A stretch of 64,000 nucleotides of DNA, from positions 11,436 to 75,435 of the forward strand of contig JBHHVU010000011.1 in the NCBI GenBank assembly GCA_046754465.1, read 5' to 3'. Positions 1 to 64,000 of the stretch are shown piece by piece (positions within the stretch are counted from its first letter, which is position 1; each line of letters opens with the position of its first letter). Source of the stretch: Nitrospinaceae bacterium (GTDB lineage: Bacteria > Nitrospinota > Nitrospinia > Nitrospinales > VA-1). Position numbers and translations under genes: made by a program. The notes beneath the pieces are model-generated. The model did not search any database and was not told the DNA's origin. It worked only from the letters and a program-made list of their open reading frames with translations.

Positions 1-37
1 ATGAAACTCAAGGAGCGTCCTGGAAGCCCTGCCTGGA

Positions 38-808
38 ATGATCCCAATGACCAAGGCCCAGTCCATTTATACCGAATCCAGAATCATTGACAGCTTTTCC
101 AGACATGCGAAAAGCTATGACCGGCATGCGCATCTGCAAAAGACCATGGCCGAGAGGCTGGCATCATTACTGCCGGACGTTTTGCCTGACCGCGTTCTAG
201 AAATCGGCTGCGGGACCGGAGTCTTTACCCGGCACCTTCTGGCGCATCCCATCCGGTGGCTCGTGCTCAACGATATCGCACCAGCCATGACCGATCTTTT
301 GCGGGAAAGGGTGACCCTTCCCCCATCCGCCAGAATCGTCCATGGCAACGCCGGACGCATGGATTTTGAGTCCGCCGGCCTCATCGCGGCCAATGCCGTT
401 TTTCAATGGTTCCCCCACCCCGGCGACACGCTGTGTCATTTGGCGCGATTTCTGGCTCCCGGCGGCCGTCTGATCTTCAGCACGTTCGGACCCGGAACGC
501 TCCAGGAATTCCGCGAAACCGCTCAACTCCAGAGTCCCGCCACCCTGCTCTCTAGAAAACAATGGAGCCGGTTGATCCGTGGGGCGGGATTGACCCCAAG
601 GGAATCCATTGCCGAAACACGTAAAACCTTTTCACCCAGCACCCTGGCCTTGATCAAGAATCTTCAGCAGATCGGTGCCGCACCGTTTCAAATGATCAAG
701 CCTGGAGGATTGAGGAAACTGATCCGTGAATACGACGCCAATTTTTCCACCCGCCAGGGGATTTACGCGACGTGGGAGTTATTGTATTTTTCCGCCAGCC
801 ATGAATAA
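38..808 (+). CDS. bioC: Malonyl-ACP O-methyltransferase BioC-like (SAM-dependent)
   Basis: N-terminal FSRHAKSYDRHAHLQ, SAM motif VLEIGCGTG, NAVFQW, FSTFGPGTLQE and C-terminal ATWE are typical of BioC. Confidence 0.8.
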   Translation: MIPMTKAQSIYTESRIIDSFSRHAKSYDRHAHLQKTMAERLASLLPDVLPDRVLEIGCGTGVFTRHLLAHPIRWLVLNDIAPAMTDLLRERVTLPPSARIVHGNAGRMDFESAGLIAANAVFQWFPHPGDTLCHLARFLAPGGRLIFSTFGPGTLQEFRETAQLQSPATLLSRKQWSRLIRGAGLTPRESIAETRKTFSPSTLALIKNLQQIGAAPFQMIKPGGLRKLIREYDANFSTRQGIYATWELLYFSASHE

Positions 809-883
809 GTTCCAGGCTTTACCTTTTCCATGTCCTTTCCGATGAGTTTAAAGACGTGAAACCTTGAACCCCTTTACGGATGC

Positions 884-2770
884 ATGATCCAGGATACCCT
901 CCAAAAAAACCTTTCCCTGCTTGAAACGAAGGATCCGCATCTGGTCGCCCGGCTGAAATCTTTCCGTCCCAGCGGCCGCTATCATGCCGGACCCTCCCGC
1001 GGCGGTCCACCCTCGTTGTCCCGCGAACTTCCCGATGGGACGCGGAAAATCCTCCACAGCACTTACGACCCCGTCCGTGAGGCGGGCCGTTTTATCGATT
1101 CCTGCCAACCGCGAAATGCATCCAACTTCATCGTCCTGGGCCTGGGATTGGGATATCACGTTCTGGAACTGATCAAGCGCGCGGCTCCCTCCGCCCGGAT
1201 CGCGATCCTGGAACGTGATTTGGAACCGGTCCATCTGGCGATGTCCCATAACGACTTTTCAACCGTTCTCAACCATCCCGGCGTCAGTTTTCACATAGGA
1301 GTCCGCGGCAGCGAATTGGAACGGGCGCTCGAACGCGGCCAGATTGAGTTCGCCCTCAACGGTTATGTTCCCATTGGATTCAAACCCCTCATGGATTTGG
1401 ATCCCGGTTACTATGGAGAGTTGCTTCAAAAACTGAAGAACCTGTTCCTGGAAAACCGGATCGATGGGAACACCCAGGCGGCGTTTTCAAAATCCTTTTA
1501 CAGGAATATTCTCGACAACTGGCCCCACATCCTTTCAAGTCCGGGAATCCGGTCCCTGGAAAACAAGGGAGCGGGCATTCCGGCGATCCTGGTGTCGGCA
1601 GGACCCTCCCTGGACAAGAACGTGGGACTCCTGCGAGGCGCCGTTGACAAGGCGGTGATCATCACCGTTGCCACCGCCTTGAAACCGGTCCTGGAATGCG
1701 GGATTCAACCGGATTTCGTGGTGGCTCTCGATCCGGATGATTCCACCGTCCGGGCCTTCGGAGTGGACCCTCTCCCGGAAAATCTCTGGCTGGTTTTTGA
1801 TCCGGGAATTCCCCGGGTGATTCCCGATCATTTTCGCAACAATAAACTGGTGATGGAATCGGGGGTTTACCTATCACAATGGATCGCCGAGCACCATGAA
1901 GAAAAGGGAAACCTGGCCAAGACCTTTTCCGTGGCCCATGCGGCGTTTCTTTTCGCCATGTCCCTGGGTTGCGGCCCGGTGATTTTGGTTGGGCAGGACC
2001 TCGCGTTCACCCGCCACCGTTTGCATTGTTCCGGTTCCTTCCATAACCAGATGCACCAGGATTTGATCAGCACCGAGCAGACGATCCCCACCCTGGATCG
2101 GAAAAAATATCAGAGGTACTCCCCTTCCCTGACCTCGGGGCTCGATGTTTTCGGAAGAGTTACGATGACGACCCTGGCCCTGGAAATGTATAAAAACCGG
2201 TTCGCCGGTGAAATCCGGCAAGGGTGCCACGTTTACAACGCCACCGAAGGTGGAGTTCCCATTCCCGGTATAGAGAACCTTTCCCTGCGCGATGTGCTCC
2301 ATTCCTGTTGCCGCCGAAATATCCGCTCCCGAAAAACCCGCCTGTTTCGTGGAATTCGGCCGCCCCCGGGAAGCGATAAAATCCTGCCCGCCCTGGAGAC
2401 CCAGATTTCTCTCCTCCGGCAAATCCTGAAGCGCATGCGGAAACTGAAATCCGTCCACCTTTCGGCAAGAGGGAAGTGGGTTCCGGACCATACCGGTTTT
2501 ATCCGGGAAATGGATTCGCTTTACCAATTCCTCCTTTCGAAACCGGAAACCGCCCGATTGCTTCAAGGATATGCTTATGCGGGTTTCATTGAATGGAAGC
2601 GGGCAAGCAATGAAATCGAGCGCGGGAGGGACAATGGATCGGACACGGGGATTCTTGGGAAGAAATTCGACCGTGACCGGAAATTTTTAACCGTCCTCGA
2701 GGAAGCCGCCCATTTCCTGGTACGGGAGTTCGAACGCATCGTGAAGGAATCCTGCCGCCAAAGGGGATGA
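884..2770 (+). CDS. Motility-associated factor (Maf/DUF115, MptE-like) putative flagellin glycosyltransferase
   Basis: LHSTYDPVREA, GLGLGYH, SAGPSLDKN, LVGQDLAF and NATEGG motifs; 628 aa. Confidence 0.75.
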   Translation: MIQDTLQKNLSLLETKDPHLVARLKSFRPSGRYHAGPSRGGPPSLSRELPDGTRKILHSTYDPVREAGRFIDSCQPRNASNFIVLGLGLGYHVLELIKRAAPSARIAILERDLEPVHLAMSHNDFSTVLNHPGVSFHIGVRGSELERALERGQIEFALNGYVPIGFKPLMDLDPGYYGELLQKLKNLFLENRIDGNTQAAFSKSFYRNILDNWPHILSSPGIRSLENKGAGIPAILVSAGPSLDKNVGLLRGAVDKAVIITVATALKPVLECGIQPDFVVALDPDDSTVRAFGVDPLPENLWLVFDPGIPRVIPDHFRNNKLVMESGVYLSQWIAEHHEEKGNLAKTFSVAHAAFLFAMSLGCGPVILVGQDLAFTRHRLHCSGSFHNQMHQDLISTEQTIPTLDRKKYQRYSPSLTSGLDVFGRVTMTTLALEMYKNRFAGEIRQGCHVYNATEGGVPIPGIENLSLRDVLHSCCRRNIRSRKTRLFRGIRPPPGSDKILPALETQISLLRQILKRMRKLKSVHLSARGKWVPDHTGFIREMDSLYQFLLSKPETARLLQGYAYAGFIEWKRASNEIERGRDNGSDTGILGKKFDRDRKFLTVLEEAAHFLVREFERIVKESCRQRG

Positions 2771-2800
2771 GGGAATCCAATTAATATCCTCTATTCCTTT

Positions 2801-3781
2801 TTACCGTTTGACAGCCTCGAGCAGGCTCGACCCCTCCTCCAGTGGAAATCGCCGGAACGAGCTGAATCCGGCTGCGCGGAGCAGGGATTCGGTTTCCTTG
2901 AACGTGTAGGTTCTGCCCGTTGCGGTGTAAAGGAGCATGGTCATGGCAAACATGGCCGCCTCATAAGGTTCCTTCCGGTTTTCCTTGAGAAACAGGTCCA
3001 CCAGGATGCATCGGCCGCCAGGGACCAGGCAACGGTGAATTTTGCGGAACAGCTTCTTGTTCTCTGCTGGATTATAGATGTGCAGGATGTTGGAATAGAA
3101 GACGGTGTCAAAATCCCTTCCGAAATCGGTCTCGAACAGGTCGCCTTGCTTGAAGGACAGCCGCTGGGCCACGAAATGGTTTTGGTGGATTTCCCGCGCC
3201 ACCTTCAGGGCGGCTGGCCGGTCGAGCAGGGTGGCGGTGGCTTTCTTGTCCTTGCGAAGAATAACGGCGCTGTAGGATCCCGGACCGCTTCCCAGGTCCA
3301 GCAGCCGGCCCACGGGCCGGCGGGTAACGATGCCTGCCACTTTCTCCGAATAAAATTCGCTGCGTTCGTGCATGGCATACGTGAACAGGCGCCTGAATTC
3401 CGGGTCGTCCCCCCCTTCGTATTCGGAAAGATCGCGTCCGTTCTTGATGGATTCCACCAACCGGGACCATTCCTTGCGGTCCTCTCCCCTTAACATAACC
3501 ATGCCTTTTTTGTAATGTGGACTGGATGCGCAGAAATGCTTGAACGTTTCGGGAGTGTTCCGGTAGCGGCCGCCGCGCTTGAAAAGGGCTCCCATGGCGA
3601 CCAGGACGTCAAGAAACATTTCCGTTTCCAGGGGCTGGGTTCCAGCCCGGCGGGCGATCACGCGCGCGGACAGGGCGTCTTTTTTGAGGATGGAAAATAT
3701 TCCCAGTTCCAAAGCCGCCGACAGGGTTTTTGCCTCTTCCAACTGATCGATCTTGTCAAGGATTTGCCGGTAGGTCAGCAC
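2801..3781 (-). CDS. O-methyltransferase (dimerisation domain plus methyltransferase_2)
   Basis: AALELGIF helix-turn region, LLDLGSGPG SAM motif, GDLF, SNILH; start placed at GTG 3781 after GGAGGG (ORF opens at 3796). Confidence 0.75.
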   Translation of the reverse strand: MLTYRQILDKIDQLEEAKTLSAALELGIFSILKKDALSARVIARRAGTQPLETEMFLDVLVAMGALFKRGGRYRNTPETFKHFCASSPHYKKGMVMLRGEDRKEWSRLVESIKNGRDLSEYEGGDDPEFRRLFTYAMHERSEFYSEKVAGIVTRRPVGRLLDLGSGPGSYSAVILRKDKKATATLLDRPAALKVAREIHQNHFVAQRLSFKQGDLFETDFGRDFDTVFYSNILHIYNPAENKKLFRKIHRCLVPGGRCILVDLFLKENRKEPYEAAMFAMTMLLYTATGRTYTFKETESLLRAAGFSSFRRFPLEEGSSLLEAVKR

Positions 3782-3877
3782 GATTTCCCCTCCCACGAAG
3801 AGTTTGCCAGCATGGCCGGGAAGAATTATAACTCAATCGGGGAAAATCCCAAATACGGAACTCATGGGGGAGGAAGA

Positions 3878-4249
3878 TCAACAACCATGTCTATGAAAAT
3901 GATGGTACCCGAAATTATACCAGGGCCGGTAGGGACCTCCATTCCAATACCCCGCCGATCGCTGGTATTGTTTCTTGCAGGCAGAAAATCCGGCATCCCA
4001 GCCGTGTTTGTAGAGATCATCCTGTTGGTACAGTTTGGGATTTTTCTGGAATAAATAGTGGCGGCTGCCTCCGGAAACCAGGCCACTGTCACAACCATCC
4101 CGGTAGCCCTGCCGGTACTCCAGGGGTTGTTGCGGCCCCACGGCCTTTTCCACCTCCGCCATGGAAGTGGACCGCACCGTGGCGGTTCCGGATGTTGCGC
4201 ATCCCGCCAACACCGCGCAAATAATGAGAAGTGGCCATTTCATTTTCAT
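3878..4249 (-). CDS. Hypothetical lipoprotein
   Basis: Signal peptide with lipobox LAGC; YxxGYxDGC / YxxGWxxGFxxC repeats. Confidence 0.6.
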   Translation of the reverse strand: MKMKWPLLIICAVLAGCATSGTATVRSTSMAEVEKAVGPQQPLEYRQGYRDGCDSGLVSGGSRHYLFQKNPKLYQQDDLYKHGWDAGFSACKKQYQRSAGYWNGGPYRPWYNFGYHHFHRHGC

Positions 4250-4446
4250 CGGCTCCTTGGGGAAGATTCAATGATAATTTAATGCCGCACCCATCCTTTG
4301 ACAACCCCCAGGCACAAATTTCCCAGGAGTTTGATTTTCATCGGAATTCTAGGCGGCATCGTTTTGGGACTGCCGCCGTCAAAACAGTGGAATTTGCCTA
4401 TCGGAGGGATTCACGAAATACGGGGTGACGGGCGGGAGGGTGCGAT

Positions 4447-5103
4447 TCATTCGTCCAGGAGAGGATAAATAATTTTTTCCAAATCCTGGCCGGAACCGAA
4501 CAATTTGTGCCGCAGGATGCCCTTTTTATCAATGATGATGGATGAGGGGGTCCCGCAAAGCGCATAGGTTTCGAAAGTCAGCGCGTCGTATTTCTTTTGC
4601 TTTAGATAGGCCCGGATCTGTTGGGCGATCATCTCACGGGTTTTTGGGGGAAGGGACCCGTAATCCGGCATGTCTCTATCGATGATTTTCCGTACCGCCT
4701 CGCTGCTGGGTTCTCCCTCGTTCTTGACCAGTTTGTCCCAGGCCACGGGAAAAGGGATGGGGTATTGAAGCCGGTTGTTTTGGAGAAAATTAGCCTGGCT
4801 AAGGGCGGCCAGGGTTTCACCGGTCACCTCACCCGTATGCAAAAGTTTTTTCAGGTTGGCGAGGTTGTTTTTATCGAAATTCTCAAACGCCGTGGCAAGA
4901 ATCCATACCGCCAGGGGCCGGTCCCTGAACTTTTCGTAAACGCCGATCGTCTCGGGAATCCCCGCCATAAAACAACCCGGGCAATTGACCTGGATGACCT
5001 CGATCAGGAGGACCCTGCCCCTTTCCTGCCCGATGTTGGAAGGTTTCCCCTGCACCCATTGGTCCACGATCAGATCCGGGGCCTTCTCGTTAACCCGTGC
5101 CAT
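4447..5103 (-). CDS. Thioredoxin-fold TlpA/peroxiredoxin-like protein
   Basis: KAPDL...QVNCPGC CxxC motif and GTPS cis-Pro motif followed by IIDKKGILR. Confidence 0.75.
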   Translation of the reverse strand: MARVNEKAPDLIVDQWVQGKPSNIGQERGRVLLIEVIQVNCPGCFMAGIPETIGVYEKFRDRPLAVWILATAFENFDKNNLANLKKLLHTGEVTGETLAALSQANFLQNNRLQYPIPFPVAWDKLVKNEGEPSSEAVRKIIDRDMPDYGSLPPKTREMIAQQIRAYLKQKKYDALTFETYALCGTPSSIIIDKKGILRHKLFGSGQDLEKIIYPLLDE

Positions 5104-5923
5104 GCGAGCCTTCCCCCTGGATTTTATGGATGAGAGGACGAATCAGTTTGATGATGGATTCGGGCGGGTTTTTCTTCAACGCCCCCTCCAGGATAAACAG
5201 CGCGCGGCTCTTTTCTCCCTTGAGATTATAGATAAAACCGAGCATCACTTGCGACAGGTACCATTTGTCGCTGCGGGGGTATTTTTTGACGATGGTATCG
5301 AGTTGCCGGATGGCCTGCGAATATTTCCGGATTTTGTAATACGCCGTTCCCATGCCGAAGCGGATGTTGTCCCGGATGGACCGGGGAGGGTTTTTCCCGA
5401 GGATGTTTTTAAACTTACCGATACTTTTCTTGTATTTGCCGTCGTGGAACAACCGGATGGCCGCTTTGTATTCTCGATGTGAATACCGGTTGGCGGCCCG
5501 CCGGAAAGCCAGGTCTCTCACTTGCAGGCCGATCAGTTTACTCCTCGTTTTCATTGCCGCGAGGTCTTTCTGGATGCGCTCCCGGCGCTTTTCAGCCAAG
5601 GAAATTTTATTCTCGACGGTGTTTTTAAGATCCACGGTTTTGGAATCCATTTCCTGCAAAGAATCCTGCAACGCCTCCATCTGCCGGACGAGCCCTTCCT
5701 GCTTCAGGTACAGTTTTTCCAGACTCCCGGTTATGTCATCCAGTTCTCTCTGGCGGGTCCTCCGCAGCTCCAATTTTTCCTTGGCCGGGGGAATCCAGGC
5801 ATACATTTCCGCGACGGGACCGGGACCTTTCACCACGGGCGCGGAGGGCCCCGGTGCGGAAGCGCAGGACGAAAGAAAAATCAATCCGATTCCCAAGAGG
5901 GAAGCATGGAAATATTTTATCAT
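5090..5923 (-). CDS. Lipoprotein with coiled coil and TPR (CpoB/YbgF-like)
   Basis: Lipobox LSSC, long heptad region, C-terminal TPRs (YKAAIRLF..GKY; FGMGTAYY; IVKKYPRSDK). Confidence 0.65.
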   Translation of the reverse strand: MIKYFHASLLGIGLIFLSSCASAPGPSAPVVKGPGPVAEMYAWIPPAKEKLELRRTRQRELDDITGSLEKLYLKQEGLVRQMEALQDSLQEMDSKTVDLKNTVENKISLAEKRRERIQKDLAAMKTRSKLIGLQVRDLAFRRAANRYSHREYKAAIRLFHDGKYKKSIGKFKNILGKNPPRSIRDNIRFGMGTAYYKIRKYSQAIRQLDTIVKKYPRSDKWYLSQVMLGFIYNLKGEKSRALFILEGALKKNPPESIIKLIRPLIHKIQGEGSHGTG

Positions 5924-5999
5924 TTGCGGTACATTATATTTTATAGGGACTTATTTTAGTCTAACTTATTATGCCTTTATTTTCAAGTAGTTAAAGAAA

Positions 6000-6950
6000 A
6001 TGCCGGACTATTATTCCATTCTGGGGGTCGATCGCAAGGCCACGGAAAATGATATCAAGAAGGCCTATCGAAAACTCGCGATGAAATACCATCCCGACCG
6101 CAACAAAGACAATCCGCGGGCTGAGGAGAAATTCAAGCAGATCAGCGAGGCCTACGCGGTTCTCGCCGACAAGGATAAACGGAAAAATTATGACCGGTTC
6201 GGGGACGAGGGATTCCACCAGAGGTTTTCCCAGGAAGATATTTTCAAGGATTTCGATTTCGCCGAAGCGTTCAAGGGGTTCGGATTCGACCCCCGTGCCA
6301 GTGGAGCCTTCCGGGGGGATAATTCCTTCGCCGGGATTGAGGATTTTTTACGGGGACATGGCGGATTCGAAGGCACGTTTACAAATATGTTCGGGGAAGA
6401 AGGATTTTCCCGCAAGCCACCGGCTCCCACACGCGGAGAGGACCTGGAATCGACCCTCACCATCAGTTTTGAGGAGGCGGCCCTGGGAACTCAAAAAAAT
6501 ATCACGTTTCAAAAAAGCGGAAAAAGGGAGGAGACCAGCATCAAAATTCCACCTGGAATCAGCAGCGGTAAAAAGCTGCGTCTCAAGGGAAAGGGAAATC
6601 CCGGCCCCGCCGGGGCAAAAGCGGGTGATCTGTATTTAAAAATCCAGGTGCGGCCCCATCCCCTGTTCCGCCGGGAAGGCCATGACGTGGAAGTGGACCT
6701 GGAAATTTCCCTCACCGAGGCTCTGCTGGGCACCAGCAAGGAGGTGCCTACCTTGACCGGACCCAAAAACCTCAAAATTCCACCCGGAACGCAAAGTCAT
6801 TCCCGGTTGCGGCTGAAAGGAATGGGCATCCCCAACGCCTCGGGTACCGTTCGGGGCGACCAGTTGGTCCGCGTGATTATCAAAATTCCTAAACAGTTGA
6901 CCCCGAAACAAATGGATTGGATCCGGAAATTGAAGGAAACTGGACTCTAA
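6000..6950 (+). CDS. DnaJ class II (CbpA-like) co-chaperone
   Basis: J-domain with HPD, G/F-rich linker, DnaJ_C domain, no CxxCxGxG zinc fingers. Confidence 0.9.
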
Positions 6951-6969
6951 ATGGATATATTCTTATCAC

Positions 6970-6996
6970 CGGTGAAAACCCGTTTCACCGCCTTTT
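6970..6996 (+). terminator. Putative intrinsic terminator after the dnaJ-like gene
   Basis: CGGTGAAA-acccg-TTTCACCG hairpin followed by ccTTTT. Confidence 0.45.
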
Positions 6997-7065
6997 ATGA
7001 ATCCAGACCGTTCAAAACGCATCTTCACCTAGAAACGTTTTTTTGGATTTCCGGAGCTGAACGCC

Positions 7066-7362
7066 ATGGCGAGGATCATCTTCAAGCCCGATAACATCAC
7101 CCATGAAGTGGAGGATGGAACCTCCCTGATTGACTGTTGCGAGGAGGTGGATGTTTCCCTGTCCTTCGGCTGCACCGAGGGCACTTGCGGGGTGTGCGAA
7201 CTCACCATCCTGAAAGGGATGAAAAATCTATCCCGGGTGACGGAGGAGGAAAGGGATTATCTTCTGGAAGAGGACCTTGAAAACGGAATGCGTCTGGGGT
7301 GTCAGTTGAAGATCAGAAAGGGCGAGGTCGAGATCTCCTGGAAAGGCAACCGCGCGAAATAG
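7066..7362 (+). CDS. [2Fe-2S] ferredoxin
   Basis: FGCTEGTCGVC...RLGCQ cysteine pattern. Confidence 0.9.
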   Translation: MARIIFKPDNITHEVEDGTSLIDCCEEVDVSLSFGCTEGTCGVCELTILKGMKNLSRVTEEERDYLLEEDLENGMRLGCQLKIRKGEVEISWKGNRAK

Positions 7363-7403
7363 CCCCGTCTTTCCGATAAATTTTTCCCCCGGTTCCTGCC
7401 CGC

Positions 7404-8021
7404 CTATTTTTTCCAGCGCCAGTCCTCTGGATCGCCCATCCCCGGTTCCCAGAGAAACTCTGTTTCATCCAGAGAGACGGCGGCCCATCGTCCGAAAACA
7501 AACAATGCGTCGGACAACCGGTTGATGTAGGTAAGAATCCACGGGTCCACCTTCTCCTTGCGGCTGAGCCGCAGGATATCTCTTTCCGCGCGGCGGCACA
7601 CGCAGCGCCCCTGGTGCAGGAAGGCGGTGACCAGGCCTCCGCCGGGAAGAACGAAACTTTTCAAGGGTTCCAGTTCCTCGTTCATGGCGTCGATCACCTG
7701 TTCCAGCCATACCACATTGCCTTCCGTGAGGGCCTTTTCCGACGATGCGGTTTGTTGAGATTCCGGGGCGGTTGCCAGCAGGCTGCCGATATCGAACAGG
7801 CGGTGCTGGATGGTGCGCAGGATAATTTCCAGCTTATCCCGGGGTTCCGAATCCGGTTTCCGCTGGTTAAAGCCTCTAACGATGCCCAGCAGGCTGTTGA
7901 GTTCATCCACGGTCCCGTAGGCTTCGACGCGGGGGTGATCCTTGCCGACCCGCAACCCGCCGGCCAGCGAGGTCTCTCCCCGGTCGCCGGTTTTCGTATA
8001 TACCTTGTTGATCCGAATCAT
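7404..8021 (-). CDS. Cob(I)alamin adenosyltransferase, PduO type
   Basis: KVYTKTGDRGET, AYGTVDELNS, FVLPGG, RCVCRRAER, YINRLSDALF; start at ATG 8021. Confidence 0.9.
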   Translation of the reverse strand: MIRINKVYTKTGDRGETSLAGGLRVGKDHPRVEAYGTVDELNSLLGIVRGFNQRKPDSEPRDKLEIILRTIQHRLFDIGSLLATAPESQQTASSEKALTEGNVVWLEQVIDAMNEELEPLKSFVLPGGGLVTAFLHQGRCVCRRAERDILRLSRKEKVDPWILTYINRLSDALFVFGRWAAVSLDETEFLWEPGMGDPEDWRWKK

Positions 8022-8168
8022 CCCGGTTCCTATCCAGAAAAATTTCCCAGAAACCCAGCCAATTATCCCCAACCGGCCGCACACCGCCATCTTAGAATGA
8101 TTGTAGCCTTTCCTCCCGTTGCAAAAAACAAAATTTTATGGGGTGGCGGGCAATGCGGCATTTATCCC

Positions 8169-8197
8169 TTGACTTAAACGGCTCCTTTATATATATT
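8169..8197 (+). promoter_or_regulatory. Sigma70-type promoter of the pyr operon
   Basis: TTGACT-N17-TATATT just upstream of the PyrR-binding loop. Confidence 0.6.
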
Positions 8198-8213
8198 TTT
8201 TAGAGTCAAATAA

Positions 8214-8245
8214 CCTTTAAGGCAGTCCCGTGAGGCTGCCAAGGG
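8214..8245 (+). promoter_or_regulatory. PyrR-binding RNA stem-loop
   Basis: CCTTTAAGGCAGTCCCGTGAGGCTGCCAAGGG contains the ARUCCNGNGAGGYU consensus, directly upstream of pyrR. Confidence 0.85.
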
Positions 8246-8278
8246 AAAGTCTGGATGGAAAATCCTTATCTCCGTCTC

Positions 8279-8889
<611 letters not shown>

Positions 8890-8900
8890 GAAACATTTCC

Positions 8901-9836
8901 ATGGCGCTCAAGGTAAAGCATATTCTGGGAACGCGGGACCTGTGCCGGGAGGACATCGAAACCATACTGGATACCGCGGAATCCTTTAAGGAAATCTCCA
9001 CCCGCGAGATCAAGAAAGTGCCGGCCCTCCGGGGCCGGACGGTCATCAACCTGTTTTTCGAGCCCAGCACGCGGACCCGGACCTCGTTTGAAATCGCCGG
9101 GAAACGGCTGAGCGCGGATGTCATCAACATCACGGGTTCTACCAGCAGCACGGTCAAGGGTGAAAACCTGATCGACACCGCCCGCAACCTGGAGGCAATG
9201 AATCCGGACATCCTGGTGATCCGCCATTCCAGCTCGGGGACCCCTTCCCTGCTGGTCCCGTTCGTGAAATGTCCGATCATCAACGCCGGGGACGGTGCGC
9301 ACGAGCACCCGACCCAGGCCCTGCTCGACCTGTTGACCATTCGCGAACACAAGGGTTCCCTGGACGGATTGAAGGTGGCCATTGTCGGTGATATCCTGCA
9401 TAGCCGCGTAGCACGGTCCAACATCTTCGCCATGCATACCATGGGGATGGATGTCACCGTCGCCGGCCCGCCCACGCTGATCCCGCTGGAAATCCAGACT
9501 CTGGGCGTCGCGGTGAGTCACGACCTGGCCGCGGCCATCCGGGACGTGGACGTGGTCATGATGCTGCGGGTGCAAATGGAAAGACAAACCCGGTTCCACT
9601 TTCCCAGCCTGCGGGAGTATTCGAATTATTTCTGCCTGACTTCCGAAAAACTGAAGAACGCGAGTGATGAGGCCTTGATCATCCATCCCGGCCCGGTCAA
9701 CCGGGGGATCGAAATCTCGCCAGAGGTGATGGACGGTCCCCGTTCCCTGATCCTGAACCAGGTGACCAACGGCGTGGCGCTGCGCATGGCGCTTCTTTAT
9801 CTCCTTTTGGGGGGAACTAATGAAGATCTTGATTAA
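8901..9836 (+). CDS. pyrB: Aspartate carbamoyltransferase catalytic subunit
   Basis: [36 protein letters not shown]. Confidence 0.97.
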
Positions 9837-11112
9837 AAACGGCCGCTTGATTGACCCCGCCAACGGGCGGGACGGCCGCTTCGATTTGCTGATCGACAAG
9901 GGGAAGGTCCGGGCCGTGGAGAAGCGGGGCGGCCTGCAAGCCACCGTTATCGAAGGAGCCCAAGTCATCGAGGCCGGGAACCGGATCGTTTCTCCGGGAT
10001 TCATCGACATGCACGTCCATTTCCGCGAGCCGGGATTTGAGTACAAGGAAACCATCGAAACCGGTTGCCGCTCCGCCGCGGCGGGGGGGTTCACCTCGGT
10101 GGCGGTGATGCCCAACACCGACCCGGTCAACGATAACCGTTCCGTCACGGAACTCATCCTGTCCCAGGCCCGGGAGAAGGGCATCGTCCATGTTCACCCC
10201 ATAGGAGCCATCACACAGGGCCTGAGAGGGGAAATCCTGTCCGACATGGGTGACCTTAGGGATGCGGGGGTTGTGGCCTATTCCGACGACGGCCGGCCGG
10301 TGACCAACAGCGAATTGATGCGCCGGGCCTTCGAATACAGCCGGATGTTCGGGTTGCCCTGCATCCAGCACAGCGAGGTATTGGACCTGACCGAGGGCGG
10401 GTGCATGCACGAGGGCCGGGTCTCCATGGAATTGGGACTGAAAGGCATGCCCACCGAAGCGGAGGATATCATGGTTTACCGGGATATCGCGCTCCTGGAA
10501 AAGACGGGAGGCCGGCTGCACGTGGCCCATATCAGCAGCGGCAACGCGGTGGACCTGGTCCGTACCGCGAAATCCCGGGGACTCCCGGTGACCTGCGAGG
10601 CCGCGCCTCACCATTTTACCTTGACCGATGAAGCAGTGCGCGGTTACGACACCAATACCAAAATGAGTCCGCCGTTGCGGACCGGGAAAGACATCGAAGC
10701 GATCAAGGCCGGCCTGAAAGATGGTACCATCGATATCATCGCCACCGATCACGCGCCCCACGACATTACCGACAAACAGGTGGAGTTTACGGCGGCGAGT
10801 TTCGGCGTCGTGGGATTGGAAACCGCCCTGCCTCTGACCCTCTCGCTGGTTGAGGAAAAGGTCCTCACCCTGCCCCAGGCGGTGGAAAAGCTCACCTCCC
10901 GGCCCGCCGAAATCTTCCACCTTAACAAGGGATCTCTCGGTGTCGGCCAGGGTGCGGATGTTGTTATATTTGATCCCGAAGCCGAATTTGTTCTGGACGT
11001 CAACCAGTTAAAATCCAGAAGCAGGAATTCTCCCTTCCACGGCTGGAAGATGCGGGGAAAAGTGATGCAAACCCTGGTTTCGGGAAAGATCGTTTATACC
11101 CACTCAGATTGA
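9820..11112 (+). CDS. pyrC: Dihydroorotase (class I)
   Basis: [28 protein letters not shown]. Confidence 0.95.
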
Positions 11113-11143
11113 AAAAAATGGCGCGTCCGATCGAAACAATTCC

Positions 11144-12265
11144 ATGAAAGCCATTCTCGCTTTAGCCGATGGTAAAATATATAAAGGCCAGGCTTTCGGT
11201 GCTTCCGGTGAAGTGGAAGGAGAGATCGTCTTCAATACCAGCATGTCGGGCTACCAGGAAGTGATCACAGATCCCTCCTATTGCGGTCAGATGGTAGTCA
11301 TGACCTACCCTTTGATCGGCAATTACGGTGTCAATCCCGCCGATTTCGAGTCATCCCGCCCGTATTTGCGAGGATTCATCATCAAGGAATTGAGCGGCAT
11401 TCCCAGCAACTGGCGTTCCCGGGAGACCCTCCACCATTTTCTCCAGCGATACGGGGTCGTCGGGATTCAAGGTATCGACACCCGGGCGCTCACCCGTCAC
11501 ATACGGGAGCAGGGAGCCCAGCAGGCGGTGATTTCCACCATCCGGTCCGATCCCCAAGCCCTCGTGGAAAAAGCCCGCCAGTCGGTGGGTCTGGTGGGAA
11601 GGGACCTCGTGAAAGAGGTCACCTGCAAAACACCCTTTGAATGGACCGAGGGGGAATGGCGATTGAATGGGGAAACCTCCAAGGACGTTCCGGAAAAACG
11701 CTATAACGTGGTGGCGTACGATTTCGGGATCAAACGGAATATTCTAAGGAAATTGATCCAGGCCGGATGCCGGGTCCGGGTCGTCCCCGCCTCCACCCGG
11801 GTGGAGGAGGTTTTGGGGATGAAACCGCACGGCATTTTCCTGTCCAACGGGCCGGGAGACCCCGCGGGGGTTCCCTACGCCGTCGAAGCCATCAAACGCC
11901 TGATCCCCAAGTTTCCCGTGTTCGGAATCTGCCTGGGACACCAGATCCTTTCCCTGGCCCTAGGCGCCCGAACCTACAAATTACGATTCGGCCATCACGG
12001 CGGGAACCACCCCGTGATGGATCTTAAAACCCGAAAAGTGGAAATCACCGCTCAAAACCACGGGTTCGCCGTGGATGGCGATTCCGTTAAAAAAGATATC
12101 GAAGTGACCTCCATCAATCTGAATGACAAAACCATCGAAGGAATCCGGCACAAATCGCTGCCGATTCTTTCGGTGCAATATCATCCAGAAGCCTCGCCCG
12201 GTCCTCATGATTCTGGTCATCTGTTTCGTGAATTTTTAGGACTTATGAAAGGAAGCCAACTTTGA
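11144..12265 (+). CDS. carA: Carbamoyl-phosphate synthase small subunit
   Basis: [34 protein letters not shown]. Confidence 0.97.
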
Positions 12266-13134
12266 AAGAAAAGTTAGAACAATTGATCGAATACGTCACC
12301 GGTAACACGCCATCCAACGAAATTTATGAGGCCAGGAAGGAATACCAGAAAACCGCCGGAGAGATCTACGAAGATGACAAGGCTTATGAAACGCGTATGG
12401 GATTGTTTCTGGAATGGTACATCTGTGACCGCCTGGTGCCGGAGAAACAACAGTCCCTTCTCGAACTGATGATTTCGGAAAATGGGGGAAGATGGTCGCG
12501 GGAGCAACTGGAGTTGTTCAGCGGACTGGCCAACAGCATCAACGGATTGTTCATGCCCAAAAAAATCCGCGACGACCAGGTGGTGGTCCTGAACCTGTTC
12601 GATGAATCCAAATACCGGGTGAAGGAAACCCACGGGAAAATCATGTTTGGCAAGGGCGACATTTTCCAGGCCCGGATCGTTCCCGCCAATGGGGAATATT
12701 TCTTCACCGGGAATTTCTGTTTTCATCCCAAGGAAGCAAACAAATTCATCAAGGAGGAAATCCATAAAGTCACCGGCCTGCATCAAAAAAATATAAAGGA
12801 ATTAAAATCCCTCGATTCCAAATTAAAGGATTTGAATACCCAATTGAAAAAGAACCAAAGGGAAATCGAAAAAATTACGCTCAAAATAGAAAGTTCCGGG
12901 TCCCCTCAAAAAAAACAATCCCTCGGTGAAAAACTCGATCAGTTGAAGGAGGTTCATTCCAGTTTGAATCAGCAAATAACGGCTTTGAAAACGGAAAAAT
13001 CGGATCTGGAAATCCAGAAAATTAAAATCGAGGAACGGGAATCCCGAAACCAGTTGATTCAAAGGCTCACTTACATGAATTTAAAATGGGAACGGTTCCG
13101 TCAGATCGATCTCAAGGATATCTACAGGAATTGA
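12262..13134 (+). CDS. Conserved hypothetical protein with a long coiled-coil insert
   Basis: 290-aa ORF; TTG start overlaps the carA stop and the stop lies 7 nt before carB. Confidence 0.7.
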
Positions 13135-13141
13135 TACCGCA

Positions 13142-16100
13142 ATGCCCAAACGCGAGGATCTGAAGAAAATATTGTTGATTGGGGCCGGACCGATCATCAT
13201 CGGTCAGGCGTGCGAGTTCGACTATTCGGGAACCCAGGCCTGCAAGGCGCTGAAGGAGGAGGGCTACGAAGTCATTCTGCTCAACAGCAATCCTGCCACC
13301 ATCATGACCGATCCGGAATTCGCGGACCGGACGTATATCGAACCGGTCACCCCGCAGGTGGTGAATATGATTCTCCGGCGGGACCGGCCCGATGCCATTT
13401 TGCCCACCATGGGAGGCCAGACCGGATTGAACACCGCCCTTGCCGTCGCGGAGACCGGCATCCTCGAAGAATTGGGGGTGGAACTCATTGGGGCCAACGT
13501 GGAAACCATCAAGAAAGCCGAGGACCGCCATCTTTTCAAGGAAGCCATGGAGCGGATCGGCCTGCGGGTGGCGCCCAGCGGGCACGCCACCAACATGAAA
13601 CAAGCCTGGGAAATTGTGAAGGGGACCGGATTTCCCGCGATCATCCGCCCCTCGTTCACCCTGGGAGGAAGCGGGGGAAGCATCGCTTATACCGAAAAGG
13701 AATTTGAAAAGCTCATTCGCTGGGCACTCGATACCAGCCCCGTCCGAAAGGTCCTCATCGAAAAATCCCTCCTGGGCTGGAAGGAGTTTGAACTGGAGGT
13801 CATGCGGGACCTCCACGACAACGTCGTGATCGTCTGTTCCATCGAAAACTTTGATCCCATGGGCATCCATACGGGGGACAGCATCACCGTGGCCCCGGCG
13901 CAAACCCTCACCGACAAGGAATACCAATCCATGCGCGACGCGGCCATTGCCATCATCCGGGAAATCGGCGTGGAAACCGGGGGTTCCAACATTCAATTCG
14001 CGGTCGATCCCCAAACTGGCGAAATGGTGGTCATCGAAATGAACCCAAGGGTTTCGAGGAGTTCCGCGCTGGCCTCCAAGGCCACGGGGTTTCCCATCGC
14101 CAAAATAGCGGCCAAGCTCGCAGTCGGTTACACCCTTGATGAGATCCGGAACGATATCACGCGAGTCACGCCGGTATCGTTTGAACCCACGCTCGATTAT
14201 TGCGTGGTCAAGATTCCCCGGTTCACCTTCGAAAAATTTTTTGAGGCGGAACCCATTCTGACCACCCAGATGAAATCCGTTGGCGAAGCCATGGCCATCG
14301 GCCGCACGTTCAAGGAAGCTCTGCATAAATCCCTGCGATCCCTGGAAATCAACATTTGCGGCTTGGAAGAGAAGTTTCATTTCGATCTCGATTCCGGCGA
14401 GCCGGCCGGTCAACCACCGGGAGAAAAACTGAAAAAAATCCTCAAACTTCCTTTTTGGGATCGGCTCTGGCACATCGCCGCCGCCCTGCGGAGGGGGGTT
14501 TCCATTGGCAAAATCCATGAAATCACCGCGGTGGATCCCTGGTTCCTTCACAATCTTCAGGAGATCATCGAATTTGAAAAACAGTTTCAAGACCAGAGGG
14601 ATCTCGATCATGTTCCCGATGCTCTATTGAAAAAAGCCAAGCAAATGGGGTTTTCCGATAAATATCTCGCCGGTCTTCTGGGCTGCTCCGAATCCAGGGT
14701 GACCGGGCGGCGAACCCGTTCCGGAATATTCCCCGTTTATAAACGCGTGGACACCTGCGGCGCCGAGTTCGAAGCTTACACTCCCTATCTTTATTCAACC
14801 TATGAAGAGGAATGCGAGGCGAATCCCACTTCCCGGAAGAAAATCATTATCCTGGGAGGGGGACCCAACCGGATCGGCCAGGGGATTGAATTTGATTATT
14901 GTTGCGTCCACGCCTCCTTCGCGCTGAAAGAGGATGGCTACGAAACCATTATGGTCAATTGCAATCCGGAAACAGTAAGCACCGATTACGATACATCCGA
15001 CCGGCTTTATTTCGAACCCCTGACCCTGGAGGACGTCCTCCACATCGTCCGGGTCGAAAAGCCTGCCGGGGTCATCGTCCAGTTTGGGGGCCAGACCCCC
15101 CTGCGGCTGGCGTTAAGCCTTCTCAATGCGGGGGTTCCCGTGATCGGGACCAGTCCGGAAGACATCGACCGGGCGGAAGACCGAAAACGGTTTAAGGAAG
15201 TTCTGGAAAAACTGGATTTGAAACAACCCGAGAACGGGACCGCCACCTCCCTGGAGGAAGCGGAACGGATCGCTTCCAGAATCGGATACCCCGTGGTGGT
15301 GCGGCCCTCTTACGTTTTGGGTGGAAGGGCGATGGAGATCGTCCACAACCAGAAGCGGTTGGAACACTATATGCGGTACGCAGTTCAGGCCTCACCCGAA
15401 CATCCCGTCCTCATCGATGATTTCCTTGAAAATGCGGTCGAGATCGATGTCGACGCCATCGCGGATGGGCGGGACGTGGTCATCGGCGGGCTCATGCAGC
15501 ATATAGAGGAAGCCGGGATTCATTCCGGAGACAGCGCCTGTTCCCTGCCGGCCTATTCCCTTCCCGAACCGGTCATCGGGAAAATCAAGGATCAAACCCG
15601 GGCCCTGGCCCGGGAACTCAACGTGGTGGGGTTGATCAATATTCAGTTCGCGGTCAAGGACGGCGAAATTTACATCCTGGAAGTCAATCCCCGGGCTTCC
15701 CGGACCATTCCCTTTGTCAGTAAAGCCATTGGCATTCCCCTGGCAAAATACGCGGCCCGCATAATGATGGGAAAGACCTTGGCGGAACTGGGATTGCGCG
15801 GAGAAAAAATCCTCAAACACATCGCCGTCAAGGAGTCGGTTTTCCCCTTCAACAAGTTTACGGGGGTGGACGTACTGTTGGGACCGGAAATGAAATCGAC
15901 TGGAGAGGTCATGGGTATCGATTCCACCTTTGGGCGGGCCTTTGCCAAATCCCAGATCGCCACGGGAATACACCTGCCTCTCGAGGGAGTCGTCTTCATC
16001 AGCGTCAGGGATGCCGACAAACCCGCCGCCGCAAAAATAGCACGCCGTTTCGCCGAAATGGGTTACGATCTTCTGGCGACGCAGGGGACCACGGAATTCC

Positions 16101-16387
16101 TTCGCAAGCAGGGACTTAAGGTTCAGGCGATCAATAAGGTCAAGGAAGGCTCCCCCCATATTGTGGAGGCGATTGAGGGCAATGAGGTGGATTTTATCGT
16201 CAATACCGTTTTCGGGGAGCAGTCCACCAAGGATTCCTTTTCTCTCCGCCGTGCGTCACTGAACCAGAACCTGCCTTATTGCACCACCATGGCCGGCGCC
16301 TCCGCCCTGCTGGAGGCGATACGCTCCATCAAGCAAAAGGAGCTGACCGTAACCTCCCTCCAGGAATACGGGATCCAAGCCTCCTGA
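13142..16387 (+). CDS. carB: Carbamoyl-phosphate synthase large subunit
   Basis: [17 protein letters not shown], two ATP-grasp halves ([19 protein letters not shown]), C-terminal MGS domain. Confidence 0.98.
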
Positions 16388-16422
16388 CAACCCAAGGGAG
16401 GAGTTATCCCTAGGGAAAGCCG

Positions 16423-17466
16423 TTATTGGGAATCCGATTCCAGGATCAGGTGGTGTATTTCCCCGGCTTGCTGTTCCAAAATGGGCGGATTGGTTTTTCT
16501 GGACTGAACCAGTTCCCCATTTTCAAATCCATCTCCCGCAACAATGTCGGCGACTGAAAAACCTTCCTGAATATTCTTGATCCGGATTACCCCGCGGCGG
16601 GTGAATTTATCTCCCAGATCCATCTGGCTGAAAGGATCCGTATATTTCAGGAAAACGGAATAAACGTTGAAGAAATCTCCAAAACCGATGCCATTGACCC
16701 GTCCCACGTTGATCACCACTTCTTTCTTGTCCTTGTCCACGAAAATGATCTCCCCTTCCAGCGGCAGGATGTACAAATTGGAAGTGATGAACGAGACCAT
16801 TTGCCGGGTTAAACTGGCCAGGGCTTTGCCAATGGAACTTTTTTGAAATTCCCCTGCATCGGGATCCACAGGAAGATTATCGAAAGTGTAGGGGACCACC
16901 CCGGAACTGGTGACAACTTTAAACCTTCTGGAGACCAGGGTTCGCCCGGTATGGTGAGTGGCGAGGTCCAATTCCACCTCCACTTCGGCCTTTTGTTTTA
17001 AAACATCGCCAGTATTCAACAGGATTTCGGCCCGGGTGGGTGGTTTTCCGGGAACAAATTCAAGCACCCGCCCCTGGACCACGAACTGGGCGGGATGAAA
17101 AATATTTCCCGCCGTAACTCCGGAAGCAGGCTTCGTCCCGGTTTGGCCATCTTTCTTTCCAGAAGAGGAGGCGGTTCCAAAGCCCTTTCCCTTTTCCGGC
17201 TTGAAATCATTTTTAGACACTTCCAGCGGTTCCGACGCGGACGGATACTCCGCCACATGGAATTTTCCATCCCGGGAAAGCGATTTCATGAGCATGGCGG
17301 TGATCAATTTTCCAGGATGGTAGGGACCGGTCCAGCCGAGAGGATTTTCCAAGGCCTGGATGGAAAGCCTGTTAATATATCCTGGGAAAGCGGATTCCTG
17401 GAATAAAATCAGGAAAACCGGTACCCCGATCAATGGTAATATTGAAATTTTGATTTTACGGGTCAT
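16423..17466 (-). CDS. Exported CsgG/FlgT-like protein
   Basis: Signal peptide, AQFVVQGRVLEF strand, C-terminal VVINVGRVNGIGFGD..GVIRI FlgT_C-like domain. Confidence 0.55.
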   Translation of the reverse strand: MTRKIKISILPLIGVPVFLILFQESAFPGYINRLSIQALENPLGWTGPYHPGKLITAMLMKSLSRDGKFHVAEYPSASEPLEVSKNDFKPEKGKGFGTASSSGKKDGQTGTKPASGVTAGNIFHPAQFVVQGRVLEFVPGKPPTRAEILLNTGDVLKQKAEVEVELDLATHHTGRTLVSRRFKVVTSSGVVPYTFDNLPVDPDAGEFQKSSIGKALASLTRQMVSFITSNLYILPLEGEIIFVDKDKKEVVINVGRVNGIGFGDFFNVYSVFLKYTDPFSQMDLGDKFTRRGVIRIKNIQEGFSVADIVAGDGFENGELVQSRKTNPPILEQQAGEIHHLILESDSQ

Positions 17467-17669
17467 GGCGTTGACTCAGCAGGATTTTCATTACTTCACG
17501 TATCGACTGAATCGGGGCAAATCTTCATGACAAATTTACTGGATTATCCGAGGAACTTGCCAGGAAAACGCCCCATCCTGGGAAAAATTAGTAAAATCAC
17601 CCAACAAATGATTTCTCCGTCATTAAGCAAGCTTGACCATTTCCAATTTGACAAGTAAAATTAATCCCT

Positions 17670-18425
17670 ATGAAACAATTGATCTTTCTTCTTGGCATCA
17701 TACTTTCCCTCATCGGTTCCCCGTCATTTGCCTCTGAAAACCCGCCTGATGGCATGGTGCGCGTTGCAGGCGGGTGTTTCATGATGGGTACGAACAAGGT
17801 CTTTTATTATGAATTGGGCCGTGAAAATATCCGGGAACGGCCCGCCCACCGGGTTTGTCTGGACAGCTTTTATCTCGACAAATACGAGATCACCCAGAAA
17901 CAATGGGAAGCGGTGATGGGATACAACAATTCTGCTTTCAAGGGGCTTGACCTTCCCGTCACTCATATCCGTTGGAAGGAAGCGGTGGAATATTGCTCGC
18001 GGCTGGGTGGGCGTCTGCCCACGGAAGCCGAATGGGAATACGCGGCCCGGGCCGGCAGTCAGGCGGACAATCCCTGGGGAAATGGAATCAACCGGGAATT
18101 CCTCTGGTACGCTAAAAATTCAGCACGCCACGTTTCCAGCGTCGGCAAGAAAAAACCGAACGCCTGGGGACTGTATGATATGATGGGAAATGTTTGGGAG
18201 TGGGTGTCAGACTGGTTCGCGGAGGATTATTATAAAAAGAGTCCCATGAAAAATCCCAAAGGCCCCCGGACCCGGCAAAGTTGGCATGTGATTCGGGGTG
18301 GGTCCTGGGTGGATGAAGATAACCTGATTCGCGTCACCGTTCGGTACCGGGGGATGGCCGACCCCACGGATACTTTCTGGGTGGGAGCGAGGTGCGCCCT
18401 TTCCCCGCCGGAAAAAAAGAAATGA
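17670..18425 (+). CDS. Formylglycine-generating-enzyme (FGE/SUMF1) domain protein, exported
   Basis: FMMG, ERPAHRV, RLPTEAEWEYAAR, PNAWGLYDMMGNVWEW, RGGSW. Confidence 0.9.
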   Translation: MKQLIFLLGIILSLIGSPSFASENPPDGMVRVAGGCFMMGTNKVFYYELGRENIRERPAHRVCLDSFYLDKYEITQKQWEAVMGYNNSAFKGLDLPVTHIRWKEAVEYCSRLGGRLPTEAEWEYAARAGSQADNPWGNGINREFLWYAKNSARHVSSVGKKKPNAWGLYDMMGNVWEWVSDWFAEDYYKKSPMKNPKGPRTRQSWHVIRGGSWVDEDNLIRVTVRYRGMADPTDTFWVGARCALSPPEKKK

Positions 18426-18493
18426 CATCCCCGGGTCCGTCGATAGTTTCCAACGGCCGTTTTCCCCCTGTCATTCTAAATTGATATCCTGCC

Positions 18494-19126
18494 TTGAACG
18501 CCAGAGCAATCAACCGGCTGTACCGGAAATTGAGCCTGAGTTTCCCCCAGGCGCGATCGGAACTGGTTTATAAAAACACCTTTGAATTGCTGATATCGGT
18601 GATCCTCAGCGCCCAGGCCACGGACAGGTCCGTCAATGCGGTGACCGCCGACTTGTTTTCCAGGTATCCCACCCCCCAGGCGATCTGCCGATTGGGGGAG
18701 TCCCGCCTGCGGAAAATTATTCAGTCCATCGGGCTCGCGCCAACGAAGGCCAAAAATATCGTCCGTACCTGCAAAATCCTTTTGGAGGAATACCGGGGAA
18801 ACGTGCCGGGAACCCGGGAGGATCTGGAAAATCTGCCGGGAGTCGGAAGAAAAACCGCCAATGTCGTGTTGAATGAGGGATTCGGTCAACCGACCATCGC
18901 CGTGGACACCCATGTTTTCCGTGTATCCCAACGCACCGGCCTGGCCCCGGGAAAATCCGTCCTCGAAACCGAGCAGAAACTCCTGGAAATAACCCCCGGA
19001 CAATGGAAAAAACAGGCTCACAGATTTCTAATTCTACATGGACGTTACGTCTGCAAGGCAAAGAACTTCGATTGCGGTCCTTGCGTGATAAACAAGGAAT
19101 GCCAATACCCGGACAAAACGGGTTGA
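18494..19126 (+). CDS. nth: Endonuclease III
   Basis: LSAQATD, HhH LPGVGRKTANVV, AVDTHV, Cx6Cx2Cx5C Fe-S motif. Confidence 0.95.
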   Translation: MNARAINRLYRKLSLSFPQARSELVYKNTFELLISVILSAQATDRSVNAVTADLFSRYPTPQAICRLGESRLRKIIQSIGLAPTKAKNIVRTCKILLEEYRGNVPGTREDLENLPGVGRKTANVVLNEGFGQPTIAVDTHVFRVSQRTGLAPGKSVLETEQKLLEITPGQWKKQAHRFLILHGRYVCKAKNFDCGPCVINKECQYPDKTG

Positions 19127-19237
19127 GAATCCCTCCTTTCCGGCCCGATTCCCGGCGTGGTTTTAAATCCTGATTGGACCTTTCCACATCCAAAGATAGA
19201 TTCACGGGAAAAACCCCAGGGAATTACCGCAAACACC

Positions 19238-20002
19238 ATGAGGACTAAAAACGCCAGGAATTATGAATCGGTTGTGACCCGGCTGGAGCGATCGCTGGAC
19301 GGCCAGGGAACCTTGATATCCCTGGGAGAAGTGTCGACCCCCGGCCGCGTCCATTCTTTAAAGAAAATCGTGTTGGGAAAGGGCCATCCACGCAAAGTTC
19401 TTATATCGGCGGGAATTCATGGGGATGAGCCGGCGGGAGTTGAGACCCTTTGCGCCTGGATAGAAAGAGAAGAATACAAACCCTACCTTAAGAATTGGGA
19501 ATTCACCCTGATTCCCTGCATCAATCCCTTTGGCTATGAACACGGCGTTCGGCACAATCATGAAAATAAGGATTTGAACAGGCATTTTAAGTCCTCCCCT
19601 CCTCCCGCCGAAGTCTGGATCGTTCAAACAGTTTTTCAATCGCCTTTCGATCTCACACTGGAACTGCACGAAGACGTGGACAGTCCGGGTTTTTACCTGT
19701 ATCAAACCGCCCAACCGTCCCTGAATCAAGCTTTGGGAATCAAAATCGTGGAGGAGGTTCAAAAAACCATGCCTGTCAATCCGAATTCACGGATCGAGGG
19801 GATGCCGGCCAGGAAGGGGATCATAGATCGTTTGTCCGATCCGGAAAGTATGCCATGGTGGCCAATGGCCCTCTATGCCCTATCATCCGGAGCCCGGTAT
19901 TGTCTCACCCTGGAAACGGCCAGCCGGTTTCCCCTGGAGACAAGGGTCCAGGCCCACCTGGGAGCGATTCGCGCCGCCCTGGACCATTTTTCCGACTGTT
20001 AA
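19238..20002 (+). CDS. M14 family metallocarboxypeptidase / succinylglutamate desuccinylase-like
   Basis: AGIHGDEPAG, DLNR, LELHED, TLET; start at ATG 19238. Confidence 0.8.
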   Translation: MRTKNARNYESVVTRLERSLDGQGTLISLGEVSTPGRVHSLKKIVLGKGHPRKVLISAGIHGDEPAGVETLCAWIEREEYKPYLKNWEFTLIPCINPFGYEHGVRHNHENKDLNRHFKSSPPPAEVWIVQTVFQSPFDLTLELHEDVDSPGFYLYQTAQPSLNQALGIKIVEEVQKTMPVNPNSRIEGMPARKGIIDRLSDPESMPWWPMALYALSSGARYCLTLETASRFPLETRVQAHLGAIRAALDHFSDC

Positions 20003-20010
20003 AAAGTTTA

Positions 20011-22284
20011 TCAGGTATCCTTGGATTTCATGGGGGTGATGATGGGAATGACGAGGGGTTCCCCCACAGCGAGGGAATTGATGTCTTTTTCAGGATTGTA
20101 ACTGTTCAATAACCAGAAGGGTATGAAATACTGGTCATTGCAGATTTCCCACAGAGTTTCCCCTTTCTTGACGCCGCGGACCAGAAGTTTGCTGACTCTA
20201 TAATTGTTGAAGAAGTCCTCCTGAATGGCCTTGTGATATTCCTGCCTCCTCTCCTCAAACTTATCGGGATCGATGTTGGTAAAGGGAACCTGGATTTTCC
20301 TGTGGACCGGTATGGAGGCGCCCCGTCTGAGATGGTTGACGCGGCGTAATTTTCTGACGGGCAATTGAGCCCATTCCGCATAATGGCTCAGGGTTTCGTC
20401 GAAGTCCACCGTGATGACCCCCATCCTGGCTTTCTTGCGGGCATTGGAAGTAAAAGCCACGGGTAAAAATGCGGGCCGGTTTTTATTCAGCCGATACGAG
20501 GGTGGGGGGTTACTCGCCAGTTGAACGGGAACGCTGGGTTTCACTTCATTGTGGGGTCCCGTGGGAAGAACCCGGTCTCCCTTTTCCACCTTGTCCGCCA
20601 AGAAAGCGGGGGCGGCGGATTTCACCTCCAACTTAGCCTCCTGCATGGAGTTTTCAGAGGCCTTGGGAAAAATCTTGTCCGCGGAACCGGCATCAGTCTG
20701 GGTATTTTGTGCGATTAAAACGGTTTCCCGGACTTTCAGGGTTTGACCGGGATAAAGCGAATTGGGGTTCTTGATCTTGTTCAGCCGGATCAATTCCCCG
20801 GAATTGGTTTGAAAACGCCGAGCGATTTTGGTCAGATTGTCATGTTTCCTGACGGTATATATCCCTCCCTGCGAGGTGTCATAATTTTTGAGAGGTTTTT
20901 GGGCCTTCACGACTCTTAAGCTCGGCTTTCTCCAATTATTTCTTTCCGGAAGCCGGAGCACTTTTCCCATATAGATCCGGTTTCTACGGCCAATATGGTT
21001 CAAGCGTTTCAACTGCCTGACCGTCGTCCCAAATCGCAGGGCCACTCCCGACAGGGTATCTCCCCGGCGGACGGTGTACCATTTGGATCGGATCTGCCGA
21101 TGGTGTTTTTCCGATCCAGGGATCCGCTGGTAAACCGGAACGAGATCATCGAATCTTTGGGCGGCGGCCTTGAAAACAAACCCCTTTGGAATCCGCTTTT
21201 GTCCCCTGATCACGGAACCCCGCAGGGAAGGATTGGCCCGGGCAATATCTTCCCGGCTCATCTGGAAATATTTCATGACCGAGTCGATGTGGACATAATC
21301 GTCAAATCGCATCGACACCCATTCCAGGGGCTTGGCTTTGGTGAGGTTCGGGAAATACTTCTCTTCGTGGCGAACGACATGGAGAGCGGCGAGGAATTCG
21401 GCATAGAAATTTTGAGAAGCGAAACCGAACGTCCGGCTTCGATAATTTTTTATGATGGTAACGATATTATCTCCATACCGGCGTTTGGCCCGCTTCATCC
21501 CCTGGGTGCCGTGGTTATAGGCGGTGATGGCAAGAGGCCAGCTTTGAAGCTCTTCAAAATTCAACTTGAGCAATTTCGCGGCAGCCTGAGTGGAGAAAAT
21601 GGGGTCCCGCCTCTCATCCACGTCATACCTCACGCGCATGAACAGTCTGCCGGTTCCCCGCGTGAACTGCCAAATTCCCGCCGCGCCGGCGCTGGAATAA
21701 GCACCCGTCTGAAAAGAAGATTCCACATGCGGAAGCGCGCTCAATTCCTCCGGCAATCCCTTATCACTCAAAATTTGCCGGATCTCCCGCATATATCGCC
21801 CGGACCGTTTTAATCCCCCCTCGAATCTATCCCTTTGCCCGATCTGTGAACGGATGTTTCTGGCGGCCCGGTAAAACCCGTTGCGAACCATGTCGAAAAT
21901 TCTTTTTTCTTCCCCCTTGAGAAAAGCTTTATTTTTTTTCTTGGCGAGCTTGCGCAGGATTTTCCTATATTTGGCCTTGACCCGGTTCAGCTTTCTCTCT
22001 TTATTGCGACGGGAAAACTTATCCCCCCCCAGGTAGACCACTTCATAAATAATTTTCAGGTCCCTGGAATCGTGAATGACCGCATAATCAGTGGTGTATT
22101 TGGTGTAAATTTTCTTCCAGAAATCGACTTGATCCTCCAGACCGGGAGGAACCGAAAAGTTATATTCGCTCAGCGTATGAATATTATCTGGAAGATTGGC
22201 GAAAGCCGGGGAAAGGAGGGAAGTCGATACAAAAAGAGTAAATAGGAAAGAATAGAGCCCTAGGTTTCTGATCCTCTTCGCCAA
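20011..22284 (-). CDS. Lytic murein transglycosylase with LysM domains (MltD-like)
   Basis: LPHVESSF, AGAAGIWQF, TAYNHG; LysM repeats YTVRRGDTL, YTVRKHDNL, VKKGETLW. Confidence 0.9.
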   Translation of the reverse strand: MAKRIRNLGLYSFLFTLFVSTSLLSPAFANLPDNIHTLSEYNFSVPPGLEDQVDFWKKIYTKYTTDYAVIHDSRDLKIIYEVVYLGGDKFSRRNKERKLNRVKAKYRKILRKLAKKKNKAFLKGEEKRIFDMVRNGFYRAARNIRSQIGQRDRFEGGLKRSGRYMREIRQILSDKGLPEELSALPHVESSFQTGAYSSAGAAGIWQFTRGTGRLFMRVRYDVDERRDPIFSTQAAAKLLKLNFEELQSWPLAITAYNHGTQGMKRAKRRYGDNIVTIIKNYRSRTFGFASQNFYAEFLAALHVVRHEEKYFPNLTKAKPLEWVSMRFDDYVHIDSVMKYFQMSREDIARANPSLRGSVIRGQKRIPKGFVFKAAAQRFDDLVPVYQRIPGSEKHHRQIRSKWYTVRRGDTLSGVALRFGTTVRQLKRLNHIGRRNRIYMGKVLRLPERNNWRKPSLRVVKAQKPLKNYDTSQGGIYTVRKHDNLTKIARRFQTNSGELIRLNKIKNPNSLYPGQTLKVRETVLIAQNTQTDAGSADKIFPKASENSMQEAKLEVKSAAPAFLADKVEKGDRVLPTGPHNEVKPSVPVQLASNPPPSYRLNKNRPAFLPVAFTSNARKKARMGVITVDFDETLSHYAEWAQLPVRKLRRVNHLRRGASIPVHRKIQVPFTNIDPDKFEERRQEYHKAIQEDFFNNYRVSKLLVRGVKKGETLWEICNDQYFIPFWLLNSYNPEKDINSLAVGEPLVIPIITPMKSKDT

Positions 22285-22517
22285 ATGAACCGTCCTTTTT
22301 TTTTAAAAAATTTAAGGAGCTTCGGCACCCAAGATTCAAGGGCGGTAAAGGCAAAGAGACCACCTCATACAGGATTTATAAAAATCCTGCGCCCCTCCAA
22401 GTACCCATAAACGGATAAACCCTTTATTTTGAAAAGGATAACAGAGCAGACCCGATTCCGTCAAGTTAAAACTCGCGGGATGCGGGTTTTTCCCCGGATT
22501 TTTGGAGCCTATTGAAA

Positions 22518-22823
22518 TTATTGAGCTATGGCAGAAGGGGGTTGGTTTGGGAAATCCTTGTTAACCTGATAAATAAAAGCCAGTAATTCCGCCACCACCT
22601 GATACAGGGTTTCAGGAATTTCCTGGTCGACCTCCACCTGGGAAAGGACCTGGACCAGATCAGGGTCTTCTTTAATTGGAATGTTATTTTTTTTAGCCAG
22701 GGCTATGATGTTTTCCGCTACCTGCCCCTTTCCCTTGGCGGTGACTCTGGGGGCTTTATCCTCTGCGGGAACATACTTGAGAGAAACGGCGGATTTTTTG
22801 CGGCTTGATTTTTGGTTTTTCAT
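22518..22823 (-). CDS. FlhB C-terminal-like small protein (EscU/YscU/HrcU family, FlhX-like)
   Basis: AVSLKY..APRVTAKG.G..AE.II..A....IP..EDP.L...L...IP..LY..VAE.LA. Confidence 0.9.
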   Translation of the reverse strand: MKNQKSSRKKSAVSLKYVPAEDKAPRVTAKGKGQVAENIIALAKKNNIPIKEDPDLVQVLSQVEVDQEIPETLYQVVAELLAFIYQVNKDFPNQPPSAIAQ

Positions 22824-24313
22824 GTTCTTATATCAACCAGCTTTGAATTTCCATCGATGAAAAGTGGGAGGCCTTCCTGGTCCGCGTCCCTCTCAACCTT
22901 GTCCCGCACGCAACAGGTCACATGGGTATTAAATCCATATCCCGCCATTTGCGTTTGAAATTCCGGGCTCCTGGATTCTATAAAATCGGCCACGGGTTTT
23001 TGTTCCGCCTGCAAGGTCACCGAAAGATCCTGACCGTGGACCTGGCTATCCACTCGCAGATTGCCCAGCCTGGAAAGGTTCAAAAGAAAAGTGAGGCGGT
23101 AGACCCGCTTTCCCTTTTTCTTTTCCCCGGAATCTTCCTCGGCGGGAAGGCGAACGAAAAGCCTTATGGATTTATCCCCCGGAGCGAACGGGTTGGGGAT
23201 TTGTAAATAGATGGGTTGATTCTCCTGGCGCGCGAACTGGTTGGCCAACTGGTGCAATTCGATGTTGTCGAGCCCCTGCCGCAGGGTTATCAGGGAATCC
23301 TTGATATGAGAAATCGGGCCCGCTCCGGCATCCTTTCCCGGCCAATGCCGCTCAAGGTTATGAATCAGTTCCAGCAGTTGACCTTTAAGATTGCGTCCGA
23401 GCCCCATTTTTTTTGCCGGGGAGGCGTCATCCTCAAAATATTCTTTCACCCTCGCTTCATAATCCAATCCCGAATGATCGACCTGTTCTTTAATCTGCGC
23501 GGCATTGGGAACTTTTCCTGATTTTGGCGCCAGCAAGGCAAGGGTTTGCCGCAATCGATCGAGCAGGGCGGGATCGGTTACCCTTTCTCCGAGGGACGCC
23601 AATTCGGCAACGGCTTTTTCGAGCCGGGCGGTCATCCCTGCAAAATCCTGAAATGTGGGCAAATAGGGTTTGATCATTTCCGCATCCACCCTTGGGGTTG
23701 GCGGGCCGCCGGCCTGAATCAACTGGGTCAACTGGTGGGAAATCCTTTCCACCGATACGGATAACAGGTTCCCAGGCCGAACGGATTGGGGAGCGGTTAA
23801 CCGTACCAGGAAATCCCTGCCCTGGGACTGGGCAAGCGCGGTTTCGGGATTCATGAGACGGAGAATTTTCACTTGCAATTCCTGGCCCGACCGCAATTTC
23901 AAATAATCCAGATCCCTTTGCGTAAGATGGCCTAAGGGAGGAAACCTCCTGGAGGTCAAACGGGTGGTGAACCCAGCCTCGGGGGTTTTCGAATTCGTTT
24001 TGGGGTTTTCCGGTGGAATTTCCGGGGAGCGGGCCGAGGGTAGCCGCGGCAACACCTTGAGAACCGGGGTGGGATTCACCCGTTCCACGCGGGCCGTAAA
24101 AGTCTGCCCCGGCGGGGGTGGATTTTCGATATCGACTACCGCTTCCTGGCCCTGGAAATTGACGGCTATTTTCCCTGCGGATAATAATTCCAGGACCCGC
24201 CCTTCCAAAAGCATACCCAGACGGAGTTCCTGAACAAAATTCCGGGTCAGGGCGGAAGACCCTTCCACCGAAAGGATCCGTAGAATGTTGGAAGGCAAAA
24301 ATTCAGGCAACAA
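22820..24313 (-). CDS. FliK-like flagellar hook-length control domain protein
   Basis: C-terminal LNLSRLGNLRV..VHGQDLSVTL FliK_C fold; overlaps the flhB-like gene by 4 nt. Confidence 0.7.
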   Translation of the reverse strand: MLPEFLPSNILRILSVEGSSALTRNFVQELRLGMLLEGRVLELLSAGKIAVNFQGQEAVVDIENPPPPGQTFTARVERVNPTPVLKVLPRLPSARSPEIPPENPKTNSKTPEAGFTTRLTSRRFPPLGHLTQRDLDYLKLRSGQELQVKILRLMNPETALAQSQGRDFLVRLTAPQSVRPGNLLSVSVERISHQLTQLIQAGGPPTPRVDAEMIKPYLPTFQDFAGMTARLEKAVAELASLGERVTDPALLDRLRQTLALLAPKSGKVPNAAQIKEQVDHSGLDYEARVKEYFEDDASPAKKMGLGRNLKGQLLELIHNLERHWPGKDAGAGPISHIKDSLITLRQGLDNIELHQLANQFARQENQPIYLQIPNPFAPGDKSIRLFVRLPAEEDSGEKKKGKRVYRLTFLLNLSRLGNLRVDSQVHGQDLSVTLQAEQKPVADFIESRSPEFQTQMAGYGFNTHVTCCVRDKVERDADQEGLPLFIDGNSKLVDIRT

Positions 24314-24347
24314 GGAAACCTCCCCGAAACCGGTGTCCGAGACTGTG

Positions 24348-24809
24348 TTATTTTCTTAAATTCAAGGCCAACTCGATTTCTCCAACAGGAATATGTGTTT
24401 TCCTGGAAATTTCTTGAGGATTCATTCCGGAGTCGGCGAGTTTGAGCGCTTCGGAATATTTATCTTTCCACTCCGCCAAAGAGGAAACGGGTCTGGAAAG
24501 GGGAGAACCGGCCCCCTTGGATTTGACTTCCTCCAGAAGGCGGTACAGTTCGCTTTTCTCCCGTTCGAGCAGATTGGAAATTTCCGCCGCCAACGTCTGT
24601 TTCCGGTCGATATCGGCACTGATCCGGTTGGAGACTTCCAAAGCTTCCCGGATCATTTCATCGAGGGAACCCTTGAGATCGGTCAATTCATCGATTCTTT
24701 TTTCCTGGCTTCCCAGGAACCGCTCATCGGATTTAATTCGAAAAAGGCCGTAGCCCACAGCTGCAACGAGGAGGATGTCCAGGAATATTTGTATGACCGT
24801 CCAGTTCAT
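24348..24809 (-). CDS. Membrane-anchored coiled-coil protein with C-terminal HTH-like domain (DUF2802/DUF6115-like)
   Basis: N-terminal TM; YSEALKLADSG...EISRKTHIPVGEIEL. Confidence 0.65.
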   Translation of the reverse strand: MNWTVIQIFLDILLVAAVGYGLFRIKSDERFLGSQEKRIDELTDLKGSLDEMIREALEVSNRISADIDRKQTLAAEISNLLEREKSELYRLLEEVKSKGAGSPLSRPVSSLAEWKDKYSEALKLADSGMNPQEISRKTHIPVGEIELALNLRK

Positions 24810-24822
24810 CGGGAGTGATCAG

Positions 24823-25152
24823 TCAGATTACCAGATCAATCTTTGTTCCCTGGGTTTCTTCCCCAGGGACCATTTTTCCCTGGGAGGATTTGCTTTCATC
24901 CTCTGTCCGGGTCTTTTTTTGCCGGACAAGCACCTGTCGGCGCCGGGTCCCATCGGGATTGGTCGAATTGGTGGGATGATTATTTTCCGCATCTGGTATT
25001 TCCGACCGCTTTTTCTCATCAGCTATTTTTCTTTCATCATCCAATTGGTGAGCGCTGATTTGGGGAATTTGCTGGAGGGTTTGTTGCAATTTTTCGGCAT
25101 GTGTTCCCGCTTGCAGAACTTGCTGAATACTTACTGCGGGTAGGATCGGCAC
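24823..25152 (-). CDS. Hypothetical protein, flagellar neighbourhood
   Basis: Q/E/K-rich 109-aa ORF ending GTKIDLVI, in a same-strand run with fliL and the fliK-like gene. Confidence 0.55.
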   Translation of the reverse strand: MPILPAVSIQQVLQAGTHAEKLQQTLQQIPQISAHQLDDERKIADEKKRSEIPDAENNHPTNSTNPDGTRRRQVLVRQKKTRTEDESKSSQGKMVPGEETQGTKIDLVI

Positions 25153-25283
25153 GGTTGGTGAACCTTATTGAAAATTTATTTTGATCGACTTCACCATTAT
25201 TTTGCCTGGGTTTGCCTTTTTTGGGAAATAAAACCCGAAGCATCAACTCGCCACTCTTTGATCTTTACGGGACCCAAGCCAGG

Positions 25284-25934
25284 TTACTTGACCACAAACC
25301 GCGTAAAAAATACATCCTTTATCGTTCCGGTTCCGGGAAGAAGAAGGGGGTTTACCGAAACCAGGATCTCCTTTTTAATCTTTTCCTCGATTTTCTGCTT
25401 GTGCGTCAAGTAATCCCGAGGATGCTTTCTTATCAATATATTATAAATGTTTTTGCGCACCGTCGGAAGGACTTTCCGAATTTCTTTATCGAGAGCCTGG
25501 TTGCTTAAAAGGAGATTGGGAGTCACGGTGACGAATCGTCCGGTCTCCCGCCCCTCGCTCCTCAAGGGGAGAAAAAAAGGTTCAAGGGCGTAAACGATGT
25601 CTTTCGCAACGGGAACTTCCTTTTTCCCAGGTTGTTTCGTTTCTTCGGAAACAGGTTCCTCAACCTCGGCGGGCTGACCGGCAGGATTCATATAAAGAAA
25701 ATAATACGCGCCACCGGCCAGCAGGAGGAGAACCAGGAACCCCCCCCCGGCAAGAATCAGCATCTTTTTACTGGTCAGGAGTTTCCCGGTTATTTTTTTT
25801 AAGAAACCTTCTCCGCCACCCCCCTCGGCGGCATTGGGAGCCGGAGGTCCTTCCGCCTGATCGAGAAGGCGCTCCAGCTCTTCCGTTTCGTTGACTTCCT
25901 GTTCCTCATTGAGTTTGTCAGCGTTTTCGGCCAT
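25284..25934 (-). CDS. fliL: Flagellar basal body-associated protein FliL
   Basis: Single TM ending GGAYYF, ALEPFFLPL, C-terminal IKDVFFTRFVVK. Confidence 0.8.
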   Translation of the reverse strand: MAENADKLNEEQEVNETEELERLLDQAEGPPAPNAAEGGGGEGFLKKITGKLLTSKKMLILAGGGFLVLLLLAGGAYYFLYMNPAGQPAEVEEPVSEETKQPGKKEVPVAKDIVYALEPFFLPLRSEGRETGRFVTVTPNLLLSNQALDKEIRKVLPTVRKNIYNILIRKHPRDYLTHKQKIEEKIKKEILVSVNPLLLPGTGTIKDVFFTRFVVK

Positions 25935-25981
25935 GGTCGAAAAATTCCGTGCCAGGAAACCAGTTTCTCATCCCGACCGGT

Positions 25982-26602
25982 TCAGGCGAAAGATTTCAGT
26001 TCGCGAAATAAGGATTCCACTTTCGTTCGCAAACTCTGGATAGTGGAATTGTTCTCAAGAACGTAATCGGCCTTTTTAATTTTTTCCTCAAGGCTCATTT
26101 GGCTTTCCAACCGGGCGAGGACCTGTTCCCGGCTGAGGGAATTTCGCCGCATCACCCGCCGGACCTGGTTTTCCCTATCGCTGGTCACCACGAGGACCTT
26201 GTCCATTTGCCGGTAGTTGCCCGATTCGATCAGGAGCGCCGCATCTACCACGATCAGGGCGTGGGGTTCTTTAGCGCATATGGATTGAAAAAGTTTTTCT
26301 TCCACCTCAAATACCCTGGGGTGCAATATCTTCTCCAGAAGGGCTCTTTTCTTTTCATCGTGGAACACGACTTCGGCCAGTTTGGTTCGGTGGAGGGATT
26401 GGTCCGGATTGAGGATATCCCGGCCGAAATGATGGACGATTTCCTCCCAAGCCGGCTGGTGGGGCCGCACCAAGTCCCGGCAAATGGCATCGGCATCAAT
26501 GACATGGGCTCCCCTTTCCTTAAAAAAGGACGCGGCAAGAGTTTTCCCGGACCCCATGCCGCCGGTGAGGCCCACCCGTAATGCCACCCTGATATCCTCC
26601 AT
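25982..26602 (-). CDS. coaE: Dephospho-CoA kinase
   Basis: VGLTGGMGSGKT, IDAD, ILHPRV, DAALLIE, SQMS..EK..ADYV; start at ATG 26602. Confidence 0.95.
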   Translation of the reverse strand: MEDIRVALRVGLTGGMGSGKTLAASFFKERGAHVIDADAICRDLVRPHQPAWEEIVHHFGRDILNPDQSLHRTKLAEVVFHDEKKRALLEKILHPRVFEVEEKLFQSICAKEPHALIVVDAALLIESGNYRQMDKVLVVTSDRENQVRRVMRRNSLSREQVLARLESQMSLEEKIKKADYVLENNSTIQSLRTKVESLFRELKSFA

Positions 26603-26624
26603 CCACGAAAGGTTGGCGTTTCCT

Positions 26625-27482
26625 TCAATCCATCTCTTCAAGGACGGATTCATAAAGGCGCATGATTTTTTGGGTAATCCGTCCAGGTTTTCCGTTTCCG
26701 ATCGTTCTTCCGTCCAATTGAGTGACCGGCATGACTTTTTTAAGGGTTCCCGTGATAAATATTTCGTCGGCTTTTTCAAGAGCTTCCGCGGGCCATTCCC
26801 CCTCCTCCACCAAAATCCCGTTCTCCCGGGCGAGCGGGATCAGGATTTCCCGCGTGATTCCGGGAAGGATACCGCAATCCACGGAGGGAGTCATGACCCG
26901 GTCTCCCTGGACAAAAAAGATGTTGCTGGTGGTGCATTCGGTCAGGTAACCCCACGGACTCAACATCAGCGCATCCTTGGCCCCCAGTTTGTTGGCTTCC
27001 ATCTTGGCGAGGACGTTATTCAGGTAGTTGCCCGTCTTGATTCCAGGATTCAGGGCTTCCCTGGGGTTTCTTTTGATGGAAACGAGGGCGATATGGATTC
27101 CGTTTTCGTAATATTCCCGGGGATAGTCCCGCATCTCGGTCACGTAGATCAATACATTGGGATTTTTGCAGGTGGAGGGGTCGATGTCGATGTCCCCTAC
27201 CCCGCGCGTGACCACGATGCGGATATAGGATTCCCCGTTGCCGCTGGCCTGGAGAGTTTTCGCAAGCTCTTCCCGAAACCGGTCCGCGCCAAAGGGAATA
27301 TTCAGGCTGAGCGCCTCCGCGGAATGGTTCAATCGCTTCAGGTGTTTGTCCAGAAAACAGGGTTTGTTTTTGCGAGTGCTCACCACCTCGTAAACGCTGT
27401 CCCCAAATAAAAACCCATGGTCAAAGACGGAAATGCGGGGGTCCTCCTCGATGATTCCGTTGATGTTGATTTTCGTGGTCAT
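26625..27482 (-). CDS. Aminotransferase class IV (IlvE/D-amino acid/PabC family)
   Basis: DHGFLFGDSVYE, IKTGNYL, ECTTSNIF, ILPGITR, ADEIFITGT. Confidence 0.9.
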   Translation of the reverse strand: MTTKININGIIEEDPRISVFDHGFLFGDSVYEVVSTRKNKPCFLDKHLKRLNHSAEALSLNIPFGADRFREELAKTLQASGNGESYIRIVVTRGVGDIDIDPSTCKNPNVLIYVTEMRDYPREYYENGIHIALVSIKRNPREALNPGIKTGNYLNNVLAKMEANKLGAKDALMLSPWGYLTECTTSNIFFVQGDRVMTPSVDCGILPGITREILIPLARENGILVEEGEWPAEALEKADEIFITGTLKKVMPVTQLDGRTIGNGKPGRITQKIMRLYESVLEEMD

Positions 27483-27572
27483 GCGCTCGCGCTATTCAAA
27501 CGTTTGATTGATTTTTTGGGCAAACAAATCACCCGTGGGACCGAAAGGTGAGAGTCGATGGATCTGGAAAAT

Positions 27573-28265
27573 TTAATTCTTATCCAGGGACAACAGGATG
27601 TCGTTCAATTTATCTTTATCCTCTTGGGTGTAATCTTCCTGGGGTTTTCCAGTGGCCACCGGAGAATCTTTGTGCCCCGATGAAGAACCTCCGCGCCCGG
27701 ATTTCAATTCTTGAGCCAGCTTGTCCATACCCGTTAAATTTTTCAATTTTTCCTTCATCTCGTCCAAATCGAGGTCAGGCAATTTATCCATCCACTGATT
27801 AGCATCGACACTGTCGGCCAAGACCTGGGACAAACGCTGCAAATGGGGCGCGAAAAAGGAATCTCTGGAAAATTCATGCTTGAGGTCCGGAAAAAAATTG
27901 AGAGGAAACATGAGGATGACCAGAATAATCAACCCCTTTACAAGTCCGATGGCCCCTCCCAAAAGGCGGTCCATTGCCGAAAGACCGGGAGCGGAATGAA
28001 CCAATCCGCGAAATCCTTTTCCGACAAAGGAAATGCCCACCACCGTGACCAAAAATATTCCGGCAGAGCTGATCAGGGCGGAAGCAGTTGGGTTGGGAAT
28101 GAATGCACTCAAGATTTCCGCCAGGCGGTCTTGATATTTTACGGCTGCCAGGTATCCCCCAACATATGCCAGCAGAGAAAAAATCTCCTTCACCATTCCC
28201 CGCGCCACCGAATACACAAGGCTGAGCCCCAAAATTAGGGCGGCCGCAGAATCGAACCAGGTCAT
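27573..28265 (-). CDS. cvpA: CvpA (colicin V production) family membrane protein
   Basis: MTWFD..RGMVKE..SL, four TMs, DRLLGGAIGLVKG. Confidence 0.85.
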   Translation of the reverse strand: MTWFDSAAALILGLSLVYSVARGMVKEIFSLLAYVGGYLAAVKYQDRLAEILSAFIPNPTASALISSAGIFLVTVVGISFVGKGFRGLVHSAPGLSAMDRLLGGAIGLVKGLIILVILMFPLNFFPDLKHEFSRDSFFAPHLQRLSQVLADSVDANQWMDKLPDLDLDEMKEKLKNLTGMDKLAQELKSGRGGSSSGHKDSPVATGKPQEDYTQEDKDKLNDILLSLDKN

Positions 28266-28306
28266 ATAACGATTATCCTTTGAAAATCAATGGATTAAAT
28301 TATTTG

Positions 28307-30739
28307 TCACTTGCGGGAAATAGTCAACAGTTCTTTTATCCGCTTCCCCTCGGGGTCCCCGTAAAGAGCCAGATAGATGGCATAATTGCGAAGGACTTTC
28401 TTGACGTAATGCCGGGTTTCAGTGTAGGGGATACTCTCGATAAATTCGAGGGGATAAAGATTGGATCGGTAGGAAATCCATTGGCGAACCTTGTTGGGTC
28501 CCGCATTATAGGCCGCCAGGGCATGGACCCGATTGCCACCGAAGGATTTCAAGAGTTCATTCAGGTAATCGATCCCCAACTGGATATTGACTTCCGGAGC
28601 TTTCAACTGTTCGGGAGTGGGGACCTCTTGTTCCAGGGAACGGGCCACGCCGGCGGCGGTCCGGGGAAGGAGCTGCATCAGCCCAATGGCGTTGGCGGAT
28701 GAGGTGATTTTGGGATTGAAGGCGCTTTCCTGCCGCATCAGGGAAAGAATAAACCAGGGATCCAGGTCGTAATTTTCGGTCACGGAAAGGACTTCCTTCA
28801 GGAACGCTTTTGGGAATAACCTTTCGGCCAGGACGCGGGAAATTCCCTCCCGATTCCCGTGGTTGGCAAGGGTCCAGGATAACCGTATCGAATCCTGAAA
28901 ATTGCCCCCCCGATTGAATAACTGTGCGAGATAAAATGAAAATGCGGGATCATCTTCTTTGGTGACGAGCGGGGCCAGTTCGTTGGCCCCGTATTCCAGG
29001 AATCCCACGGCGATCAACTTTTCCGCGCGGCTCAGCCGCTTGCGCTGGATGTCCCCAAGACCAAAATACCGGAACGTGATTTTTTGGGAGGTTTTCCGGA
29101 TTAGAAAATCCCTGAGCCCGGCACCCAGTTCCCCCTGGCTAAAAATGGTGTAAAAATCGAAGGGGTATTTCTCGGACAACTCCTGGGTCAGGGACAATTT
29201 TTTTCGGCTGTTTCCAAGTCCCTCCTCGGTTTGTGCCAACCAATAGAGGGCCGCTGTTTTATAGGACGAGCCATTGGGGAAGATTTTACTCAGGCGCCGG
29301 TACGCCCGGGAAGAATAAAACTCCAGAAGCCGTTGGAAATGGGTTCTCGCCTCCTTGTATTTGCCCTGCAATCGTAAAACCCAAGGAATTTTAAAAAGGG
29401 CCGCGGTGGTGTAGGGACCAAAATCATATTTCTCGATCAGATGGGAATAGTAATCAATTGCCCGGGAATACTGCCCCTTGTCTTCCAGAATTCGGCCGAG
29501 AAAAAATGTCGCCTTGTGACAGGTCCGGGTTTCCAGGGGAAATTTTTTCAGGATTTTCTGATAAACAACGGCCGCCGGGTCGAGCAGATTCTCCGTCCAC
29601 AGCAAATATCCTAGTTCATTGAGGGTTTCATCGGGATATATACCGGTGATCTTTTCGATGGTTTGGTTGATGGGATGCTCATGGAGGTAAGCGGCAATGA
29701 GCCGGTTGACCTTGCCGGTAATCCCCCGGGCCTCCTGGATTCCGGGATAATGGGTCAGGACCGAAAGCCCCAGTTCCAGGCTGCCCTCCAGGTCCTGCCT
29801 CTTTAAAGAGCCGTAAAAATCACGGACCATTTCATTTTCATACGTGACTGCGGCGGGGGAAGGCTTTTGCGCGGTTTCCTTCTTTTCCATCGGATTGGTT
29901 TCGGTGGAAGGATCCGCGGGAGGGCGCAAGGAGGAGATGTCGACCTTGGCTTTCAGCAGTTTTTTTTCATATTTTTTCAAAAATGTTCCCACCGCTTCCA
30001 AAACTTCGGGGGAATCGGAAATTTTGAGCAGCGAGGCATAAATGTCCGCCGCATATATCCATTCGCCGGCGGATTCATAGGTTTTGGCCAGGGAAAGATT
30101 GACCCCCAACCGGTGCTCTTCGTTCCCGGGAAATTCACGCATTAAGGACCGGCGGTACACCTGCCACGCGGCCTTGTAATTGAATGACAGAAAATAAGCG
30201 TCGCCCAACAATTTTTCTGCCTCCGACAAATCCCTTTGAACATTTTCGTGGAAGGGGCTATCGGGGTAGGATTTGAACAAGGTCAACCTGAGTTTTATGG
30301 ATCGCCGGAGAAGTTCAATGGCCGGCCGATACTGTTTCTTTTCGATTTCCACTAACGCGATTTCGTTCAACGCCAGGGCCAGGTGGTGCAGGCGGAAATC
30401 CTCCAGAATAAAATTCCCTATTATTTTGGTTTCCAAATATCGGACGGCATTCTGAAAATCACTTTTTTGAAAATACAAATACCCGATCGCCAAAACCAGC
30501 AGGTTCTTCTTTTCCCGTGACCGGATTTTCCTCTCGGCTTTTTTGTAATCCAGGAGGATGGATGGAATTTCCTCCTTATCAAGATGACCCAGGTCAACGA
30601 TGATCCGCTGCCGGGGAAACAGGTCCGTGGGAAAGGGTTCCCCGGTATTGAAAATATCCAGCCGCGTGGCAAAAACCGTGGACCCCTGCAGGAAAAAAAA
30701 CAGGATAAAGAAGGCCAATAAGCGAAAAGGGAAAGTCAT
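28307..30739 (-). CDS. Soluble lytic transglycosylase with TPR (Slt-like)
   Basis: RQESAF, AIGLMQL, AAYNAGP, ESIPYTETRHYVKKV. Confidence 0.9.
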   Translation of the reverse strand: MTFPFRLLAFFILFFFLQGSTVFATRLDIFNTGEPFPTDLFPRQRIIVDLGHLDKEEIPSILLDYKKAERKIRSREKKNLLVLAIGYLYFQKSDFQNAVRYLETKIIGNFILEDFRLHHLALALNEIALVEIEKKQYRPAIELLRRSIKLRLTLFKSYPDSPFHENVQRDLSEAEKLLGDAYFLSFNYKAAWQVYRRSLMREFPGNEEHRLGVNLSLAKTYESAGEWIYAADIYASLLKISDSPEVLEAVGTFLKKYEKKLLKAKVDISSLRPPADPSTETNPMEKKETAQKPSPAAVTYENEMVRDFYGSLKRQDLEGSLELGLSVLTHYPGIQEARGITGKVNRLIAAYLHEHPINQTIEKITGIYPDETLNELGYLLWTENLLDPAAVVYQKILKKFPLETRTCHKATFFLGRILEDKGQYSRAIDYYSHLIEKYDFGPYTTAALFKIPWVLRLQGKYKEARTHFQRLLEFYSSRAYRRLSKIFPNGSSYKTAALYWLAQTEEGLGNSRKKLSLTQELSEKYPFDFYTIFSQGELGAGLRDFLIRKTSQKITFRYFGLGDIQRKRLSRAEKLIAVGFLEYGANELAPLVTKEDDPAFSFYLAQLFNRGGNFQDSIRLSWTLANHGNREGISRVLAERLFPKAFLKEVLSVTENYDLDPWFILSLMRQESAFNPKITSSANAIGLMQLLPRTAAGVARSLEQEVPTPEQLKAPEVNIQLGIDYLNELLKSFGGNRVHALAAYNAGPNKVRQWISYRSNLYPLEFIESIPYTETRHYVKKVLRNYAIYLALYGDPEGKRIKELLTISRK

Positions 30740-30876
30740 GGCAATCGTGGAAAGGGATTTCTTGAATCAAGAGGGTTTTCCGGCACAATGAAGCTTTCCC
30801 ATTATACCTTTTCCTGAACCGTTTGCCGGAAAGGACTTGGAATTTGATACAGGATCAACTTAAATAAAAGGACCAG

Positions 30877-31389
30877 CTAGGACTTTTTGTCGTAGGAGCG
30901 GGAAAGATGAACCACATAATCTTCACCGTCATCCACAAGCGATGAGTGCGATGAGTCAGGCGGATACTCGGACCGCTGAACCGAGGAAGGCGGGGATTCC
31001 AACCCCAAATCCTGCTGACCGGAAACCGTGTCCACAAAAACTTCTTCCCCCACATTCCATTTCTTTTTATCCGAGGGATCTTTTTCCAGCGCGATCACAA
31101 TAATCTCATGGGTTTGGGAATTCCATTTGGGATGGGGCTCCCGATTATTGATTTGACGACGGTCTCTCACCACTTGCTGTTTAACGGGTTTCTTGGGGCC
31201 GTGCCGGCGTTCCTGGTTCCGCTTATCCCCGTTTCGTAAAATAATGCCCTTCCGTTTTTGCAGGTGCTTACGAAAATCGGCTTGCTTCTCGCTCCGGGAT
31301 ATCGGAAACGAACCGGAAACCGAAACCACTTTTTCCACGTATTTTTCAGAATCTGAAGCCTTATTTCTGTCGATACCGGCAACTAACAT
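30877..31389 (-). CDS. Hypothetical protein, probably sigma28-regulated
   Basis: ATG 31389 preceded by GAGGAG and by a sigma28-like promoter. Confidence 0.5.
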   Translation of the reverse strand: MLVAGIDRNKASDSEKYVEKVVSVSGSFPISRSEKQADFRKHLQKRKGIILRNGDKRNQERRHGPKKPVKQQVVRDRRQINNREPHPKWNSQTHEIIVIALEKDPSDKKKWNVGEEVFVDTVSGQQDLGLESPPSSVQRSEYPPDSSHSSLVDDGEDYVVHLSRSYDKKS

Positions 31390-31444
31390 GACGGACTCCT
31401 CAGCCAACAAAAATTTTTTCGATCTAATTTTACAGGATATCTTT

Positions 31445-31472
31445 TTATCGGCAAGGCAAAAGAAAACCTTGA
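31445..31472 (-). promoter_or_regulatory. Sigma28 (FliA)-type promoter
   Basis: Minus strand TCAA-N16-GCCGATAA with a perfect -10 element. Confidence 0.6.
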
Positions 31473-31500
31473 GTCCTTTTTTCCATCAAACCCCAAAAAA

Positions 31501-32007
31501 TCAATTGTTTTCCTTTAAATAATTGAAAAATATAAGCTTAAAGGATGAAGTAAATTGGCCGGGGTCCCGGGACAGTAAGCCTTGAATCTCCCCCAGCGTC
31601 CAATACCGCCCTTCACTGATCTCCAAGGGATTAATAGTAATGGTTTTGGAGGTGGTGCAGGAAAAAACAGCAACATGCTCCCAGCAGGTTTCCCGACATG
31701 CGCGGAAGGTTATCAGAGGATGCAAATCGCCGGCGATGCCAAGCTCCTCCTTGAGTTCACGGTGGGCGGCGGCGGCATAATCCTCTCCCGAATCCACATG
31801 GCCGGCGGATGAGGTATCCCATAAACCTGGGTTTTCATCCTTGGCCGGGGCTCTTTTCTGGAGAAAAAGGTCCCCTCGGGGATTGAAAACCATGATGTGC
31901 ACGGAACGATGCAAAAGGCCCTTTGCGTGAATTTCCGCCCGGCTGGCCCGGCCCACCACTTTGTCATCGGCATCCACGATGTCATACACTTCGTCGCTTT
32001 CGTTCAT
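31501..32007 (-). CDS. NUDIX hydrolase (YfcD/IDI-like)
   Basis: LLHRSVH, QKRA, AGHVDSGE..AAAHRELKEELGI Nudix box. Confidence 0.9.
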   Translation of the reverse strand: MNESDEVYDIVDADDKVVGRASRAEIHAKGLLHRSVHIMVFNPRGDLFLQKRAPAKDENPGLWDTSSAGHVDSGEDYAAAAHRELKEELGIAGDLHPLITFRACRETCWEHVAVFSCTTSKTITINPLEISEGRYWTLGEIQGLLSRDPGQFTSSFKLIFFNYLKENN

Positions 32008-32096
32008 GGTCCGGCAGGAAATTAATCCGTATCAGGTTAAGGCGGGAGGCATGGGCAAGGAAATGGCTGCGTAGAGAAACCCCATCCCCGCGACCC

Positions 32097-33419
32097 TCAA
32101 GCCGTATTTCTCAAAACCCGCAAGTAGCCGAGTTTTTTGGGAAGATCCTTTTCCTCGCAGTAATTGTATCTAGCCAGGATTTTGACGTCGTTCAAGACCC
32201 TCTTACTGCCTTCAAAAATCACTTTTTGACAACCCTTGTCCGAGATGGCTCCACCGGCTTGTAACAGGCTCATGACCGATTTGGCGTTGTATTTTTCTCC
32301 ATCGACTATCAGAAAAAGATCTTCACCATGTTCCCTGGCAATCAGGGAAATATAAGTACATGGCCGGGCATGGAACCCAAGGGGTTGGGGAATGGGCACT
32401 TCGATTCGCGTGGTTTTTACGAATTGACCCAGCAGGCTGTCGGCGAGCTTGCTTCCTTCCCGGATAAAATGGAAACTGTAAAAAAAACCGAAATTGATGA
32501 TTTGGCGCAGCAATTCGCCCTTATCCACCAACTCTGAAATTTTGGATTTACATTCTCCTCGGCGGATTTCATCCTCGTGCCGTTCGTAAAAATGGCACAA
32601 CCAGAGCTCCGTTTCCAGAAGGTGAAGCGAAATGGAGACGTGTCCGCGCAGATTCTTGAAGTCCGGATGCTCCTGCTCCAGGTGGGTATTATGGATGTAG
32701 GTGTCATAATCTGACTGCACACTGTGGACCAGTTCCTTGAACATCCGCGATCTCTTTTCGTCGATCTTTCTGGGAATCAGTTTTTTCAGCGCTTCCAGAT
32801 CCTCAGTCGGTTTGATCTTGATTTTGTCCATCATTCCCGAAACTTTTTGTACTTTTTCACACAGGTCGATGATCCTTTCTTCAATATCCTTGACCTGATC
32901 CTCGGAGATATTCCGCGGCAGACGCTTGTTGGATTTAATATCCGAAAATTCATGGGGGGGAAGCAGTTCCGTTGGAATGGCCAGGCCATTGGCCCTCCCG
33001 GCGCAAAGGACTTCCTGATAAATACTAAACAGGGACCGGTTTAAAAAACTCAGGGCCTTCTGGGCATCGGCGCAAAATTGCTCCCCGATATCCTTGACCT
33101 CGCGAATATTATAATAAGGAAATCGCTCTAACAGGTGCTTGATAAAAAATGCGGAAAGTCCCAAGTTACGAATACACGCCACATATTCGGTGAAAAAATT
33201 CCATCTACGGTTTTCTCGGGCGCCATATTCATCCAAAAAACATTCAAAAATTTCCGCTTCCTGGATCAGGTTGGAATAAAATTTCCTGGAAATTTTCCCG
33301 TTATTTTCAAACCGCGCGGCGAAGGAATTATAAATCTTGAAAAAAAACGTGGAGGACTCCTGAACCAGCGGAAGAAATTCTTCTTCTGAAATGATTTTAA
33401 CGAGAGGTACGGGTTCCAT
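32097..33419 (-). CDS. Large helical domain fused to a C-terminal HPr phosphocarrier domain
   Basis: GFHARPCT (His15 motif) and YNAKSVMSLL (Ser46 motif) in the last ~105 aa. Confidence 0.75.
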   Translation of the reverse strand: MEPVPLVKIISEEEFLPLVQESSTFFFKIYNSFAARFENNGKISRKFYSNLIQEAEIFECFLDEYGARENRRWNFFTEYVACIRNLGLSAFFIKHLLERFPYYNIREVKDIGEQFCADAQKALSFLNRSLFSIYQEVLCAGRANGLAIPTELLPPHEFSDIKSNKRLPRNISEDQVKDIEERIIDLCEKVQKVSGMMDKIKIKPTEDLEALKKLIPRKIDEKRSRMFKELVHSVQSDYDTYIHNTHLEQEHPDFKNLRGHVSISLHLLETELWLCHFYERHEDEIRRGECKSKISELVDKGELLRQIINFGFFYSFHFIREGSKLADSLLGQFVKTTRIEVPIPQPLGFHARPCTYISLIAREHGEDLFLIVDGEKYNAKSVMSLLQAGGAISDKGCQKVIFEGSKRVLNDVKILARYNYCEEKDLPKKLGYLRVLRNTA

Positions 33420-33548
33420 AAAACTCTCCAGTCATCGGGCTCCGGGGGATCCTGGGCCGAAAAACACAATTCTTTCTTATCAAGGATTGTACCACCAAAT
33501 AGAGGGGATTTGAATGGCAAGGCCCCGGGGGCGCTTTTCCCCTTGCGG

Positions 33549-34148
33549 TCAATTGACCAGCATGCCGGAAAAAGCCCGGGACGGAAGATACTTCTGCCAA
33601 ATTTCCAAGTAGGATTTAGGACCCGAGGGAACACTGAATTGCAGGAACATGAATTCGGGTTTGGAAGGGGTATTGATCAATCGCATCCCGGTCTCCTTGA
33701 GGGTTTGATTGCCCTTTTTCAAATTACAAGGTTTGCAGGCCACTACCACATTGGTCCAGTTGGTTTGCCCCCCGCGGGATTTGGGGCGCACATGATCAAC
33801 GGTGAGGATATGATTGGAAACTCCGCAATACTGGCAGGTATATTTATCTCGCCGCAAAATATTTTTTTTGCTGAAAGCGACCCCTTTTTTACGATTCCGC
33901 CTCACCATTTTCAATACCCGGATGACGGCAGGGAGCTGAAAAGTCAGGGAGGGGGAACGCACCATGAATCCGTCGCTTTCCAGGTTTTCCGCGCGGCCGT
34001 TCAATACCATGATAATGGCGCGTTTGGCGGTGCAGAATTGCAGGGGTTCATAGGAATAATTGAGAACCAGAATTTTTATGGAATCCAACATAAGGCGGCC
34101 ACTCATCCCGGTGGTTCTGTTCGGAAAACTGTTCCGTTTCCGGATCAC
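33549..34148 (-). CDS. HNH endonuclease (McrA-like, HNH_5)
   Basis: VLNYSYEPL, NILRRDKYTCQYCG, TVDHVRPKSRGG, WTNVVVACKPCNLKKG; true start may be a later Met. Confidence 0.9.
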   Translation of the reverse strand: MIRKRNSFPNRTTGMSGRLMLDSIKILVLNYSYEPLQFCTAKRAIIMVLNGRAENLESDGFMVRSPSLTFQLPAVIRVLKMVRRNRKKGVAFSKKNILRRDKYTCQYCGVSNHILTVDHVRPKSRGGQTNWTNVVVACKPCNLKKGNQTLKETGMRLINTPSKPEFMFLQFSVPSGPKSYLEIWQKYLPSRAFSGMLVN

Positions 34149-34365
34149 TCCCCCGATAAAAGGCTGGAAACGGGAAATTCACCATTCTCGAAAAGTACTT
34201 CGCCTAATTATTTAAACCAAAATATCAGAATGGTTTGAACGAGTTTACAATCTACCTGTTCCCGCTGTCAATAGAATCCATGGGACGCGGCCCGGCGGCA
34301 CGGGCGCCCGCGCCAGACCCGCTGAAAGAATTTTCCGGAATCACCCGGCCCCACCCCGTTCGGGA

Positions 34366-35796
34366 TCAAAAAATATTTCCCCTTCCCAAACGCCCGGCGG
34401 GATCCAAAGTGGCTTTGATCTTTTTTAAATCCTCCAGTGCCGGGCCGCCCACCATCTTGGCGAAAAAGGGCTTTTTCAATTTTCCAACCCCGTGTTCGGC
34501 GGATATGGTTCCGTTCCAACGCAAAATACCTTCGACGAGCACCTCGTAGGTGGCTTGGGCGCGGTCCATTTCGCTTTTATCCGGCAGAAGGTTGATGTGC
34601 AAATGATTGTCCCCAAGATGGCCGAACATGACATAATCCAATCCGCTTTTGGCGAGTTCGCGCCGGTAAAAATGCATCATCTCCATAAAATATTGATCCG
34701 GCGCCGCCATGTCGGTGCCAATTTTAACCCGGCCCAGGCGGCTGTTTTCCTCGTTCACCATCACGGGAATATCGTGGCGGAAATCGTGGAACTTCTGAAC
34801 ATCCCGGGCAGTCCGGGCGAACCAGGAGTCATCCAGTAAAACCTCTTCCTTGCTGAGAAACTCGTACCAGGCCTCCAGGACCGGGTCGTAATCGCCCTGG
34901 CGAGCAACGTCCTGTTCAAAAAACAGGGCGGCCCGGGCGCGGCCGGGAATGTTGCCGTGTTTGACCTTCAGCCTTTGCAGGGAATAACGGTCAAAATATT
35001 CCAGGGAACAGGGAGCCAGGGGTGAAGTCCTCAAAGCCCGGAGCTTTTCCACCAAACGCCAGCAATCCTCTTCCTCACTGAAAAAAAGAATGCCGCTGAT
35101 GAAGTCCGCGGGACAGGGAAGCAGTTTCAAGCGGATTCGCGTGAACACTCCCAGGGTGCCGTCGGAACCGATGAAAAGGTCCAGCCAGTCCATTCCCGGC
35201 CGCACAAAATAGCCGGCAGCATTTTTACATTTGGGGCTGGTATACCGTATCTTGGGGAACGGAATTCGGGTGCCATCGTCCAGCGCCAGCGGGACGTTGA
35301 TGGTATTACCCCTGGACAGGGTCACTTGTTTCCCATCCGCCAAAACGATATCGGCCTCCAACACATAATCCCGGGTGGCCCCCAGTTTATAGCTTCGGGA
35401 TCCGGAGGCGTTGGTGGCCACCGTCCCGCCGATGGATGCGAGGGTTTCCGTAGGATTGGGAGGATAAAAATAAGGGGTGCCCAACAGGTGGCTCTGCAAA
35501 TCCGCCAGAGAGACGGCCGGGCCGACGTCGATCCAGGCGTCGGTGATTGGACCGAGGGATTGGAACCGTTCCAGGGAAATCACCACCCCTGAATTGGGAA
35601 TCCGGGAGGCGGTCAACCCTGTTCCTGCGCCCGCGATGGTGACGGGCCGGTCATTCGTTTTCAGGAAAGCAGCCAGTTCCCCGGCATTTTCGGGAATGAG
35701 GACCTCATCGGCATGGCCACCGGAATAATTGGAGGCGTCTTTCAGGTAAGGAGCAACGGTCTGGGGATCGCTTTTTCGTATCATCATCCTGCGCAT
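34366..35796 (-). CDS. FAD-linked 2-hydroxyacid oxidoreductase (GlcD/D-lactate dehydrogenase family)
   Basis: GAGTGL, ASIGGTVATNASG, IGSDGTLG, GHLGDNHLH, ISAEHGVG. Confidence 0.85.
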   Translation of the reverse strand: MRRMMIRKSDPQTVAPYLKDASNYSGGHADEVLIPENAGELAAFLKTNDRPVTIAGAGTGLTASRIPNSGVVISLERFQSLGPITDAWIDVGPAVSLADLQSHLLGTPYFYPPNPTETLASIGGTVATNASGSRSYKLGATRDYVLEADIVLADGKQVTLSRGNTINVPLALDDGTRIPFPKIRYTSPKCKNAAGYFVRPGMDWLDLFIGSDGTLGVFTRIRLKLLPCPADFISGILFFSEEEDCWRLVEKLRALRTSPLAPCSLEYFDRYSLQRLKVKHGNIPGRARAALFFEQDVARQGDYDPVLEAWYEFLSKEEVLLDDSWFARTARDVQKFHDFRHDIPVMVNEENSRLGRVKIGTDMAAPDQYFMEMMHFYRRELAKSGLDYVMFGHLGDNHLHINLLPDKSEMDRAQATYEVLVEGILRWNGTISAEHGVGKLKKPFFAKMVGGPALEDLKKIKATLDPAGRLGRGNIF

Positions 35797-35865
35797 GTTT
35801 CCTTGCGGGGTGAAGCGTATTCCACTTGGGGGAGTGGGAATCCCCGCTTGCGTTCACTCGGAAAG

Positions 35866-36462
35866 TCATTGCCGGGTCGATTCCATCAGGCCATCGGCCT
35901 GGGGCGGCAAAAACCCGCTATACCCATTATGCCGCTCGATGAGTTCAAGAACCGTATATACTTTTCCTTTCCTCATTTCCGGTTTGGTAAAGATCTGCCG
36001 TAAGTCGGTGCCGGGAGCCCCGACCACGGAACCGGCAAACTCGATTCCCCTGCCCCGCCAAACTGCAATTGCGGATTCAATGTTATCGACCCGAACGGCA
36101 ACATGGTGAAAACACCGGTCCCCATGGGTTTCCACCCATTGGGGAATCAGGCTGCCTTTTCCCCGTTCTCCCGCATAGGCCTGGTCGATGAAAAGGGCGG
36201 GAAACCCGGGTTTGCGGTAAACTTTCGCCCACCAGGTATCGAACTCCAGGATGCCGATCCCCTCGTCCCACCGGAACCCCAATTCGATCACTTCCCCGGC
36301 TCTAGTCTCCACATCCAGGGTGCGCAGGGTGCAATGGTCCACCAAGGGCATGAGCCCGACCCCGCATTCTGCCAGCGATTCCGCCAGCAGGCGGGCGGGC
36401 AAGTTGCCTTCCAGGTATTTTCCCAGATAACTGGAAAAAAATTGATCCACGGACTGGTTCAA
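35866..36462 (-). CDS. VOC-fold (DUF1338/HPPD-like) putative Fe(II) dioxygenase
   Basis: DHCTLRT, HHVAVRV, LRQIFT, ELIERH..GF...ADGLMEST; start at TTG 36462 after AAGGAG. Confidence 0.6.
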   Translation of the reverse strand: MNQSVDQFFSSYLGKYLEGNLPARLLAESLAECGVGLMPLVDHCTLRTLDVETRAGEVIELGFRWDEGIGILEFDTWWAKVYRKPGFPALFIDQAYAGERGKGSLIPQWVETHGDRCFHHVAVRVDNIESAIAVWRGRGIEFAGSVVGAPGTDLRQIFTKPEMRKGKVYTVLELIERHNGYSGFLPPQADGLMESTRQ

Positions 36463-36469
36463 GGCCCGC

Positions 36470-36646
36470 TCACTCCTTGGTTGAGTTTTCGCCGGATTTT
36501 TCAGCCGCTTTTTCTTCCAATTCTTTTCTCCGGATTTCCTCCAGACGCGCTTTCGGCTGTTCATTAATAAATTTTGCGTATTTCGGCAACATGAAAAGCA
36601 TAACCCCTGCAAAAACGATCCCCAGAATAAAAAAAACGGTTTCCAC
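36470..36646 (-). CDS. Small single-TM protein (58 aa), not in the ORF track
   Basis: AAGGAGG then GTG: METVFFILGIVFAGVMLFMLPKYAKFINEQPKARLEEIRRKELEEKAAEKSGENSTKE*. Confidence 0.65.
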   Translation of the reverse strand: METVFFILGIVFAGVMLFMLPKYAKFINEQPKARLEEIRRKELEEKAAEKSGENSTKE

Positions 36647-36726
36647 ACAACCTCCTTCAGGATGAAATCCAATCCTTCAAAGAATTAAAACTTCCCCGTG
36701 GGCCAGTCCCTTGCGGGCGGTGGAGG

Positions 36727-37050
36727 TTAGGGATCCATCCGGTCCATGGGGGACGAGAAATCCTTCAAGTTTTTATGGGGACTGGATGGGTTTTCCGCGC
36801 CTTCCTCCCAGCCCCTGGCTTTCATGCAATTCTCTATATACTGGTTGTAAGTGTCAAAATATTCCTGTCCCGTGAATAGCCCGGCTTCGTTCAAGGCCCC
36901 CGCCTGACAATAGCGGATATCCTCTTGCGCCCTTGATTGCTCCTCCGCCGGGATGGACCGTGGTTGTTTCCCGGCGCAGCCCGCCCCCATCAGCAGAAAA
37001 AACTGAATAGGGAGCAGGGTTTTCAAGGCGAATTTAATCCGGCAATCCAT
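36727..37050 (-). CDS. Hypothetical lipoprotein
   Basis: GAGC lipobox-like; C...CMKARGW disulfide-type motif; start uncertain. Confidence 0.5.
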   Translation of the reverse strand: MDCRIKFALKTLLPIQFFLLMGAGCAGKQPRSIPAEEQSRAQEDIRYCQAGALNEAGLFTGQEYFDTYNQYIENCMKARGWEEGAENPSSPHKNLKDFSSPMDRMDP

Positions 37051-37699
37051 GTTTGTCCAGTAACCTCATCGCCAGCACCTCCGCCTCCTCCAACTCGCCG
37101 CGGGAAAGAAGAGCGCGGATGTTTTCATTATAATAAATATTTTCAAGAAATCGTTTCCGGTCTTTGGCCGATTGAAGAACATCCCTTGCCTTTTTTCTCA
37201 CACGGTCTTGAAGATGGATTTGTAAAATATCCTCCTTGGAGATCAAGTCCTTAAAAATAGATTCGGCCTTTTGGCGAATCATTTTTGCCATCAAGGGACT
37301 CTTCCCGCCGGTTGAAACAGCGATCTGGACCGTATCCTCGAGGTTGATGACCGCGGGATGACTGAAGTCGCTGACGCCCGGGTCGTCCGCGGAGTAGGCG
37401 TAGCAGCGAAGTTGTTTCGCGGATTCCACGATTTTCCGGTTGAGTTGAAAATCGTCGGTAACTGCCATGACCAGGATCAACCGGTCGTATTCCATCAGAA
37501 ACCGGCCATCCTGCACCCGGTTTTTTTTCAAGGTGATTTTTCCTTCCCGGGCGCGCCGGGAGATGTCCTCGCAAACCGTTTCGGCGACCACCACCAGTTC
37601 GCAATCCTGGGTCAACAAGGCTTCGACCTTGCGGTGGGCTTCCCTGCCACCGCCCACCACCAGGGCCTGCTTTCCCTTGAGGTTCAAATCGATTATCAT
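37034..37699 (-). CDS. Precorrin-2 dehydrogenase / sirohydrochlorin ferrochelatase (CysG N-terminal/Met8-like)
   Basis: LVVGGGREAHRK, TDD..LN, ADDP..SDF..PA, IAVSTGGKSP. Confidence 0.9.
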   Translation of the reverse strand: MIIDLNLKGKQALVVGGGREAHRKVEALLTQDCELVVVAETVCEDISRRAREGKITLKKNRVQDGRFLMEYDRLILVMAVTDDFQLNRKIVESAKQLRCYAYSADDPGVSDFSHPAVINLEDTVQIAVSTGGKSPLMAKMIRQKAESIFKDLISKEDILQIHLQDRVRKKARDVLQSAKDRKRFLENIYYNENIRALLSRGELEEAEVLAMRLLDKHGLPD

Positions 37700-37705
37700 G
37701 GGCCA

Positions 37706-39283
37706 TTACTCCGGAAGCGTTGCGACGGCGAATTCCCTGGACGCCGTCACCTGAAAACAACTATCGATCAGTTTTTTTTCCGCATTGGCCCGGCCGACGG
37801 AATCCAGCATTTCCCGCCCCTCCCTGCACCTGTAAAACGGGAAGTCCAAAAGAAGCCGGCCCACGGTGGCGCGTGCGTGAACATATTCCTTGCGATCGAA
37901 CCCCAAATGCCGCACGTATTCCTCCGCTCGGTGCATCCGCCGCCATTGCCAATGGTCCCGCGGTTCGATATAGCCGTACCTGGAAAGAGAATGAACGATC
38001 GCGTCGGCCATGATGAGGTGACCATTGATGTTGGGATGGACGTGCTCGAGAAAAAAATTGTTTCCCACCAGCCCATGCGCCGAAGCTTGCTCGAACTCTT
38101 TTCCCATATCGATGACCAGGTCGTGGTTTCTCTCCCCCACCCGGCGGATAATCCGGTTGAATGTCAAACAGCCTCGAAGATGAACCCGATCCCATTCCCG
38201 CGCCTTCAAATACTCATCCCGGGCGCGCGAATAATCGCCCTGCATCTCAAGACCCCGGCCCAGTTCATAATGGGAAAAGGCATACTTCGGGTCCAGGGCC
38301 AGGCTTTTTTTCACCATGCGAACCCCCTCCTTAAAGTTCTTATTGTGCAGAGCCTTCAGGCCGTTTTGCAAATGAATAATTAACGCCCGCCGATCCCCGG
38401 GACTCAGTCGCGGATCGAGCTCGGACCGAAGGGGGGAAAAATCTTTCCAATTGGAAACCAGGGTAGAGAATACAATATCCACCCCTTTCCTCCTTCCAAG
38501 ATCGGCGATGGCTTGGAGGTTTCGTTCAAAATTCTTTTCAGAGGCTTCATGTTCCCGGGCTGTCCAGTGGAACTTATCTTTTCTCAACATGACCTTGAAC
38601 AGGTTGATCCCGCTATTTCGGGAAGGATCGGGTTTCCCGAAGGATTTGAGTTTCAGCAGGGCCAGTTCGTTCAGCAGAAAAAGCCGGGATGTGTGCAACC
38701 GCTGGATCGTGGTGATGAGAAACCGGTTTTGTCCCAGGTTGACGGTGGAATTGACCCCGAAATGGCCAATGAATTCATTGTGCCCGGAATAGACAATGAT
38801 CAGATCGGGGGACTGGTCGATGATTTGACGGACCACATCGAGCACACCAAAACTGCTCAGGGCGTCGTAACCGGCGTTAATGACCTCGATCTTGTGGTCC
38901 GGCAAAACATCGTGAAGGATTTCCTCCATGAATCCGCCGTAACTCATTTTCCGCCGGGAAAAAGGAAATCCTCGCGTGGTGGACGCGCCCACCAGAAAAA
39001 TCCGGTAAACCCCCGGGCTCTTTGGATGGGAAAATTCCGTGTCCTCGAACCAGGGATCATCGGAAAATATGGAACTGAGTTTGACGGGTAAATGGTGAAA
39101 ATAATGTAGGGCGATATATTGGCTATTAAGAGAAGACTTCTCCGCCTTGTCCGGCAATTTTCCCTCAATCACAAAATCAAAGTTTTTGCCAAAACCCACG
39201 GTTTGCAGGATCGCTTCAAGAAGAAGCATGAATACCAGGCTTAAAAAAACCACGGTTAAAGCGGAAAACCATTTTTTGTTCAT
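37706..39283 (-). CDS. Membrane-anchored SGNH/GDSL hydrolase with TPR
   Basis: RIFLVGASTTRG, EVINAG, YSGHNEF, EHVHPN..GH; TPR ALDPKYAFSHYELG. Confidence 0.75.
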   Translation of the reverse strand: MNKKWFSALTVVFLSLVFMLLLEAILQTVGFGKNFDFVIEGKLPDKAEKSSLNSQYIALHYFHHLPVKLSSIFSDDPWFEDTEFSHPKSPGVYRIFLVGASTTRGFPFSRRKMSYGGFMEEILHDVLPDHKIEVINAGYDALSSFGVLDVVRQIIDQSPDLIIVYSGHNEFIGHFGVNSTVNLGQNRFLITTIQRLHTSRLFLLNELALLKLKSFGKPDPSRNSGINLFKVMLRKDKFHWTAREHEASEKNFERNLQAIADLGRRKGVDIVFSTLVSNWKDFSPLRSELDPRLSPGDRRALIIHLQNGLKALHNKNFKEGVRMVKKSLALDPKYAFSHYELGRGLEMQGDYSRARDEYLKAREWDRVHLRGCLTFNRIIRRVGERNHDLVIDMGKEFEQASAHGLVGNNFFLEHVHPNINGHLIMADAIVHSLSRYGYIEPRDHWQWRRMHRAEEYVRHLGFDRKEYVHARATVGRLLLDFPFYRCREGREMLDSVGRANAEKKLIDSCFQVTASREFAVATLPE

Positions 39284-39532
39284 TCTCCCTATCCTGTTAC
39301 AAGAACCTTTCCCGGGGGGAAGGAAACTTTTCCAATTTTTATTTCCTTGATTTGTTCCCGGATCGTATCACAAGTCATGATTTTTTTTTGGTTTTGGTGG
39401 CATTGCCGGGGCAATTGAAATATAATTGACGCGTTGCGAAAATGGTCCAGGGGAAAGCGGAATTTCATTTCGGAGCCAGTCCAAACCGGTTTGGCCTGGG
39501 GCCTACCCCACCATGTTGCCGGAGGTCCTTTC

Positions 39533-39901
39533 ATGAAAATAAATTTTCGTTCAGTTATATTCCCTTTGTTTTCTATTCTGCTTACCGCCCTCTTTTTCCA
39601 CCTCCCCTTGAATGCCGCTGAAGAAATAACCGGTGGAGACATCTGGTTCAAGGACACCAAAAAATTCAAACACGTATTGTTCAGTCACGAAAAGCACCTT
39701 AAAGCCGGAAACAAGTGCGAAAACTGCCATGAAAAGATTTTTCATAAAAAGAAAGGCTCTAACGATAAAGAGAACGCCATCACCATGAAGGTGATTAAGA
39801 AGGGGAAATTTTGCGGAACCTGCCATAACGGCGAAACGGCCTTCAACGTCACCGGGCCCTACTGCAAGAAATGCCATGTGGGAACCCCAAAACAAAAATG
39901 A
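39533..39901 (+). CDS. Periplasmic triheme cytochrome c7-like
   Basis: Signal peptide; FSHEKH and three CxxCH (CENCH, CGTCH, CKKCH); ATG after GGAGG. Confidence 0.9.
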   Translation: MKINFRSVIFPLFSILLTALFFHLPLNAAEEITGGDIWFKDTKKFKHVLFSHEKHLKAGNKCENCHEKIFHKKKGSNDKENAITMKVIKKGKFCGTCHNGETAFNVTGPYCKKCHVGTPKQK

Positions 39902-39905
39902 ATGC

Positions 39906-40682
39906 GTGAAAGAAAATCACCTTCAATTTTCCTTGGCATTCCTATTATTTTCCCTGATCCCATTTTTTCCCGGTCCTGCTTTGGCCGTAACTGTTTCCGG
40001 CCCGCATTTTTCCTATTCCGTGGAAATTCTTCCTTTTGACGCCAAGGAAAAGGGGAAATATCATTTAAATATCATTCAACCCTATTCCTTCGCCCTTGCA
40101 ACCATCCAGAGATGCATGACATCCCTGGCTTACCAGAAAAAGATGGTCGCCTGGTCCAAAAAAAAACGGGTATTCAGTAATGCCGTGATCCTGCGGATGG
40201 CTCCGTTAATCGCCAAGTCGTTCACCCGGGCCGGACCCAATCAACGCGTGGTGTTCAAAATCATCAAATCCACCGGGAGAACCCTGCTCATGGGAGATAC
40301 CTTTTTGTCTTCGGAGGGCATGCATTGGCGCATCACCAATGTCAAACACAGCCAGAGACGGGTCGATGATTTTAGTATCATGGGCGACTCGTGGAGGCTT
40401 GTTCCCCGGAAGGGACAAAAATATAAAACCAAACAGCCTTATAAACATGTGGTCCAGAACGTCACCAACTGGATCATTTTCCCCCGTATCCGTCCCGTCG
40501 CCTCCAAGGTTCTCGAACCGCCGCCCCCCGTGGCCGCCGCCAAGGAAGAAAAAAAGATTCCCGTCACCAGCGAATCCGGCATCAAAGAAAGGCTAAAAAT
40601 TCTGGAAGACCTGAAACAGGAGGGGTTGATCAACGAGGAGGAATACCAGACCAAGCGGCGGAAAATTTTGCGGGATTTATGA
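39906..40682 (+). CDS. Exported protein with C-terminal SHOCT domain
   Basis: Signal peptide; IKERLKILEDLKQEGLINEEEYQTKRRKIL. Confidence 0.7.
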   Translation: MKENHLQFSLAFLLFSLIPFFPGPALAVTVSGPHFSYSVEILPFDAKEKGKYHLNIIQPYSFALATIQRCMTSLAYQKKMVAWSKKKRVFSNAVILRMAPLIAKSFTRAGPNQRVVFKIIKSTGRTLLMGDTFLSSEGMHWRITNVKHSQRRVDDFSIMGDSWRLVPRKGQKYKTKQPYKHVVQNVTNWIIFPRIRPVASKVLEPPPPVAAAKEEKKIPVTSESGIKERLKILEDLKQEGLINEEEYQTKRRKILRDL

Positions 40683-40686
40683 AATC

Positions 40687-40711
40687 CATCCCCCCCGGAA
40701 CGGGGGGGATG
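40687..40711. terminator. Hairpin between convergent genes (putative bidirectional terminator)
   Basis: GC-rich inverted repeat CATCCCCCCC..GGGGGGGATG. Confidence 0.55.
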
Positions 40712-40725
40712 TCTGGAGGGTTTGC

Positions 40726-41988
40726 TTAAAACATGGTTCGGATGACGACCGTATATTCGTTCTTTACCGGATCATTTCCCCGAACGTCGAACCGCATGGC
40801 AAATCCCATCTTGAAATTGTCCCTCAGATAGTACCAGATGGAAGGGGAGACTTTTGTCAAATCGAGGCTGGCAACATCATCGGAATTGATTTCGTCGTAT
40901 TGAAGCACGTAATACCAATCGTCCCGTTTATAGGCGCCGGCCAGCGTATAACCATGGAATTCCGCCTTGGTGGGCCCGGGAAGGGTGGCGATCTTAAAAT
41001 TATCGTCCCGCCCGAACTGATACACCCCCATCAGCTCTAGATTTGTTTTGAATCGAATATTGGCGGCAATGGTGTGGCGGAAGAAATCATTTTGTTGTTG
41101 CAACGCGGGGGTCCCGGCGGTTCCCAACCCGCCACTCGTATCCTGCCCTTGATAATACATATAGGAAATGCTGCTTCCTACGAACGGGCTTTTCACCGTA
41201 TTCGGAACTTCCAGCCGTAGCCCGCCCCATAGATTCTTGTCATTATCCGTATCGGTGGCGTCCTTTCCGTTATCCACGCCCCCAAACCAGACAAAGGGCC
41301 CCTTATAGCCATAGTATAAAATTCCCGGCCTGGAAGAACGGACGTTGGTCGAGTTTTCACCCCCTCCACCGGAAGATTTGACATTGAGGATATCCGATTT
41401 CTGCCAGATCCGTTTTCCATCGGAATAAGAAGAAAATTCCGACGGATTGATCAACCCCACCTGAAAATTCACAAACGTGTCATAAAGGTTGGTAAAGATC
41501 ACATGCGCAAACTCGGTTTCAAACTCATCGGTTTTGAACTCCGCTTCCACGAATATGGAAACATTTTTAAATAGCGATCCCGCCAGAAACAGGGCAAAAA
41601 AGTCCGCGTTACCAACATCAAAAGTATCTTCCAAAATCGAGTTTCTGGTTCGAGCGTTCGTTTTGTATTCCAGCGGAGTCAAACCGACCCTGGCTCCAAA
41701 CCAATTCCCAACCTGGTCGATCACCAGGTTTTCCGAAATTTCCTCCTTACCGACCGTGTCCCCATCCGGTGGTTCTCCCGGCCATTGGAATCCATTCCGA
41801 AAGAATAGTTCCCCAAAATAATTCAGCCTGGGAAACGCAGTGTGACAGGTGGTGCAGTCCACTTTGTATTTTCTGGCAAACTGAGAAAGACCTTCCGCCT
41901 TCTGGACAGGCAGCCCCCAGGCAATCACAAGGAGTAAAAGAAACCCCGTGGGAAAACTCGCCAAAACACCTTTTCGCCAAATTCTCAT
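40726..41988 (-). CDS. Cyc2-like fused monoheme cytochrome c / outer-membrane porin
   Basis: Signal peptide then SQFARKYKVDCTTCHTAFPRLNYFGELFFRNGF; amphipathic beta-strands; C-terminal Phe; 420 aa from ATG 41988. Confidence 0.75.
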   Translation of the reverse strand: MRIWRKGVLASFPTGFLLLLVIAWGLPVQKAEGLSQFARKYKVDCTTCHTAFPRLNYFGELFFRNGFQWPGEPPDGDTVGKEEISENLVIDQVGNWFGARVGLTPLEYKTNARTRNSILEDTFDVGNADFFALFLAGSLFKNVSIFVEAEFKTDEFETEFAHVIFTNLYDTFVNFQVGLINPSEFSSYSDGKRIWQKSDILNVKSSGGGGENSTNVRSSRPGILYYGYKGPFVWFGGVDNGKDATDTDNDKNLWGGLRLEVPNTVKSPFVGSSISYMYYQGQDTSGGLGTAGTPALQQQNDFFRHTIAANIRFKTNLELMGVYQFGRDDNFKIATLPGPTKAEFHGYTLAGAYKRDDWYYVLQYDEINSDDVASLDLTKVSPSIWYYLRDNFKMGFAMRFDVRGNDPVKNEYTVVIRTMF

Positions 41989-42204
41989 TGTTCTCCCTCC
42001 CAAACAATTGTCCGGCATTAGAAAACTGTAAATTGTATGATCGCCTTTAGGGTTGAATATTCCCGTAAGTAACAAAATAAATTAATTAAATCAACTGGAA
42101 TCGTCCCAGCCAGGCGAAAAGATCCAATTCATATTCCGGAATATATGGATGAGAATTCATATCATGAATATAGAGGGAAACAACAACCAAACGGGAGAAT
42201 AAGA

Positions 42205-42510
42205 ATGGCCACATTTATAATCATGGGGAAATTCACCCCACAGGGAATCCGGAACGTGAAAGAAACCACCACCCGCTCTCATCGATTTCGTGAAATCGCG
42301 GAGGGTTACGGGGTTAAGGTGCATGAAATCTTCTGGCTGATGGGAGATTTTGATGTCATCAATATCGTAGAGGCGGAGGATGAAAAGTCGGTTTCGGCCC
42401 TGCTTCTCGAGCTGGGCGCGTGGGGAAACGTTTCTACCACAACCTACAGGGCATATACGAAAGAGGAAATGGATGCTATAATCGCCAAAATGGATGGTGT
42501 GAAAAAATAA
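42205..42510 (+). CDS. GYD domain protein
   Basis: MATFII..KFT.QG...R....E..G.KV..FWLMGDFD...EA.D...GNVSTTT.RA. Confidence 0.85.
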   Translation: MATFIIMGKFTPQGIRNVKETTTRSHRFREIAEGYGVKVHEIFWLMGDFDVINIVEAEDEKSVSALLLELGAWGNVSTTTYRAYTKEEMDAIIAKMDGVKK

Positions 42511-42552
42511 ATCGATGGTGCGGCTGAACCATCCTATCCGAGTCGCTGACCA

Positions 42553-43746
42553 GTGAATACCCACAAATACCTCCTTCGATTATTTTTGATCATCCTTTCT
42601 GGGGGCGTTTTATTTCTTTCCCACCATGCGGCCTCGGGGGAAGAAAATCCGCCAACGAAAAAAATTCCCGATGTTCAATTGAATCCTCTGGGGATGTCCC
42701 CCAGCGCGGAATGCGGGAAATGTCATAAGGATATTTATAAAAGTTGGGAAAACTCACTCCACGCCCGCGCGACGAATAATCCGGTATTCTGGGCCGCCTT
42801 CCTGCAGGCCCACTTCAAAAATGTGGAAGTGGCCAATAATTCCTGTCTCCGCTGCCACGCTCCGGCCGCAAAATTTCTTTACGATTTCAAATTGGAAAAA
42901 CCCCTCACCCGGGAAGGCATCAATTGCGATTTTTGCCATTCCATTTCCAGCCTGGAACCGGCGGGTTCGCCCTCGCCGTACCGGCATGAATTCGACCTGG
43001 TCAAACAGGGCCCCCTGAAAAACGTCGAATCCCCCGTACACCGCACCCGGTACAACCCCTTGTTCAAACAATCCCGCTTTTGCGCCGGATGCCATGAACT
43101 CACCACCCCTGGTGGAACCCCCTTGATTGAAACCTTCTCCGAATGGCAGCAGGGTCCTTACCCGGCCAAGGGCATCCATTGCCAGAATTGTCACATGAGA
43201 AAAATACCCGGAAAAATTGTCGGAGAGGGAATCAAACAAACACCGGAGACTGAAATCAGCTCTCACGATATCGCCGGCGGCCACTCCCTTTCGATGAGGG
43301 GGGCATCATTAAAGCTGGAAATCAAGGATATCCGGATCAACAAACAGAAAATGGAGGTCGTCCTCGATTTGACCAACGTGGGCGCGGGACACAAAATTCC
43401 CACGGGACTGCCTTCCAAAAAACTGATGCTCCGCGTGGGGGTGCAAACCACCGATGGGGAAACCATCCGTGTTAAAGAAAAGATTTATCATAAGCACATT
43501 GTGGACTCCAGGGGCAACCTCATCGACAACGATGCCGACCTCATGCTGGGAAGGGATTTAAAAATGATTTTCGACAATCGGATCGGGCCCATGGAAAGAC
43601 GGCGAGAACATTTCACGTTTTTCGTTCCCCATCCCCAGGACAAACGTGTGTTCGCCAGGGTTTTCTACATCCACAACCCGCAAATCATTCAGCCCATGCC
43701 CATCCAGATCAAGATGCAGGAAGTCACGGCATCGCCAGGACAGTGA
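42553..43746 (+). CDS. Exported pentaheme c-type cytochrome (c554-like N-terminus, beta-sandwich C-terminus)
   Basis: CGKCH, CLRCH, CDFCH, CAGCH, CQNCH; W..S.HA; NVGAGHKIPTG. Confidence 0.85.
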   Translation: MNTHKYLLRLFLIILSGGVLFLSHHAASGEENPPTKKIPDVQLNPLGMSPSAECGKCHKDIYKSWENSLHARATNNPVFWAAFLQAHFKNVEVANNSCLRCHAPAAKFLYDFKLEKPLTREGINCDFCHSISSLEPAGSPSPYRHEFDLVKQGPLKNVESPVHRTRYNPLFKQSRFCAGCHELTTPGGTPLIETFSEWQQGPYPAKGIHCQNCHMRKIPGKIVGEGIKQTPETEISSHDIAGGHSLSMRGASLKLEIKDIRINKQKMEVVLDLTNVGAGHKIPTGLPSKKLMLRVGVQTTDGETIRVKEKIYHKHIVDSRGNLIDNDADLMLGRDLKMIFDNRIGPMERRREHFTFFVPHPQDKRVFARVFYIHNPQIIQPMPIQIKMQEVTASPGQ

Positions 43747-43747
43747 T

Positions 43748-44194
43748 ATGACGGACTCCACCCCCACAAGCCCCGCCACGGTTTCGGCCAATCGCAGAAC
43801 CTTTATCAAATGGTCGATATACGGACTGTTAGCGGCATTTTTTGCGGGAGCCGTCAATGTGGTGGTCCGTTACCTCATACCCCCCCCCCCGAAGAAGAAA
43901 ACCGGGAAGCTTTCCATCCCCGTCTCACAAATCCCGCTGGGAGGAGCCCAGTTCGTGGACTACCGGGGTTCCCCGGCGGTCATCATCCACACGGAGAAGG
44001 GATACGTCGCCTTTTCCGCGGTTTGCACCCATCTGGGCTGCATCGTCAAATGGATGCGCAATGAAAAAATATTTTACTGCCCCTGCCACGGAGGAAAATT
44101 TGACAACACAGGAAAAGTCCTGGCCGGGCCGCCACCGGAACCTCTACACAAGATCAACATTGAAGTTCGCGACGATTCGATCAACTTTGTTTGA
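43748..44194 (+). CDS. Rieske [2Fe-2S] subunit of a Rieske/cytochrome b complex
   Basis: Tat-like RRTFIK plus TM; CTHLGC and CPCHGG boxes. Confidence 0.93.
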   Translation: MTDSTPTSPATVSANRRTFIKWSIYGLLAAFFAGAVNVVVRYLIPPPPKKKTGKLSIPVSQIPLGGAQFVDYRGSPAVIIHTEKGYVAFSAVCTHLGCIVKWMRNEKIFYCPCHGGKFDNTGKVLAGPPPEPLHKINIEVRDDSINFV

Positions 44195-44200
44195 GGGACC

Positions 44201-44896
44201 ATGAAAAAACTTTTCAAAAAATGGATCGCGGCGGTTTGGGACTGGGTGGATTATCGAACCGGCATCAAGGATTTGATCCGCGAGCAACTGACGGAATACC
44301 GGGTTCCCCCCCGGTTGAACAAATGGTATTCCCTGGGAGGCCTGGCCCTTTTTGTCTTTGGAATACAATTGGTCACGGGGGTATTGCTGCTCGTCTATTA
44401 TGTGCCGTCCACCGAAGAGGCGTTTGACAGTGTCCAGCGCATCATGCTTGAAATTCCCTATGGCTGGCTCATGCGCACCTCCCATGCCGCTGGAGCCCAT
44501 TTGATGGTCATGGTGGTCTTCCTGCACATGGTGAGCGTCATATTCATTGGGTCCTATAAAAAGCCGAGGGAGCTCACCTGGCTGACTGGCTGCGGCCTGG
44601 TTTTCATGACGCTGGGAATCTGCTTCACCGGTTACCTGCTGCCCTGGAGCCAGCTCTCCTACTGGGCAACGACGGTGGCGACCAATATTCCCGCGCCCAT
44701 TCCCGTTATCGGACCCATGATTGTCCGGTTGATTCGCGGCGGGGATCAGATCAATCCCGACACCCTGAACCGTTTTTTTGCCCTGCACGTCGTCGTCATT
44801 CCCGCGGTCATGTTGGCCCTGGTGGGAATTCATCTGTACCTGATCCGCGTGCTGGGAATTTCGGACCCGCATCAGGCGGATGAGGAAACTGAGTAA
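44201..44896 (+). CDS. petB: Cytochrome b6-type N-terminal subunit
   Basis: Four heme His ligands, GSYKKPRELTW, FTGYLLPWSQ.SYWA, RFFALH. Confidence 0.93.
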   Translation: MKKLFKKWIAAVWDWVDYRTGIKDLIREQLTEYRVPPRLNKWYSLGGLALFVFGIQLVTGVLLLVYYVPSTEEAFDSVQRIMLEIPYGWLMRTSHAAGAHLMVMVVFLHMVSVIFIGSYKKPRELTWLTGCGLVFMTLGICFTGYLLPWSQLSYWATTVATNIPAPIPVIGPMIVRLIRGGDQINPDTLNRFFALHVVVIPAVMLALVGIHLYLIRVLGISDPHQADEETE

Positions 44897-44898
44897 TC

Positions 44899-45306
44899 AT
44901 GTACAAAAAACCAAAATACTTGAAGGGAACCCGGTTTTTCCCAAGCTTTATCATGGAAGACGTTCTGGTCATCTTCATCTTCCTGGCGATTTTCTTCACA
45001 GGGGTCTTCTTCTTTCCGGAATGGATCATTTCCGGGGAGTCGGAAATGCCGGCGGACCCCTTCAATACGCCGGAGCACATCAAACCCGAATGGTATTTTC
45101 TGGCGTCCTATCAGTTTTTGAAAATCATTCCATCGGAATTCGCTGCGCTTATTTTAATGACCCTGGGAATCATGGGATTTATTTTCTTACCCTTCCTGGA
45201 CCGGTCGGAGGAAAAAAGAATCCAAAAGCGGCCTCTTTTTTTATTACTGGTAATCACTTTCATCATTTTCTTCGTGGGGTTGACCCTATGGGGCGCTTTT
45301 TCCTGA
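44899..45306 (+). CDS. petD: Cytochrome b subunit IV (PEWY-containing)
   Basis: PADPFNTPEHIKPEWYF, three TMs, LPFLDRS. Confidence 0.92.
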   Translation: MYKKPKYLKGTRFFPSFIMEDVLVIFIFLAIFFTGVFFFPEWIISGESEMPADPFNTPEHIKPEWYFLASYQFLKIIPSEFAALILMTLGIMGFIFLPFLDRSEEKRIQKRPLFLLLVITFIIFFVGLTLWGAFS

Positions 45307-45314
45307 GAGGGACC

Positions 45315-46154
45315 ATCGTCGGGCAATCCACCGGCCACCGATTTTATGCCTGGCGGCGGAAAGCCTTGTGGGTTGTGGTCTTGACCTTGTTCCCGCCCGC
45401 ACCGGCGCAACCGGCGTTTCATCCGGAATCTCCCAACTCCTGTATTGAATGCCATCGCTCCCTTGAAGATAAGCGTTTGTCCGAGCCGGTGATCCAATGG
45501 TCAAAAAGTATCCATAATGAAGTCGGCAACACCTGCGACGGGTGCCATGGGGGCGATCCTCAAGACAAATCAACCGGCGCCATGTCTAAAAAAAACGGCT
45601 TTTACCCGGCACCGGAAGACGAACAAGTCGCCTCGTTTTGCGGCAAATGCCATGCGGAAATATCAAAGGATTACCTGGAAAGCACTCATGGAATGATGAG
45701 TAACCCCAACTGCGTCACTTGCCATGGGTCTCATTCCATCCGGAGAATCAGCATCAATATTATCAAGCCGGACAAATGCACCGAGTGCCATGATTATGAA
45801 AATCCGGAAAAACTGCTGAAAATCCTGCTATCCCTTCACAAGGAGTTTCACGAGGCGGAAGCTCAGTTAAAATTGATCCGTGGGGTTCCCATCCACCCCC
45901 TGAAAAAAGAACTGGAAAAAACCTGGAAAGACCTCCGCCAGGTCCGGATGGTCAGCCACACGTTCGACCTACCCACCATCGAAGTGGAAGCGAAAAAGGT
46001 TCACATGTCCATGCTGGAAACCAGGAACGAGATTGACCGGTTAACACAATTGACGCAGGCCAGAAAACGATGGGGATTCCTGGTGGTTTTCTTATTCATG
46101 GGGTTGGCCCTCTTGACCTACTGGTACAACAAAAAGCCGGATCCAGGGGAATGA
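45315..46154 (+). CDS. Pentaheme c-type cytochrome with C-terminal membrane anchor
   Basis: CIECH, CDGCH, CGKCH, CVTCH, CTECH; C-terminal TM; start uncertain (ATC 45315 or TTG 45366). Confidence 0.85.
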   Translation: MVGQSTGHRFYAWRRKALWVVVLTLFPPAPAQPAFHPESPNSCIECHRSLEDKRLSEPVIQWSKSIHNEVGNTCDGCHGGDPQDKSTGAMSKKNGFYPAPEDEQVASFCGKCHAEISKDYLESTHGMMSNPNCVTCHGSHSIRRISINIIKPDKCTECHDYENPEKLLKILLSLHKEFHEAEAQLKLIRGVPIHPLKKELEKTWKDLRQVRMVSHTFDLPTIEVEAKKVHMSMLETRNEIDRLTQLTQARKRWGFLVVFLFMGLALLTYWYNKKPDPGE

Positions 46155-46249
46155 TATTCCCGAAACACATTGAAATATAGAAATATATCTTAACAAAAGC
46201 GTGAAAAATCATATATTTGAATCAGACTACCCCTTGTTATCGAAGAGAA

Positions 46250-46540
46250 ATGATAAAACGAATACGCAGATGTAAACTCGCTGTGATTTTGGTATTTGCG
46301 TTGGGATTTTTCTCCTTATCCGTCTGTCATGCGGGAGCGCAAACGCAATCCATGGATCCCCAGGGTTGCACCATGCTGAATCTTTGTGGCGCCTGTCCAA
46401 TCGCCGATGTGAGCGATTCCCCGGAATTGAAGTATTTCTCCCATCCGTCGCCTACGTTTGCGGATACCCCCCTCCCGTGGCCCGGTCTTGTCAAGGACCG
46501 GCTGTACCATCCTCCTCGAAAACACGTATTTTCGTCCTAG
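46250..46540 (+). CDS. Small exported Cys-motif protein / putative CutF-CruR-like regulatory leader
   Basis: Signal peptide, CTMLNLCGAC, Pro-rich linker, C-terminal LYHPPR; first gene before the cus-like operon. Confidence 0.65.
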   Translation: MIKRIRRCKLAVILVFALGFFSLSVCHAGAQTQSMDPQGCTMLNLCGACPIADVSDSPELKYFSHPSPTFADTPLPWPGLVKDRLYHPPRKHVFSS

Positions 46541-46665
46541 ATAAGCCAAATCATCAGACTAGCCTATTTAGGCTAATTTAACAAAAACGCCATGAGTCCG
46601 GCGAAAGGTTTAAAGCTTCTGCCGCGGTCCGTGGACTCATCACCGCTTTTTGCGGGGAGAATCTC

Positions 46666-47940
46666 ATGCATAAAATCATATCCCTTATAATAATTGCAGT
46701 ATTTCTCGGTGGGGCCTCTCCCGTCCAGGAAACGGGGGACAGTCCGTTCCGGAAGAAGATGAACGAATTCATTTCCATAGCCCTGGAAAATAATCCCCAA
46801 CTCAAGGAGTCTCAAAACCGGATCAAGCAATTTAAGGAAGTTCCCTCCCAGGCCGGTTCCCTGGACGATCCCATTTTGCGGTTTGAATTGAAAAACCTCC
46901 CGTCCGACTCCTTTGCATTCGACCAGGACCCCGGCACGCAAAAAAAAATATCCGTGTCACAAAAATTCCCTTATCCCGGAAAACTGATGTTGCGCTCCGA
47001 AATAGCGGGAAAAAATGTGGCCATCGCCGAGCACAGTTTGGAGGACTTGAAACTGAAAATCATTAAGGATGTCAAAACATCCTATTTTGAACTGAGTTTC
47101 ATTCTGGCCTCCATTCAAATCACCCGGAAAAATAAGGACCTGCTGGAACAGTTTGTCACCATCGCCGAGACCAAATACTCCGTGGGCAAGGGCATTCAAC
47201 AGGATGTATTGAAAGCCCAGGTGGAGCTGTCCAAAATAATCGATGAATTGATTCGGCTCAACGAACTCAAGGAATTGGAACAGGCCCGACTGAACACCCT
47301 CATGGATCGGTTACCCCAGGAACCTCTGAGCATTCCGGACGGAATCACCCATACCCCCTTCACCTACAATCTGGTGGAATTACAAAAACTATCGGAAGAA
47401 TTCCGTCCTACCCTGAAGGAAATTCGTTCCCTGAAAGAGCGGTTTCAAGTATCCAAGCGGCTGGCGGAAAAGGAATACTATCCCGATTTCAACGTAGGTT
47501 TCAAATACGGGCAGCGTGAGAACGGACTTGTCCAGGACCGGCCCGACTTCGTTTCCGCCTACGTGGCCATCAACATCCCCATCTGGTACAAAACCAAGCA
47601 AAGACGCAAGGTGGCCGAAGAGTCTTTCAAAATCATGAAGATTCAGGAAGCTTACAATGATGCCCGAAATCAAATTTTCCTGGGTATCAAGGAATTATTC
47701 GAGGAGGAAATCCGGGAGGAACAAACAATCGAACTCATAGGAAAAGCCATTATTCCACAAGCACGGCAATCCCTGGAATCTGCCGTGGCGGGTTATGGCG
47801 TGGACAAGGTGGATTTCCTGACCCTGCTGGACAATCAGATAACCCTGTTCAATTGGGAAATCAAGTACCAACGGGAGCTGGCATCTTATGAAAAAACACT
47901 GGCGAATCTGGAAAGCGTCGTCGGCAAAAGCTTGTTTTAA
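46666..47940 (+). CDS. TolC-family outer membrane factor of a heavy-metal RND system (CusC-like)
   Basis: ALENNPQL, SQKFPYPGKL, KYSVGKG.QQDVLKAQVE, YYPDF, G.VDFLTLLD. Confidence 0.9.
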   Translation: MHKIISLIIIAVFLGGASPVQETGDSPFRKKMNEFISIALENNPQLKESQNRIKQFKEVPSQAGSLDDPILRFELKNLPSDSFAFDQDPGTQKKISVSQKFPYPGKLMLRSEIAGKNVAIAEHSLEDLKLKIIKDVKTSYFELSFILASIQITRKNKDLLEQFVTIAETKYSVGKGIQQDVLKAQVELSKIIDELIRLNELKELEQARLNTLMDRLPQEPLSIPDGITHTPFTYNLVELQKLSEEFRPTLKEIRSLKERFQVSKRLAEKEYYPDFNVGFKYGQRENGLVQDRPDFVSAYVAINIPIWYKTKQRRKVAEESFKIMKIQEAYNDARNQIFLGIKELFEEEIREEQTIELIGKAIIPQARQSLESAVAGYGVDKVDFLTLLDNQITLFNWEIKYQRELASYEKTLANLESVVGKSLF

Positions 47941-48017
47941 GTTTTTACAGGCACTCAAACACCCAACCTTTTTTCGGGGGGAAGCGTTCCCGAAAGCCCG
48001 AAAAGCATAGGTGCACC

Positions 48018-49988
48018 ATGACCGATATCGACGATTTACTTAAGGAAAAAATAACCGAAAACTCCTCTTCCCGGGAAGAAGAGCAAGCAGAGGTGTTATA
48101 TCCTTCCGAACCAGAACTGGAATCCAGCAATTTCGAGGAAGAGGTCCATCAATCCCGGTTCCGGCTTTTTTTGACAAGAACCGGAAATTCCATGGCCAGG
48201 CTCTGGAAGGGAATAAAGTCCCGCTTCAAGAATGAGATTCCGGAGGAGGATTATCTCTCTGATTCCTCCGACGCCGATATTCTTTTCCCCAAGGAAGAAG
48301 ATGAGAAGGAGGCTGCCTCCAAAAAGAAGAAAAGGGGTCACGGTTTTTTAAAAATAATTGGCTGGCCCGTTTTGCTCATTATAGTGTTCCTGCTGGGATT
48401 TTTCACCCGCCCGGACATGATGGATAACACCCTGAAAAACGTGGAAAAGTGGAGCGCATTGGTTTTCAAGGAAATGGGTCCCATCCAGGAAAAAGTCTCC
48501 GAAAAGGTCACGGAAATCATCGATAAGAACGTGCCCGTTAAAGGGCAGGCCCCCGCGGGTTCCGGAGACGGGGAAAAACCCCAAAGAAAAATCAAATATT
48601 GGAAAGCGCCCATGACGCCGGGATTCATCTCTGACAAACCCGGCAAATCCCCCATGGGCATGGACCTGGTTCCTGTCTACGAAGAAGAGGAAGCGGTCAA
48701 ACCAAAGCGGAAAATCAAATATTGGAAAGCGCCCATGACGCCGGGATTCATCTCTGACAAACCCGGAAAGTCCCCCATGGGCATGGACCTGATTCCCGTC
48801 TATGAAGATGAAGCCAACACCGGTCCGGGGATCCGGATCAATCCCAACATGGTCCAGAACATCGGAATAAAAACGGCAAAAGTAAAAAGGACCATCCTCA
48901 CACGGGAGGTGCGGACGGTGGGGCATCTCACTTATGATGAAAGGTTGGTCACCCACATCCACACCAAGTATGAGGGATGGGCGGAAAAATTGTATGTCGA
49001 CTTCAGGGGACAGGAGGTAAAAAAGGACGACCTTCTGCTTGAAATTTACAGTCCGGAACTGGTCTCCACCCAGGAAGAACTGCTTCTGGCCCTGAAATAC
49101 AATCAATCCCTCAAAAACAGCTCGTTCAAGGAGATTTCCGGGGGGGCCAAAAGGTTGCTGGAGTCCACCCGGCGTAGACTGGAGTTGTTTGATGTCCCGG
49201 AACATCAAATCGAAGCCTTGATCCGGGACAAAAAGATCACCAAAACCATGCACATCCATTCGCCATTCCGGGGTTTCGTGACCGAGAAACACGTTTTGCA
49301 GGGGATGTATGTCAAACCGGGCATGAACCTTTATACCATTGCCGACCTGTCCAACATCTGGGTTTTGGCCGACGTTTATGAATATGAATTGCCCTGGGTC
49401 AAACTCGGCCAGCCCGCCCAGATGACCCTGTCCTACTTCCCCGGAAAAAAGTTCAAGGGAAAGGTGACCTATGTCGACCCCTTCCTGGACCCCAAGACCC
49501 GGACCGTCAAGGTGAGAATGGAATTCGACAACCCCGAATGGAAACTCAAACCAGACATGTATGCCAACGTCAATCTGGAATCCATCATAGCCAAGCGGGC
49601 GGTCGCGGTTCCGGAAGATGCAATCATTCGCGCGGGAGAGAAAGACCTGGTCATCATAAGAAATTCGTCGGGTGGATTTGAACCTCGTCGAATTATTCTG
49701 GGAGCGCAGGCCAAGGGATATTACCAAGTCCTCAAGGGCCTCCGCGGCGGCGAGGAAGTGGTCACCTCCTCAAACTTCCTGATCGATTCCGAAAGCAATC
49801 TCGGGGTGGCACTCAGTAAAATGCAGTCAACCAAACCCCCATTGGGGAAAAACCCCCCGAAGAAAACCCCGTCACTTAAAAAGAAGATGACCATGAAAAA
49901 AGAGGAAGGGGGAAAAATGGATCTGTCCAAAATGAAGGGAAAACAAAATCAACCCACCGGCATGGTAAAAATAAAGCCGGAACCATGA
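48018..49988 (+). CDS. cusB: CusB-type periplasmic adaptor with two Met-rich metal-binding domains
   Basis: YSPELVSTQEE, IADLSNIWV, DPKTRTVKVR, LKPDMY, FLIDSES. Confidence 0.9.
   Translation: MTDIDDLLKEKITENSSSREEEQAEVLYPSEPELESSNFEEEVHQSRFRLFLTRTGNSMARLWKGIKSRFKNEIPEEDYLSDSSDADILFPKEEDEKEAASKKKKRGHGFLKIIGWPVLLIIVFLLGFFTRPDMMDNTLKNVEKWSALVFKEMGPIQEKVSEKVTEIIDKNVPVKGQAPAGSGDGEKPQRKIKYWKAPMTPGFISDKPGKSPMGMDLVPVYEEEEAVKPKRKIKYWKAPMTPGFISDKPGKSPMGMDLIPVYEDEANTGPGIRINPNMVQNIGIKTAKVKRTILTREVRTVGHLTYDERLVTHIHTKYEGWAEKLYVDFRGQEVKKDDLLLEIYSPELVSTQEELLLALKYNQSLKNSSFKEISGGAKRLLESTRRRLELFDVPEHQIEALIRDKKITKTMHIHSPFRGFVTEKHVLQGMYVKPGMNLYTIADLSNIWVLADVYEYELPWVKLGQPAQMTLSYFPGKKFKGKVTYVDPFLDPKTRTVKVRMEFDNPEWKLKPDMYANVNLESIIAKRAVAVPEDAIIRAGEKDLVIIRNSSGGFEPRRIILGAQAKGYYQVLKGLRGGEEVVTSSNFLIDSESNLGVALSKMQSTKPPLGKNPPKKTPSLKKKMTMKKEEGGKMDLSKMKGKQNQPTGMVKIKPEP
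48588..48808 (+). repeat. Tandem near-identical ~98-bp repeats (period 123 bp) encoding KIKYWKAPMTPGFISDKPGKSPMGMDL(V/I)PVYE
   Basis: Copies at ~48588-48685 and ~48711-48808 differ at only a few positions. Confidence 0.95.
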
Positions 49989-50012
49989 ACCGTCCTCACC
50001 GGGGTTGATCAA

Positions 50013-50981
50013 GTGAACTCTTTTATTTTCCAAAGGCCGCATATTTTATGGAAGATTTTTGGGATAGCGGGCCTCACCCTTTTCGTCCTGATCCTTTCTT
50101 TTTTTAAGGGTGGCTTCCTGGAAAAATTCCACACCGATGCCATGATCGCTTCCTTTTTCCTGGTGGTGGTTTTGTGCGGCCTCCTTTTTTGGGATTTTTT
50201 GAAAATCATGCAGGTTCAACAGGAAAAAATTAATGCGCTGATGGGGATAAGGTTATCCCTGACTTCCCTCATCGACCTCAAGGATTCCTATACGGAAGGT
50301 CATTCCAAGCATGTCAGGAATTTGGCCAGGAAATTCGCAGAATTTTTAAAACTGTCTCCCACCGAAATTGAGGACATAAGTACGGCCGCGGAGTTGCACG
50401 ATATCGGTAAAATTGGCGTCCCGGACTCTATTTTGAAAAAAAATGGAACATTGAATGAAGAGGAATTTTTGGAAATTAAAAAACATCCTCAACGTGGGTC
50501 GGATGCCCTTAAACCCTTAAAAGGATTCGAAAACGTAACTCAAATCATCCGGAACCATCATGAGAGATACGACGGCACGGGCTATCCGAGGGGCCTTTCG
50601 GGAGAGCGGATTCCCTTTGGGGCCCGGGTGCTGGGCATATTGGACACCTATGACGCCATGGTCTACAACCGACCCTACCGGAAAGCGAAGACCATTAGGG
50701 AGTTTCTCGACACCCTGGAAAAAGGCATGGGCTCCCAATTTGACCCGAGCCTGGCGGCCGCTTTCCATCAGTTTTTGCTGCAAAATTCGGAGAAGAATCA
50801 TAAGGCCTATGACCCTGTTTGCGGGATGGAAGTCCACCCCAAAACCACCGCTTTCAAATCTCTTTATCAAAACCAAACTTATATATTTTGTTCTGAAATT
50901 TGCTTGGAGGAATTCAACCGGAATCCCGGCAAATACGTTTTCAAAACCATGCCGACCGATACGCCCCCGCGCTCCCGGTAA
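50013..50981 (+). CDS. Membrane HD-GYP phosphodiesterase with C-terminal YHS/TRASH metal-binding domain
   Basis: Two TMs; TEGHS, LHDIGK, HHERYDGTGYP, DTYDAM..RPYR; DPVCGMEV...YIFCSEICLEEF..NP.KY. Confidence 0.9.
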   Translation: MNSFIFQRPHILWKIFGIAGLTLFVLILSFFKGGFLEKFHTDAMIASFFLVVVLCGLLFWDFLKIMQVQQEKINALMGIRLSLTSLIDLKDSYTEGHSKHVRNLARKFAEFLKLSPTEIEDISTAAELHDIGKIGVPDSILKKNGTLNEEEFLEIKKHPQRGSDALKPLKGFENVTQIIRNHHERYDGTGYPRGLSGERIPFGARVLGILDTYDAMVYNRPYRKAKTIREFLDTLEKGMGSQFDPSLAAAFHQFLLQNSEKNHKAYDPVCGMEVHPKTTAFKSLYQNQTYIFCSEICLEEFNRNPGKYVFKTMPTDTPPRSR

Positions 50982-50986
50982 ACCGC

Positions 50987-53900
50987 ATGCTTAATAAAGT
51001 TATCGCCGCCTCATTGCAGAATAGATTCATGGTTATCCTGGGCACCCTGTTTGTCGTTGTCTTTGGACTCTATTCCATGCAACGAACCCCCCTGGATGCG
51101 ATTCCGGATTTAAGCGATGTGCAGGTCATCATCTTCACCGAATACCCCGGACAGGCCCCGCAAATCGTGGAGGACCAGATCACTTACCCACTAACCACCA
51201 CCATGCTGGCCGTCCCCTTTGCCACAACCGTCCGTGGATATTCTTTTTTTGGATTTTCTTTCGTCTACATCATATTCGAGGACGGGACGGATTTGTACTG
51301 GGCCCGCAGCCGGGTCTTGGAACAATTGAATTTTGTCGCCGGCCGGTTGCCGCCGGGGGTCAATCCTTCCTTGGGACCGGACGCCACGGGAGTCGGCTGG
51401 GTGTATGAATATGCCCTGGTGGATCGAACCGGGAAAAACGACCTGTCGCAATTGCGATCCATCCAGGACTGGTACCTGCGTTATGAACTTCAGACCGTTC
51501 CCGGCCTCTCCGAAGTGGCCAGTATCGGCGGTTACGTCAAACAATACCAGATCGAGGTGGACCCCAACAAACTGCTCGCCTACAACATCCCACTGCATAA
51601 AATCATCCGGGCCATCAAGCGCAGCAACAATGACGTCGGCGGACGACTGCTGGAAATGTCGGAAACCGAATTCATGGTCCGTGGCCTGGGTTACATCAAA
51701 AACCTGAAGGACATCAATGAAATTCCCGTGGGGGTGGATAGCGAAGGAACCCCCATACAGGTTCGGGATGTGGCCAACGTACAACTCGGTCCGGAATTGC
51801 GGCGCGGACTGGTGGAGCTCAACGGCGAAGGGGAAGTGGCCGGCGGGATCGTCATAATGCGTTTTGGGGAAAACGCGCTGAAGGTCATCAATGGGGTCAA
51901 GAAAAAACTCGAAACCTTAAAAGCCGGCCTTCCCGAAGGTGTCGAAATCATCCCCGTTTATGACCGATCCTCCCTAATATACCGGGCGATCGACACCCTC
52001 AAGGAAAAATTAATCGAAGAGATTGTTGCGGTAGCCGTGATTTGCATGGTCTTCCTGGTCCATTTACGCTCGGCCCTCGTGGCGGTCATTACTCTGCCGG
52101 TGGGCATTTTGATGGCCTTTATCGTCATGCAGAAACAAGGGCTCTCGGCCAATATCATGTCCCTGGGAGGAATCGCGATCGCGATTGGCGCCATGATAGC
52201 GGGGGCCATCGTCATGATCGAAAACGCGCACAAACACCTGGAACACGACCGCGGCAAGAAAGACCATTGGCAAATCATCTACGAAGCCTCCATCGAAGTG
52301 GGACCCGCCCTATTTTTCAGCCTGTTGATCATCACGGTATCCTTCCTTCCGGTCTTCACCCTTCAGGCCCAGGAAGGCCGGCTGTTTTCCCCCCTTGCGT
52401 TCACCAAGACCTATTCCATGGCGGCTTCCGCCATTCTCGCCATCACCCTCGTCCCAGTTTTGATGGGATATTTCGTCCGTGGACGCATTCTTCCCGAAAA
52501 GAAGAATCCACTCAACTGGCTATTGGTCACCATTTACCGCCCCATCATCTGGCTGGTTTTAAGAATGAAACTGGTCGTTATCATGGTAGCGGTCCTGGTG
52601 GTCCTGGTAACAATCATTCCCCTGAAGCGGCTGGGTTCGGAATTCATGCCGCCGTTGAACGAAGGAGATATCCTCTATATGCCCACGACACTGCCGGGGA
52701 TCTCCATTACAAAAGCCAAGGAATTGTTGCAGCAAACCGATAAAATCATCCGGCAGTTCCCGGAAGTTCACCACGTCTTCGGTAAAATCGGGCGGGCGGA
52801 AACGGCCACCGACCCCGCCCCCTTGAGCATGGTGGAAACCACCATCATGCTCAAACCGGAAGATCAGTGGAGAGAGGGAATGACAACCAAAAAACTCATC
52901 GATGAGTTGAACGCGGCCATTGATATCCCCGGCGTGACCAATGCCTGGACCATGCCCATCAAAACCCGCATCGATATGTTATCCACCGGAATCAAGACCC
53001 CGGTGGGAATCAAGATTGCCGGTGACGATCTGAACGTCCTTCAAAAACTGGGCGAACAAATTGAGTCGGTGGTCCGGAACATTCCGGGAACGCTCAGTGT
53101 TTTTTCCGAAAGGGTGGTGGGAGGAAATTATTTTGATTTTGAAATCAGCCGGGAAGAGGCCGCCCGATACGGGCTCACCATGGGGGATGTCCAGGACATT
53201 ATCCAAACCGCCATCGGAGGAATGAATATCACCACTACCATCGAGGGATTGGAACGTTACCCCGTCAATTTGCGGTACAGCCGGGACCTTCGTAACGATT
53301 TCAACAAGCTGCAACGGGTCCTGATTCCCACGCCGAGAGGGGAACATATTCCCATGGCCCAGGTGGCGAAAATCAAAATCAGGAAGGGGCCTCCCTCGAT
53401 CAAGAGTGAAAACGCCCGGCTCAACGCCTGGATCTATATCGATCTGAAAAACATCGACGTGGGAACCTACGTGGCGAATGCCCAGAAAGTCCTGGCAAGG
53501 GAAATCACCATCCCTCCCGGATACAGCCTCTTTTGGAGCGGCCAGTACGAATACATGGCACGCGCCAAGGAACGGTTAAAAATCGTCCTGCCCTTCACCC
53601 TGATCATCATATTCCTGCTCCTGTACTTCAACTTCAAAAACGTGACCGAGAGTTTGATTGTCATGTTATCCCTGCCTCTGGCTCTGGTGGGGGGTATCTG
53701 GTATATTTACTATTTGCAATATCAATTGAGCGTTGCGGTGGTTGTCGGTTTCATTGCCTTGGCCGGGGTCTCCACGGAAATCGGGGTCCTGGTTTTAGTT
53801 TATATCGATCATGAGATCCAAAGAAAAAAGAACGTCATGGAAATTCGAACCCTAAAGGATTTGCGGCAAATCATCATCCATGGAACTTCCGAACGGGTGC

Positions 53901-54115
53901 GGGCGGTCATGATGACCGCCGCCGCCACCATTGGGGGACTGCTTCCCATCATGTGGGGTCACGGTACCGGTTCCGAGGTCATGAAACGCATCGCCGCTCC
54001 CATGGTGGGAGGGATGGTTTCCGCCACCATCCTGACCCTGATCGTTCTCCCCGCCCTTTACGCTTTTGTCCTGGAACACCGGCTGAAACAATCCGGCAAT
54101 TATTCCCCTCATTAA
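50987..54115 (+). CDS. cusA: CusA/CzcA heavy-metal RND permease (Cu/Ag type, atypical TM4/TM11)
   Basis: PLDAIPDLSDVQVI, LGPDATGVGWVY, YDRS, EGDILYMP, DMLSTGIK, IAAPMVGG; start at ATG 50987. Confidence 0.95.
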   Translation: MLNKVIAASLQNRFMVILGTLFVVVFGLYSMQRTPLDAIPDLSDVQVIIFTEYPGQAPQIVEDQITYPLTTTMLAVPFATTVRGYSFFGFSFVYIIFEDGTDLYWARSRVLEQLNFVAGRLPPGVNPSLGPDATGVGWVYEYALVDRTGKNDLSQLRSIQDWYLRYELQTVPGLSEVASIGGYVKQYQIEVDPNKLLAYNIPLHKIIRAIKRSNNDVGGRLLEMSETEFMVRGLGYIKNLKDINEIPVGVDSEGTPIQVRDVANVQLGPELRRGLVELNGEGEVAGGIVIMRFGENALKVINGVKKKLETLKAGLPEGVEIIPVYDRSSLIYRAIDTLKEKLIEEIVAVAVICMVFLVHLRSALVAVITLPVGILMAFIVMQKQGLSANIMSLGGIAIAIGAMIAGAIVMIENAHKHLEHDRGKKDHWQIIYEASIEVGPALFFSLLIITVSFLPVFTLQAQEGRLFSPLAFTKTYSMAASAILAITLVPVLMGYFVRGRILPEKKNPLNWLLVTIYRPIIWLVLRMKLVVIMVAVLVVLVTIIPLKRLGSEFMPPLNEGDILYMPTTLPGISITKAKELLQQTDKIIRQFPEVHHVFGKIGRAETATDPAPLSMVETTIMLKPEDQWREGMTTKKLIDELNAAIDIPGVTNAWTMPIKTRIDMLSTGIKTPVGIKIAGDDLNVLQKLGEQIESVVRNIPGTLSVFSERVVGGNYFDFEISREEAARYGLTMGDVQDIIQTAIGGMNITTTIEGLERYPVNLRYSRDLRNDFNKLQRVLIPTPRGEHIPMAQVAKIKIRKGPPSIKSENARLNAWIYIDLKNIDVGTYVANAQKVLAREITIPPGYSLFWSGQYEYMARAKERLKIVLPFTLIIIFLLLYFNFKNVTESLIVMLSLPLALVGGIWYIYYLQYQLSVAVVVGFIALAGVSTEIGVLVLVYIDHEIQRKKNVMEIRTLKDLRQIIIHGTSERVRAVMMTAAATIGGLLPIMWGHGTGSEVMKRIAAPMVGGMVSATILTLIVLPALYAFVLEHRLKQSGNYSPH

Positions 54116-54130
54116 GCCGGACAGAACTCC

Positions 54131-54159
54131 TTGACACCCTTTCATCCCGAAAGTATGCT
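54131..54159 (+). promoter_or_regulatory. Sigma70-type promoter of the AAA ATPase operon
   Basis: TTGACA-N17-TATGCT. Confidence 0.6.
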
Positions 54160-54186
54160 AAATTTTAGAGAACACCTCAGCTTTCA

Positions 54187-55149
54187 TTGGAGATGGATTT
54201 GAAAAAGCCCAAATCAGAAAACCTCACCGCCACCATTGGCGGAATCACGTTGCATTTGAGCCGTTCGGACCACACTCAACCGGAATGGATCGGACAGGAC
54301 GAAGTGCTTAAACAAACGCTCGCCTGCTGGCTGGTGGTGGGTGAGAAAGACCTGCCGCTGTCCCCGCGGATCGTGGGGATGCCCGGAATCGGAAAAACCA
54401 CGCTCGCCATGGCCGCGGCCATGAGGCGAAAACAACCCCTTTATATTTTTCAGTGCACCAGCGATACCCGTCCCGAGGACTTGCTAGTGACCCCGGTGCT
54501 TGCCGAATCTGGAAAAATCTCCTATCACGCCTCACCCCTGGTCAGCGCCATGATCACGGGAGGAATCTGCGTCCTCGACGAAGGCAACCGGATGAATGAA
54601 AAAAGCTGGGCCTCGCTGGCCCCCTTGCTCGACCACCGGCGGTATGTGGAATCCATCATCGCCGGAATTCAAATCCACGCCCACAAGGAATTCCGGGCCT
54701 GCGTCACCATGAACCGGGATGAATCAGTGTTCGAGGTTCCGGACTACATCCTTTCCCGCCTACAACCGACCCTGCAGTTGAACATGCCAAGCCATCAGGA
54801 TGAACTGGGCATCTTGAAATACCATCTGCCTTTTGTGGAGTCGGACCTCCTGAACATGACCGTCGGATTCCTGCAAAAATCACATCAACTGGATCTGGAT
54901 TTTTCGCCCCGGGACGGTATCCACATTCTTCAATACGCCCTCAAACGGCTCAGCCAGGAAAAGGATCATCCCCTTTCCAAGGATGAGGCCTGGCGGGAAG
55001 CGGTGTGCAAGGTTTTGGGAGAAGACGCCCTGGACCTGGATGGATTGGCCGCCAGAAAACAAAGGGCCCTGGGAACGGAGGGGCTGCCGATGGGTTTGGG
55101 GGATTTCTTTTTCAACGAGGACAGTCCCCTGCATCCCGACAGCGACTAG
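54187..55149 (+). CDS. MoxR/CbbQ-like AAA+ ATPase
   Basis: Walker [21 protein letters not shown], Walker B VLDEGNR, TMN sensor. Confidence 0.85.
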
Positions 55150-55190
55150 CCGCCCGCTTTATAGCCGGCGGGGAATCCAAAACCACTGTC

Positions 55191-57026
55191 ATGGAATCCA
55201 AATCAATCTTCACGATCAGCCCGAATATCCAGGTTTTGCCGGTGGTTCACGGAAGCGGCAGCTACACCCGGGAGGTGAGGCAACGGATATTGTCCTCCCA
55301 CTGCGGCTGCCTGGCCGTGGCCCTGCCGCCGGAGTTTCAACCCACCGTGGAACGGGGCGTGGACCTTCTTCCGGCGATCACCCTGAGTTGCCTGGAAGAA
55401 CCGGACGGGGTACAAAGTTACGTGCCCGTCGATCCCTGCCAGCCGGTCATCATGGGTCTGCGCATCGCCCGGCAAGAAGGGATTCCGGTGGCGTTCATCG
55501 ACTGGAGCACTCCCCGGTTCGAACCCCGGCGGGTGGAATTTCCGGATCCCTTCGCCCTGCGCAAACTCTCCCTGGAAAAATTCAACGCGGCCCTCCTACT
55601 CAGCCTGAAACGTCCAGCGCCGGGGAGCCAGCACGAACAAAGAGCGCGCTGGATGGCCTACCAGCTTCACCGCCTGGAACTGGACCATTCCCGGATCGTT
55701 TTCATCTGTTCCATCCTCGACTGGCCCTGGATCAAGGAAGCGTACGACGAGCGCCTGGATTACACCCAACCGCAACACCCCGATAATTTTCCACATCTCT
55801 ACGCGGTGGAAAAAAGCACCCTTTATTTTGCCCTGTCCGAATATCCTTACATCACTCACCTCTACGAAAAACATCGCCAGGAGATGCGCTCGGACAAGGA
55901 TGTCGCCATCGACGGAGTCAAGGAAATTCTACTCCGCGCCCGAGAACTGTTTCTCAAGAAAAAAAAAGCGTTGTATCACAATTTGACCACCCAGGCCTTT
56001 CAAATCTACCTCCAATACGTCCGCAACCTGACCCTCCTGGAAAGGCGGTTGACACCGGACCTGTATACCCTGGTCACCGCCGCGAAACAAATTGGCGGCG
56101 ACCGCTTCGCGATCGCCGTTCTCGAAGCGGCGCGGGAATATCCCTGCGAGGAAAACCAGTCCCTCGAATCCCTGGCGCTGGGAATCGACCAGGCGGTCTT
56201 CGACACCGAAGAAAACAAACCCGTCAGAATGAAAAACCGGCTGTCGGAAATTTCCCTGGAATGGAGAACCCTCAACCTCAAACCCGAACCGGCCCCCTTC
56301 AAACAGCAGAACTGGAAATACCGGTGGAATCCACACGGTCAATGTTCCTGGCCGCCGGAAGACGAAATTATCGAAAACCTCAACACCCATGTGCGCGAAC
56401 AGAGCCGGCTCCTGTTGAGCCACGACCTGGCCCGCACGGAAAAATTCACCTCCTCGGTCAAAGATGGCATCGACATCCGCGATACCCTGAGGAATTGGTA
56501 CACCGGGGATATCTACGTCAAGGAGATCCCGCCATCGCGGGGACAGGTGGAAATCGTCGTCTTCCTGTTCGATCCCGAACCCGATCCGCGGCGGTACCCC
56601 TGGCGTCAAACCTGGTACGCCGAACACCGCGACGAATCCACGCTATGTTTTTACGCGGCCGATTACACACAAAACATGGTCGGACCCGGGATCGCCGAAT
56701 CCCATTACGGCGGCTGCATGATGATTTATCCGCCCCGTCCCATTCCCAACATCTGGGAGGACCCGCTGATTTACCGGTCCGATACGTTGGAAGAAAAACT
56801 TCTGGAAGCGGCGTTTTTTCATTCCCGGGAAAAGCATGTCACCGTGGCCGCCCCCTGCCCGCCGCGGGCGAGTTGGAGGAGGCTGGCCCGGCAATTCAAA
56901 AAATCCCTCATCCACATCCCCATGAAACGGTTTTCCACTCAGACCCTGGAACGGGTGCGGCGCTTCCACGTTTTGAACGGCAAGGAAATCCGCTCCTTCG
57001 CCCAACGATTCATTCAGGATGTTTAG
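55191..57026 (+). CDS. Conserved hypothetical protein, probable AAA ATPase partner
   Basis: 611-aa ORF right after the ATPase; LPVVHGS, AVALP, DGIDIRDTLRNW; start at ATG 55191. Confidence 0.7.
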   Translation: MESKSIFTISPNIQVLPVVHGSGSYTREVRQRILSSHCGCLAVALPPEFQPTVERGVDLLPAITLSCLEEPDGVQSYVPVDPCQPVIMGLRIARQEGIPVAFIDWSTPRFEPRRVEFPDPFALRKLSLEKFNAALLLSLKRPAPGSQHEQRARWMAYQLHRLELDHSRIVFICSILDWPWIKEAYDERLDYTQPQHPDNFPHLYAVEKSTLYFALSEYPYITHLYEKHRQEMRSDKDVAIDGVKEILLRARELFLKKKKALYHNLTTQAFQIYLQYVRNLTLLERRLTPDLYTLVTAAKQIGGDRFAIAVLEAAREYPCEENQSLESLALGIDQAVFDTEENKPVRMKNRLSEISLEWRTLNLKPEPAPFKQQNWKYRWNPHGQCSWPPEDEIIENLNTHVREQSRLLLSHDLARTEKFTSSVKDGIDIRDTLRNWYTGDIYVKEIPPSRGQVEIVVFLFDPEPDPRRYPWRQTWYAEHRDESTLCFYAADYTQNMVGPGIAESHYGGCMMIYPPRPIPNIWEDPLIYRSDTLEEKLLEAAFFHSREKHVTVAAPCPPRASWRRLARQFKKSLIHIPMKRFSTQTLERVRRFHVLNGKEIRSFAQRFIQDV

Positions 57027-57199
57027 CGGTTGTTTCTGCATTTCATTTTCACCGGAAAGAGGCAAAATTGTATGATTTTTTGAACGGGTTCCATTATGAG
57101 CCCCAAGAAATTTAAGGGATCTTGTCCCCCACTGGTCGGGCTAATTTTCAAAAATGCGTTTTTTCAAGGATTTTCATTGACCTTAAAAACCGGCCCAGT

Positions 57200-57216
57200 T
57201 TGGCACGAGGAATGCA
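57200..57216 (+). promoter_or_regulatory. Sigma54 (-24/-12) promoter
   Basis: TTGGCACGAGGAATGCA, GG-N10-GC spacing, ~75 bp before the mlaC-like start. Confidence 0.6.
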
Positions 57217-57288
57217 TTCAAATATAGTAATCTCATAAATACAATAAGTTATAGAAGGTTGTGACGGTTTTTTCATCGAGAGGATTTT

Positions 57289-57981
57289 ATGAAAATTTAT
57301 CGGAACATTTTTCACTTGACCGTTTTTTCTCTGACCATCTGTTTCATCGTCATGCCCCGTCTTACTTCCGCCGAAGATTTGCCGGGACACGCTTCAATCC
57401 TGCGGGTGGCTCATTCCCAAACAGAGGGGACGCAAATCACCCGGAATCTCAAAACCACCATCGACCAAGTGGTCGATATTCTCAGGGATGAAAACCTGAA
57501 AAAAGACCACGACACCCGCCGGAAAATTCTTGAGCAAACCATAGAAAAAAGGTTCAATTATCAACAAATGGCGATTCGCGCCCTGGCGGGAAACTGGAGG
57601 AAAAGAACTCCGAGTGAACAGAGAGAATTCACCCGTTTGTTCAAAAAACTCCTGGAAAAATCCTATGCCCATAAAATAGAAAGTTTCAGGGATGGGAAAA
57701 TTGATTTCGTGGGCGAGGTGGTCAAGGGAAAATATGCATTGGTGAAAACCATCATCCATCATCAGGGTAAAACCATCGCCCTGGATTATAAATTGGTCCA
57801 TGAAAATAATGACTGGAAGGTATACGACTTCGTGATCAAGGGGGTCAGTATGATCCGCAATTACCGGACCCAGTTCACCAAGGTCATCCGCAAGGATTCT
57901 TTCGAGGGATTGATGAGGAAGATGGGCAATTTCAAAATGGATTCCGATACCAAGGAAAATCCCTATGAAATGAACCTATAA
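57289..57981 (+). CDS. mlaC: MlaC/Ttg2D phospholipid-binding periplasmic protein
   Basis: FNY..MA.RAL..NW, F..LL..SY, WKVYDFVIKGVSMIRNYRTQF. Confidence 0.85.
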   Translation: MKIYRNIFHLTVFSLTICFIVMPRLTSAEDLPGHASILRVAHSQTEGTQITRNLKTTIDQVVDILRDENLKKDHDTRRKILEQTIEKRFNYQQMAIRALAGNWRKRTPSEQREFTRLFKKLLEKSYAHKIESFRDGKIDFVGEVVKGKYALVKTIIHHQGKTIALDYKLVHENNDWKVYDFVIKGVSMIRNYRTQFTKVIRKDSFEGLMRKMGNFKMDSDTKENPYEMNL

Positions 57982-58049
57982 AAACCGGCGCAAGGGGCCG
58001 CCGGGAAAGCTTGAAAAGGGATGCCGGGGTAGATAAGGATTGAACAGGA

Positions 58050-58670
58050 TTAATTCAGGAGACGGGAGAGCCCCGGTCCGCCGTTGCGATTAAAGGAGGG
58101 GCCGCACTTTTCACCGCGGGCCAGCATCAGCGATTCCTGGATCTTGCCGGGGAAGGCCTGATCGCATTCCATGAGATATTTCATGACGGAAATCATCCAT
58201 TCGGTTTCACGGGGGGCTTGAATCACCGCGATATTCTGACTCTCATAATCCTTGCAGATTTTATCCGCCGCCTGGGAGAGCGGGGGAAGCGTTTTCTTCA
58301 CCTGGATGGTCAGGGGACGCACTGGGTCCACCTGGATGATTTCCAATCCTTGATATTCCTCCGGGACGTCCTCGCTAATAAATTCTTCGATCGGAATTCC
58401 ATTCATATCCATCCAGCCGGGTTCGGCCAGGGAAGCGATATAGAGCGGGGCTCGCTGGATGGCCGCGTGTTCGGCGAAACCCACGCGCAGAATCGTTTCA
58501 TCCTTATTCGCTTCCCCAAAAACCACGAAGTCCCACCGGCCATAGGTCAGGCTTTTCTGCCTTTGTATGATCACCGTCTGTTCAAAAGCTTTACTGATTT
58601 TTTCGTAGACCTTCTGGTCTTTTGTTTTCAACCGGAATTGAGGCATGGCTGCTCCCAGATAAGGATTCAA
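58050..58670 (-). CDS. Hypothetical protein
   Basis: 206-aa ORF filling the gap between mlaC and murJ; no motif recognised. Confidence 0.55.
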   Translation of the reverse strand: MNPYLGAAMPQFRLKTKDQKVYEKISKAFEQTVIIQRQKSLTYGRWDFVVFGEANKDETILRVGFAEHAAIQRAPLYIASLAEPGWMDMNGIPIEEFISEDVPEEYQGLEIIQVDPVRPLTIQVKKTLPPLSQAADKICKDYESQNIAVIQAPRETEWMISVMKYLMECDQAFPGKIQESLMLARGEKCGPSFNRNGGPGLSRLLN

Positions 58671-58824
58671 CTCTCATAGTATAACATGGCGGGCCGGGAA
58701 CAAAAGATTCCCCGTAAATAAATTCACCGGGGACGCTTTAATTTGTTATACTTCCCCCACTCCGGCAGGCTCCTGCGCCGCCGGAAGAGACGACCCGGAT
58801 TTCCCACCCATCTTCCTTCCTTGC

Positions 58825-60390
58825 ATGGAAAATAATCAGAAAGTCAGCCAGGCGGCCGGAGTGGTAAGTGGTATGACCCTTGTGTCTCGTGTGTTTGGTC
58901 TTTTACGGGATCTGGTCATCGCCATGAAGTTTGGATCCTCGGCGGCCGCGGATGCATTTTTCGTCGCCTTTCGCATTCCCAACATCCAACGCAAAATCCT
59001 GGCCGAGGGAGCCGTGAGCGCCGCCTTCGTTCCGGTGTTTTCCGATATTCTCAATAATCAGGGAAAAACCAAGGCTTGGGAAATGGCGGGCAACCTGTTC
59101 AATCTGCTGTCCGCCCTTCTGGTGACCACCACCCTGGGAATCATTATTTTCAGTCCGGGTGTGGTCACGGTCTTCGCCCCGGGTTTCCTGGACAACCCCG
59201 AGAAATTTGAGTTGACCGTCAAACTCACTCGCTGGATGGCTCCCTACCTCATATTCATCGGTCTGGCGGCGTTCTGCATGGGCATTTTGAACACCCTCAA
59301 CGTCTTCGCGCTTCCGGCGGCGGGACCCATCCTTCTCAACATCAGCATGGTGTTCGGGGCTCTAGTTCTTTCTCCCCAAATGGAGGAGCCGGTGCTGGGA
59401 CTGGCCATCGGCGTCCTGGCGGGGGGTGTCCTGCAATTCTTGATTCAAATTCCGGAAATTGTCCGCCAGGGATTCCGGCTGGTCAAAACCTTCAACCGGA
59501 AACACCCGGAAATCCTAAAAATCGGCAGGCTCATGGTTCCGGTGGTCCTGGGCCTGGCCGTGTACGAGCTGAATATGCTGGTAGACACCCTGCTCGCCTC
59601 TTTGCTTCCAGATGGCTCCATTTCGTTCCTCTATTATGGCAACCGGCTTGTCCAGCTTCCCCTTGGAATATTTGGGGTGGCCCTGGGGGTGGCCCTCCTT
59701 CCCATGCTTTCGGAGCAGGCGGCACGAAAGGACTTCCCCGAACTGATAGAAACCCTGGCTTTCGGAATCCGCCTGATCCTTTTCATAACCATTCCCGCCA
59801 CGGTGGGATTGATCATTCTTCGATTTCCCATCGTCAACACGCTCTGGGAACGAGGGGAATTCACCCGGGCCACCACCGAGGGCACCTGCATCGCCCTGTT
59901 GTATTACTCCATCGGACTCTGCGCCTTCGCGGGCATCAAGGTGATCGCCCCCGCCTTTTATTCCCTTCAGGATACGAAGACCCCGGCAAAGATCGGGGTA
60001 TACTCCATGCTCCTCAATATTGTGCTAAACCTGATCTTGATAGGGCCCATGAAACATGGGGGACTGGCCCTGGCCACTTCGCTTGCTTCCTTATTCAATG
60101 TGACGATGTTGATCCATTGCCTGAGAAAACGCCTGGGGCGGATGGGTGGCCGCAAGATCTTGATCTCCTCTCTGCGTTTGACCCTTTCCGCAGGGTTAAT
60201 GGGCGTTTTCATTTTTTTCTGCAGTCTGGAGTATTTTGATCCCCGCGCCGCCCTGGGAGAAAGGGTGCTGGTTTTGACCGGCTGCATCGCCGCGGGGGTC
60301 TTGCTGTTCGCAACCCTGTCGCACCTGATGAAAAATGAGGAGTGGGCTTTTCTCCGCAACCTAGCCAAAAACCGGCGGGAAATAAAATGA
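58825..60390 (+). CDS. murJ: Lipid II flippase MurJ (MviN)
   Basis: SRVFGLLRD, DAFFVAFRIPN, EGAVSAAFVP, RLVQLPLG, FYSLQDTKTP. Confidence 0.96.
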   Translation: MENNQKVSQAAGVVSGMTLVSRVFGLLRDLVIAMKFGSSAAADAFFVAFRIPNIQRKILAEGAVSAAFVPVFSDILNNQGKTKAWEMAGNLFNLLSALLVTTTLGIIIFSPGVVTVFAPGFLDNPEKFELTVKLTRWMAPYLIFIGLAAFCMGILNTLNVFALPAAGPILLNISMVFGALVLSPQMEEPVLGLAIGVLAGGVLQFLIQIPEIVRQGFRLVKTFNRKHPEILKIGRLMVPVVLGLAVYELNMLVDTLLASLLPDGSISFLYYGNRLVQLPLGIFGVALGVALLPMLSEQAARKDFPELIETLAFGIRLILFITIPATVGLIILRFPIVNTLWERGEFTRATTEGTCIALLYYSIGLCAFAGIKVIAPAFYSLQDTKTPAKIGVYSMLLNIVLNLILIGPMKHGGLALATSLASLFNVTMLIHCLRKRLGRMGGRKILISSLRLTLSAGLMGVFIFFCSLEYFDPRAALGERVLVLTGCIAAGVLLFATLSHLMKNEEWAFLRNLAKNRREIK

Positions 60391-60476
60391 CTTTACCCTG
60401 CGCGCGGGGTCTTGTTTTATATCTTTCTTCCTCTATAATGTGCCCCCAAACAAATTACTGAAAGGACGTTACCAGC

Positions 60477-61097
60477 ATGATAGCCTGTCTGGATTTGGAA
60501 GGGGTTCTGGTTCCAGAAGTGTGGATTGCCTTCGCGGAAAAAACGGGGATAGAAAAACTGCGCTTGACCACGCGGGATATTCCGGATTATGACGTTCTCA
60601 TGCGGGGCCGGCTAAAGATCCTGGAGGAAAACAATCTGAAACTCGCCGATATCCAGGAAGTGATTGCCGGCATCGCCCCGCTGCCGGGCGCCTTGGAATT
60701 TCTGCGCTGGTTGAAGTCCGAGTTCCAGGTCATCATCCTTTCCGACACCTTCTACGAGTTTGCCGGACCCTTAATGGCCCAATTGGACTATCCTACCCTT
60801 TTTTGTCACAGCCTAGTGGTCGATCCCAAGGGCCGCATCACCGATTACCGGCTGCGCATCAGCGATGGAAAAATCAAGGCGGTGGAAGCGCTCAAGGGGC
60901 TCAATTTTCAGGTAATCGCGGCGGGGGATTCCTACAACGACACGGGAATGCTCCAAAAAGCCCACGCGGGCATTCTTTTTCGTCCGCCGGACAACGTGGT
61001 GCGCGAGTTCCCGCAATTCCGGGTCACCCGAACCTACGAGGAACTTCGCGAGGCGTTGACGGACACCCGGGAAACCCTGCTTCGCGCCTCGGCCTGA
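60477..61097 (+). CDS. thrH: Phosphoserine phosphatase / homoserine phosphotransferase ThrH
   Basis: [41 protein letters not shown]. Confidence 0.95.
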
Positions 61098-61103
61098 TAA
61101 ACG

Positions 61104-61631
61104 TCAACGGATCTCCGAATCCAGATCCGTTTTGGAAACCCATCCCGTTTTCCCTTTCACGGTGATTTTCCACCAATCCTCATTGCCTTCGAGGATATTC
61201 ACCCGGGTATCCTTTTTCAGAACCAGCAACACCGGGGCCTTGGCCGACGGGTCCTTGCGGACCTTGGCCCGGGTGATTTTCACCCTGTGAATGGTTTTAA
61301 AATCCACGTCCTGGGGAGTCCCCTTATGAACCCGGGATTTCAATCCCGCGGGGGTGGAACTGGGATCCTTAAACCAGGCCTCCGGGTTGAGATCCAGTTT
61401 GAAGACCGCCAGGGCGCCAAACAACAAAACAATAAGCAGGATCCGGAATAAGGTCTGCCCTTTTCCCATTCCCTCATCAGGCTCCTCCTCGGGTGGATTC
61501 GGGGGACCGCAATGGGGGCAAAACGTCGCTCCCGGGGGCAGGGGTTCCCGGCAGACGGAACAATATTCCTGTCCAGGATCTTCATCGGAGTCATCCCTCC
61601 GGCGCGCCTTCCCGATCAAAGAATCGTTCAT
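61104..61631 (-). CDS. Zinc-ribbon + TM + bacterial SH3 domain protein
   Basis: CSVC..FCPHCG, one TM, VRKDPS...WWKI...TGWV. Confidence 0.75.
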   Translation of the reverse strand: MNDSLIGKARRRDDSDEDPGQEYCSVCREPLPPGATFCPHCGPPNPPEEEPDEGMGKGQTLFRILLIVLLFGALAVFKLDLNPEAWFKDPSSTPAGLKSRVHKGTPQDVDFKTIHRVKITRAKVRKDPSAKAPVLLVLKKDTRVNILEGNEDWWKITVKGKTGWVSKTDLDSEIR

Positions 61632-61648
61632 GGTTTTCGGTTCCTCTC

Positions 61649-63172
61649 CTACAGTTGATAAATGCCGCGGTATTTATTCTTAAGGGAGTTTATGAAATGG
61701 TCCGGATTCAATGGCTCCCCGGTCACCTTACGAACGAGTTCCCCGGGGGTGAAGAGTCTTCCCTGCCGGTGGATTTTCTCATTCAGCCAAGCGCGGATGG
61801 GGGTGAAATTTCCCTGTTCGATCCACTGCCCGGTTTCCGGGATGTCCCGGACCATGGCCCGGTAAAACTGGCACGCGTACATAGCGCCCAGGGTGTAAGA
61901 CGGGAAATAACCAAAGGCGCCGCCGCTCCAGTGAACATCCTGAAGAACTCCCAGCGTATCCGTGGGAGGACGAATTCCCAAATATTGTACCATTTTGTCA
62001 TTCCAGAGTTCCGGCAATTCGCCGACGCTGACCGAACCGTCAAACAAGTCCCTTTCGATTTCGTAGCGGAGGATGATGTGTAGGGGATAGGTCACCTCAT
62101 CCGCTTCCACCCGGATGAAAGACGGTTGGCAGGCATTGACCGCCCGGTACAGCGCATCGGCGGTCACTCCATTGAAGTTCGCGGGAAAGGTGGCGCGAAA
62201 GGTGTCCAGGTAATGGACACAAAAAGGTTTGCCCTGGGCGATCATGCGTTCCCAGAAAAGAGACTGCGATTCGTGGATCCCCATGGTCAGGGTTTCCGAG
62301 ACGGGCAGATCCCTCCCCTCCTGCATCCGTCCCTGCTCGTAAAGTCCGTGGCCGGTTTCATGAATCACTGCGTACAGGGATTCGATGAAGTTATCCGTCC
62401 GGTACCGCGTGGTGATGCGGACATCGGTCGGATGTCCCCCGCCGCAAAAGGGATGAACCGACACATCCATCCGTCCCTCATCAAAGCAAAACCCCATGTC
62501 GCGGGAAATTTTTCTCCCGAGAGCTTCCTGTTTGCCGATGGGAAACTCCCCTTTCAGGAACGAATCGTCCGGGGAGCGGCCATTTTCCCGGATATCCCGG
62601 ATGAGGGGAACCAATTCCCCTTTAAGCCGTTCAAAAATGGGAGTGATCTGCGCCATCGTAGTCCCACGTTCAAATAGATCGATATTCGCGTCGTAGGGCG
62701 CCTTGTCCGGGTACACGTGATGCGCCCAGAGGGTCTTGAGTTCCACGAATCGTTTCAGGACGGGAGCGAAATCGGCGAAGCGGTTTTCCTTTCTGGCTTT
62801 GGCCCAGATCTGATGCCCCCGTGACCCCAGTTCCGCCATTTCCTTCACCAAGTCGGCGGGAACACGGATTTCAATATCATAATCCCGTTTGGCTTCCCGA
62901 ATGTTGCACGCCTGGGAAACATCGAACGCGGAATGATTTTCCTGAAGCGCCTGAACGAGGCGGTCCAGGCATTCCCCGAGTTTGGGATCGGTGGATTTTT
63001 CATGAAGAACCCCCGCCAAGGCGGCCATCTGCTTTGCCCGGGCGGCCGCGGCCCCCGGCGGCATCATCACTTCCTGGTCCCAATGAAGCGTGCTCATTAC
63101 CCCGCCGAGACGCGTGATCTCTTCCAATTTCTCCACCAGATCCCGGTAAATTTCTTTCAAATCCGTTTCCAT
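61649..63172 (-). CDS. Carboxypeptidase M32 (Taq) family
   Basis: WDQE, HPF, DVRITTRY, HETGH, HESQS, IRVEADE, LQDVHW, GYFPSY; start at ATG 63172. Confidence 0.95.
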   Translation of the reverse strand: METDLKEIYRDLVEKLEEITRLGGVMSTLHWDQEVMMPPGAAAARAKQMAALAGVLHEKSTDPKLGECLDRLVQALQENHSAFDVSQACNIREAKRDYDIEIRVPADLVKEMAELGSRGHQIWAKARKENRFADFAPVLKRFVELKTLWAHHVYPDKAPYDANIDLFERGTTMAQITPIFERLKGELVPLIRDIRENGRSPDDSFLKGEFPIGKQEALGRKISRDMGFCFDEGRMDVSVHPFCGGGHPTDVRITTRYRTDNFIESLYAVIHETGHGLYEQGRMQEGRDLPVSETLTMGIHESQSLFWERMIAQGKPFCVHYLDTFRATFPANFNGVTADALYRAVNACQPSFIRVEADEVTYPLHIILRYEIERDLFDGSVSVGELPELWNDKMVQYLGIRPPTDTLGVLQDVHWSGGAFGYFPSYTLGAMYACQFYRAMVRDIPETGQWIEQGNFTPIRAWLNEKIHRQGRLFTPGELVRKVTGEPLNPDHFINSLKNKYRGIYQL

Positions 63173-63428
63173 AAAATCCCCGGTTTGAACTTCATTGACA
63201 AAAAGGAAAATTTTCCGCAACACCCCAGGGGTATCGTCGCAAGGCAAAATTGCATCATACGCGAGGGGCCGGCACTGAACCTGTCAAAGCAACCCCTCCT
63301 TGCCAAATTCCCGTCCGGGATATTTTCCGTAACGATATAAAAAAACCATGAACCCAATTTGGCCATAAACCTGATATAATTCTCGCATCCTGTTATCCCG
63401 CCCACAAATATTATTTTCGGAAAAAACC

Positions 63429-63680
63429 ATGAAACCTGATCAGGAAACGTCACGAACCATTCAGGGCCGGCTGGAGGTTTTGACCAAAGGCATGGTGAGC
63501 GAAGAAAATTCGGTGCAATATTACGAAACCCTGATCGGCCAGACACCCGCCGATACGGAGGAGAACATCGGCAAACGGCGAATGTACGGGGACCTGAAAC
63601 AGGAAGAAATGAAGCACGTGGAAAAATTCAAATCCCTCATCCGACACTGGGAGGAAAAGTTGCGGGAACTGGAAGAGTAA
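63429..63680 (+). CDS. Small ferritin/rubrerythrin-like two-helix protein
   Basis: EENSVQYY...LKQEEMKH (E...ExxH half di-iron motif). Confidence 0.6.
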   Translation: MKPDQETSRTIQGRLEVLTKGMVSEENSVQYYETLIGQTPADTEENIGKRRMYGDLKQEEMKHVEKFKSLIRHWEEKLRELEE

Positions 63681-63711
63681 AAGCCCTCCTGGGCGGTGGA
63701 TCCCTTGAGAC

Positions 63712-63849
63712 GAATCTGTCCCAAAATCTGTGTAAATGGCCATAGAGGGAAGTTATGATGTTTCCCGACAACCATCCATTTTTTAGGATGGAAAGATGGC
63801 GATACGACAAGAGTTGTTGGACGAGCTGTTAAAGGAACACCCATCGCCG
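63712..63849 (+). mobile_element. IS256-family left-end remnant with truncated transposase
   Basis: GAATCTGTCCCAAAATCTGTGTAAAT resembles IS256-type terminal repeats; ATG 63796 reads MAIRQELLDELLK, then similarity stops. Confidence 0.6.
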
Positions 63850-64000
63850 TGTAGAATATCTAAATTGGGAGACCATCTACAAAAGCAATTGTCACTTACC
63901 CCCTTAATTGGCCGGTGTTCTCACCCCACTCTGTGCTCCGTAACCACTTTTTCCGTAACGATAAACAGTTGATTTGTCCTTATTTTCAATTTCTCTGATG
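63850..64000. mobile_element. Possible end of a second IS inserted into the IS256 remnant (runs off the window)
   Basis: Transposase similarity is lost exactly at TGTAGAATATC...; TGT ends are typical of IS481/IS21/IS3-type elements; AT-richer sequence. Confidence 0.35.

What the first reader, a model, noticed from the sequence alone, without database searches (positions are those of the whole stretch)
46250..54115. Atypical Cus-like operon: possible copper-sensing / c-di-GMP signalling device
Seen together: CxxC..PP leader ORF, TolC, CusB with a long cytoplasmic N-tail and duplicated Met domains, an embedded HD-GYP-YHS protein, and CusA missing two of three proton-relay residues; no cusF or cusRS nearby. 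Inference: an RND assembly repurposed for Cu(I)/Ag(I) sensing, passive flux or copper delivery, with output through cyclic-dinucleotide turnover. I know of no described system with this combination, but I cannot search the literature.
Basis: inference. Interest (0 to 1): 0.85.

Follow-up and report, generated by a model that had tools for sequence, protein, structure and literature searches.

The report
Copper pump operon with signalling enzyme
An uncultured marine Nitrospinota bacterium has a copper/silver efflux-pump operon with an extra membrane enzyme that probably senses copper and degrades the messenger c-di-GMP, and its pump protein lacks an aspartate that nearly all relatives keep.

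Summary
All five genes are real and lie head to tail on the + strand: a small secreted Cys/Met protein, a TolC-type channel, CusB, a membrane HD-GYP-YHS protein and CusA.

The listed features do not travel together. In 120 Nitrospinota genomes I could assess 39 operons of this type. Only 9 carry the HD-GYP-YHS gene between cusB and cusA. The secreted protein, the CusB cytoplasmic tail, the doubled Met domain and the loss of K984 also occur in operons without it. Non-Lys at position 984 is common in the family (80 of 137 representatives).

The HD-GYP-YHS family is tied to copper genes. In two further genomes it sits beside a multicopper oxidase. Its catalytic residues and the Asp plus three Cys of the YHS domain are invariant. 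A C-terminal YHS domain is a published copper sensor on an adenylyl cyclase.

The real oddity is CusA D405. All 149 family representatives have Asp there. The window has Ala, confirmed in contigs from two samples. Only two other proteins lack it (Val), and these genes remain under purifying selection.

Best reading: a Cus-type efflux operon with an accessory copper-sensing cyclic-dinucleotide phosphodiesterase. The pump copy here probably cannot run the canonical proton relay.

The parts
46190..46217 (+). promoter-like site (TTAACA, 16-nt spacer, TATATT) upstream of the leader gene
   Evidence: 10 of 12 matches. The scan found 9 such sites in the region against 7.9 expected from shuffles, so this is a consensus match only.
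46250..46540 (+). small secreted Cys/Met protein ('leader', 96 aa): signal-like N-terminus, C40/C46/C49, C-terminal YHPP[RK]
   Evidence: no family hit; relatives lie upstream of the channel gene in 18 loci, both HD-GYP-linked and unlinked, with C40, C46, C49, P88 and P89 invariant.
46666..47940 (+). TolC/CusC-type outer-membrane factor (424 aa)
   Evidence: PF02321 2.7e-41, 2 stretches; 47-70% identical orthologues occupy the same position in related operons.
48018..49988 (+). CusB-type periplasmic adaptor (656 aa) with an acidic cytoplasmic N-tail of about 106 aa, one membrane helix, two CusB-N-terminal Met domains and a Lys/Met-rich C-tail
   Evidence: HlyD_D23 1.3e-83; TIGR01730 129 bits against a cut-off of 94.9; first hydrophobic segment at residue 107. 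F90 invariant in 31 of 31 CusB proteins.
48588..48800 (+). tandem pair of Met-motif domains (K.YW..PM ... M.MDL.P), residues about 191-220 and 232-261
   Evidence: PF19335, 2 stretches; the motif occurs twice in the window, L119, L120 and L121 (linked) and in L128 and L129 (unlinked).
50013..50981 (+). membrane-anchored HD-GYP phosphodiesterase with a C-terminal YHS/TRASH domain (322 aa, GTG start aligned with the Met of orthologues)
   Evidence: AlphaFold2 model, pLDDT 85. Foldseek best hits 4mcw, 4r8z and 9rbz.
50811..50939 (+). YHS domain (residues 267-309) with D267, C270, C293 and C297
   Evidence: PF04945 5.3e-14; these four residues are invariant in 40 of 40 sequences.
50987..54115 (+). 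CusA-type RND protein (1042 aa)
   Evidence: TIGR00914 1270 bits. E. coli CusA chains at E = 0.
52199..52201 (+). codon GCG = Ala at the position of E. coli CusA D405 (TM4)
53903..53908 (+). codons for Ala-Val at the positions of E. coli P983-K984 (TM11)

Best explanation
This is a Nitrospinota-type Cus efflux operon: a small secreted Cys/Met protein, an outer-membrane channel, CusB and CusA. It carries one accessory gene for a two-helix membrane protein whose cytoplasmic HD-GYP domain hydrolyses a cyclic dinucleotide, most likely c-di-GMP. That protein's C-terminal YHS domain binds cytoplasmic copper through one Asp and three Cys.

The enzyme is co-transcribed with the pump. It would convert copper load into a change in messenger level, for example a shift between attached and motile life, while the pump exports Cu(I)/Ag(I).

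Shown here: gene order and its conservation, the domain families, intact catalytic and ligand residues, and recurrent placement among copper genes.

Inferred: the substrate, copper binding, the direction of regulation, co-transcription, and induction by copper.

In this genome the CusA copy has Ala instead of the otherwise near-universal TM4 Asp. I infer that it cannot use the canonical proton relay. A second, canonical CusCBA set on contig C21 and a CopA-type ATPase on contig C29 probably supply ordinary copper export.
For: Gene order and spacing
- The gaps are 24 nt (cusB to HD-GYP) and 5 nt (HD-GYP to cusA). No terminator-like site lies on the + strand between the genes.
- The order channel, cusB, HD-GYP-YHS, cusA recurs in 8 other genomes of 4 families.
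- The HD-GYP tree follows taxonomy: L120 groups with L121, and L117 with L118 and L119.

Copper context
- The family sits directly upstream of a multicopper oxidase in G070 and G098, with a MerR gene nearby in G070.
- A multicopper oxidase follows cusA in G048. YHS-bearing CopA-type ATPase genes adjoin the operon in G033 and G016.

Enzyme
- PF13487 5.9e-44.
- PDB sequence hits are V-cGAP3 at 2.9e-36, PmGH and PA4781. Foldseek finds PmGH, PA4781 and DvhD.
- H97, H129, D130, H158, E184 and G188-x-G190-Y191-P192 are invariant.

Sensor
- D267, C270, C293 and C297 are invariant.

Signalling background
- The genome has 8 GGDEF matches, 3 PilZ matches and 6 HD-GYP matches. The window also carries flagellar genes.

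Pump
- The Met triad and the transmembrane Met pairs are kept.
- PMC8092243 (passages read) states that point mutations at D405, E939 or K984 abolish transport by E. coli CusA.
- A canonical paralogue with D405, E939 and K984 lies on contig C21.
Against: - There are no expression data, and no RNA run was listed.
- No copper regulator lies in the 64-kb window, so induction by copper is assumed.
- The best PDB sequence match is a 3'3'-cGAMP-specific enzyme, so the substrate is open.
- The gene is absent from 30 of 39 assessable operons. On the CusA tree its presence needs at least 4 changes, so it is dispensable for the pump.
- In G024 the family has no recognisable copper neighbour.
- The D405-less CusA genes show dN/dS of about 0.07, like D405-bearing pairs. 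The Val variant persists in two proteins that are 86% identical. This argues that these proteins still work in some way, possibly as pumps using another proton path (E412 and E939 are kept).
Confidence: 0.55

Rival explanations
1. Repurposed assembly. The Ala/Val-405 CusA no longer pumps. It serves as an uncoupled Cu(I) conduit or copper receptor, and the co-encoded HD-GYP-YHS reads its state and outputs it as a change in cyclic dinucleotide.
For: - D405 is Asp in 149 of 149 family representatives and in 52 of 54 Nitrospinota CusA/CzcA-type sequences that cover TM4.
- Both non-Asp cases with known context are HD-GYP-linked (window and G017).
- These genes are under purifying selection and have very few other changes at conserved columns.
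- All copper-relay methionines are kept.
- G017 (97% complete) showed no second CusA-type match; its other two matches are only 36-37% identical.
Against: - 7 of 9 HD-GYP-linked CusA proteins keep D405.
- The HD-GYP-YHS family keeps its membrane hairpin when it sits beside a multicopper oxidase rather than a pump.
- For the third D405-less protein (P0359), no HD-GYP-YHS cluster is recorded on a contig of its length (26,031 nt). This is weak evidence that it is unlinked.
- With 2 or 3 related cases, no statistical association can be claimed.
Confidence: 0.12
2. This CusA copy is a recent loss-of-function allele, made redundant by the canonical CusCBA on contig C21. The HD-GYP-YHS enzyme works on its own. 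The operon as a pump is on its way out in this genome.
For: - D405A abolishes transport in E. coli (PMC8092243, passages read).
- The window has a second private change at an otherwise invariant column beside it (P983A).
- Its terminal branch (0.15) is longer than that of L121, its nearest row by path (0.089).
- A canonical paralogue exists.
Against: - The reading frame is intact over 1042 codons.
- Only 6 deviations occur at columns that are at least 90% conserved in the others.
- The same sequence is found in contigs from two samples.
- An independent or shared Val405 lineage has persisted through 14% protein divergence.
- G017 lacks a back-up CusA.
Confidence: 0.15
3. The HD-GYP-YHS protein is mainly a copper-handling part rather than a signalling part. 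Its membrane-tethered YHS domain would hand cytoplasmic Cu(I) to the transmembrane methionine path of CusA, with the HD-GYP domain regulatory or inactive.
For: - YHS domains head CopA-type copper ATPases in neighbouring loci.
- The gene lies 5 nt upstream of cusA.
- The transmembrane Met pairs of CusA are kept.
Against: - Every HD-GYP catalytic residue is invariant in 40 sequences, which is not expected for a dead domain.
- The family also occurs beside a periplasmic multicopper oxidase, where no such hand-over is possible.
- 30 of 39 operons do without it.
Confidence: 0.08

Closest known systems
E. coli CusCFBA copper/silver efflux system
   Same: It has the same three core parts (outer-membrane factor, CusB-type adaptor with an N-terminal Met-motif domain, CusA-type RND). 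CusA aligns end to end with the E. coli protein. The Met triad, the transmembrane Met pairs and E939 are conserved.
   Different: - There is no CusF anywhere in the genome and no CusRS in the window.
- A small secreted Cys/Met protein precedes the channel gene.
- CusB has a cytoplasmic tail of about 106 aa plus a membrane helix, and two Met domains.
- An HD-GYP-YHS gene lies between cusB and cusA.
- D405 is Ala, K984 is Val and P983 is Ala.
Cupriavidus metallidurans cusDCBAF (CusD)
   Same: A small exported Met/Cys-rich protein gene stands in front of cusC, and no dedicated two-component system lies beside the operon (PMC10304878, passages read).
   Different: CusD is described there as a Tat-exported lipoprotein with different motifs. 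I made no sequence comparison with the Nitrospinota leader, so this is an analogy and not shown homology. That operon also has CusF and no HD-GYP gene.
Mycobacterium phlei adenylyl cyclase with a C-terminal YHS domain (PMC4626032)
   Same: A second-messenger enzyme carries a C-terminal YHS domain. That domain confers a copper response and is proposed to bind copper through one Asp and three Cys. The same four residues are invariant here.
   Different: The output domain there is a cAMP-forming cyclase. Here it is a cyclic-dinucleotide-degrading HD-GYP domain, membrane-anchored and encoded inside a copper efflux operon.
HD-GYP phosphodiesterases PmGH (4mcw), PA4781 (4r8z), DvhD (9rbz) and V-cGAP3 (5z7c)
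   Same: Same fold and catalytic motifs.
   Different: Those proteins have receiver, PAS or tandem HD-GYP partners. None has a YHS domain or a two-helix membrane anchor. The Glu that aligns with the PmGH 'E' in 'DPETQNH' is Tyr here. From recall, this marks the binuclear rather than the trinuclear type.

Membership tests
CusA/CzcA heavy-metal RND (TIGR00914) | Whole-protein HMM score above the curated cut-off | tested here: met
   1270.4 bits against 701.45. E = 0 to E. coli CusA chains.
CusA/CzcA heavy-metal RND (TIGR00914) | Periplasmic Met triad (M573, M623, M672) and transmembrane Met pairs | tested here: met
   Read from the HMMER alignment; all are conserved.
CusA/CzcA heavy-metal RND (TIGR00914) | TM4 aspartate (E. 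coli D405) of the proton relay | tested here: not met
   Ala here. Asp in 149 of 149 representatives. By descent this is a CusA homologue, but it cannot be filed as a canonical proton-driven CusA.
CusA/CzcA heavy-metal RND (TIGR00914) | E939 and K984 of the E. coli relay | tested here: inconclusive
   E939 is kept and K984 is Val. However, only 57 of 137 representatives have Lys there, and 32 of 38 clade members with TM11 visible lack it. K984 therefore does not define the family.
HD-GYP cyclic-dinucleotide phosphodiesterase (PF13487) | HMM above cut-off; HD, HHE and GYP motifs; HD-GYP fold | tested here: met
   150.2 bits against 27.2. Invariant residues. Foldseek 4mcw at 2.1e-11.
HD-GYP cyclic-dinucleotide phosphodiesterase (PF13487) | Hydrolysis of c-di-GMP (or cGAMP) | not testable with these tools
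   The best PDB sequence hit is a cGAMP-specific enzyme, and the next are c-di-GMP enzymes.
YHS/TRASH metal-binding domain (PF04945) | HMM above cut-off; one Asp and three Cys ligands | tested here: met
   52.4 bits against 30.3. D267, C270, C293 and C297 are invariant in 40 of 40 sequences.
YHS/TRASH metal-binding domain (PF04945) | Copper binding that changes enzyme activity | not testable with these tools
   Precedent only (PMC4626032).
CusB-type membrane fusion protein | RND adaptor HMMs and an N-terminal Met-motif metal domain | tested here: met
   TIGR01730 129.2 against 94.9; HlyD_D23 1.3e-83; HMBD twice. The CusB-specific model NF007303 scores 230.8, below its cut-off of 390.
CusF periplasmic chaperone (PF11604) | Presence of a CusF gene in the operon or genome | tested here: not met
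   0 matches in the genome, while the control genomes matched.
CusD-like small exported protein | Sequence similarity to C. metallidurans CusD | not tested
The resemblance is by position and composition only.

The most novel reading that the evidence does not exclude
A small Nitrospinota lineage of CusA proteins has lost the TM4 aspartate that every other sampled heavy-metal RND keeps. Selection nevertheless retains these proteins, with all copper-relay methionines intact. They would be naturally uncoupled RND proteins acting as a copper conduit or receptor, and the co-encoded membrane HD-GYP-YHS enzyme would convert their state into a cyclic-dinucleotide signal.
Probability: 0.12. Interest if true: 0.85.

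Novelty: new variant of a known kind. Interest (0 to 1): 0.55.

Why it matters
If the enzyme behaves as predicted, it links copper stress directly to cyclic-dinucleotide signalling through a YHS sensor. Such a sensor has been shown so far only on an adenylyl cyclase. Here the link is built into a metal efflux operon of abundant marine nitrite oxidisers.

My full-text searches found no paper that joins HD-GYP with YHS in this sense, or HD-GYP with copper and CusA.

Separately, natural CusA variants without D405 that are still under purifying selection give RND researchers a test case. They can show whether the TM4 aspartate is truly indispensable, or whether another proton path or a non-pumping role exists.

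Tried and rejected
- Metagenome scan with the HD-GYP-YHS protein: all 80 loci kept were generic HD-GYP domains (query residues about 20-295). It returned no orthologous operon.
- The genome-contig hits L032 and L070 looked like HD-GYP plus YHS by tblastn. Pfam showed CHASE2-GAF-HD-GYP and GAF-HD-GYP proteins with no YHS domain and no copper neighbours.
- Complex prediction with CusB residues 1-140 and the HD-GYP-YHS protein returned 'no answer' (score 0.00). This is not evidence either way.
- No RNA holder was listed for the stretch, so nothing can be said about expression.
- The RNA fold of the spacer between the leader and the channel gene has z = -1.4. This gives no support for an attenuator or terminator.
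- Promoter and terminator scans were at chance level.
The gene neighbourhood of the third D405-less protein (P0359) could therefore not be read. Matching contig lengths between searches gives only a weak hint that it is unlinked.
- One origin for the three D405-less proteins is neither shown nor rejected. The AU test gave p = 0.75 for the constrained tree. With the trait columns removed, 18% of bootstrap trees unite them.
- I rejected the idea that loss of K984 marks HD-GYP-linked pumps. Among clade members with TM11 visible, 25 of 31 unlinked CusA proteins also lack Lys.
Full report
**What is there**

The window is G000:C11:11436-75435. Its closest named relatives are Nitrospina and Nitrospinaceae assemblies. 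The public runs that hold the stretch are recorded as hydrothermal vent metagenomes.

Five genes lie head to tail on the + strand between 46250 and 54115:

| Gene | Coordinates | Key evidence |
|---|---|---|
| Leader, 96 aa | 46250-46540 | signal-like N-terminus, no family hit |
| Outer-membrane factor | 46666-47940 | PF02321, 1 family hit with 2 matched stretches |
| CusB-type adaptor | 48018-49988 | HlyD_D23 1.3e-83; HMBD twice; first hydrophobic segment at residue 107 |
| HD-GYP-YHS protein, 322 aa | 50013-50981 | PF13487 5.9e-44; PF04945 5.3e-14 |
| CusA-type RND | 50987-54115 | TIGR00914 1270 bits against a cut-off of 701 |

The spacers are 125, 77, 24 and 5 nt. No terminator-like site lies on the + strand between the genes. 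A promoter-like site sits at 46190-46217, although such sites occur at chance frequency in this region.

Upstream lie genes of a cytochrome bc-like complex. Downstream lies a MoxR-type AAA gene. None of the larger ORFs scanned across the window encodes a two-component system, a MerR regulator or CusF. The genome, which is 97% complete, has no CusF match.

**The CusA residues**

I aligned the protein to E. coli CusA chains with HMMER.

- D405 is Ala, E939 is Glu, K984 is Val and P983 is Ala.
- M573, M623, M672 and the transmembrane methionines are conserved.
- The best PDB match is the chain that itself has Ala at position 405 (4dnt).
- Codon 405 is GCG, which is two changes away from either Asp codon.
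- Contigs assembled from run X3 (51931-52683) and run X4 (50770-52780) match the window with no difference. X4 comes from a second sample of the same study. The Ala is therefore not an assembly slip.

PMC8092243 (passages read) states that point mutations at D405, E939 or K984 leave E. coli CusA unable to transport.

**How the features are distributed**

I searched 120 genomes of the phylum with the HD-GYP-YHS protein and with CusA. I fetched the loci and compared them.

- Full-length HD-GYP-YHS proteins occur in 12 of the 120 genomes, the window's own included.
- In 9 of these 12 the gene lies between cusB and cusA, with the channel gene upstream. The genomes are G000, G036, G033, G028, G047, G048, G017, G016 and G011, from four families.
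- Operons of the same CusA clade (68-86% identical to the window's CusA) are far more common. The cusB-cusA junction could be read in 39 operons, and 30 of them have no gene there.
- G048 has both versions of the operon (L121 and L129).
- On the CusA tree the HD-GYP-linked rows are interspersed with unlinked sisters. Well-supported branches force at least 4 gains or losses.
- The HD-GYP tree follows taxonomy instead. This suggests the gene is inherited vertically while the neighbouring cusA is sometimes exchanged between operon copies.

The other listed features belong to the clade and are not specific to HD-GYP operons:

- **Leader family.** It has a signal-like N-terminus, invariant C40, C46 and C49, and a C-terminal YHPP[RK]. 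The alignment holds 18 sequences, 8 from linked and 10 from unlinked operons.
- **CusB cytoplasmic tail.** Its invariant Phe sits in an 'EEIIFP' motif found in 31 of 31 aligned CusB proteins.
- **Doubled Met domain.** It occurs in 4 linked and 2 unlinked operons.
- **Position 984.** Ile or Val replaces Lys in 32 of 38 clade members with TM11 visible. That is 7 of 7 linked and 25 of 31 unlinked.
- **Family-wide view of 984.** Among 150 family representatives from a 1.84-billion-protein library, Lys stands there in 57 and another residue in 80; 13 have a gap. The local motif R-x-R-P-I-[LM]-M-T resembles, from recall, the AcrB TM11 motif.

Loss of K984 is therefore ordinary.

**The aspartate**

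D405 is different.

- All 149 representatives with a residue at that column have Asp.
- In the phylum survey, 52 of the 54 CusA/CzcA-type sequences covering TM4 have Asp. The exceptions are the window (Ala) and G017 (Val), and both are HD-GYP-linked.
- I ran a directed search of the 5.8-billion-protein collection with the TM4 region. Among its best 120 clusters, only these two and one more lack Asp. The third is P0359, labelled Ca. Nitromaritima sp. SCGC AAA799-C22.
- P0359 is full length, has Val405, and keeps E939.
- P0359 and the G017 protein are 86% identical. They share D405V, N413S and F457L and form a supported pair (99/98).
- The window falls in the same 12-row clade. Whether all three share one origin is open: AU p = 0.75, and 18% of bootstrap trees unite them once the trait columns are removed.
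- The window's CusA differs from columns at least 90% conserved in the others at only 6 positions.
- dN/dS between the window and G017 is about 0.113/1.7, similar to Asp-bearing pairs.

These are conserved proteins under purifying selection and do not look like decaying genes. Their gene context gives only 2 linked cases. For P0359, no HD-GYP-YHS cluster lies on a contig of its length, which hints that it is unlinked. No association with the HD-GYP gene can be claimed.

**The HD-GYP-YHS protein**

- Two N-terminal hydrophobic helices (model helices 9-29 and 36-90) should place both the HD-GYP and the YHS domains in the cytoplasm. I infer this from charge distribution.
- The catalytic residues H97, H129, D130, H158, E184 and G188-x-G190-Y191-P192 are invariant in 40 family members. 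So are D267, C270, C293 and C297 of the YHS domain.
- The AlphaFold2 model has pLDDT 85, and its best structural matches are PmGH, PA4781 and DvhD.
- By sequence, the best solved relative is the cGAMP-specific V-cGAP3, so the substrate is not settled.
- The genome has 8 GGDEF and 3 PilZ matches.

Where the family is not in a cus operon, it still sits among copper genes. In G070 and G098 it lies directly upstream of a multicopper oxidase, with a MerR gene nearby in G070. Only in G024 is no copper neighbour seen. Linked operons are themselves flanked by a multicopper oxidase (G048) or by CopA-type ATPases that carry YHS and HMBD domains (G033, G016).

PMC4626032 (abstract and introduction read) reports that a C-terminal YHS domain makes an adenylyl cyclase copper-activated. 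It proposes one Asp and three Cys as ligands, the same residues that are invariant here.

**Reading**

The best-supported account is a Cus-type efflux operon with an accessory, co-expressed, copper-sensing cyclic-dinucleotide phosphodiesterase. The leader may play the part that CusD or CusF play elsewhere. PMC10304878 (passages read) describes CusD as a small exported Met/Cys-rich protein encoded in front of cusC, but I made no sequence comparison with it.

In this genome the pump copy lacks the TM4 Asp. A canonical CusCBA set on contig C21 (D405, E939 and K984 present) and one CopA-type ATPase can cover export. Sequence alone cannot show whether the Ala405 protein is dead, uses another proton path, or has a new role.

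**Earlier notes of this scan**

Searches returned unchecked notes of HD-GYP genes in copper islands of other genomes (e1-1924444, e1-4233547, e1-2207169, e1-1227587) and in an RND efflux operon (e1-864386). They fit a wider link between copper and HD-GYP genes, but I did not test them.

**Literature**

- Full-text searches for HD-GYP with YHS returned 1 paper, on Dickeya c-di-GMP genes. I saw only the listing.
- HD-GYP with copper and CusA returned 0 papers.
- HD-GYP with copper returned 97 papers, of which 12 were listed. None of the listed titles or abstracts describes such a protein.
- Nitrospina with copper and efflux returned 26 papers, of which 15 were listed. None describes this operon.

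I could not search subscription-only papers.

Noticed in passing
window 48018-48400 (CusB residues 1-128); alignment A4: The cytoplasmic N-tail of CusB carries a short conserved motif, [DE][DE][IV][IL]FP, with Phe90 invariant in 31 of 31 CusB proteins and Pro91 nearly invariant. It lies about 20-30 residues before the membrane helix, in operons with and without the HD-GYP gene. It looks like a docking motif for an unknown cytoplasmic partner.
   Followed up: partly
window 49800-49985 (CusB residues about 595-656): CusB ends in a Lys-, Met- and Pro-rich tail with no family match. It may be an extra periplasmic metal-binding or flexible segment.
   Followed up: no
L121 (G048:C26) and L129 (G048:C22); trees: One genome holds two copies of the operon, one with and one without the HD-GYP-YHS gene. 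The HD-GYP tree follows taxonomy while the CusA tree does not, which suggests recombination between operon copies.
   Followed up: partly
L158 (G070:C6), about 3077-3089: The CusA match of G070 is split into two pieces (residues 1-162 and 167-1040) about 12 nt apart. This may be a frameshift, a stop or an assembly error. The same genome keeps its HD-GYP-YHS gene beside a multicopper oxidase.
   Followed up: no
window 54187-57026; L118 14784-15761: A MoxR/NorQ-type AAA_5 gene and a 673-aa ORF with no family hit follow cusA. The same AAA_5 gene follows the operon, after a CopA gene, in G033. Such pairs elsewhere mature metal centres (from recall).
   Followed up: no
window 39434-46154: A cluster of multihaem cytochrome c, Rieske and cytochrome b genes (a bc-type complex) lies directly upstream of the operon.
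   Followed up: no
window 22518-25931: Flagellar genes (FlhB C-terminal fragment, FliK-like, FliL) lie in the window, so the organism is probably motile. This is relevant to a c-di-GMP output.
   Followed up: no
P0028: A 242-aa HD-GYP-YHS protein, 59% identical to the window's, is labelled as coming from a Nitrospirales assembly. The family may reach outside Nitrospinota, or the label or bin may be wrong.
   Followed up: no
P0283/P0011, P0286/P0010, P0299/P0014: Three further pairs of a CusA cluster and an HD-GYP-YHS cluster share the same longest-contig length (16970, 686129 and 8200 nt). They are probably further linked operons in metagenomes. All three CusA proteins have Asp at position 405.
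   Followed up: partly

Follow-up and report, generated by a model that had tools for sequence, protein, structure and literature searches.

A CusA-type pump gene of Nitrospinaceae lacking the TM4 aspartate, and a candidate natural Ala405/Ala973 variant group in marine bacteria

The CusA-type gene and its operon

The window, that is, the whole stretch of 64,000 nucleotides analysed here (contig JBHHVU010000011.1 of the Nitrospinaceae assembly GCA_046754465.1), carries an efflux operon on the forward strand (+), to which all coordinates below refer. The operon's first gene (46666..47940) encodes a TolC/CusC-like outer-membrane factor (Pfam OEP, E = 2.7e-41, and matches to TolC-family NCBIfam models). 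It is followed by a gene for a CusB-type periplasmic adaptor of 656 aa (48018..49988), which matches Pfam HlyD_D23 (E = 1.3e-83) and has N-terminal heavy-metal-binding (HMBD) repeats in two stretches; its match to the NCBIfam CusB subfamily (E = 1.9e-68) is under the family cut-off. Between cusB and cusA lies a gene (50013..50981) that fuses an HD-GYP-type HD domain (Pfam HD_5, E = 5.9e-44) to a YHS metal-binding domain (Pfam YHS, E = 5.3e-14). When 13 context loci were compared, an HD/YHS gene was found at the equivalent place in L116 and L106. The order OEP/CusB/CusA is conserved at orthologous loci. A connection with the AAA_5 ATPase gene that follows the operon (54187-55149) was considered and rejected, as that gene is absent beside the orthologs and beside the other A405 genes.

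The cusA gene (50987..54115) encodes a permease of 1042 aa. The reading frame is open from a TTG at 50900, and the likely start is the ATG at 50987, 6 nt past the stop of the upstream gene; the stop codon is at 54113-54115, in agreement with the preliminary description of the frame as intact. The protein scored 1270.6 bits against TIGR00914 (cut-off 701.45), with residues 1-1036 covering profile positions 1-1043 of 1051, and it aligned end to end with the E. coli CusA chains of the PDB (phmmer, E = 0, 1307-1310 bits). Its identity to E. coli CusA taken from an annotated genome is 56% over the full length. By these matches the predicted product is a genuine CusA-type RND pump for Cu(I)/Ag(I); its gene is intact, and the OMF/CusB/HD-YHS/CusA operon around it is complete. 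Pumps of this type form the class HME4. Judged by its alignment with orthologs, the window protein is a member of a large, mostly marine CusA branch in which Ile replaces the 'proton sweeper' Lys984.

The best-known relative is E. coli CusA, the pump of CusCFBA (PDB 3K07, 3T51, 3NE5 and 7KF5-8). The window protein shares with it the Met triad, E625, the three transmembrane Met pairs, the periplasmic charged residues, E939, T987 and K482, as well as an operon with an adaptor and an outer-membrane factor. It differs from E. coli CusA by D405 to Ala, P983 to Ala, K984 to Val, M944 to Val and the replacement of the periplasmic pair M271/M755 by Leu and Asn, the last three differences being clade-wide. 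At the operon level, the window has no separate cusF, and it has the HMBD repeats of the adaptor and the HD/YHS gene between cusB and cusA.

Relay and metal-site residues

In the alignments with the PDB chains and with E. coli CusA from the annotated genome, the residues D405, E939 and K984 of the E. coli proton relay correspond to A405, E931 and V974 of the window protein. Codon 405 (52199..52201), opposite the conserved TM4 Asp, is GCG and encodes Ala. In TM11, A973 (GCG, 53903-53905; P983 in E. coli) and V974 (GTC, 53906-53908; K984 in E. coli) lie side by side (53903..53908), so that the window reads RVRAVMMT where the solved E. coli chains read RVRPKAMT. T977, which corresponds to the retained E. 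coli T987, is followed by A978 (53915..53920); position 978 is Val in 114 of the 116 other sequences, and Ala is shared only with P0007. In TM10, the window reads GVSTEIG and E. coli reads GVAAEFG, with E939 kept as E931 (53777..53779). This Glu is present in 117 of 117 orthologs, and in the window protein it is the sole relay carboxylate remaining in the membrane core. The preliminary description had reported the absence of the D405 and K984 equivalents together with the retention of E939 and the Met triad, and the alignment bore out both observations.

The other functional positions are unchanged. E412 (52220..52222), the Glu of the 'IEN' motif that ends TM4, is kept, and so is K474 (52406..52408), the equivalent of E. 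coli K482; PMC8092243 places K482 at the periplasmic end of a proposed water wire. The Met triad is represented by M565 (52679..52681; E. coli M573), M615 (M623) and M664 (52976..52978; M672). M615 is part of the metal-site stretch M615, V616 and E617 (52829..52837), in which E617 corresponds to E625. The equivalents of R83, E567, D617, R669 and K678 are kept, and all six transmembrane Met are found at the pairs M391-M1009, M403-M486 and M410-M501, which are set out in PMC8092243. As far as the alignment tells, metal handling (Met triad, Met pairs and periplasmic charged relay) is predicted to be unaltered.

A search for a compensating charge nearby, which the preliminary description had named as refuting evidence, found no membrane-embedded charged residue gained. 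The window protein has just three charged residues that its clade rarely shows, K383, K948 and H992, and none lies in a hydrophobic segment.

Ala405 and Ala973 among homologs

Two of the three replacements are rare. Asp occupies position 405 in 118 of the best 120 orthologs, in 111 of 111 locus ORFs and in 149 of 150 family representatives, the remaining one being without that column. The P983 position is Pro in 119 of the best 120 orthologs and in all 117 other full-length orthologs, so P983A is private to the window gene within its own clade. The orthologs use GAT or GAC at codon 405; therefore D405A needs two base changes.

The loss of Lys984 is old and ordinary, because Lys is missing in 120 of 120 orthologs and in many other metal RND pumps. 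For the same reason, Lys984 does not define the window's branch. Among 117 orthologs position 974 is Ile in 115 and Met in 2, and over the best 120 orthologs the K984 position is mostly Ile, with Met in 2 and Val solely in the window. In the wider family, Lys984 was found in 59 of 154 sequences and 31 of 111 locus ORFs, always with Asp405, and the combination of non-Lys984 with Asp405 is common. The Lys-less orthologs from Nitrospinaceae, Woeseiaceae and other marine bacteria share the operon, Ile or Val at the K984 position and E939 with the window, and differ from it in keeping D405 and P983.

Several hundred homologs yielded 7 sequences without D405, 6 with Ala and 1 with Val. Since all 7 have a non-Lys984 background, the loss of Lys may be a precondition for the loss of D405, with two or three events being too few for statistics. 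P983A occurs alone, with D405 present, in 8 of 261 wider homologs; thus P983A does not by itself mark D405 loss. The TM11 form RVRAV...TAAA was rejected as a marker of D405 loss, as identical TM11 forms are found with D405 in L055, L058, L067, L068 and P0126.

The one other non-Asp ortholog among the best 120 is P0007, from the single-cell genome Candidatus Nitromaritima SAG AAA799-C22, with D405V and N413S. P0007 and the window protein share 4 rare residues, compared with 0-3 in controls. Neither the FastTree nor the IQ-TREE tree gave a clear sister relation of the two, and a two-row clade of both had AU p = 0.42; they may share one loss. The P0007 genome was absent among the 80 loci from the genome-contig scan, and no CusB partner from its SAG was among the best 120 CusB matches.

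Only one genome, taken from one sample, represents the window lineage, and it has no close relative with A405. The protein is 74-86% identical to Nitrospinaceae orthologs. Given that the nearest ortholog is only 85-86% identical, D405A cannot be dated in this lineage and could be recent.

To find more A405 forms, metagenome contigs were scanned with a degenerate TM4 pattern, and a follow-up search was then made. The pattern scan returned 2 loci, both A405/E931/A973/I974 and 60-63% identical to the window protein. In a set of 122 clade sequences, 5 had A, E, A and I at positions 405, 931, 973 and 974, and 117 had D, E, P and I or V; no intermediate between Ala/Ala and Asp/Pro at 405/973 was found among the 122. 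The members of this Woeseiaceae-type A405/A973 clade include L120, L121 (partial) and L122, which correspond to P0393, P0392 and P0394. The five A405 sequences are monophyletic (SH-aLRT 100), fall within D405 sequences and are separated from the window's clade by 1.4 substitutions per site. After removal of 15 diagnostic columns, the one-clade tree exceeded the free quick tree by 9.5 lnL (p-AU 0.68). The pair D405A and P983A thus arose independently in the window lineage and in the Woeseiaceae-type clade, where it stands on Ile-984.

This second clade is under purifying selection. Three pairs within it gave dN/dS of 0.067-0.090 at dS 0.70-1.17, at the upper edge of the range of nine D405 pairs (0.019-0.073 at dS 0.74-1.16), and the Ala codons differ among its members at both sites. 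The other functional residues are kept in all five members, except that R83 lies outside the partial L121. One genome of the clade (G110) has 6 matches to ACR_tran (PF00873), of which the A405 gene alone encodes a CusA-type pump with the Met triad; as G110 is a MAG, this means the only one found. The gene lies downstream of an OEP gene and of a CusB gene that also encodes HMBD and CusF domains, and this operon is intact.

We compared the 20 private sites of the window with the 13 diagnostic sites of the second clade. They overlap at 405, 436 and 973. Without site 405, which defines the groups, the probability of at least 2 overlaps is 0.019, and the chance of site 973 among the 19 other private sites is about 1.8%. 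The clade's own changes include I408V, F346S, A364L and others, with 11 of the 13 in hydrophobic segments; the window protein has I974V and V978A instead. We propose Ala405 plus Ala973 on a non-Lys984 background, with E939 kept, as a putative natural variant group, which the window protein and the five Woeseiaceae-type sequences fit.

An engineered form offers a comparison. The chain 4dnt_A, from E. coli CusA, has Ala at 405 as in the window and is the top-scoring PDB chain because of it. It is a laboratory mutant on a K984/P983 background, whereas the natural A405 forms have P983A and no Lys.

Readings of the Asp-less pump

The reading to which we give about an even chance is that the window gene encodes a functional pump whose proton path has been re-wired to a single carboxylate, D405A plus P983A being a viable alternative build and not a lesion. 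The double change would most likely be viable because it is recurrent, is kept by purifying selection in the second clade and is present in the sole CusA found in G110. On this proposal, Lys984 would have been lost first, clade-wide, leaving the Ile background. On that Lys-less background, the TM4 Asp would have been replaced (D405A) along with the TM11 Pro (P983A) that precedes the old Lys position. E931 would then be the single protonatable site, helped by the retained T977, K474 and E412, and TM11 without its Pro would repack onto TM4 where the Asp side chain once sat. The residues themselves, how rare they are, their convergence and the selection on the second clade are observed, and from these we infer that transport would continue and that E931 would carry the proton. 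Such an Asp-less pump might possibly have a different proton-to-metal ratio or pH optimum. The general form of the claim, to which we assign a probability somewhat short of even, is that the TM4 Asp is not needed by every RND metal pump: a D405A plus P983A switch on a Lys-less background would leave a pump that works with the TM10 Glu alone, an arrangement that marine bacteria would have reached at least twice.

Counter-evidence was also noted: the variant is rare, the window lineage is one genome, and a canonical CusA paralog could mask a dead copy.

Precedent exists for the loss of the other relay residues. The Caulobacter pumps CzrA and NczA, HME-RND exporters of divalent cations that work, keep only D405 of the three (PMC3637150, Table 1), and this table shows that a metal RND pump can work without E939 and K984. 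Both exporters retain the TM4 Asp and have no Met triad, a loss pattern opposite to that of the window protein. In current CusA models, as given in PMC8092243, proton entry is coupled via the TM4 Asp to the movement of TM4 and its Met. The TM4 Asp is the only relay residue otherwise conserved throughout the metal RND pumps sampled, and these pumps may have workable proton paths besides the one in textbooks. A natural, recurrent and selected Asp-less form would be a direct test, in two residues, of which relay parts are truly required. A large marine CusA branch would be misjudged by annotation or activity prediction that calls an RND pump 'dead' from D405 alone or that requires K984. We found no natural CusA without D405 in the literature, judged from titles and the starts of abstracts and in part from the best 10 of 107 matches; a full-text search for CusA with D405A gave a single match, on MtrD.

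A coupling-dead allele is the first alternative. Here D405A would be a fairly recent inactivation, masked by a canonical CusCBA operon and a CzcA-like pump, with too little time so far for decay. We take this alternative seriously and give it roughly one chance in four. According to PMC8092243, which cites earlier work, a point mutation at D405 stops transport by E. coli CusA, and an Ala-405 chain has been engineered (4dnt). The window genome does have a canonical CusA paralog (58% identical, with AIGAMIDAAIVMIEN and RVRPKIMT, thus D405 and K984) with its own OEP and CusB; a search of 70 family genomes, G000 included, showed such a paralog in only 3. Within the window's clade, A405 is confined to the window genome among the best 120 orthologs. 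Compared with 6 orthologs, the window gene gives dN/dS of 0.03-0.08, in the same range as ortholog pairs; dS is saturated, and therefore the averaged ratio is compatible with a recent loss of function. However, P983A alongside D405A, as in the independent clade, is unexpected for a random lesion given the chance calculated above, the change at codon 405 takes two base steps, and the A405 pump is the only CusA found in the MAG G110. Other signs of relaxation are also absent: private deviations at near-invariant columns number 5 (S75A, V174L, V189I, D405A and P973A), which is typical for the window's branch length, and with 384 invariant columns over 118 full-length rows so few deviations argue against general decay.

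It is improbable, more so than a dead allele, that the protein has a role without a proton relay of its own, for example in trimers shared with the canonical paralog, as a regulator or a static plug of the CusB/outer-membrane channel, or through coupling to another ion. In MdtB2C, one subunit type tolerates relay mutations. Purifying selection despite the missing Asp and the second CusA of the window genome would suit such a role. However, the paralog is encoded on a different contig, with a separate adaptor gene and channel gene, and its identity is no more than 58%; in G110 no second CusA was found. In the tandem CusA pairs L041 and L042, both copies have D405. A new ion site is made less likely by the lack, in both lineages, of convergently gained membrane residues that are polar or acidic.

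The preliminary description had proposed a joint loss of D405 and K984 under selection, on the ground that each change needs at least two substitutions. Both residues are indeed missing in the window, and the 7 D405-less sequences all lack Lys984. However, Lys occurs in none of the 120 orthologs and Asp405 in 118, and V974 derives from Ile by one base change (ATC to GTC), not from Lys; the two-substitution argument holds for D405A (GAT/GAC to GCG) and fails for V974. Non-Lys with Asp is also frequent in the family, including the exporters characterised in Table 1 of PMC3637150. The ortholog alignment refutes the joint loss of these two residues in the form proposed, and we regard it as very improbable. 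What stands of that proposal is that two residues of the TM4/TM11 relay site changed together in a way that looks selected, as they did in the second clade kept by purifying selection, with P983 and not K984 as the partner.

A sequencing, assembly or binning artefact can practically be dismissed: the stretch comes from a single MAG and the four runs containing it are one sample, possibly the assembly's own source and so not independent, but their per-run contigs gave 0 differences at 52199 and 53903-53908 (depth 5-29), which makes assembly error unlikely and upholds the earlier view that the change is no error, and three codons are altered, one by two base changes, in an intact frame.

The window CusA and its substitutions

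The cusA-type RND permease gene (50987-54115, + strand) has 1042 codons, from ATG to TAA, in a frame open from a TTG at 50900. Its product scored 1270.6 bits against TIGR00914 (NCBIfam, CusA/CzcA heavy-metal RND; cut-off 701.45) and aligned over its whole length with the solved chains of E. coli CusA (HMMER, E = 0); the top-scoring PDB chain, 4dnt_A, itself has Ala at 405. The closest proteins are Nitrospinaceae by the names from their sources. In the HMMER alignment, A405 (GCG, 52199-52201) lies opposite CusA D405, and the window protein reads GVSTEIG in TM10 and RVRAVMMT in TM11, versus GVAAEFG and RVRPKAMT in the solved chains. E. coli CusA, taken from an annotated genome, is 56% identical to the window protein; D405, E939, P983, K984, T987 and K482 map to A405, E931, A973, V974, T977 and K474, respectively. 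The same alignment confirmed the retention of the Met triad that the preliminary description had claimed, together with E625, all six transmembrane Met and R83/E567/D617/R669/K678.

Over 118 full-length orthologs, 384 columns were invariant. The window protein broke near-invariant columns at five places only (S75A, V174L, V189I, D405A and P973A), which is typical of terminal branches as long as its own. The dN/dS of the gene against six orthologs was 0.03-0.08, like that of ortholog pairs, with dS saturated. By its sequence, the window protein is not decaying. The second non-conservative private change is P973A, directly before the old Lys position, and an excerpt of PMC8092243 places the TM11 stretch just before that Lys in contact with D405 in published structures. 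The anomaly of the window protein is D405A, and its partner is P973A (E. coli P983), not K984. The check for compensating charged residues nearby, proposed earlier, was run, and no charged residue gained in the membrane segments was found.

The gene is the last of its operon, after those for an outer-membrane factor (46666-47940, +) and a 656-aa CusB-type adaptor with HMBD repeats (48018-49988, +), whose N-terminal extension of about 225 residues carries two HMBD heavy-metal-binding motifs. Between cusB and cusA lies a gene (50013-50981, +) whose 322-aa product joins an HD-GYP-type HD domain (HD_5) to a C-terminal YHS metal-binding domain and could couple cyclic-di-GMP turnover to copper sensing. 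This insertion recurs in L106 and in L116, the ortholog locus closest to the window's (55% identity), and is absent from the remaining context loci compared.

A second lineage with Ala405 and Ala973

Metagenome contigs were scanned for the TM4 motif by a degenerate DNA pattern that allowed Ala or Val at codon 405. The scan returned two loci, both encoding CusA homologs 60-63% identical to that of the window, with AIGAMVAAAVVMIEN, the Glu retained and RVRAI in TM11. One of the two served as the query of a protein search, and several of the best 120 proteins carry Woeseia or Woeseiaceae in their source names. Among 122 sequences, five had Ala405 with Ala973 and 117 had Asp with Pro; there were no intermediates. 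In a search of the Woeseiaceae family (201 genomes, 126 with a match), the A405 form was found in 1 of the 30 loci read.

The five A405 sequences formed one clade (SH-aLRT 100, all columns). When the 15 diagnostic columns were removed, a free quick tree separated the partial L121 sequence from the other members, and the tree holding all five together was 9.5 lnL better (p-AU 0.68). The clade branches from within sequences that have Asp, at 1.4 substitutions per site from that of the window; its origin is therefore independent, and the D405A and P983A pair has arisen twice. Ala codons differ among its members at both 405 and 973. Within the clade, dN/dS was 0.067-0.090 at an unsaturated dS of 0.70-1.17 (three pairs); nine pairs with Asp, at comparable dS, gave 0.019-0.073. 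The A405 clade retains every metal-site residue and the rest of the relay residues, and 11 of its 13 diagnostic changes fall in hydrophobic segments, which account for 33% of the protein (binomial P = 2e-4).

The 20 private residues of the window protein and these 13 sites have positions 405, 436 and 973 in common. Leaving out 405 as the group-defining position, at least two overlaps are expected by chance with P = 0.019; for 973 in particular to be one of 12 sites out of 1041, the chance is 1.2%. P983A is not exclusive to D405 loss, as it occurs with Asp405 in 8 of 261 wider homologs, which suggests that Pro to Ala may come first and permit the loss of Asp. All seven D405-less sequences have a non-Lys background, in only two or three events, too few for statistics.

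Among the best 120 proteins for the window CusA, the sole other ortholog without Asp405 was P0007 (source name Candidatus Nitromaritima sp. SCGC AAA799-C22, a single-cell genome), with Val405, Pro973 kept and Ala978/Ala979 in common with the window protein. It deviates at seven near-invariant columns; its departures at near-invariant or invariant columns include E190V, F457L, E605D and N882Y, and N413S alters the invariant EN motif. P0007 could be a copy in decay or one with errors; alternatively, it could preserve a loss shared with the window protein.

In G110, the genome with one A405 locus (L122), the A405 gene alone of six ACR_tran matches encodes a CusA-type pump with the Met triad (genome completeness not given). 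Ahead of it lie genes for an outer-membrane factor and for a CusB adaptor that combines a single HMBD with CusF at its C-terminus, versus two HMBD in the window adaptor. Neither the G110 nor the window operon has a separate cusF gene. An ORF 3' of the A405 cusA is a putative MerR/CueR-like helix-turn-helix protein, assigned by eye from its N-terminal sequence only.

A proposed single-carboxylate relay or a possible dead copy

The rare pair of substitutions where TM4 meets TM11 in the proton relay is real. The older of the two A405 lineages is, by its substitution rates, under purifying selection, and the operons are intact. We put at about an even chance that the pumps still work: the relay would run on the TM10 Glu (E931) as its only carboxylate, alongside the retained T977, K474 and E412, and the Pro to Ala change would repack TM11 at the former Asp site. 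Several points count against a working pump. E. coli D405 point mutants were without transport, as an excerpt of PMC8092243 reports, and only one genome represents the window lineage, so the change cannot be dated.

The rival reading is a dead CusA copy lingering beside a canonical one, which we consider possible but doubtful. The window genome has such a second CusA, 58% identical, with AIGAMIDAAIVMIEN, RVRPKIMT and its own adaptor and channel genes; its presence also counts against a working pump, since it would let a dead copy persist. This second operon (G000:C21:36000-47809, L119) comprises two tandem outer-membrane-factor genes, CusB and a canonical CusA (D405, E939, K984). The L119-type paralog was found in 3 of 70 family genomes searched (the window's own, G006 and G007). 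A relay-independent role for the window CusA is unlikely. Full-text literature searches of limited coverage (for one of them, 10 of 107 hits) turned up no account of a natural CusA lacking D405.

The Lys984 position and flanking genes

The preliminary description held that D405 and K984 were lost as a pair under selection. This is very improbable: in the best 120 proteins (74-100% identity to the window CusA), Lys was absent from the K984 position in all, and Asp405 was kept in 118. Of the 117 other full-length orthologs, 115 have Ile at position 974 and 2 have Met; Val is confined to the window protein. A wider set of 154 rows combined 150 cluster representatives (50% identity) with E. coli CusA, two paralogs and the window protein; Lys occurred in 59, and every member covering the column had Asp405, the window protein excepted. 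RND ORFs from fetched loci had Lys in 31 of 111 and Asp405 in all 111. In Caulobacter CzrA and NczA, D405 alone is kept of the three relay residues, going by Table 1 of PMC3637150. Because Lys is absent from the orthologs, many wider-family pumps and CzrA/NczA, its loss is old, clade-wide and known in kind; K984 is no part of the anomaly. At least two substitutions had been assumed for each change. This stands for D405A, as ortholog codon 405 is GAT or GAC and GCG needs two steps, but not for V974, one base change from Ile (ATC to GTC). Two Zetaproteobacteria MAG loci (L041, L042) each have two tandem CusA-type ORFs, both copies with Asp405 and Ile at the K984 position.

An artefact is hardly credible: both variant sites showed no differences in contigs assembled separately from four runs (depth 5-29; labelled hydrothermal vent metagenome), which are not independent because they come from one sample, possibly the assembly's source. 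With the alignments to the solved chains and E. coli CusA, these contigs uphold the observation that the D405 and K984 equivalents are gone.

An AAA_5 (MoxR-like) ATPase gene starts 72 nt 3' of the window cusA (54187-57026 region, +) and overlaps the start of a 673-aa ORF without a Pfam or NCBIfam match; neither adjoins an ortholog or another A405 gene. The efflux operon is directly preceded by genes for a multihaem cytochrome c554-like protein (42553-43746, +), a cytochrome b (44201-44896, +) and a multihaem c-type cytochrome (44880-46154, +). The cytochrome b and the multihaem gene also precede the efflux operon in another locus, L049.
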